Numbered from the stretch's first letter, positions 1 through 26,798 are shown. The stretch is DNA of 26,798 nt from Cyanophora paradoxa CCMP329 (GCA_004431415.1 QPMI01000381.1:1-26798); one strand, 5' to 3'. The notes: generated from the letters alone by a model not told the origin. Translations and numbers: made by a program.

Positions 1-3000
1 GGGAGCACGACGTCGTCGTCGCGCACGAGCGGCAGCAGCTCCGCCAGCCGGCCCGCGTCTCCCCGTCCAGCGCCGCTGCCCGCCCCTTGATGTACCCCGT
101 CAGCGCCACCACCGCCTCCGCCGTCAGCCGCGCCGCCGCCATCCCCGCCGCGAGCTCGCGGCAGTACATCGGCAGGGTGAGGTCCTGGGCGCCTCAGAGG
201 GGAGGGGCGGGGGAGGGGGCGGGGCGGGCCTGGACGCGGAGGCGGTCGCGGACGAAGAGGAGCGTCGCCTCCGCGCCCGGGGCCTGCAGCGCCGCCCGCA
301 GCTCTGGGTGCACGAACCGCACGGGCGCCACCGCCTGCCCCGCCACCCTCAGCCGCCCGCCGGGCGCGGCGGGCGGGCAAGGGGCGCACGGCGGCCTCGG
401 GGGGCGCCTGGAGGGCCCCCGCGGGGTCGGCGGCGGGGCCGGCGCCCGGGGCCTCGAGCGGGGGGAAGTAGAGGACGGAGGAGGGGCCGTCGCGGGGCAG
501 GAGTCGGCCCTCGTGGTCGGGGACGGCGTTGAGGGCGCGGGCGGCCTCGGGGGTGAGCCAGGGCTGGGCCTGGAGAAAGCGGTAGAGGCGGGGGAACCAC
601 GCGAGGGGCCGCCCCTCCATCCACGCCGCGTCCTGCAGCGCCTCATACACCTCCAGCGTCGTCACCGCCTGCACCCCGATCGCCACCAGCTGCGCCCGCA
701 CTTCCAGCAGCGCCCGCGCCGCCAGCGGCTGCGCGGCGTCACCGGGGCCGTCGGGGCGGGGCGGGGCGGGGCGGGGCGGGACGGACGGGGTCGGTGAGGG
801 GGGCGGGGAGGGAGCGGTCGGGGATGCCGCCGTCGGCGTCGAGGAGCTCGTAGAGCTCGGCGCTCCCCAGCCGCACCCGCCCCGGCACCTCGTACGCCCC
901 CACCGCCGTCAGCACGCACCGCTCCCCCCGCAGCGCCGCGCAGATCGCCCGCTGCGCGGCGTCGGCCGCCGCGCGCGTGCGGGGGGCGGGGGGCGGCGGG
1001 GGCGCGCCTGGACGGGCTCGAAGAAGGCGTGGTGGACGGGGAGGGGCAGGAAGGGGTAGGCGAGGTGCGCCCGCTCCTTGCCGAAGCGGGCGAGGAGCTT
1101 GAGGAAGGCCCGCACGAAGACGGGGGCGATGCAGTCGCGCAGCCACGCGTTCCACGGCCGGTCGAACACGATCGACTCGCTGCCGAGGCCCCACGTCGCC
1201 CGGCGGGGCGGGGCGGGGGCGGGGCGGGGCGGACCGGGAGGCGGGGAGGACGAAGTCGGCGTTGACGGCGAAGGGCAGGCCGCTGTTGATCTGCCCGCCC
1301 CGCCCCCTTCGCCCCCCGCCTCGCCGCGGGGCCCGGGCGGGGGCACCTTGACGGGGAGCCAGGCGAAGACGGCCCCCGGGATGCGCCGCTTCTTCCCCAG
1401 CGGGATCGCCACGCTCACTGCGCCCCGCACCGTCAGCGGGGCACCCCCCGGGGGGGCGGGGGCGGGGGCGGGCCCTTGCGGAGGACGACGCCGCGGCGCT
1501 TGTCGTCGTCGATCTCGGGGGGCACCTCCACCTCCTGCTCCCACACCCACACCATCTGCGCCCCCTCAGCCCCCGCCTCGCCCCCGCCCCCCCGCCCCCC
1601 GCACCACCCGCTCCTGCTCCTTCTCCTTCTCCGCCGCCGAGGGCGCCCCGGCGCCCCGCGGGCTCCCCGGCTCGGCGTTGGCGGCGGGGCGGGGCGGGGG
1701 CGAGGAGGCGGGCGGGGGGTCCCCCTCCTGGGGCCCCTCCCGGAGCGCTGCCTCGCGCTCCCCCTCGCCCTCCGCCTCCCGCCGCGCCGCCTCCGCCCCT
1801 CCTCCTCCCCCGCGCCCCGCCCGCCTCCCCGCGGGGCCCTCCCGCGGCGCCCGGGGCGGGGAAAGGGCGGGGGCCGGACCAGGAGGGGGCCTCTCGGCCT
1901 TCGAGGAGGGGCTGAGAGCGAGCCGGATGCCGCCTTCTCGGCGGCGCCGCTCCCCGCCGCGCCGAGCGAGGAGAAGGCGCTCGTGCGCCTCCTCGCGCGC
2001 TGGTGCGCCCCGGGGGCGGGGGAAAGGGGCGGGGGCGGGGGAGTGAGCTGGCCGGACGCGGCCCTGCGAGCATCCAAACCAGCGCACCAGCGCGCGAGGA
2101 GGCGCACGAGCGCCTTCTCCTCGCTCGGCGCGGCGGGGAGCGGCGCCGCCGAGAAGGCGGCATCCGGCTCGCTCTCAGCCCCCTCCTCGAAGGCCGAGAG
2201 GCCGAGAGAGAGCCTGGCGGTTGCGCGGGGTCAGCGGCGTGCGCGCCGAGGGGCTCTCCCCCGCTGCACGCGACCTTGCTCGGGAGGTCGCGACGCGGAG
2301 CATCTGGCGCGGGCGTCAGCTGCCTTGCCCCCGCGGAGCCGCACGCGCACCGCACCTCCTTCTCGAGTACGCGCTGGATCCAGGCGTGCCTGCGGTGGCC
2401 GGCCGGGCTTGGCGCGGGGGCGGCGTGCGGGGGGCCGGGGGGCGGACCAGTGGAAGAGGGGTACGCCCTCGCAGACGGCGGCACTATAAAGGGCCGAAAC
2501 GTCGACCTCCTACAATAGTTTGCCCATCAGTTGCAGTAGAAAAAAGCTCGAACAATAATTATACTCACCACGATGTCCTCGTCCCCCGCGGCCACCAGGC
2601 CCAGCTGCCCCCGCCCCGCCCCCCTCACCCTGCGGCCCTTCGCCCCTTCCCGCACCGCCCCCCGCCCACCTGGATCGCCCGCACGAGGAAGTGGAAGAAC
2701 TCCGTCGCGGCGTCTTGCCCGCCCGGCACTGCAGCCGCCGACGCCGCGGGGGCGCCTGCTCCCGCAGCGCCCGCCCGCGCGGCCGCCGCCTCGAGCGACG
2801 CGGCCCGGTTCGCCCGCACGAGCTCGAGGACAAGCCTGGCGGGGGAAGGAGGGGGGGGGGGGGGGGGGGGGGGTGTTTCTCGGAGGGGGCGGAGCGTCGC
2901 TGGGGAGGCGACGGCCGGGGGCGCACCGCGCCATCTGGGCCTGGCGCTCCTGCAGCTGCTCCCTGCTGAGGAGCAGGCGCTCGACCTCCTTGCGGTTTTT

Positions 3001-3755
3001 CTCCGCGTCCTCCAGCTGCCGCTTGCGCGCCGCGCCCGCCTGCCGCCGGCCGTCAGCCTCGCAGGCGCGCCGCGCCCGCGCGCCGACCTCGTATCGCGCC
3101 GCCGCCGCCGCCTCCTGAGCCTGCGCAGAGTCAGAAGTTCGGAAACAGGCGGGATTACGGAGGAGTCCCGAACAAACTTGCCTCCGTGAGAGCGTCGTGT
3201 AAGTCTGGGAGCTGGGCTCGCGTTAGCGGGGAACGAAAGAGGAGCGGGGAGGAGGCGATTACCTCCCGCTCAGCCAGTGTGCGTGCCTGTCGCGCGGGGA
3301 AGCGTCAGTACGGCGAGAGCACCAATCGACAGGTCTCCCCCAAACAAGCATAGCGGCACCTCCCTCCGCCGTAACCTCTCCGCCAGGGAAATGTTCTCAT
3401 CCACGAGCGACTCAATCTGTTTCGCGACGCGCTCTAGCGACGGAGAGCTGCGTTCTAGAACTTGCGAATCGCACCTTGTTCTGCAAGCGTTCGCAGTCTG
3501 CGCGGGATTCCTGTAATTCGATCTCTAGATTGTGCAGACGCTGCGCGAAGCGGGTCAAGCGAGCGGCGCTCCAGAGCGGTGCGGCAGCCACTGTAGCGTA
3601 GCTGTACCGTGCTTAGGAATCGGTTGGAGCCGTCGGGAGGCCAAGACGTTGCAGGCTCTGGATCGTTATCTGGATCCGCAGGCTCTGCGCTGGCAATCAG
3701 AGGGGCGAAGTGCAGGACGCTCTGCAGGCGCACGTCTGCTTTCGTCCAGCGACAT
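1..3755 (-). CDS. Multi-exon NO VEIN/sacsin-like protein with N-terminal coiled-coil region; 3' end outside the window
   Basis: ATG at 3755. Exons joined at GT/GC-AG introns read MSLDESRQPADPDND...RLHNLEIELQESRADCERLQNKIESLVDENISLAERLRRRE (coiled-coil-like) and later VSVAIPLGKKRRIPGAVFAWLPVK/INSGLPFAVNADFVLPASR/ESIVFDRPWNAWLRDCIAPVFV, which resembles the 'VFAFLP..GLxFxxxxDFxLxxSRE...WNxWL' motif recalled from NOV/sacsin-repeat proteins. Continuity across 1850-2200 is uncertain, so this could be two genes. Confidence 0.65.
1888..2203. repeat. Long inverted repeat: arms 1888-2008 and 2082-2203, 73-bp spacer
   Basis: The arms are reverse complements apart from one base in a G-run (4 vs 5 G). 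The same peptides appear on both strands in the ORF track. Confidence 0.95.
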
Positions 3756-3775
3756 CGCTGCGTCGCGGGCTGCGA

Positions 3776-3925
3776 TCAGAGCCTCTACCCCCCGCGGACG
3801 AGATCCCCCAGGCCTCCAAGGAGCGGTGCCGTCCGAAGTTACTCCGAACGTGGGAAGCGCTGCCATCCGCCGAAGAAGCGTTCGGACGAGGCGGGAAGCG
3901 CGGGACGCTCGGTGCGCAACCGACT
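3776..3925 (+). repeat. Left copy of a ~150-bp element, inverted relative to 14913-15083
   Basis: 3776-3827 is identical (52 bp) to the reverse complement of 15032-15083. Similarity continues with indels (cgtgggaagcgct..ccgccgaagaagcgttcggacgaggcgggaag..tcggtgcgc). Confidence 0.92.
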
Positions 3926-4327
3926 GTTAGAAAGTACCTGCTACAAAGCGAGCGCGTTTCACGCCCCGCGTGTGCGTCGATCGCATTGCGTACTGACACG
4001 CTCTGCGACACATTTGCAGATCGATATCGTCCTGGCTGGCCAAGGCCCGCTCCTCGGATCCTCGGATCTCGGATCCTAGGCGTCGGCGTAGCAGCCTATC
4101 TACACCGTCTGTAGTCGTTTGCTATCTCGTAAGCAGCAAAGCAGTCTCCGCCGCCTCGTTTTCTTGGAAGTGAGCTTTGGAGCCCGCAAGCACGGGCTCT
4201 CAGGCGCCTCACGGCTTGTTTGGCCTTGCGCAGCACTTGGGCACATTTGGAGGCTGCTCGAATACACCAAGCCCCTCCAAGGGCTGCGTCTGCCGGCGGA
4301 GAGCGGGGCGACGATTGAAGGGCGAGG

Positions 4328-7300
4328 ATGTCGGAGGAGCTCGCGGATGGGTCGTTCCGGCCACCGTTCAGCCCGGGAACCATGCAAGACGACGTCGTGC
4401 TCCACTCGGCACCCGGCTTCGGAGGTGCCGTCGCAGCGTTCGGCGGGGAGGGCCCCGAGTACGAGCTGCCGAGCTGGATTGACGAGCGGGTGCGGGGGGC
4501 AGGGGGGCGGGGGCGGCGGGGGCGCGGCTGACGTGCGGGGCAGGCGGGGAGCGCGGTGGTAGGGAACGGGAAGGTGGCGGTGTTGCGGGGCGACGGCGAG
4601 GCAGCGCGCCTCCTCCCGGGCTACCACCCCTCCCTCCCCATCCACAGGCCCGACGAGCTCACCGTCCACGGCCCGCCCCGCCCACCCCGTCGGCCTCGCC
4701 CCGCCTGACGCCCCGCAGACCTGCCCGAGGACCCCCGCGAGTGGGGGGCCCCCGTCCTCTTCTCCCGGTGCGGCATTAGCGCCCCTGCCGCGCGGGCGGG
4801 GCGGGGCGGCTGAGGCGGGGCGCAGCGAGGGCTTCCGGGGCGACGCGCACGCCCTGCAGGGCCTCAAAGGTGCGAGCCGCCCGCCCACGCCCCGTGTGGC
4901 GCCGCGCCTCACGGGGGAGGGCGGCAGGGGCGGGCGTGACGGACCTCCCCTCCGCATTCGACGACACCGCCGCCTCCATCGTCGTGCGCGCCCCGCCCGC
5001 CCGCCCCGCGCCCCGCCTCCCCGCACCCCCTCCCCTCCTCACCCGCCCCGCTCCCAGATCCCCACCGGGACCAAGGCGCGTCCTGGTGGGCGCCGCGCCG
5101 TGCCGGGCGGGCGCTCACGCGGCGCCGCAGGTGACCGTCTTCGAGGGCAAGGGAGGCAGCATGCGCGCCCGCACCCTCTTCCCCGGTGCGCCTCCCCGTC
5201 GCGGGCGGCGCTCGAGGCGGCGCGGCTGAGGCGGGGGCCGGCAGGGCGGTACGAGCTCGGGGAGGACCTCGGGGAGGGTGCGGGGCCGGGCGCGCTCGGC
5301 GGGGCGCGGGGCGGGGCTGAGGGGCGGCAGGGGCGCTGGACGGGGCGGTCTCGTCGGTGCTGGTGGAGGGGGACGCGCCGTGCGGGCCGGAGAGCCTGGA
5401 GGAGGCCTTCGCGCTCTACGCCGGCACCGACTTCTTCGGCACCGAGTTCCGCGGCGCCGCCTCCGGCGACCTCCCCCCGTGGATCGCCTCCGACGCCTCC
5501 TCCATCATCGTCCGCCCCCCGCCCCGCCCCGCGCCCCCGCCCCGCCCCGCCGTCCGGCTGACCTCCCCCGCCGCAGGTCGCCAACAACAAGCGCGTCATC
5601 CTGCACGCAGCGCCCGGCGCTCCCGAGGGGACCGAGTCACAGGAAGCCAAGACGCTCACGCTCCTGCCCGGGTGAGGGAGCTCGCCGGGGGCGGCGCGGG
5701 GCGGGACACCGAGGCTGCCTGGGGCAGGTTCCACCGGGCGCTGCCGCCGGAGTTCCAGGACGCGGCGGCGCGGGTCGTGGTGGAGGAGCTGCCGCCCGAC
5801 GTCACCTCCTGGGGCGTCCCCGTCCTCTGCGAGGGGTACCGCTCCCCGCACGCCCCGCGGCCCCCTTCCTCACCCCCTCCGGCCCCGCAGCGAGGGCCTC
5901 CGGGGGGCCCAGACGGCGCTGCCGAGGAGCGTGGCGCCCCTGGGGGAGGTCTTCAACCTGCCGCCGCACGCCGCGCACTCGATCTCCTCCCTCGCCGTCC
6001 CCGCCGGCTTCCAGGTGAGCCCCGCCGGTTGGGAGCCGCCGTAACGGCCGGCGGCCTCACGCGAGACCGGCCCGGCAGGTGACGCTCTTCTCGGAGAGGC
6101 GGGGCGGGGGCGAGGCGCGCACCTTCGGGCCGGGGAGCCACGAGCTGCGCGACCTCAGCGACGTGGCGCAGAGCTTCCTCGTCGAGGGTGCGCCCCGCCG
6201 CCCCCCCCCCCCCCCCCCCCCCCCCCCGCCCCCGTCCCCGTCGCCCCCTCAGCCTCCCGCAGCCCTGCGCCCGGAGCCGGAGCCGCGGGATGAAGAGCGG
6301 GAGCCGGCGGCGGAAGCGCCGCGCGGCACGGGACCGACCAGCCGCCTGTTTGCGGCCTTTCGGGCGCTCGACGGGGCCGGGGCCGGAGAGGCGGAGATGC
6401 GCGCCGCGGTGCGCGACTACCTCGACGACGCCACCGAGGAGCTGCGCGCCGCCGCCCGCTCCCTGCCGCCGCCTCCGGAGCCGGCCCCGGAGGCTCCGCC
6501 TGCGGATGAGCCGGCGACGGAGGCGGCGGGCGGTGAAGCGGGGTGGACGAGCGACGCTGTGGAGGCGCTGGTGGAGGCGTATCGCGCGGGGGCGGCGAAG
6601 GAGGAGCTCATCTCTGCCGCCTCGCGCGCCATCGTCGACTACCTCACCGCCGCCGGCGTCGCCGACCCCGACCCCGTGCGCCCCGCCGCCCGGCCCTCGC
6701 CAGCGCGGCGCTGACGAGGAGGGGGCGGCAGGGATGGCACGATGCGGAGGCGGGGCAGCTGGTGCGCTTTGTGCGGGCCGTGGCGGGCAGCCTGGACGAC
6801 AAGGGCCTCGCCACCGTCGCCCGCCTCTTCATCGCCGAGACCGTCCACGTCGACGCCGCCGGCGACGCCGCCCCAGCCGACCCCCCGCCCCCTGTTGACC
6901 CCGCACCGGCGAGCGACGATACTGAAGCTGAGCAAGACGACGCCGACCACGGCTTCTCCGACGCTGCTGCGAGCACGGGCGAAGCCGGACCCGCCGCGGA
7001 TCTGCTTGCGACCTTCCGCGCGGTTGCGGAGGGGAGGGCGTCGGAGGACGATTTCCGTGCGACAGCGAAGGCGTTCCTCGACAAGACCGTCGGGCCGCTT
7101 CAGTCGGTGCGTGGGTGTACATGTCGTGCGCTGCCACGCGAATTCCCGTCAGTGACTGTACCGCAGGGCTCGCGGGAGTCCCCATCAACGGAACTGACAG
7201 CGGAGTCGGACTCGGGGGCACCATCGGAGTCGTCGGCGGTGTCGGAATCGGCCCTGGATGACCTGCTCGCGAAGTTCCGGGCGCTGGACGCGGACGGGGC

Positions 7301-10300
7301 GAGCGCGGAGGCGTTCCACGCCGCAGCGGAGTCGTTCATTCAAAGCGTCACGTCTCGCTTGCAACGGGCGGCTGCGCACAACGATGACAGCAGCAAGGAC
7401 ACGGCTGTCGAGGGCGACCAAGAAGCGACCATCCAAGATTCTTCCTCTTCCAGCGCGGACGAAGCCGGACCCGCCGCGGATCTGCTTGCGACCTTCCGCG
7501 CGGTTGCGGAGGGGAGGGCGTCGGAGGACGATTTCCGTGCGACAGCGAAGGCGTTCCTCGACAAGACCGTCGGGCCGCTTCAGTCGGTGCGTGGGTGTAC
7601 ATGTCGTGCGCTGCCACGCGAATTCCCGTCAGTGACTGTGCCGCAGGGCTCGCGGGAGTCCCCGTCAACGGAATTGACAGCGGAGTCGGACTCGGGGTCA
7701 CCATCGGAGTCGTCGGCGGTGTCGGAATCGGCCCTGGATGACCTGCTCGCGAAGTTCCGGGCGCTGGACGCGGACGGGGCGAGCGCGGAGGCGTTCCACG
7801 CCGCAGCGGAGTCGTTCATTCAAAGCGTCACGTCTCGCTTGCAACGGGCGGCTGCGCACAACGATGACAGCAGCAAGGACACGGATGTCGAGGGCGACCA
7901 AGAAGCGACCATCCAAGATTCTTCCTCTTCCAGCGCGGACGAAGCCGGACCCGCCGCGGATCTGCTTGCGACCTTCCGCGCGGTTGCGGAGGGGAGGGCG
8001 TCGGAGGACGATTTCCGTGCGACAGCGAAGGCGTTCCTCGACAAGACCGTCGGGCCGCTTCAGTCGGTGCGTGGGTGTACATGTCGTGCGCTGCCATGCG
8101 AATTCCCGTCAGTGACTGTGCCGCAGGGCTCGCGGGAGTCCCCGTCAACGGAACTGACAGCGGAGTCGGACTCGGGGTCACCATCGGAGTCGTCGGCGGT
8201 GTCGGAATCGGCCCTGGATGACCTGCTCGCGAAGTTCCGGGCGCTGGACGCGGACGGGGCGAGCGCGGAGGCGTTCCACGCCGCAGCGGAGTCGTTCATT
8301 CAAAGCGTCACGTCTCGCTTGCAACGGGCGGCTGCGCACAACGATGACAGCAGCAAGGACACGGCTGTCGAGGGCGACCAAGAAGCGACCATCCAAGATT
8401 CTTCCTCTTCCAGCGCGGACGAAGCCGGACCCGCCGCGGATCTGCTTGCGACCTTCCGCGCGGTTGCGGAGGGGAGGGCGTCGGAGGACGATTTCCGTGC
8501 GACAGCGAAGGCGTTCCTCGACAAGACCGTCGGGCCGCTTCAGTCGGTGCGTGGGTGTCGTGCGCTGCCATGCGAATCCCCGTCAGTGACTGTGCCGCAG
8601 GGTTCGCGGGAGTCCCCGTCAACGGAACTGACAGCGGAGTCGGACTCGGGGGCACCATCGGAGTCGTCGGCGGTGTCGGAATCGGCCCTGGATGACCTGC
8701 TCGCGAAGTTCCGGGCGCTGGACGCGGACGGGGCGAGCGCGGAGGCGTTCCACGCCGCAGCGGAGTCGTTCATTCAAAGCGTCACGTCTCGCTTGCAACG
8801 GGCGGCTGCGCACAACGATGACAGCAGCAAGGACACGGATGTCGAGGGCGACCAAGAAGCGACCATCCAAGATTCTTCCTCTTCCAGCGCGGACGAAGCC
8901 GGACCCGCCGCGGATCTGCTTGCGACCTTCCGCGCGGTTGCGGAGGGGAGGGCGTCGGAGGACGATTTCCGTGCGACAGCGAAGGCGTTCCTCGACAAGA
9001 CCGTCGGGCCGCTTCAGTCGGTGCGTGGGTGTACATGTCGTGCGCTGCCACGCGAATTCCCGTCAGTGACTGTACCGCAGGGCTCGCGGGAGTCCCCATC
9101 AACGGAACTGACAGCGGAGTCGGACTCGGGGGCACCATCGGAGTCGTCGGCGGTGTCGGAGTCGGCCCTGGATGACCTGCTCGCGAAGTTCCGGGCGCTG
9201 GACGCGGACGGGGCGAGCGCGGAGGCGTTCCACGCCGCAGCGGAGTCGTTCGTTGCCTTGATTGCCTGGAGGCTGATGCACGCGTCGGCTGCGGCTGCCA
9301 ATCTCGCCGACAAGACAGAAACTAAGCACACCGTCTCACAATCTGCAGAGGACGAGGTTTGCGTGAGCAGTGTTACGATCTTGTGCGTTGGCCGCCCGCT
9401 GATGCGCCGGCATTGCAGATTTCGGAGGCGAGCGCACTAGTGGAGGAAGCGGAAAAAAAGGCGGAGGCGCTGAACGAAGCGGCGAACGAGGCGGCGCTTC
9501 TCGAGCGCGAAGCCGACGAGCTTGCAGAGCGCGCTGCCGAGGCGGAGACGGCAGAAGAGCAGCAGGAGCTCGCGGCGGCTGCCGAGCGAGCGGCGGAGGC
9601 GGCGGAGGAGAAGGCGGATGAGGCGCGGGATCTGGCGGAGGTCGTGGAGAGCCTGTCAGAAAAGGTGGAGAGCCTGGCGGAGGCGATTGGCGAGATGGAG
9701 CAGGCGGCAGGGAGCTCAGAGCTCGCCGAACTCGCAGAAACGGCCAGCACTCTGCAGGAGGAGGCTGCCGAAGAGCAGAGGCGCGCGGAGGAGAGCGCGA
9801 GGGATGCCGCCGACGCCTCGGAGCAGTCCGAGCAGCCACAGGAGGGTACCGACTCGAGCAGCGAAGAGCCCTATGATGGCGAGGACGTCGAGACGTCAGG
9901 CGAGAACGTTGAGACGTCAGGCGCAGACGAGGCCACCGGCGATGCGGAGGAGGCAATAGCTAAGGGCGACGTGAGTAGCACAAGCGACGCCACGGGCGAT
10001 GCGAGCAGCACTGGCGAGGACACCGAGGCTACTGGAGACGCCGAGAACGACTCCGCTGACCACCATCCCCCCTCGGAAGAAAACACGACAGCCTCCGATC
10101 TGCTTGCGACCTTCCGCGCGGTTGCGGAGGGGAGGGCGTCGGAGGACGATTTCCGTGCGACGGCGAAGGCGTTCCTCGACAAGACCGTCGGGCCGCTTCA
10201 GTCGGTGCGTGGGTGTCGTGCGCTGCCATGCGAATTCCCGTCAGTGACTGTGCCGCAGGGCTCGCGGGAGTCCCCGTCAACGGAACTGACAGCGGAGTCG

Positions 10301-11932
10301 GACTCGGGGGCACCATCGGAGTCGTCGGCGGTGTCGGAATCGGCCCTGGATGACCTGCTCGCGAAGTTCCGGGCGCTGGACGCGGACGGGGCGAGCGCGG
10401 AGGCGTTCCACGCCGCAGCGGAGTCGTTCATTCAAAGCGTCACGTCTCGCTTGCAACGGGCGGCTGCGCACAACGATGACAGCAGCAAGGACACGGATGT
10501 CGAGGGCGACCAAGAAGCGACCATCCAAGATTCTTCCTCTTCCAGCGCGGGCGACAGCCCAAGCGACGCCAGCGGCGATGCCGAGAGCTCTGGCGAAGCA
10601 CCGGGCGAAGCAGAGAGCTCCGGCGACGCCAGCGGCGATGCCGAGAACTCTGGCGAAGCACCGGGCGAAGCAGAGAGCTCCGGCGACGCCAGCGGCGATG
10701 CCGAGAGCTCTGGCGAAGCACCGGGCGAAGCAGAGAGCTCCGGCGACGCCAGCGGCGATGCCGAGAGCTCTGGCGAAGCACCGGGCGAAGCAGAGAGCTC
10801 CGGCGACGCCAGCGGCGATGCCGAGAGCTCTGGCGAAGCACCGGGCGAAGCAGAGAGCTCCGGCGACGCCAGCGGCGATGCCGAGAGCTCTGGCGAAACA
10901 CCGGGCGAAGCAGAGAGCTCCGGCGACGCCAGCGGCGATGCCGAGAGCTCTGGCGAAGCACCGGGCGAAGCAGAGAGCTCCGGCGACGCCAGCGGCGATG
11001 CCGAGAGCTCTGGCGAAGCTTCGGGCGAAGCAGAGAGCTCCGGCGACGCCAGCGGCGATGCCGAGAGCTCTGGCGAAGCTTCGGGCGAAGCAGAGAGCTC
11101 CGGCGACGCCAGCGGCGATGCCGAGAGCTCTGGCGAAACACCGGGCGAAGCAGAGAGCTCCGGCGACGCCAGCGGCGATGCCGAGAGCTCTGGCGAAGCA
11201 CCGGGCGAAGCAGAGAGCTCCGGCGACGCCAGCGGCGATGCCGAGAGCTCTGGCGAAGCACCGGGCGAAGCAGAGAGCTCCGGCGACGCCAGCGGCGATG
11301 CCGAGAGCTCTGGCGACGCTGCGGGCGATGCGTCCAGCACGAGTGCGAGCAGAGGCTTGGATCCGGCAGTGGCGGAGGCGAAAGCAGCAGCAGACCTGGA
11401 AGCGCTGGCGGCGATCTGCGCGTTGCGGGGGAAGGCGGCGGGGGAGGGGGACGAGTCGTTCGTGGGGAGCCTCACCAAGGTCCTCGTCTCGGACAAGCTC
11501 GTCGCCGCCGGCTTCGTGCGCCCGCCCGCCCCGCACCCGCCCCCGCACCGCGCCGCCCGCGCCCGCGCCCCGTCCCGCCTCTGACGCGGGGCGGGGCAGT
11601 CGGTGCCGGAGGCGCTGCCGGTGCTCGAGGGGAGCGCGGGGGCGCTGCGGGAGCGGATCCTGGGGAGCATGTGCGAGATGGAGGCGGCGCGCCTGGAGGA
11701 GAACGGGCCCGTCCTCGACGAGTTCGAGGGGGCCCTCGCCGGCCTCTACGCCCTCGCCCTCCGCGCCGGCACCGAGCCCGACGCCGAGCCCGAAGCCGCC
11801 TCCGAGACCGCCTCGGAGCTCGACGGCGGCGAGGCGGCGGCCTTCGTCGAGGAGCCCGACGCGAGCGGCCTCGAGGCCGAGGCCGCCGAGGCCCCCGACG
11901 GCCCCGACCCCTTCGACATGCCCCTCTGCTAG
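4328..11932 (+). CDS. Giant multi-exon protein: four beta/gamma-crystallin-like domains, tandem acidic helical repeats, Gly/Asp/Ser/Glu-rich repeat and a C-terminal helical domain
   Basis: Spliced 4328-6187 gives Greek-key-like units, e.g. PVLFSREGFRG..DLPSAFDDTAASIVIPTGTKVTVFEG..LFPGRYEL..LDGAVSSVLVE; ALYAGTDFFG..ASDASSIIVANNKRVILH; AHSISSLAVPAGFQVTLFSE..GEARTFGPGSHELRDLSDVAQSFLVE. Introns 9357-9418 and 11516-11599 join the long ORFs. Stop TAG at 11930-11932. The start codon is uncertain. Confidence 0.8.
6981..9251 (+). repeat. 480-bp coding tandem repeat, about 4.7 copies (units start 6981, 7461, 7941, 8421 [474 bp], 8895 [partial])
   Basis: Near-identical units are visible directly. Each encodes two related helical motifs and carries a probable 60- or 54-bp intron. 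Confidence 0.97.
10097..10550 (+). repeat. Detached sixth copy of the 480-bp unit
   Basis: gatctgcttgcgacc...tccagcgcgg matches the array and has the 6-bp-shorter intron variant of unit 4. Confidence 0.95.
10563..11330 (+). repeat. 60-bp coding minisatellite, about 12.7 copies, encoding GDASGDAESSGEAPGEAESS
   Basis: Successive 60-base lines are near-identical. The unit consists of two related 30-bp halves. Confidence 0.97.
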
Positions 11933-12306
11933 CAGCCCCCGCGCCCCGCTGCCCGCGACCCTTTTCTCGCCCCCGCCCCCTCGCGAGGTCTACCTTCACA
12001 GCAGTAATTCCGACTCTCACCTCAGGGCCTCTACTTAAGTAACTACTTTTTTTGAACGTAGACGTGGCTGCTACGAACGCAAACGACATTCACTGCAGAG
12101 ATAGCTCTGCACATGGTCGTGGCTGTGCGCGGCCATGGGACTATCTTTGTCCGGGCGTCCCCTAAAGCACGCGGATCGGTGTCCCGGACGGCTCGTTGCA
12201 GGAGCGCTAGCAGCGGGCATATCGCTCGCGTCGCGTTCTCGCATGCGTTGCCAGGCCAAAAAAAGCGGAGCCGGGGTACATAGGAGAAAAGGGGGGAGGA
12301 AGAAAG

Positions 12307-14793
12307 CTACGCCCAGGGGAGGGGGAGGAGGGCGTCGGCGCAGGCGTCAAGGCCGTGCTCCGCGCCGGCGATGTCGGCCTCGGGGCCCTCCCCGAACTCG
12401 ATCTCGACGACCGCCTCCGCCTCCGCCTCCGCCTCGCCGGCCCCGCCGCCGGCCGGCCCCAGCGCCGCCTGCACCGCTTCCTGCGCCCCCGCCCCGTCCG
12501 CCAGCGCCGGGCGGCCGCGCGCGCCCCGGGCAAGCGCGCACGGCGTCGGCGATGGCGTGCTGGGCGGCGGCGGCGACCTCGTCGCGGGAGAGGCCGCGCG
12601 CGCAGGCCTCGAGCTCCTGGGGGGCAGTGAGGCGGGGCGGCGCGGGCTGCGGGGCGGCGGGCGGGGCGGACGCGGAGCTGCTCGAGGAGGGCGGCGAGCT
12701 GCTGGCCGCTCCAGGGGTCCACCTCGGCCCCCCCGCCCGCCAGCGCCCGCACCGCCTCGTACTTGCGCAGCTGCTCCACCCGCCCCGCCAGCTCCCCCAC
12801 CCGCCCCTCCGTCACCTCCTCCTCCCCCAAACTGCACACAGCCGCCCTCGCCCCCGCCCCGCTCGCCCCCGCCTCCGCCTCCTCGGACGCTGCCGCCTCC
12901 TCCGAGCCGGGGCCGGGGCCGGGGTGCGGGGAGAGGGAGGCGGGCCCGGAGGCTTCCGAGGATGCGGGCCCCGAGGGCTCGGCGGAGGCGGGCCCGGCGG
13001 GGTCGGAGGGGGCGGGGTCGGGGCGGGCGTCGAGGAAGGCGCGGTGCCAGCTCGCCGCGAGCGCCTCCTCCAGCGCCCCCAGCATCGCCGTACCCTCCGC
13101 GCTCTCCGGGGCCCCCCGCAGCCCGCACATCGCCCCCAGGAGGCTGTCCCGCAGGGGCGCGCCGGCGAGGGTCCCGGGGTCGAGGTCCCTGGCGCCCCCG
13201 CCGGCGCCGTAGTAGCGGGCGTCGAGCAGGACGCCTGCGGGCGGGTCACGCAGGGGCGGGTGAGGCGGAGGGGCCGGGGCGCGCACCGAGGGCGAGGCCC
13301 AGCGAGGCCGCCTCCTCGCCGGCCCCCGCACCGGCCCCCGCAGCCCGCACAGCGCCTCCTCCAGCCGCCCGCTCAGCTCCGCCGCCCTCGCCGCCTTCCC
13401 CTCCTCCCCTCCGCCTCCGCCCCCGCCCCGCCTCCTCGCCCCGCTGCCCGCCTCCTCGCCCCCGCCGCCCGACGCCGGAGACTCGTCGCTCGATGCCGGC
13501 GCCTCGGCGTCTCCGCGGGACGCCTCCGGCGCTTCCTCGCCCGATGCTGCCGCCTCGTCGCCGGCGCCCGGCGCCCCCTCTCCGGGCTGGCGGGGGCCGG
13601 CGGGGCGCTGCGGAGGGCGCGGAGCGGGGCGGTGGCGTCGTCGAGGAAGGCGCGGGCGGCGGCGCGGAGCTCGGCCTCGCCGCCCCCGCCCCGTCCAGCA
13701 GCCGGAACGCCGCCAGCAGCTCCGACGCCTCCGCAGCCTCGCCCCCCGCCGCCCCCTGCGCCCCCTCCGCACCGTCAGCGGCGCCGGGGCGGGGCCGGGG
13801 GCGGGGGCGGGGCGGGGGCGCACGGAGAGGGGGGCGGTGACGGCGGAGAGGAAGGCGCGCGCCTCCGCCTCGAACGTCGCCTCGCCCTCGCCCCCCGGCC
13901 CCACCCCTCGGAACGCCGCCAGCAGCCGCCCCTCCCTGTCCAGCCCCCGCTCTGCTGCAGCCTCACCCGACGGCTCGGCCGGCGGCTCGGTCGGCGGCTC
14001 TGCCGGTGGCTCGGCCGGTGGCTCGGTCGGCGGCTCTGCCGCTGGCTCGGCCGGTGGCTCTGCCGGTGGCTCGGCCGGTGGCTCTGCCGGTGGCTCGGCC
14101 GGTGGCTCGGCCGGTGGCTCGGCCGGTGGCTCGGCCGGTGGCTCGGCCGGTGGCTCGGCCGGTGGCTCTGACGGTGGCTCGGCCGGTGGCTCTGACGGCG
14201 GCTCGGGCGGGGTCTCGGGCGGGGCGTCGGGGGCGGGGAGGGGGCGGGAGAGACGGTGCGCGAGGGGCGCGGTGGCGTGGTCGAGGAAGGCGGCGGAGGC
14301 GTCGCGGAAGGCCGCCTGGCTCGCCTCGTCTTCCGTCAACGCTCGGAAGCGCTCCAGCAGCGCCTCCAGCCCGCCCGCGCCCCCGGCCCCCTCCTCCCCG
14401 TCCTCCCGGGCCCCGCCCTCGAGCTGCCGCTCCCCGTCGGGGCCGCCCCTCGCGCTCGCCCCGGCGGCCTCGCTGAGGGCCGCCGTGCCGCAGAGCTCCT
14501 CCTGCACGAGGGCGGCGATGACGGGGGCGGCGGCCGCGCGGTACGCGGCCTCGTCCTCCACACCGCCCGCCTTCAGCTCACCCCACTTCTCCAGCAGCTC
14601 CTCCGTCGCCTCGCCCCGCCTCCGCTCGACCTGCATGCGCCGCCTCGTGACCCGCCGCCACGCCGGCCCCGCGCGACACTCGAACCTCATTCCGTACGGA
14701 TGCTTCCAAGTATGATCGGCTCTGCTCCCGGAGGCCGGACGTGTCGCCCGAGAGAAAGAGCCTAAGCAGGCCTTCGAGCTCGGCGTCCGCCAT
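12307..14793 (-). CDS. Multi-exon acidic helical-repeat protein, diverged paralog of the repeat/C-terminal part of 4328-11932
   Basis: ATG at 14793 (MADAELEGLLRLFLSGD...). Motifs LLERFRAL..FRDASAAFLDHATAPL, LLAAFRGV..FEAEARAFLSAVTAPL and LLAAFRLL..LRAAARAFLDDATAPL; LRDSLLGAMCGL matches LRERILGSMCEM in the partner. Stop at 12307-12309. Apparent 1-bp frameshifts lie in G/C runs near 13590-13690. Confidence 0.72.
13965..14204 (-). repeat. 12-bp coding minisatellite, 20 units, encoding (EPPA/S/T)n
   Basis: Tandem ggtggctcggcc-type units, in frame within the minus-strand gene. Confidence 0.95.
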
Positions 14794-14912
14794 GGCGCCC
14801 GATTTCGGTCCGGTTGCTCTCTGCAATAACAGCAACGCCACGGAGTCAAATGCGTGTGCGGCGCATCTCGCCGAGTGAACAACACTCTAAGAGCTGGCTG
14901 TGTTGCGCGGTC

Positions 14913-15083
14913 TGGCCGGTCGCGCACCGACGGTCCTGCACTTCCCGCCGCCTCGTCTGAACGCTTCTTCGGCGGCTGAGAGCGCCTCCCACGTCTCGTC
15001 GGAGTGTGCTAGCTGCGCGGTCTCGGACGGTACCGCTCCTTGGAGGCCTGGGGGATCTCGTCCGCGGGGGGTAGAGGCTCTGA
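14913..15083 (-). repeat. Right copy of the ~150-170-bp element
   Basis: Reverse complement aligns with 3776-3925. It lies ~120 bp upstream of ATG 14793. Confidence 0.92.
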
Positions 15084-15279
15084 GCCTCAAACCGCGTGTA
15101 CTAGTAGTCCGCAGCGCCGGCGCCGGCGCAGCAATCGATGTCACATGTGCCCGCGGGCCGGCGCGGCTCCCCTGATTGGGCCAGCTATAGCGTCGTTGCG
15201 GCCGAGCGCCCTTGCACATGCAAGTCGCAGCTTAAAGCTTGCCGCGCGCGCAGGCCGGCCTGGGCCGGGCGGCGCCGCC

Positions 15280-15412
15280 GCGCCCCAGCTCGAGCTCACG
15301 TGAATTCTTACTGAGCTACTAGTAGCCTACTACTACTGAGCTTACTGAATTCGTAAATTGTCTTGATCTCGAGATCAAATCCTGCCTGTGCACGTGATTG
15401 TGCACGTGACCT
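15280..15412. other. Palindrome-dense intergenic patch with three CACGTG boxes
   Basis: agctcgagct at 15287, gctactagtagc, ttgatctcgagatcaa at 15363-15378; CACGTG at 15297, 15391 and 15403. Confidence 0.6.
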
Positions 15413-15926
15413 GACATCGCCGCCTTGCGCAGGCTCCCCCCCGCGGGCACCTTCCGCCCGCGGGGGGCCGTCGCCTCCCGATCCACCGGTGCTGCAATCT
15501 TCGGCACTTCACCTAGGTGCCGGGGAGGGCGCACTCCCTCCCTCAAGCTTTAAGGGGGCCTTTCCGTGCTCGGCCGACCGAAGCCGCTCCGGCGGTGGAT
15601 GGCGGGCTGGGCGCCCCTCGTGGTCCAACCCCACGAACTGGAGCCCCAAAGTTGAGATCCGTCTAGCTTGTAGACGTTCTGTCTGCAGCCTGCATGTTTC
15701 TCGAAATGCAAGTCCAAGCTTAAGTCCCGATATCGGTTGCAAGTCGACGTCCAGGAAGCCTGGCTACCCTAGTGCGCAAGAACGATCGGTTGCCGAAAGT
15801 TCATGGAGCCTGCACTTGTGCATACAAGGAGGAGGGAGAAGCAGGGCGGAAATCGGGCCGGGGAGGCGCTGGCCGCAGGCGCCGGCGCCGGCGCGGGCGC
15901 GAGGCGGCGGGTCGGGGCGGGGCGGG

Positions 15927-17471
15927 TCAGAAGTGGAGGTCCTTGACGGCGTTGAACATGACTGGGTGGAGCTTGTAGAAGAGAAGAACGAAGGCGGTGG
16001 TGCCGACGTACTGAATGGCTACTTAGAAGGCGGTGGGAGAGACGGCGGACGGGGCGCGCGAACCGCGGGGCGCAGGAACTCCTTGAGGACGAGGCGGTTG
16101 CGGCCCTCGAGGATGGCCTGGAAGGGGAGCACCGAGGTCCGCGCCGCCACCTCCTCGAACGCCTCCCCGAAGCGCTCCCGCAGCCGCTTGTCCCCGTGCC
16201 ACACCGCGAAGATGTGGTGCGCCATCAGCCCGAACGACGTCACCAGCGTGAACGACGACCCGATCCACAGGCTGTGCGCCAGGCACCAGATCCTGCCCGC
16301 CCCGCCCCGCGTCGGCGCGGCGGCGGCGGGGCGAGGGGGCGGGGGGCGGGGCGGCGGGGCGGGGGTGCGGGGGTGGGCGGACCCCTGGCCGACCATCTGG
16401 GGGTGGCGGGTGATGCGGATGATGCCCTCCTCGTAGAGCCGCACCTGCGGCTTGTTGATCGCCGCCACCTCCGCCAGGTTCTGCCCCGCGTCGGCCCCGC
16501 GCGGCGCTGCGGCGGGGCGGGGCGGGGCGGGGCGGACGAAGGTGGCGGGGTAGAGGAAGATGAAGGAGAGGGCGGAGAGGAAGCAGACGAACTCGCGCAT
16601 GCCGGGGATGCCCTGCAGCTGCCAGAGCTGGACCCCGTCGTAGCGGTGCACCAGGAAGTACGTGATCAGCGCCCCCGCCATCGGGAGGCTGAACAACGCG
16701 AACAGGACCCGGTACGCTGCCCCCGCGTCAAGCCGGCGCGGCGCCGGCGCGTGGCGCGGAGGGGAGGGGAGGGGGGGAGGGGGGGGGGGGGGGGGGGGGG
16801 CACCGCGGGCGCCCATCCAGGCCTCGCCGCGGGGCCGGAGGGCGGCGAGGCCGCTGTGGCCCGTGGCGAAGGCGAGGTTCAGCGCCAGCATCCGCACCTG
16901 CCCCGCTTCTTGTCAGTCCCCGCCGCGCCCGCATCGCCCCGGCGGCGTACGTGGCTATCCTGCAAGAATGCCGAGCCTGCAAGCGCGCCCTCAACGGTCC
17001 CGCCGTACCGCACCCCGGCCGCGGCGTAGCGCACCCTGCTCTCCAGCCGCAGAGATGAGCAGCGCACCGCCGAGAAGAACCGACGGGACAGCCAGTGTCG
17101 CGTTCTTCGCCCAGCTTGGGATCGGCTCCTTCACCTGCGAGCCGACGATTCGTGGGCGATAGTCGCGGGCGCTCCCTCGGAGCGTGCAGGCTCACCGCCT
17201 TCTCAACCTCCTCGATCGTCCGCTCGCGCTTCGGCGTCGTCGGTTGCTTCGCCTTGCACAGCCACTGCGGGTCCGCGTGCCGCCGACCGGCCACACGCGT
17301 GCAAGGCCGGTCCATGCTCACGTCGAAGGAACGTTTAGAGATGGGGAACAAGGCGAGCGGCCTCCTGAGCGCCCGCGCTCCGTGCTGACTCTGCGTGCAC
17401 GCTGCGCTCGCCGCCGCCGCGCCTGGCCGAGATCCTACTCCTTCCCATGCAGCCGCGGCAGCAACGAACAT
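15927..17471 (-). CDS. Z-ISO: 15-cis-zeta-carotene isomerase (NnrU family), plastid-targeted, multi-exon
   Basis: Recognised motifs: FATGHSGLAALR, AYRVLFALFSLP, HRYDGVQLW, FLYPATFNLAEVAAINKP, GIIRITRHPQMVGQ, IWCLAHSLWIG, HHIFAVWHGDKRL, TSVLPFQAILEGR. Last exon YVGTTAF..LHPVMFNAVKDLHF* (stop 15927-15929). N-terminal Ala/Ser/Arg-rich presequence. Confidence 0.93.
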
Positions 17472-17582
17472 TTCTGAGGGTCTGCCTGAAGCGCCGCAAG
17501 CGATCTTTCGACGTGTTCAGGTGCGAACGAAGCGATCTTTCGTGCTAGGTGCGAACGAAGATCGCTGGAGTCGCCCGGTACC
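17472..17582. promoter_or_regulatory. Compact bidirectional promoter between Z-ISO and TBC1D19 with repeated motifs
   Basis: Head-to-head ATGs ~110 bp apart. AAGCGATCTTTCG at 17498 and 17530, AGGTGCGAACGAAG twice, inverted AAGATCGCT at 17558. Confidence 0.6.
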
Positions 17583-19992
17583 ATGGCAGCCGTCCGCTAG
17601 GCCGTAGGGCCGTACGACCTCTATAGATGAGCGACGCCGTCCGCACCCGCTACCCGGCCAACGCGACCCAGGAGGACCGCGAGCGGATCCTGGCAGCCGA
17701 GTTAAAGTCGCACCTCCTCTACTGGAGCGCTCGCAGAGCCGTGAAGGCGAGCCGCTCGGGCGCGTAACACGCCCTGCAGACCCAGGCGTGCGCAGGATGA
17801 GCTCCTCAAGCCGAAGTACAGGCTCGGCGACGTGTCCGATGCGTTGCGTACGATCGAGGAGCTCGGCCTCGGCGTGCAGCTGCGGAACCTCGTCTCTGCG
17901 CTAGACGACGACGCGCGCCGCATGCAGGAGTGCGCGGACGCGCCGCCCCCGTCCTGCGCGGGCCCGACGCCCAGCGCAGGCGGCACGCGGCGTTGGACTG
18001 GCCGCTGCCGTTGTCGCGGGAGCGTTCGGAGGAGCCGATCGAGGCGGTGGAGCGCGTGCGGCTGCGCTGGGAGCAGCGCATGCGCGACGAGCTCGCCGCC
18101 ATCTCCGCCGAGATGGGACAGCCGCTTCTGCCGGCGCGTCCCCGCCCCCCGCTGCGCTTCCCCCGCTGATCACGACGGGAGCAGCCGGGGCCCGAGGAAC
18201 CGCCACCAGACGCGAGCGGGGGCAGCGGGGACGAGGCGGCGGGGGAGGGGAGGGGCGGGGCGGGGAAGGAGGGGTCGGGGGCGGGGCGCGGGGGCGGGAC
18301 GGGACGGGGCGGGGCGGGGGAGCCGTCGCGGGCGGTGTACGACGAGAACGACCTCTTCAACGCCCTCACCGCCGTCCAGAGCCCCAACGCCGCCAGGCCC
18401 CCGCCCCGCCCCGCCCCGCCACGCTGCCCCGCCCCAGCGCCCCGCTGAGGCGGCGCAGCGCTGCGACGCGGCCCCTCGCCTGGGGCCTCATCCGCATCGC
18501 CCTGCGCACGCCGACGCTCGAGGAGCTGCGCGCCCAGGCGCGTCGCCGCCCCGGCCGCCGGGGGCGGGGCGGGGGGCTGAGGGCGGGGGCAGCTGCCGGA
18601 GCTAGCGCCGGAGTACCGGCAGGTCGGCCTCGACGACGAGCTCAAGCGTGCGCCCGCCGCGCCTTGTGCGTTTCACGGGCCGGGGCGGCCGGGGCGAGGC
18701 GGGGGGCGCAGCGTGGTTCGCGGAGGAGCGGTACCGCCTCGGCCAGCGCGTCGTCGCCGCCGGCTACGGCCCCGTCTGCCGTCAGGCGCCCCGCCCCGCC
18801 CCGCCCGCCCCGCCGCTCGCCGCTCGCCGCCGAGGCGGGGGCCCCGCAGTTCCTGAAGAAGGGGGCCCCCGCGGCGCTGCGGCCGGCCCTCTGGGCGCGC
18901 GTCCTCGCCCTCGACCTCCCCGCTGCCGTGCGCCCCGCCTGGCCTCCCGGCGGCAGGGGCCCCGGGCGAGGGGGCCGGTGGGGCGGAGCAGGAGGCGGAG
19001 TTCGCGGTGCTTGGGCGGGGGGCGCGCCGCGGGACGCCCTCGAGGCCCTCGCCCTCGCCGACGCCCGCGTGCGCCCCCGCCGAGCCCCGGGGCGCCGGCG
19101 GCGGGGGCAGGGGCGACGGGGGGCGTAGGAGGCGTCGTGCGACGAGAGCTGCTTCGTCTTCGAGGAGGCCCTCGCCGCCGTCGTCCGCCCGCCCCCGCGC
19201 CCCGCCCCGCCCCGCCCCGCTGAGCGCCCCCAGGTCACCGCCTTCGTCCGCGACCCCGCCCTCCTCGCCAGCTGCGCCCAGCCGCCCCACGCCCCCGTCC
19301 TCGCCCCGCTCCCCGACGGTGCCCGCCCCGCCGGCCTCGCCGGGGCCTGGGTTGAGGGGGCGGGAGGGGGGCGGGGGCGGGTGCCGCGGGGCGGGGTGGT
19401 GCCGTTCAAGGGGCTGGCGAGGCTGGCGCAGCCGCTCTGCTTCCTCTTCGCCGAGCCGGCGCACGTCTACGCCGCCTTCCGCGCCCTCTACGCCCGGTGC
19501 CCCCCGCCCCGCCCCGCCCCCCACCGCGGCCGCCCGAGGCGAGGCGGGGCGGGGTGGGGCAGGTACTTCTGCCGCCTGCACGGGGTGAGCTCGCGCGGGG
19601 AGAGCCTGCTGCGGCTGTGCCGGGCCTTCGAGGAGCTGCTGCAGGAGGCGGAGCCCGGGCTGTGGCAGCACCTGCTGGGCGTGGGGGCGGCGCCGCTGCG
19701 GGCGGCCTTCCCCTGGCTGATGTACGCCTTCGCCGGCTTCCTCGAGGCCGAGCAGCTGCTGCTCCTCTGGGACCGCTGCCTGGCCTTCGACTCGCTGCTG
19801 CCCGTCGCGGCCCTCGCGGCCGCCCTCTTCGCCTTCCGCGCGGGGCCGCTCGGCCGGGCGGGCTCCTGGGAGGAGGTCCAGGAGCTCCTCGCCGACTTCT
19901 CCCGCATCAAGCCCGTGCCCCTCCTCCAGCACTTCCTCTTCCCCCGCCCCCGCCCCCCGCGCCCCGCCCCCGCCACCCGCCCCGACCCCTGA
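17583..19992 (+). CDS. TBC1D19: TBC1 domain family member 19-like Rab-GAP, multi-exon
   Basis: EPIEAVERVRLRWEQR, GLIRIAL, QVGLDD, GAPAALRPALWARVL, FVFEE, GVVPFKG..PLCFLFAEP, YFCRLH, PLRAAFPWLMYAFAGFLEAEQLLLLWDR..LAAALFAFRA, PLLQHFLF follow the order recalled for TBC1D19. Start is ATG 17583 (with intron) or 17627. Confidence 0.88.
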
Positions 19993-20210
19993 CCCCGCCC
20001 CCCACCCGCCCCGCCCCGCCCCGTGCCCCCAACCGCCCCTCCACCGCCTCCGGCGGCCTCCGCCACGGCCTCCACGCCCGCCGCCGCCCCGAGACAAGAA
20101 CACAGACGACGCTCGTTCGGATTCGAAGGGACAGGGACGAGGGCTAGGACGGGGTTGGACGCGCGGGGCCTCATGAGAGGTCGAGGGGCAGGGGATCGGC
20201 GGGCGGGGTG

Positions 20211-21868
20211 TCACCTGGACGGGGAGGCGGCGCGGGGGGCGGGTGAGGAGAGGCCGCGGCGGCCGGGGAGGGGCGGGGAGGGGGAGCGGGCGCCATCGAG
20301 GCGGGAGGCGGGGCGTGCGGCGGGGTCGGGCTCGGCGGGGGCCCCCGGGCGCTTGCCGATGTGGAGCGCCTTTGTGAGCATCCTCAGGAAAGGGGGGTTC
20401 CCGACCTGGCGACGAGGAGGCGACGATCATGAGGGGCGATGCGCGGGGCGGCGGGGCTGCGGGGCGGGTGCGGGGAGCGGGGCGGGGCGGGCGGGGCGGG
20501 CACCCCCTCGTACATGACGTCCGCCACGCTCACCTTCCCGTCCGAGTTCGAGTCCGCGTACACGACTGGCCCCGCCCCCCGCCTCACCGCGGCGCCCCGG
20601 CCCGGGGCGGGGCGGGGGGCGGGGCGGGGCGGACTGATCTCGCCGGCCTGGCGGTCGGCCTCGTGGAGGAAGTGCTTGATGGTGCGGGAGTAGGGGGAGA
20701 TCTGCTGGAGGAAGAGCTCCTTGAGCTCCTCCTTGGTGGCGAGGCCGGAGGGGAGCTTGGCGAAGATGGCGTGCAGCTCGGCCTGCACCTCCCCGTGCAG
20801 CAGCGCCGCCATCCCCAGCCGCAGCTCCTGCAGCCGCACCGCCGACGCCCCCGGCGTCTTCAGGAAGCGCTGCCCCCGCGTCACGCCCCGGGGGGCAGGG
20901 GACGGGACGGGGGGCGCGCGAAGAACTCGGGGGCGAAGTCGTCGCGGGAGATGCCGCAGGCGTCGAGGAAGCGGACCATCGCGGGGAAGGTCAGCCGCCC
21001 CGTCGAGTCCGCGTGCTGCCGGAACTCTGCCCCCGTCTCAGCCTCGCCCCGAGCTGGCCCAAACGACTCGCAGGCCTCTAAATGACGCATGTCGCATGCT
21101 TCATACGAGTGCGCCCCCCGCCCCGCCCCGCCCCGCCCCGCCGCGGGGCGCGCACCCTTCTCGATCTCCGCGAAGTCGAGGCGCTTTAGGCGCTGGGCGA
21201 CCTGCCGCAGGGCTCGCCGGGGCGCGGGCGGGGGGGGGGGGGGGGGAGGGGGGGAGGGGGGGAGGGGGGGGAGGGGGGCCCGCCCCTCGGCGGGGGCGCA
21301 CGCGGGTCATCTGGAAGCGGCGATAGATCTCGAGGCTGTGGCTCTTGGCCGTCGTGCGCATCTCCTCGCGCCCCATGCGCGGCCTCATCTCCCGCAGCTC
21401 CGGCCTCAGGCTCCGGTCCTCCAAGCTCCGCACAACCTGCCGCCCCGCCGTCCGCCCTCCCCCGTCCGCCGCGCGAGAGACGCGAGGGGCACCTTCCTCA
21501 GGTAGCTTCGCTTCTCCAGCGCCCCGAGGTACGAGGGCCGGGGCTTGAAATAGTCGTCCTCCACCACCTGTGGCTGCGGAAGCTCGGGAGCGCTGACGCT
21601 CGGCGCCAGCGTCCGCGAGGTCGCGGACGGCGCCAGGCTGCGGTGCGTCGTGGCGCCCTCAAGGTGCCGCATGCTCTTCGACGGCGACAGGGTTGCGGCT
21701 GTGGTTGACCGCGTCAGCGCCGGGGCGGCCGCGTGCGCATGGGATGCTGTCCTCTCCAACCGCACTGTCCTCGTCTTCTGCAACGGGGGAACTGCTGGGC
21801 GTCAGCTCAAAAGACCGCCAACGTCAGCGAAGGCGGGGCGCACGGCTAGAGAACGATTCGCGCTCCAT
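20211..21868 (-). CDS. EF-hand protein (neuronal calcium sensor/calcineurin B-like C-terminus) with basic disordered N-terminus
   Basis: ATG at 21868. ADSTGRLTFPAM, LQELRLGMAALLHGEVQAELHAIF, ADSNSDGKVSVADVMYEGVGNPPFLRML (EF loop DxNxDGxVSxxD). Stop at 20211-20213. Confidence 0.78.
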
Positions 21869-22266
21869 GGGCGGGCGCCTTGGTTACAAAGCCCGCGCTG
21901 TCATTTGATGCTGGGCAGACGCTTGCTTACTGCTTGGCTACTTCTGGCTGATGCGAACGAAGCGTTGCATACTGGTTGGTCGTGTCTGAAATGCATACTG
22001 GCCTTAGCTAGCACTGCTTTGCAGTGCGTCCTCGCGGCCGTAGCTGTGTTTCCTTCATACTGACACACGAACGGTATCTACTTGTGTATCCGCGCGCGCG
22101 AGCATCGCCCCCGGTCCAAGTTTGGCACAGGCGGCGCGCGGGCGCTCGCCGCCAGATTCCTTCAAAGCGCCGCACCTAAGCTTCCTTCACAGCAACTCTT
22201 CGTGCACCTGGCGGCGCGCAGGCGCCCACCCGCCAACAGCTGCAGCCGCAGCTCATCAGGACAAGG

Positions 22267-23379
22267 ATGACGGGGAAAGCCCGGCTCATCGGCTCAGTCA
22301 TCGGAGGCCTTGAACTCGTCGTCACAATTCTCACGGCCGTCGCTCTCGGCTCGCTCCAGTGGTGCGCTTAGCGCTCCCCCACCCCCTGGGCCCGCCACAA
22401 ACCCGGGGCTGCTGGCAGGTCCCGTGCGAATCTGGCGGCTTCGATTCCTGAGAAAGCCCTGGAAACGAGCTCGCAGGTGCGCACGGGCTGCGGTAGGCTG
22501 CGGGCGTCGTGTCGCCCGCCATGGAGCCGCACACGGCGATGCCGGCACAGGTCTTGATCGCGCGCGCAGGTGGACGTCGGCCTCCTGCGCGCGCGCGCGA
22601 CGGTCGTCCAGCAGCTCGGCTTCGGGGTCAACCGTGAATCCGTCGAGGGTGCCCGCCCCGCCCCGCCCCGCCCCGCCTTGCCCCGCCCCGCCCCGCGGCC
22701 AACGCGGGGTGCGCGGGCAGCGGCGGTGGACAAGGTCTGCAGCGCTTTCGAGGGGGTGCTGGCGATCCCGGGGAGCAGCGCGGGGATCGCCCTGGCGCAG
22801 GCGGCCGGCAGCGGGGCGGCCTGCGAGCGCGCGGCCGCGGCCGGCAAGTCGGCCTTCGCCTTCGTGCTCACCTCCCTCCTCCTCAACTTCCTCGCCGCCT
22901 GCGGCTTCGCCTTCTGGGTCGCCGTCGGGGCCAGCTACGCGAGCTACCCGGCGCGCACGCTCTGGGCCTTCCAGTCGGTCGTGGTGGGCGCGGGGGCGGC
23001 GCTCCTCACGGTGGGGACGATCGCCTGGGGCGCCGGCCTCCACGTCGCCGTGCTGGAGATGTACCCCGCGCCCCAGAGCGTCGCCATCGGCCCCCACGCC
23101 GCCCTCTGCATCGCCGCCCTCCTCCTCAACCTCCTCGCCGCGTCCGCCCCGCCCCGCCCCCCGGCCCTCGGCCGCCCAGCGCGAGCGGGGGCGCAGGGTG
23201 CTGTGCTGCGCGCTGTGGGGCGCGGCGACGCGGGGCGGGGAGGGGGTCGTCCCCGCCGAGGCCCGCCCCTACGTCGTCAAGCCCCAGGGCGACGCCCCCA
23301 AGGTCCCCCCCTGCCCCCGCCCCGCCCCCGCCCCGCCGACCCTCCTGCTCGGCAGGCCGCGCAGCGCTCCGTGCCGTGA
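22267..23379 (+). CDS. Four-TM claudin/PMP22/amastin-like membrane protein
   Basis: TM1 (LELVVTILTAVALGSLQW), loop with W..VGLL..C..C, three further hydrophobic helices, juxtamembrane CC. The spliced model ends AAQRSVP*. Confidence 0.68.
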
Positions 23380-23829
23380 CCGCGCCCCGCCGCGCACGAG
23401 GCACGCAGAGCCGGCACGGGGCCCGAGAGGGGGGCGACGGGGCGCGCCTCGCGGGCCTCCCGAGGGCCCCTCCGAGAGGAGCGGGGCGAGGAGCGCGGCC
23501 GCAGCCTCCGCCCCCGCCCCGCCTGCAGCGCCGCCCAGCCGGCGCGACTGCGGCTTGCGGAGACCGCTCGCTGGGCTCCCGGCCGCCCCGTCGCCGCTCG
23601 AGGTGCCGCTGCGCGTCGCCCCCGCGAGGGCCCCTGCAGCCGCCCAGCCGGGGCGCTTGGCGCGGCTCGGGGCGGGGCCTGCTGAAGACATCGGCGGGGG
23701 CAGCCCGCGCGCTCCTTTCCTCTCTGCCCCGCTCCCTGCAACGACCAAGGCCCCTCGAGCGCTCAAGTTTTCCACGACGCCGCACGCTTAAGCCCGACGC
23801 CGTCACGGAGTCAGCCGGAGCGTTATGAT

Positions 23830-24330
23830 CGGAATTCAGAACACGAATGATTGAAGTGCACTGTAGGTGAATGAATTGACGAATGAATAATCAGAACACG
23901 TACGCGTTAGGTCGGGCCGGGGGCCCGGGGCCCGCGGACAGGGGACTCCGGGAAAAAATGCTCGCCAGATGCAGGCGTCTGCTCAGCGGCTGGCATGCGC
24001 AGCTGCAGCTGCTGAGCCTCGCGATCGGAGCCGGAAGTGCCGAAGAGTTTGCCAAGTTGGAAGGCCCATTATCCATTGCCAAGTTGGGCCAGGCCGCGGG
24101 CCAAGGTGGCCCAGTGGCCCGGCTAGTACCGTATACGTAGTACCGGGCCCGGCCGCGGGGTGCACTGTGCGCACATGCCCAACGGTTCAGCCCTCAGGGC
24201 CTGGCAGTGATGTTCAGCCCTGGCAGCGCTAGCCGCTGAGCCCCGGCAGTGATCATGACCGCCGGCCCGTCGGCTCATGGTCCGATCGCGATGATCATGA
24301 CCATGAGTCAGTGACCGTCGGACTCAGCTT
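23830..24330. other. Intergenic mosaic of short direct and inverted repeats
   Basis: ttgccaagttgg x2, tagtaccg x2, gttcagccct x2, tgatcatgacc x2, cagctgcagctg, gatcgcgat, repeated gaatga. Confidence 0.6.
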
Positions 24331-24589
24331 CAAAAAGGCTTCGTGCCTGCCGCATCATGGCATCCGCAGGCCGGCGCCGAGTCCTGCGAGGCTCAGAGCC
24401 CTCCGGATCCCTCCCAGCTGCAGGGCCCGGGCCGGGCCTCATTTCCCTCTAAAATTTCCCTCTTCCCAATTAACTGCGAAGTTGCAGTGCAATGTCGGGT
24501 CGCGGAATGGTTTAATTGGTGCTCATGATCTTCGAGGGGCCGCCGTGGCACGGGGTCGGGGCTCGGGGCCGGGTCGCGATCGACTGCGA

Positions 24590-26798
24590 TCAGCGCTCGG
24601 CGTACGCGTGGTCCGGCCCGTGCACGCTCAGGTCCGCCTCGTGCCCCGAACCGGCCCCGCCCTCGCCCACCGAGCCCAAGGCCACGCCGGCGCCGGCCGC
24701 GTCGAGCCCCGCGATTAGGCTCATGCTGCGCGGCCGCACCCGCCGGAAGCTCGCGCTGCCGCGGCGCCGCGTGTCAGGGACGAAGGGCTGGCCGGCGCGG
24801 CGCCCGTGATGGGTGGGGGCCGGGGGCACCTGGAGGGGAGGGCGGCGCCGGAGCGCACGACGCGGGCCTCCTGCGGCGCGGCCTCCCCGCGGGGCCGCCG
24901 GGGGCCGCCGCCGGCCCTCCGCGGGGCCGAGGCCGAGAAAGAGGCCCGCCGCAGCGGCGGCGTCGCCCCGGCCCCGAGCGCCGCCGCCCCGCCCCTCGCC
25001 CTCCGACGAGAAGAGGGCGCGGGCCGGCCCCGCGGCCGCCCGCCGCCGGCCTCCGAGGCGGCGGGGGCGTCGGGGCCCTCCCCGCGCGGCGCGGCCACGG
25101 CGCGAAGGGCGAGAAGGGCGCCGAGGGGACCCTGAGGCCGCCGGCCCGAGGGGCGAGGCGGCAGCGCCGGCCGCTCCGGCGTGCGCCGGCGGAGTGCGCG
25201 GGAAAGAGCGGGGCGCCGCCGGCCGTCCGCGGCGCCGCCCGGAGGGCGGGGCGGCCGCGGCGAAGGGCGAGGGCGGCGAGGGCGGCGAGACAGGCAGCGC
25301 AGGCGACGGGCAGGGGCAGCTGCGCGGGGAGGGGCGCCGAGGGGGCGGCCGGCGGCCCCGCGACGGTGGCGAGGCGGCGGGCGGCGGGGCGGGGCTGCGG
25401 GGCGCGGGGGGTGAGGGAGGCGGGCCGGGGGCGGGGGCGGGCGGACGGGGCGGGGAGCGGGGCGAGGCGGAGCTCGTCGAAGGCGGCGGCGCAGGCGCCG
25501 GCCGAGAAGAGCGCGACGCCGCCCGCCGCGGGGCCCCCGGCCCCGCCTCCTCCCACGCCCCCGCACGACGCCGTCCACGCGCGCCTCCACCTGCCCCCGC
25601 GCCCCTCGCCCCCCGCCCCGGCCCCGGGCGGCGGCGCGCACGCGGCCGCCGGCGACGTCGATCTCCACCGCGTGCGAGCGCCCCAGGGCGAGCCTGCGGA
25701 GGCGGGCCGTCGGAGGGGCGGCGGGGCCGGAGGGCGGAAAAGAGGCGGGCCCGCCGGGGGAGGAGGCGAGGGTGCGGGCGCCGGCGGGGGTGACGCGGGC
25801 GAGGGCGCAGGCGGCGGCGTCGCAGGCGAAGCGCAGGTGGCTCTCCGGCCCCTCGAACCTGCGCGGCGCCAGAGGACGGGAGAGGCGGGGGCGGGGGCGG
25901 GGCGGGGCGGGGCGGACCGGAGGAGGGCGCCGAGGGAGCCGGGGGAGAGGGGCAGGAGGGCGAAGGCGAGGCGGTAGTCCCGCCACGCCGCCCCCCGCTG
26001 CAGCGCCAGGCCCGTGCCCCGCAGCGCCGCCGCGGAGCCCGACCCGACGCAGGCCGTCTGCTGCAGGGAGCCCCAGGCGACGCGCCAGCGCGAGGGGCCT
26101 CCTTCCGGCGTCTGCCGGCCGGCTTGTGAGGGGGCCTCGGAGGAAGGCGGGGCGGGGGTCGGGCCTGGTCGAAGGGCCGCCAGGCGGCGAGGGCATCGGC
26201 GTCGCTGAACGGCTCGTAGAGCTCCGGCACGCCTGCCGCCCCGTGAGGCGTGCCCCCGGCGGGCGCCCCGCGCGCCGCACCCTCGGCCTCCTCCTCCGGC
26301 GCCGCTTCCCCGGGCCCGGGAGCCCCACTGGGAGGGGCCCCAGGGGTCGGCCCCGCCGCCTCCGGGGCCTGGGTCGGCGCCGGTGGAGGCAGTGAGGCGG
26401 TGGCGGCGGGGGGCGGGGCGGTGGGCGGGGCCCGGGCGGCGGGGGTCGGCGACGGGCTGCTGGTCGCCTCGGCGGCCTCCGCTGGCGAGCTGCTCGGCGC
26501 CGCGCTCGGAGGCGGCGTCGGGGAGGCAGCGTCCGCGCGAGGGGCCGCCTCCTGCGAGGGCCCCGCCCCGCTCTCCCCAGCAGCCGGCGAGGGCGAAGCC
26601 GGCGGCAGGGCGGGCGTGGCGGAGGGCCGGGGCTCGCGGCCGCGGTGCTCGCGGCGGTAGGCGAGGGGAGCGGGGACGGGGGCGGCAGGGCGGGTGATGC
26701 GGAGGGTTCGGGTGACGCGGGGCTCGCGGGGGTGGGGGTGGGCGAAGAGAGAGGTGAAAGGGATGGTTGCGGGGCGGGGGAGTGGCGGGTGGAGGGTC
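24590..26798 (-). CDS. Probable single-pass surface protein: Pro/Ser/Ala stalk, ConA-like lectin/glucanase beta-sandwich, TM helix and tail; 5' end outside the window
   Basis: LYEPFSD..AWRPFDQ/EGPSRWRV..LQQ..WRDYRLAFAL..GSLGALLRF..HLRF..HAVEIDV..VEARVDG..GGVALFS..AAFDELRL fits a ConA-like (DUF1080/levanase-type) pattern, followed by LPVACAACLAALAALALRR. Exon limits and stop are uncertain. Confidence 0.6.
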   Translation of the reverse strand, partial: TLHPPLPRPATIPFTSLFAHPHPREPRVTRTLRITRPAAPVPAPLAYRREHRGREPRPSATPALPPASPSPAAGESGAGPSQEAAPRADAASPTPPPSAAPSSSPAEAAEATSSPSPTPAARAPPTAPPPAATASLPPPAPTQAPEAAGPTPGAPPSGAPGPGEAAPEEEAEGAARGAPAGGTPHGAAGVPELYEPFSDADALAAWRPFDQARPPPRLPPRPPHKPAGRRRKEAPRAGASPGAPCSRRPASGRAPRRRCGARAWRCSGGRRGGTTASPSPSCPSPPAPSAPSSGPPRPAPPPPPPLPSSGAAQVRGAGEPPALRLRRRRLRPRPRHPRRRPHPRLLPRRARLFSALRPRRPSDGPPPQARPGALARGGDRRRRRPRARRRPGPGRGARGAGAGGGARGRRRAGAWEEAGPGAPRRAASRSSRPAPAPPPSTSSASPRSPPRPPAPAPGPPPSPPAPRSPAPPPAASPPSRGRRPPPRRPSPRSCPCPSPALPVSPPSPPSPFAAAAPPSGRRRGRPAAPRSFPRTPPAHAGAAGAAASPLGPAASGSPRRPSRPSRRGRAARGGPRRPRRLGGRRRAAAGPARALFSSEGEGRGGGARGRGDAAAAAGLFLGLGPAEGRRRPPAAPRGGRAAGGPRRALRRRPPLQVPPAPTHHGRRAGQPFVPDTRRRGSASFRRVRPRSMSLIAGLDAAGAGVALGSVGEGGAGSGHEADLSVHGPDHAYAER

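Follow-up and report, generated by a model that had tools for sequence, protein, structure and literature searches.

The two inverted arms that bound an 11.3-kb segment of the Cyanophora paradoxa genome are probably the 5' modules of an ancient inverted pair of paralogous genes, kept alike by selection for a shared promoter and mRNA leader and possibly aided by gene conversion. The segment lies in what we call the window, the whole stretch of 26,798 nucleotides that was analyzed (strain CCMP329, GCA_004431415.1, QPMI01000381.1:1-26798), and holds two convergent genes, gene A on the plus strand and gene B on the minus strand. The window is very GC-rich (65-85%), and short GT..AG introns, many of them C/G-rich, are abundant across it. 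The published genome, a PacBio assembly with Illumina correction and a GC content of 67.6%, was annotated without prediction of UTRs (PMC6704402).

The explanation we propose is that an old inverted duplication would have produced two paralogous genes, each with a homologous 5' module made up of a core promoter or start region, a non-coding exon 1, and a splice donor. The neutral surroundings (the upstream flank, the first 5'UTR intron, and most of the coding DNA) would have diverged to randomness, and the modules would have stayed 85-100% identical because a common start site and leader are still needed by both genes. Genes A and B would then be turned on, and probably translated, in step with each other, the left block may double as the core of a bidirectional promoter, and occasional arm-to-arm gene conversion may help to keep the outermost 52 bp identical.

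The inverted arms and the genes they precede

The sequence-only reading had described two tail-to-tail genes, each with an arm upstream in the same orientation, and this layout holds, with start codons at 4328 on the plus strand and at 14793 on the minus strand. The main features of the locus, from left to right, are:

3734 to 3767, minus strand: first exon of the left neighbor, with ATG at 3754, known from an RNA contig and starting 9 nt from the block
3776 to 3922, plus strand: left arm, comprising the 52-nt block, the rest of exon 1, the splice donor, and about 11 nt of intron
3776 to 3827, plus strand: left 52-nt block, within which the mRNA of gene A appears to begin
4328 to 11932, plus strand: coding sequence of gene A, from ATG 4328 to the stop codon at 11930-11932, matching EukProt model tig00001629_g9518
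14793 to 12307, minus strand: coding sequence of gene B, from ATG 14793 to the stop codon at 12309-12307, a model made from sequence in this analysis
14917 to 15083, minus strand: right arm, upstream of gene B, with its 52-nt block at 15032-15083
15930 to 17470, minus strand: right neighbor, a member of the NnrU family (PF07298, E 1e-11)

The 374 bases between the two stop codons hold nothing gene-like by reading. The product of gene A is EukProt EP00741 Cyanophora paradoxa tig00001629_g9518.t2/.t1 (2092/2094 aa), whose exons align one after another with 4328-11932. The protein is an orphan, encoded toward its N-terminus by many short exons; when one exon served as query in a profile-free search among 1.84 billion representatives, no relative came up other than its own entry. 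Gene A carries helical repeats of the LLAxFRAL type, six 480-bp repeats, and 30-bp repeats; gene B carries three helical repeat units, 12-bp (EPPA)n repeats, and a C-terminal motif in common with gene A. Searches with the spliced gene models were made exon by exon rather than with joined exons. Pfam recognized no domain in the gene A protein or in pieces of A and B, protein-database searches with gene B exon 3 and one gene A exon gave no match, and a search with the gene B open reading frame returned only low-complexity EPPA-like matches (kintoun and others) that are meaningless.

As judged from their sequences, A and B are real but distant paralogs. A repeat family common to both had been reported from reading alone, and the comparison bears this out: a helical motif of about 35-40 aa (LLAAFRxLDG...EAE.RAA.R.FLDDAT) is found in both proteins, with 17/40 aa identical (E 7e-5) and 75% DNA identity over 100 nt. 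The short C-terminal motif matches at E 0.003, and the N-terminal coding exons of the two genes are unrelated.

The arms themselves had been described as inverted copies of about 150-170 bp at 3776-3925 and 14913-15083, identical in their outermost 52 bp and decaying inward. BLASTN sets close limits for the homologous unit, 3776-3922 versus 15083-14917 (80.8% over 167 columns), and the pattern of identity is as described: 3776-3827 is the exact reverse complement of 15032-15083 (52/52 nt), 60 of 61 nt agree between 3776-3836 and 15083-15023, and further in, past an indel zone of 17-20 nt, 64 of 75 aligned bases agree up to 3911 on the left and 14928 on the right, with two indels. Shuffles of the window yielded no match to the 52-nt block even at three mismatches, placing the repeat far above chance. 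When one half of the locus is compared with the other, the arms alone match at high identity; the remaining matches, at about 60%, are attributable to GC-composition noise and the shared coding repeat. No third copy of the block was found within the window by BLASTN or by a shuffle-controlled match search, and a metagenome scan with a 45-nt core of the block gave no match.

The edges of the arms were located by segment-by-segment alignment, scored against dinucleotide shuffles:

116 nt outside the block: z 0.1
Block, 3776-3836: z 22.7
Rest of exon 1, 3837-3911: z 17.4
Intron 1: z 0.4
Start of exon 2: z 0.7

Significant homology is confined to the stretch from 3776 to just past the donor, with the outer flank and intron 1 at the level of shuffles. 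At the inner edge, both arms carry a conserved donor that is canonical for this genome, CG/GTGCGC (at 3911/3912 on the left and 14928/14927 on the right), past which about 5 more bases are common to both. A candidate homology reaching outward, to a CCAAT-like CAATCAG box common to both sides and a remnant of the neighbor's ATG, was dropped at z 0.1 versus shuffles. The edges of the homology are functional landmarks, the region of the transcription start site (TSS) and the splice donor, not arbitrary breakpoints. The earlier argument that the block is no passive relic of the duplication also stands, given the saturation of intron and flanks and a protein identity that reaches no more than 43% over 40 aa.

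Probable leader exons and start sites

The leader of gene A is placed largely by RNA contigs and that of gene B by homology with it:

3815 to 3911, plus strand: non-coding exon 1 of gene A, probable position from RNA contigs
3912 to 4019, plus strand: 5'UTR intron 1 of gene A, 108 nt, with no RNA cover over 3972-4018
4020 to 4169, plus strand: non-coding exon 2 of gene A, RNA-supported
4170 to 4233, plus strand: intron 2 of gene A, skipped by the RNA contigs
4234 to 4488, plus strand: exon 3 of gene A, carrying the first ATG at 4328
14928/14927, minus strand: predicted donor of gene B, by homology with the gene A donor
14927 to 14821, minus strand: predicted 5'UTR intron of gene B, 107 nt, with the acceptor TTGCAG ending at 14821
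14820, minus strand: start of predicted exon 2 of gene B, from sequence, the ATG following after 28 nt

Contigs of one DNA run (X1) and three spliced RNA runs were placed on 2900-6900. Two of the RNA runs, X15 and X17, stem from two studies and carry only the label 'RNA?'; they are spliced RNA, since 4170-4233 and 4489-4542 are missing from their contigs, with the junctions exactly at GT..AG. One contig per run covers 4019-4169, 4234-4488, and 4543-4669, and includes further bases before 4019 (95 in X15 and 96 in X17, that is, 96-97 bases upstream of exon 2). Depth in the bin 3972-4105 equals the contig depth multiplied by 87/134 in both runs (6.1 and 3.63), and because exon 2 alone explains this depth, 3972-4018 is intronic, with the intron ending in the AG at 4018-4019. 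The contig piece starts at G4019, one base before the exon start defined by that AG, an overlap that would arise if G were the last base of the preceding exon. Within 3838-3971, G/GT occurs only at 3911/3912, in the conserved donor CTCG/GTGCGC. From the donor, the 1-nt overlap, and the depth arithmetic, we infer that exon 1 of gene A occupies 3815-3911.

On this placement, the contigs would begin at 3816 (X15) and 3815 (X17), inside the 52-nt block. These ends are no artefact of the assembly graph, since the DNA contig starts at 3798, the branch limit for k=31, and the RNA contigs stop 17-18 nt short of it. The end of RNA coverage points to a start site for gene A at or slightly upstream of 3815. 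So placed, the left arm has the properties of a leader exon, lying at the 5' end of the mRNA and spliced to the downstream exons in both X15 and X17. No ATG occurs upstream of 4328 in the 5'UTR exons of gene A. Exon 1 was left unannotated because the published annotation predicted no UTRs. A scan for bacterial promoters and terminators was set aside as irrelevant for a eukaryote.

Gene B would use the right arm as promoter and leader exon, as gene A does the left. Its predicted leader has no ATG before 14793, and predicted intron 1 does contain ATG. The 5'UTR introns are nearly equal in length, 108 nt in gene A and 107 nt as predicted in gene B, versus 48-75 nt for the 14 coding introns of gene A; the match of 107 to 108 is suggestive only, given that C. 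paradoxa genes have about nine introns each with a genome-wide mean length of 86 bp (PMC6704402). Near-equal and locally unusual lengths, in introns whose sequence is saturated, point to an old duplication that took in the entire 5' region, of which just exon 1 and its start region have remained similar. The best repeat unit of gene B is split between frames by apparent 1-nt breaks near 13690 and 13575; as assembled, the frame remains open and is connected to the exon downstream by way of a 52-nt intron. The breaks may be homopolymer errors of the long-read assembly or genuine frameshifts; in the latter case, a selected gene B promoter becomes harder to argue and conversion gains weight.

The two arms differ in their neighbors. 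An RNA contig shows the left neighbor spliced from 3767-3734 to 3684-3608 and 3540-3487. The X15 bin 3704-3837 holds 714 depth-bases; once the share of the gene A contig, 22 nt long here, is deducted, about 61 nt remain at 8.32, the depth of the neighbor, so that the 5' end of the left neighbor is probably near 3794, inside the block. Because this divergent gene also starts there, the left block would be the core of a compact bidirectional promoter. The right neighbor is tandem with gene B, its 3' end facing the arm, and no outward-reading gene starting at the right arm was found by reading of the right flank. Since that neighbor is tandem and not divergent, the right arm can serve gene B only. 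As a general account, a role of the block as promoter of outward-reading genes was rejected: it is possible on the left only, the right flank having the tandem NnrU gene.

Selection, conversion, and other candidate origins of the arms

We infer that selection is the cause of the 52-bp identity. Selection, possibly together with conversion, is favored because the conserved unit matches the functional unit and because conversion needs preserved homology; one genome cannot separate the two processes, and perfect identity over 52 bp exceeds typical promoter constraint. A gene-conversion tract was also among the options raised from the sequence alone. Conversion acting without function, in which the arms are relics of the duplication that underwent a recent arm-to-arm conversion of about 50-60 bp and older ones further in, much as between the arms of a palindrome, would make the identity uninformative on function, and we consider it unlikely. 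A tract would fit the abrupt outer edge and the succession of 52/52 and then 8/9 identical bases, the locus is recombinationally active (its 480-bp copies are 97-99% identical, and it holds 30-bp and 12-bp arrays), and gene B may be frameshifted. However, conversion alone does not predict that the homologous unit should match the unit from TSS region to donor. It also depends on prior homology; next to saturated flanks, something must have preserved the likeness of these 150 bp for long enough, and the inner 75 nt, at 85% identity with indels, look like constrained divergence.

Two further ideas build on the blocks once they are kept identical, and we regard either as quite improbable: blocks kept by conversion could be a recombination substrate that flips the 11.3-kb segment, or the invariant first bases of the leader could be an RNA-level regulon tag for this orphan pair. 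A flip, if true, would swap the upstream regions of A and B, exchanging the bidirectional left flank for the right flank, which has three CACGTG boxes. Such an inversion is invisible to short-read k-mers because the block, at 52 nt, is longer than the k of 31.

The arms could instead have come to resemble each other by recent capture, with about 150 bp of promoter and exon 1 copied between already diverged genes by ectopic repair or template switching. The limitation of homology to about 150 bp between random flanks, and the unrelated N-terminal coding exons of A and B, are what such an event would leave. We nevertheless find it very improbable, as both modules precede a 5'UTR intron of near-equal and unusual length (108 nt and a predicted 107 nt, among local introns of 48-75 nt) and the inner part of the module has already diverged by 15%, with indels.

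The sequence-only reading had raised the possibility that the arms are terminal inverted repeats (TIRs) of a cargo element of the MuDR/Pack-MULE type, and had proposed counting their copies across the genome. In the DNA run X1, the block forms a separate 52-nt unitig with a depth of 172.3, against 85.9 (2900-3805) and 78.8 (3798-4552) for the adjoining unique contigs, each of which shares k-1 bases with it. Because the depth of the unitig is twice that of its flanks, the block occurs twice genome-wide, as the two arms described here, with no dispersed family. By the criterion of the sequence-only reading this speaks against mobility, and a copy number of two excludes an autonomous partner elsewhere with the same ends. 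X1, which is possibly the source of the assembly and represents the same strain only, rules out a duplication created as an assembly artefact. The absence of a target-site duplication (TSD) and of a transposase had already been remarked on and is confirmed: the flanks show no direct repeat (for an 8-bp duplication of hAT type, the left flank reads GCTGCGAT and the right one AGCCTCAA), and the window holds no transposase gene, the cassette consisting of genes A and B only, with no Pfam domain. A single-copy cargo transposon, MULE- or hAT-like, that carries genes A and B would account for long inverted ends with inward-reading genes, and the arms start with CAGAG, which resembles a hAT terminus. 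But the genome has only two copies of these ends, identical ends are inconsistent with a wholly decayed TSD, and the inner end of the arm is a splice donor, the arm being transcribed as the 5'UTR of a spliced mRNA. With no TSD, no repeated family, and neither a transposase nor an autonomous partner, we reject a cut-and-paste transposon with TIRs and regard the cargo-element origin as extremely improbable.

The same suggestion had named a shared regulatory or non-coding RNA module as an option, and its regulatory half survives in the form of a core promoter and TSS, exon 1, and donor. That the arms are a duplicated gene for a small structured non-coding RNA, with one copy upstream of each protein-coding gene, we find scarcely credible: the high conservation of non-coding sequence is what it would predict, but Rfam gives no match, whether at the gathering threshold or with E<=1, folding energy is no better than that of shuffles (z +0.6 to +1.4), and the RNA contigs connect the region to the exons of gene A.

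Relation to known systems and significance

The closest likeness of the 5' modules is to the retained or concerted 5' cis-regulatory modules of duplicated genes, which they resemble in being co-oriented with each paralog, in spanning the TSS, leader exon, and donor, in having two copies only, and in being conserved far better than the coding sequence. Unusual here are the perfect match (52/52) next to saturated introns and flanks and the bidirectional role of one copy. The left arm is also like known bidirectional promoters, with gene A and its neighbor starting tens of bases apart on opposite strands, whereas the right copy has no divergent partner gene. Large palindromes, for example those of sex chromosomes, undergo arm-to-arm gene conversion; the present arms share with them the inverted arrangement around a spacer and an identity possibly kept by intrachromosomal conversion, but they have decayed in all but about 150 bp, the 11-kb spacer holds two diverged genes, and conversion is only possible. 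MuDR and Pack-MULE elements have the same geometry, in which a gene reads inward from each of two long inverted ends, but no TSD, transposase, or copy family accompanies it here, and the ends are leader exons with donors.

In kind, the feature is ordinary, a promoter and leader exon shared by paralogs, with a core that is unusually perfect. Its recognition clears away an attractive false positive, the supposed cargo transposon whose ends are like those of MuDR, and shows how an annotation of C. paradoxa that lacks UTRs hides non-coding first exons and 5'UTR introns. A search of the literature on Cyanophora promoters or UTRs found nothing specific. The block is among the few concrete candidate core-promoter or leader sequences in a glaucophyte, with 52 bp invariant where neutral DNA is saturated. 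A candidate 52-bp block, one copy of which would serve two divergent genes, may offer a start for promoter work in an alga that has almost no defined regulatory elements.

Divergent starts upstream of the repeat-bearing gene

Within 3734-3827 the first exons of two genes begin on opposite strands, the left neighbour (ATG at 3754) and gene A (tig00001629_g9518, coding region 4328-11932, + strand), with their starts only a few tens of bases apart. These leader exons are unannotated, as are two introns in the 5'UTR of gene A, because UTRs are absent from the published Cyanophora paradoxa annotation (PMC6704402). The introns are:

3912-4019, + strand, 5'UTR intron of gene A, unannotated
4170-4233, + strand, 5'UTR intron of gene A, unannotated

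One abundant contig, present in all three spliced RNA runs, matches the window from 3895 on, with the match ending before 3972; its upstream part is unrelated sequence ending ...GGTTACATGCGTTGA, which is absent from the window. No splice signal is found at the 3895 junction of this contig, and DNA depth is likewise elevated in the bin that holds the match. The contig probably derives from a strongly expressed transcript encoded elsewhere, with a brief stretch that matches the window by chance.

Homopolymers, apparent frame breaks, and an inverted repeat

Several introns carry long homopolymers:

6196-6230, intronic run of 20-30 C or G
16770-16800, intronic run of 20-30 C or G
21228-21245, intronic run of 20-30 C or G
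2850-2875, intronic run of 20-30 C or G

The short-read contigs break at 6187-6256, around the first of these runs, and introns with C/G runs of this length are therefore likely to be misassembled or given the wrong length. In gene B, the predicted convergent paralog on the - strand, the best-conserved helical repeat unit is divided among reading frames near ~13690 and ~13575, changing from frame 0 to 2 and then from 2 to 1, a pattern that two separate losses of 1 nt within G/C runs would give. The assembled frame remains open and is rejoined downstream via a 52-nt intron; the two breaks may be either assembly error or real frameshifts. The left neighbour contains a perfect inverted repeat (1908-2008 and 2082-2182; 101-nt arms, 100% complementary, 73-nt spacer), in which one arm reads as a coding exon and the other as its exact reverse complement. 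Either a genuine foldback duplication or an error of the long-read assembly could account for this repeat.

The right flank and repeats within gene A

Three CACGTG boxes lie at 15296-15410, some 210-330 bp upstream of the right arm (the inverted unit in front of gene B). They share this interval with an unusual stretch, richer in AT, that carries short repeats in both direct and inverted orientation (ACTGAGCT, GAATTC). Nothing comparable accompanies the left arm. The product of the right neighbour (15930-17470, - strand) is a membrane protein of the NnrU family (PF07298, E 1e-11) and resembles plant 15-cis-zeta-carotene isomerase (Z-ISO).

A search of 1.84 billion cluster representatives shows gene A to be an orphan, its own entry being the only match, with 12 internal repeat matches. 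Its sequence includes six 480-bp repeats that are 97-99% identical and approximately 25 30-bp repeats, and thus recent homogenisation is active inside this gene.

Follow-up and report, generated by a model that had tools for sequence, protein, structure and literature searches.

Two adjacent, convergent genes of the glaucophyte alga Cyanophora paradoxa, both of them expressed, encode extremely acidic and largely disordered proteins that carry a common helix-loop-helix module. Judged by similarity at the DNA and protein level, with controls, the plus-strand and minus-strand genes are paralogues. They form a real orphan family, restricted to C. paradoxa as far as searched. As an explanation of the whole, there is an about even chance that the locus is a species-restricted paralogous pair encoding polyanionic proteins in which the hairpins act as binding modules. 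The molecular cell biology of glaucophytes is almost unexplored. The window referred to below is the whole stretch of DNA analysed, 26,798 nucleotides (26.8 kb) in length.

Anatomy of the convergent genes

The features of the plus gene are as follows:

3776-3920, plus strand: probable 5′ leader exon (left arm), ending in a GTGCGC donor; regarded as an exon on the strength of its minus-strand counterpart
4329-11932, plus strand: coding sequence from ATG (4329) to stop (11932); EukProt tig00001629_g9518, 2092 amino acids, the annotated protein matching the window exons
4329-6190, plus strand: start of the coding sequence and four beta/gamma-crystallin-like domains spread over numerous small exons (annotated residues 1-395)
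6340-6878, plus strand: three diverged modules, namely m1 (6340-6465), a degenerate ‘GW..’ copy (6562-6675) and, beyond intron 6676-6731, a degenerate copy after DPDPGW (6753-6878)
6972-9251, plus strand: 480-bp tandem array of 4.8 units (TRF: 98% matches, score 4406); its introns (7107-7166, 7587-7646, 8067-8126, 8547-8600, 9021-9080) are absent from the annotated protein
9419-10069, plus strand: very acidic helical, coiled-coil-like stretch, then an Asp/Glu/Ser/Thr spacer, following intron 9357-9418 of the annotated model
10070-10549, plus strand: displaced sixth A-intron-B unit (intron 10205-10258)
10563-11328, plus strand: 60-bp array of 12.8 units (TRF: 98% matches), a Ser/Gly/Asp/Glu/Ala spacer free of basic residues
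11348-11932, plus strand: Cys-motif domain, acidic tail and stop (intron 11516-11599)

Those of the minus gene are:

14928-15083, minus strand: 5′ leader exon (right arm), covered by RNA contigs over 14928-15040
14793-12307, minus strand: coding sequence, 732 amino acids in the present model, with the stop at 12309-12307 and introns with GT..AG ends at 14631-14685, 13756-13823 (putative), 13235-13286, 12617-12671 and 12481-12541
14686-14775 and 14478-14603 (both degenerate), 14241-14366, 13824-13931 and 13601-13722, minus strand: five modules, from pattern scan and profile
13965-14240, minus strand: (PAEP)n spacer, a 12-bp array of 21 units (TRF)
13017-13382, minus strand: Cys-motif domain, split by intron 13235-13286
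12436-12749, minus strand: W unit (DPW..., a module-like helical pair), then an acidic tail, with introns 12617-12671 and 12481-12541

Both genes are transcribed and spliced, as seen in RNA contigs from runs of two studies. In the plus gene, the 60-nt GT..AG intron 7107-7166 has been removed in the annotated protein, and the 84-nt GT..AG joint of intron 11516-11599 is present in RNA contigs of three runs (X1, X3 and X6). In the 480-bp unit, the A module is followed by a stop-free phase-0 intron (60 or 54 nt) and a Ser/Glu spacer, and the B module after it by a further spacer. Among the units, the intron varies by three substitutions and a 6-nt indel in 60 bases, and the exon by seven substitutions in about 420 bases.

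The earlier note had counted the module about 13 times in the plus gene and at least three times in the minus gene, which agrees with a pattern scan of the window in all six frames together with the profile. Besides the two degenerate copies, the plus gene has 13 strict ones of the LLxxFRAL helix-loop-helix: one at 6346, ten between 7002 and 9177, and one each at 10100 and 10355. On the minus strand there are two strict copies, at 14360 and 13925; a 1-nt gap in the assembly interrupts the copy at 13601-13722, and three minus modules are significant by profile. No strict copy lies elsewhere in the window. Since ten of the 13 strict plus copies fall within the tandem array and two more in the displaced sixth unit, the high count reflects recent amplification as opposed to 13 independently conserved sites. 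Because 12 of the 13 stem from one exon-intron-exon repeat that is 98% identical, the diverged module types number only about five. The locus is a clean case of tandem amplification of such a whole unit, in which the intron stays stop-free with a length that is a multiple of three. At 98% identity, the array may be of too recent origin to show selection for valency.

The window as assembled contains three frameshifts in the minus gene, and a single open frame runs to the stop only once three bases seen in RNA contigs are added (behind 13334, 13583 and 13682). As all three lie in C or G homopolymers, the apparent frameshifts are most likely assembly errors. Such errors fit the reference genome, a PacBio assembly in which areas without Illumina coverage stayed uncorrected (PMC6704402). 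Four joints of the coding sequence lie in RNA contigs from the two studies. The remaining intron of the model, 13756-13823 (68 nt), is placed by its GT..AG ends and is required for one open frame; the RNA contigs listed all end at 13755. The minus gene model therefore holds one putative intron and three corrected bases. A library of 1.84 billion representative proteins includes the annotated plus protein and no protein matching the minus gene, probably because of the three homopolymer errors. Whatever its function, the minus gene seems to have dropped out through errors of the reference assembly, and RNA allows it to be recovered.

Upstream of the minus coding sequence, RNA joins the leader exon to 14820 across a 107-nt GT..AG intron (14821-14927, minus strand). 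The plus arm is complementary to the minus arm over 61 nt at 98% (15023-15083) and 47 nt at 89% (14948-14994), and the alignment reaches as far as the shared splice donor. Between the two genes, this exon is better conserved than the coding sequence. The ‘inverted repeats’ are probably leader exons common to both genes, the status of the left arm following from that of the right. Transposon-type element ends were considered and rejected, as the right arm is a spliced and transcribed exon 1 and the similarity extends to the splice donor. The bases flanking both arms, read by eye from the alignment, contain no direct repeat. Rfam returned no family for the window, and the folds of the two leader exons offer no covariation to judge by. 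The ‘inverted-repeat cassette’ is accounted for as two genes with a conserved leader exon, whatever the function.

Shared domains and the search for relatives

The module, the one ordered element that recurs in the two proteins, is about 36-40 residues long. Its first helix, LLxxFRAL, is linked to its second, FxxAAxxFLxxxTxxL, by a variable loop of 8-10 Gly/Ala/Asp/Glu residues. In an alignment of ten diverged copies, conservation is restricted to hydrophobic positions and one Arg kept in most copies, and the loop has no conserved column. A non-circular profile, built solely from the five plus module types, scored 56.8 bits against the minus protein (shuffle maximum 10.6, n = 2000), with three domains significant. 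Module m1 of the plus gene and m4 of the minus gene are 73% identical over 37 amino acids (E 1e-11), and their DNA is 75% identical over 100 nt. A phase-0 intron directly after the module was claimed for both genes; it is confirmed in the plus gene (7107-7166) and predicted in the minus gene (13756-13823).

The Cys-containing domain described as common to both genes is well supported. Its local alignment score is 92, where shuffles give 38 ± 6.6 (maximum 65, n = 2000), and BLASTP finds 35% identity over 66 amino acids (E 6e-5). In the plus protein, it consists of two halves, each with a ‘C.LRG/C.ME’-type helix; AF2 models it as entirely helical, with low confidence (pLDDT 48). The claim of a shared DPxW unit holds in part. 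There is a weak likeness between the minus W unit and plus 6540-6675 (BLASTP E 0.26), a score reached by 4 of 2000 shuffles (p about 0.002), but this best alignment falls on the degenerate ‘GW..’ module, upstream of the DPxW site that had been proposed. The shared parts do occur in different order in the two genes, as had been stated. The idea that the Cys motifs and the W unit are further diverged hairpin copies found no support: the module profile does not detect them.

The N-terminal 395 residues of the plus protein are built from four repeats, each about 95 residues long. Of 12 PDB matches to a profile of these internal repeats, 11 are beta/gamma-crystallins (Protein S, spherulin 3a, Ciona and beta-crystallins; E 0.001-0.5), and the ESM Atlas features of this region are Crystall/Inhibitor_I36 clusters at 0.90. 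The domains are accordingly described as beta/gamma-crystallin-like, a resemblance at the level of sequence profiles. The Pfam Crystall model was not reached, the only match there being Syncollin (E 0.0075, sub-threshold). Literature pairing ‘crystallin’ with Cyanophora yielded unrelated matches only. The minus protein is without such domains.

The earlier note had recognised no named family, and for the module and the Cys domain the searches of Pfam, PDB and the protein library likewise matched none. Among the 1.84 billion representative proteins, only the plus protein itself was a true match. An additional bacterial repeat protein (E 5e-5) was rejected as chance, only ten profile residues being matched, five times. 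The module and the Cys domain have no match in Pfam, PDB or the ESM Atlas: Pfam searches with exon-wise pieces (the minus gene taken exon by exon) and with parts of the plus protein gave sub-threshold noise only (DUF6540, PRIMA1, Rop, Syncollin), the module profile found nothing in PDB below E 0.2, and the Atlas held no usable match to the Cys domain. Metagenome scans with two parts of the plus protein found no relatives, and an exact look-up of that protein on contigs gave no record. Word searches with the plus N-terminus and with the minus Cys/W region had no match among the 8000 candidates listed, in each case a weak blank. The absence from other glaucophytes refers to transcriptomes and a 42-column profile, a combination blind to proteins with one or two diverged modules. 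The contig tig00001629 is not named in any paper of the literature searched.

It may be that the convergent pair arose by inverted duplication. Retained in both copies would be the leader exon, an m1/B-type module, the A-type module followed by its phase-0 intron, and the C-terminal Cys-motif domain. The plus gene would subsequently have gained or kept the four crystallin-like domains and the acidic coiled-coil-like stretch, and its A-intron-B unit would have been raised to six copies.

Possible roles of the hairpin

Over the module region (mean pLDDT 59), AF2 predicts the modules as helix-loop-helix with pLDDT 70-77, the spacers falling below 50. Foldseek on the B-A model returned generic helical bundles only, none significant (E above 2). 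Prediction of a complex between an A and a B module gave a median of 0.32, the mark being 0.34, which counts neither for nor against binding. The acidity previously ascribed to the spacers is evident in the net charge of -313 for the plus protein and -85 for the minus protein, with K+R at 6.3% and 7.0%, respectively. In the plus protein, the product of 9419-10069 has 33% D+E and a net charge of -41 over 159 amino acids, its coiled-coil character being judged from sequence only, and that of the 60-bp array has -76 over 256. A net charge of -313 counts against simple self-condensation.

The earlier note envisaged a sticker-and-spacer scaffold pair that may co-assemble. Its architecture stands as far as short predicted helical hairpins between low-confidence acidic spacers and the paralogy of the genes are concerned; for the rest, we infer a role of the hairpin in binding, effects of valency, and cation dependence. 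The conserved hydrophobic face and Arg would be too small for a stable fold alone, which suggests the hairpin as a binding module. Each hairpin would bind another hairpin or a common partner, making the plus protein a scaffold of about 15 valencies and the minus protein one of about five, either competing or co-assembling. Given the huge negative charge, assembly would require cations or basic partners. The crystallin-type domains would be the obvious seat of a cation dependence, as their microbial relatives bind Ca2+. If this role is right, the module is a new, simple two-helix binding unit, and the genes are a natural high-/low-valency scaffold pair. The more specific proposal, that the hairpin is a self- or hetero-associating ‘sticker’ with which the paralogues build a Ca2+-tuned gel, condensate or cortical lattice confined to glaucophytes, is unlikely.

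Other readings draw on the same evidence. The hairpins, or just their second amphipathic helix, could dock many copies of an outside protein with no self-binding, in the manner of AKAP-type helices or LD motifs. The small conserved face, including the Arg in most copies, fits such docking, as does the retention of the module in both paralogues despite rapid divergence otherwise; yet no partner is known and known docking motifs are not significantly similar, leaving this rather unlikely. It is improbable that the pair serves in stress or as polyanionic buffers of cations, with the acidic Ser/Asp/Glu arrays and the crystallin-type domains taking up Ca2+ or other cations at high capacity and the module being a structural spacer. 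The net charges, arrays without a basic residue and the resemblance to Protein S and spherulin 3a speak for it. However, it leaves unexplained that the hydrophobic face is the best-conserved part in both paralogues, the minus protein has no crystallin domains, and no pattern of ligands is conserved in the loops of the module.

The lack of relatives, the very young arrays, the three frameshifts as assembled and the missing minus protein in the library could all point to a fast-evolving orphan locus of little or no function, a GC-rich and repeat-prone sequence that happens to be transcribed, with repeat counts set by replication slippage or unequal crossing-over and a minus copy possibly decaying. 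This is distinctly unlikely. RNA contigs restore a 732-codon frame across five introns, which is unlikely for a gene in decay; paralogues that can otherwise barely be aligned still share the module signal; conservation is higher in the leader exon than in the coding sequence; and consensus ends are kept in all introns. It is most improbable that the module belongs, in degenerate form, to a known helix-loop-helix family (EF-hand-like, Rop-like or RIIa-like) and that biased composition masks this. The order of helix, Asp/Gly-rich loop and helix, with ‘LDADG’ or ‘LDGAG’ in some copies, and a weak Rop match (E 0.11-0.13) are in its favour. Against it, no EF-hand, RIIa or other Pfam model matched at E up to 1, the PDB profile search contained no such family and no EF-hand protein at E up to 10, and the fold search was empty. 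The loop of 8-10 residues is shorter than the 12 of an EF-hand and lacks its conserved Asp/Asn/Gly/Glu ligand positions.

Comparison with known systems

The reading of the hairpins as binding modules invites comparison with EPYC1, reportedly a sticker-and-spacer linker protein of the Chlamydomonas pyrenoid. Both systems have short predicted helical modules repeated between low-complexity, probably disordered spacers, and both show tandem copy expansion. There is no sequence relation, however, and the Cyanophora proteins are extremely acidic whereas EPYC1 is basic, with a two-helix hairpin in place of a single helix. Neither Cyanophora protein has an obvious plastid transit or signal peptide (N-terminus read by eye) or a known client.

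Protein S of Myxococcus and spherulin 3a of Physarum are Ca2+-binding stress or dormancy proteins. The four-repeat profile of the plus N-terminus matches both, as well as lens beta-crystallins. The matches reach only E 0.001-0.5. In the plus protein, an acidic repeat region of 1700 residues is fused to the domains, and the minus paralogue has no such domains.

The known cortical skeleton proteins of Cyanophora are the epiplastins of the articulin/alveolin class, which are Glu/Lys-rich with an acid-base dyad domain and VPV motifs (PMC6212826). They resemble the present pair in organism and in repetitive low complexity, and a cortical role is what had been proposed at first. The acid-base dyad/VPV pattern was not found here, however: K+R makes up only 6-7%, and there is a single VPV in the plus protein and none in the minus protein.

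The module also recalls Rop (PF01815), a hairpin of two helices of about 20 residues. The match is sub-threshold (12.6-12.8 bits, cut-off 25), so that homology is without support. The Rop hairpin dimerises into a four-helix bundle, and a dimerisation of this kind would be the mode of action envisaged for the Cyanophora module.

Gene models and transcription of the pair

The DNA has a G+C content of 65-85% across the window, and its introns are short and of the GT..AG type. The C. paradoxa genome has a mean intron length of 86 bp, with genes densely packed end-to-end and frequently overlapping UTRs (PMC6704402). The two convergent genes lie at 4329-11932 (+ gene) and 14793-12307 (- gene). A profile search retrieved a 2092-aa protein matching the + strand exons, EukProt Cyanophora paradoxa tig00001629_g9518.t2. 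This annotated protein (P0001) agrees with the + model derived here, including the removal of the introns within its repeat units. The t1 isoform is 2 aa longer than t2, the difference being located at the 9252-9418 junction.

Spliced contigs over the gene pair were found in three runs from two studies; as they are spliced, they derive from RNA. The introns are as follows.

11516-11599, + strand, intron of the + gene, from RNA contigs
14821-14927, - strand, intron of the - gene, from RNA contigs
14631-14685, - strand, intron of the - gene, from RNA contigs
13235-13286, - strand, intron of the - gene, from RNA contigs
12617-12671, - strand, intron of the - gene, from RNA contigs
12481-12541, - strand, intron of the - gene, from RNA contigs
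13756-13823, - strand, inferred intron of the - gene, from its GT..AG ends; the listed RNA contigs all end at 13755

The RNA-supported - strand introns are all GT..AG after shifts of the cut positions. RNA contigs from two studies carry an extra C, G and C behind 13334, 13583 and 13682, respectively, each within a homopolymer. With these three bases and the one inferred intron, the - gene forms a single 732-codon frame from the ATG at 14793 to the stop at 12309-12307. As the contig bases and the intron restore one frame, the frameshifts are best read as assembly errors: the reference probably undercalls three homopolymers, breaking the frame of the - gene. The published assembly is based on PacBio RSII reads corrected with Illumina data, and uncovered areas remain raw PacBio (PMC6704402). 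The frame-breaking errors probably account for the lack of a protein matching the - gene in the library.

Over 11330-12479 the RNA contigs are continuous from the last exon of the + gene, across the 375-nt gap, to the last exons of the - gene, and single contigs in this region have introns of both strands spliced out. Since the contigs are unbroken between the genes, the convergent 3′ ends (UTRs) abut or overlap. None of ten long ORFs outside the pair (1-4000 and 15000-26798) matched a Pfam family at E 0.001. With a GC content this high, most long ORFs do not represent genes, the real neighbours having small exons.

The module repeat and its amplification

The earlier note described a motif present about 13 times in the + gene and at least three times in the - gene. 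It corresponds to a helix-loop-helix module of ~36 residues. A six-frame scan for the module pattern located 13 copies on the + strand, in line with the note, two on the - strand and none elsewhere in the window. The - gene has three clear copies, again in agreement with the note, as well as two degenerate N-terminal copies. An absence of significant profile-profile similarity between the two proteins would have refuted the note; the - protein scored 56.8 bits (three significant domains) against a profile from the + copies alone, while 2000 composition-matched shuffles scored at most 10.6. The module repeat is real and common to both genes.

A 480-bp tandem repeat at 6972-9251 (4.8 units, 98% matches) contains 10 of the + strand copies. 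The unit and the remaining features are listed below.

480-bp unit, + strand, A-type module, stop-free phase-0 intron of 60 or 54 nt, Ser/Glu spacer and B-type module
10070-10549, + strand, displaced sixth unit with two further module copies
14241-14366, - strand, clear module copy of the - gene
13824-13931, - strand, clear module copy of the - gene
13601-13722, - strand, clear module copy of the - gene

In the + gene, true divergence is seen among m1 (6340-6465), the A and B types and a pair of degenerate copies (6562-6675 and 6753-6878). The high copy number in this gene is the result of a young DNA amplification.

The two lengths of the unit introns (7107-7166 and equivalents) are a 6-nt indel apart. 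As these introns are multiples of three and free of stops, their retention would keep the frame. Among the units, the density of variable sites in the intron is approximately three times that in the exons, the numbers being small. The last tandem unit ends abruptly within the second helix of its B module (9252-9418). The annotated donor at 9357 reads GTTTGC, and a GTTGCC donor at 9252 would likewise be frame-keeping.

Common origin and the shared leader

Modules m1 (+ gene) and m4 (- gene) share 75% DNA identity and 73% protein identity (E 1e-11). The m3-intron-m4 segment of the - gene aligns collinearly with the A-intron-B unit of the + gene, in line with the phase-0 intron reported after the module at the same place in both. 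Only the A-type copy precedes this intron in either gene, and thus the unit of two modules and an intron is older than the duplication. The proposed common Cys-containing domain was also recovered, with an alignment score of 92 against 38 +/- 6.6 for shuffles. Its intron positions differ between the genes, and each domain resembles an internal duplicate with a unit of ~50 residues (p 0.0005-0.005). The DPxW unit suggested in the note is weakly similar between the two genes (p about 0.002), and its partner is the ‘GW..’ module of the + protein, not the adjacent DPGW site. The amplified part of the + gene (7000-11000) has a G+C content of 66-68% and the - gene (12000-14500) 74-83%, though the two are paralogues.

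Upstream, 3776-3836 and 15023-15083 are 98% identical (61 nt), and a second block, 3848-3894 and 14948-14994, is 89% identical. The shared segment terminates at an identical GTGCGC donor in both genes. The arms form long inverted repeats. Because the - gene transcribes the segment as exon 1 and splices it onto the ATG exon, the arms are shared leader exons (14928-15083 for the - gene and, as a probable exon, 3776-3920 for the + gene). These are far better conserved than the coding sequence of the paralogues, which points to a regulatory element common to both genes or to gene conversion, the comparison comprising two sequences, too few to judge covariation. In run X13 (2012), whose type is not on record and none of whose contigs carries a splice joint, a 52-nt unitig of the leader (15032-15083) has a depth of 72, with neighbours at ~23. 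This is slightly above the two-copy expectation, and the genome may have a third leader copy at another locus.

Relatives, predicted structure and proposed role

The search of protein libraries with a module HMM, suggested in the earlier note, was run with a 42-column profile against 1.84 billion representative proteins. Only the + protein matched (E 9e-202), a second match being dismissed as chance; the profile is short and would miss any protein that has just one or two diverged modules. Pfam, PDB sequences, the ESM Atlas and two metagenome scans yielded no relatives of the module or Cys domain. Word searches for either gave none among the matches listed, the candidate lists being saturated. 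The view that no named family is recognisable therefore stands, for the module and the Cys domain, across Pfam, PDB, the ESM Atlas and the 1.84-billion-protein search. Assignment of the two proteins to the epiplastins, known cortical proteins of C. paradoxa, was rejected. The helix-loop-helix module is new, and the gene pair constitutes a real, expressed orphan family, which appears from these searches to be species-restricted.

Single-sequence AF2 modelling of a B-spacer-A stretch gave two helix-loop-helix hairpins (pLDDT 70-77) and spacers below 50; a fold search with the B-A hairpin model found no relative. Across ten diverged copies, only the hydrophobic positions and one Arg are conserved, and the loop is variable. 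As a single hairpin would be too small for stability alone and keeps one conserved face, it probably binds a second hairpin or a common partner. The + protein could then act as a high-valency scaffold and the - protein as a low-valency one, with the common leader placing both under shared control. The net charge is -313 for the + protein and -85 for the - protein (pI ~4), and basic residues are absent from some arrays. Such extreme negative charge may render assembly dependent on cations or basic partners. A scaffold role or co-assembly, as originally proposed, is a plausible hypothesis.

Residues 1-395 of the + protein consist of four repeats of ~95 residues each. These do not reach the Pfam Crystall model. 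The four-repeat profile matches Protein S, spherulin 3a, Ciona beta/gamma-crystallin and beta-crystallins in the PDB (E 0.001-0.5; 11 of 12 hits), and ESM Atlas features agree with a crystallin-like N-terminus. It is probable, if not proven, that the + protein begins with beta/gamma-crystallin-like domains.
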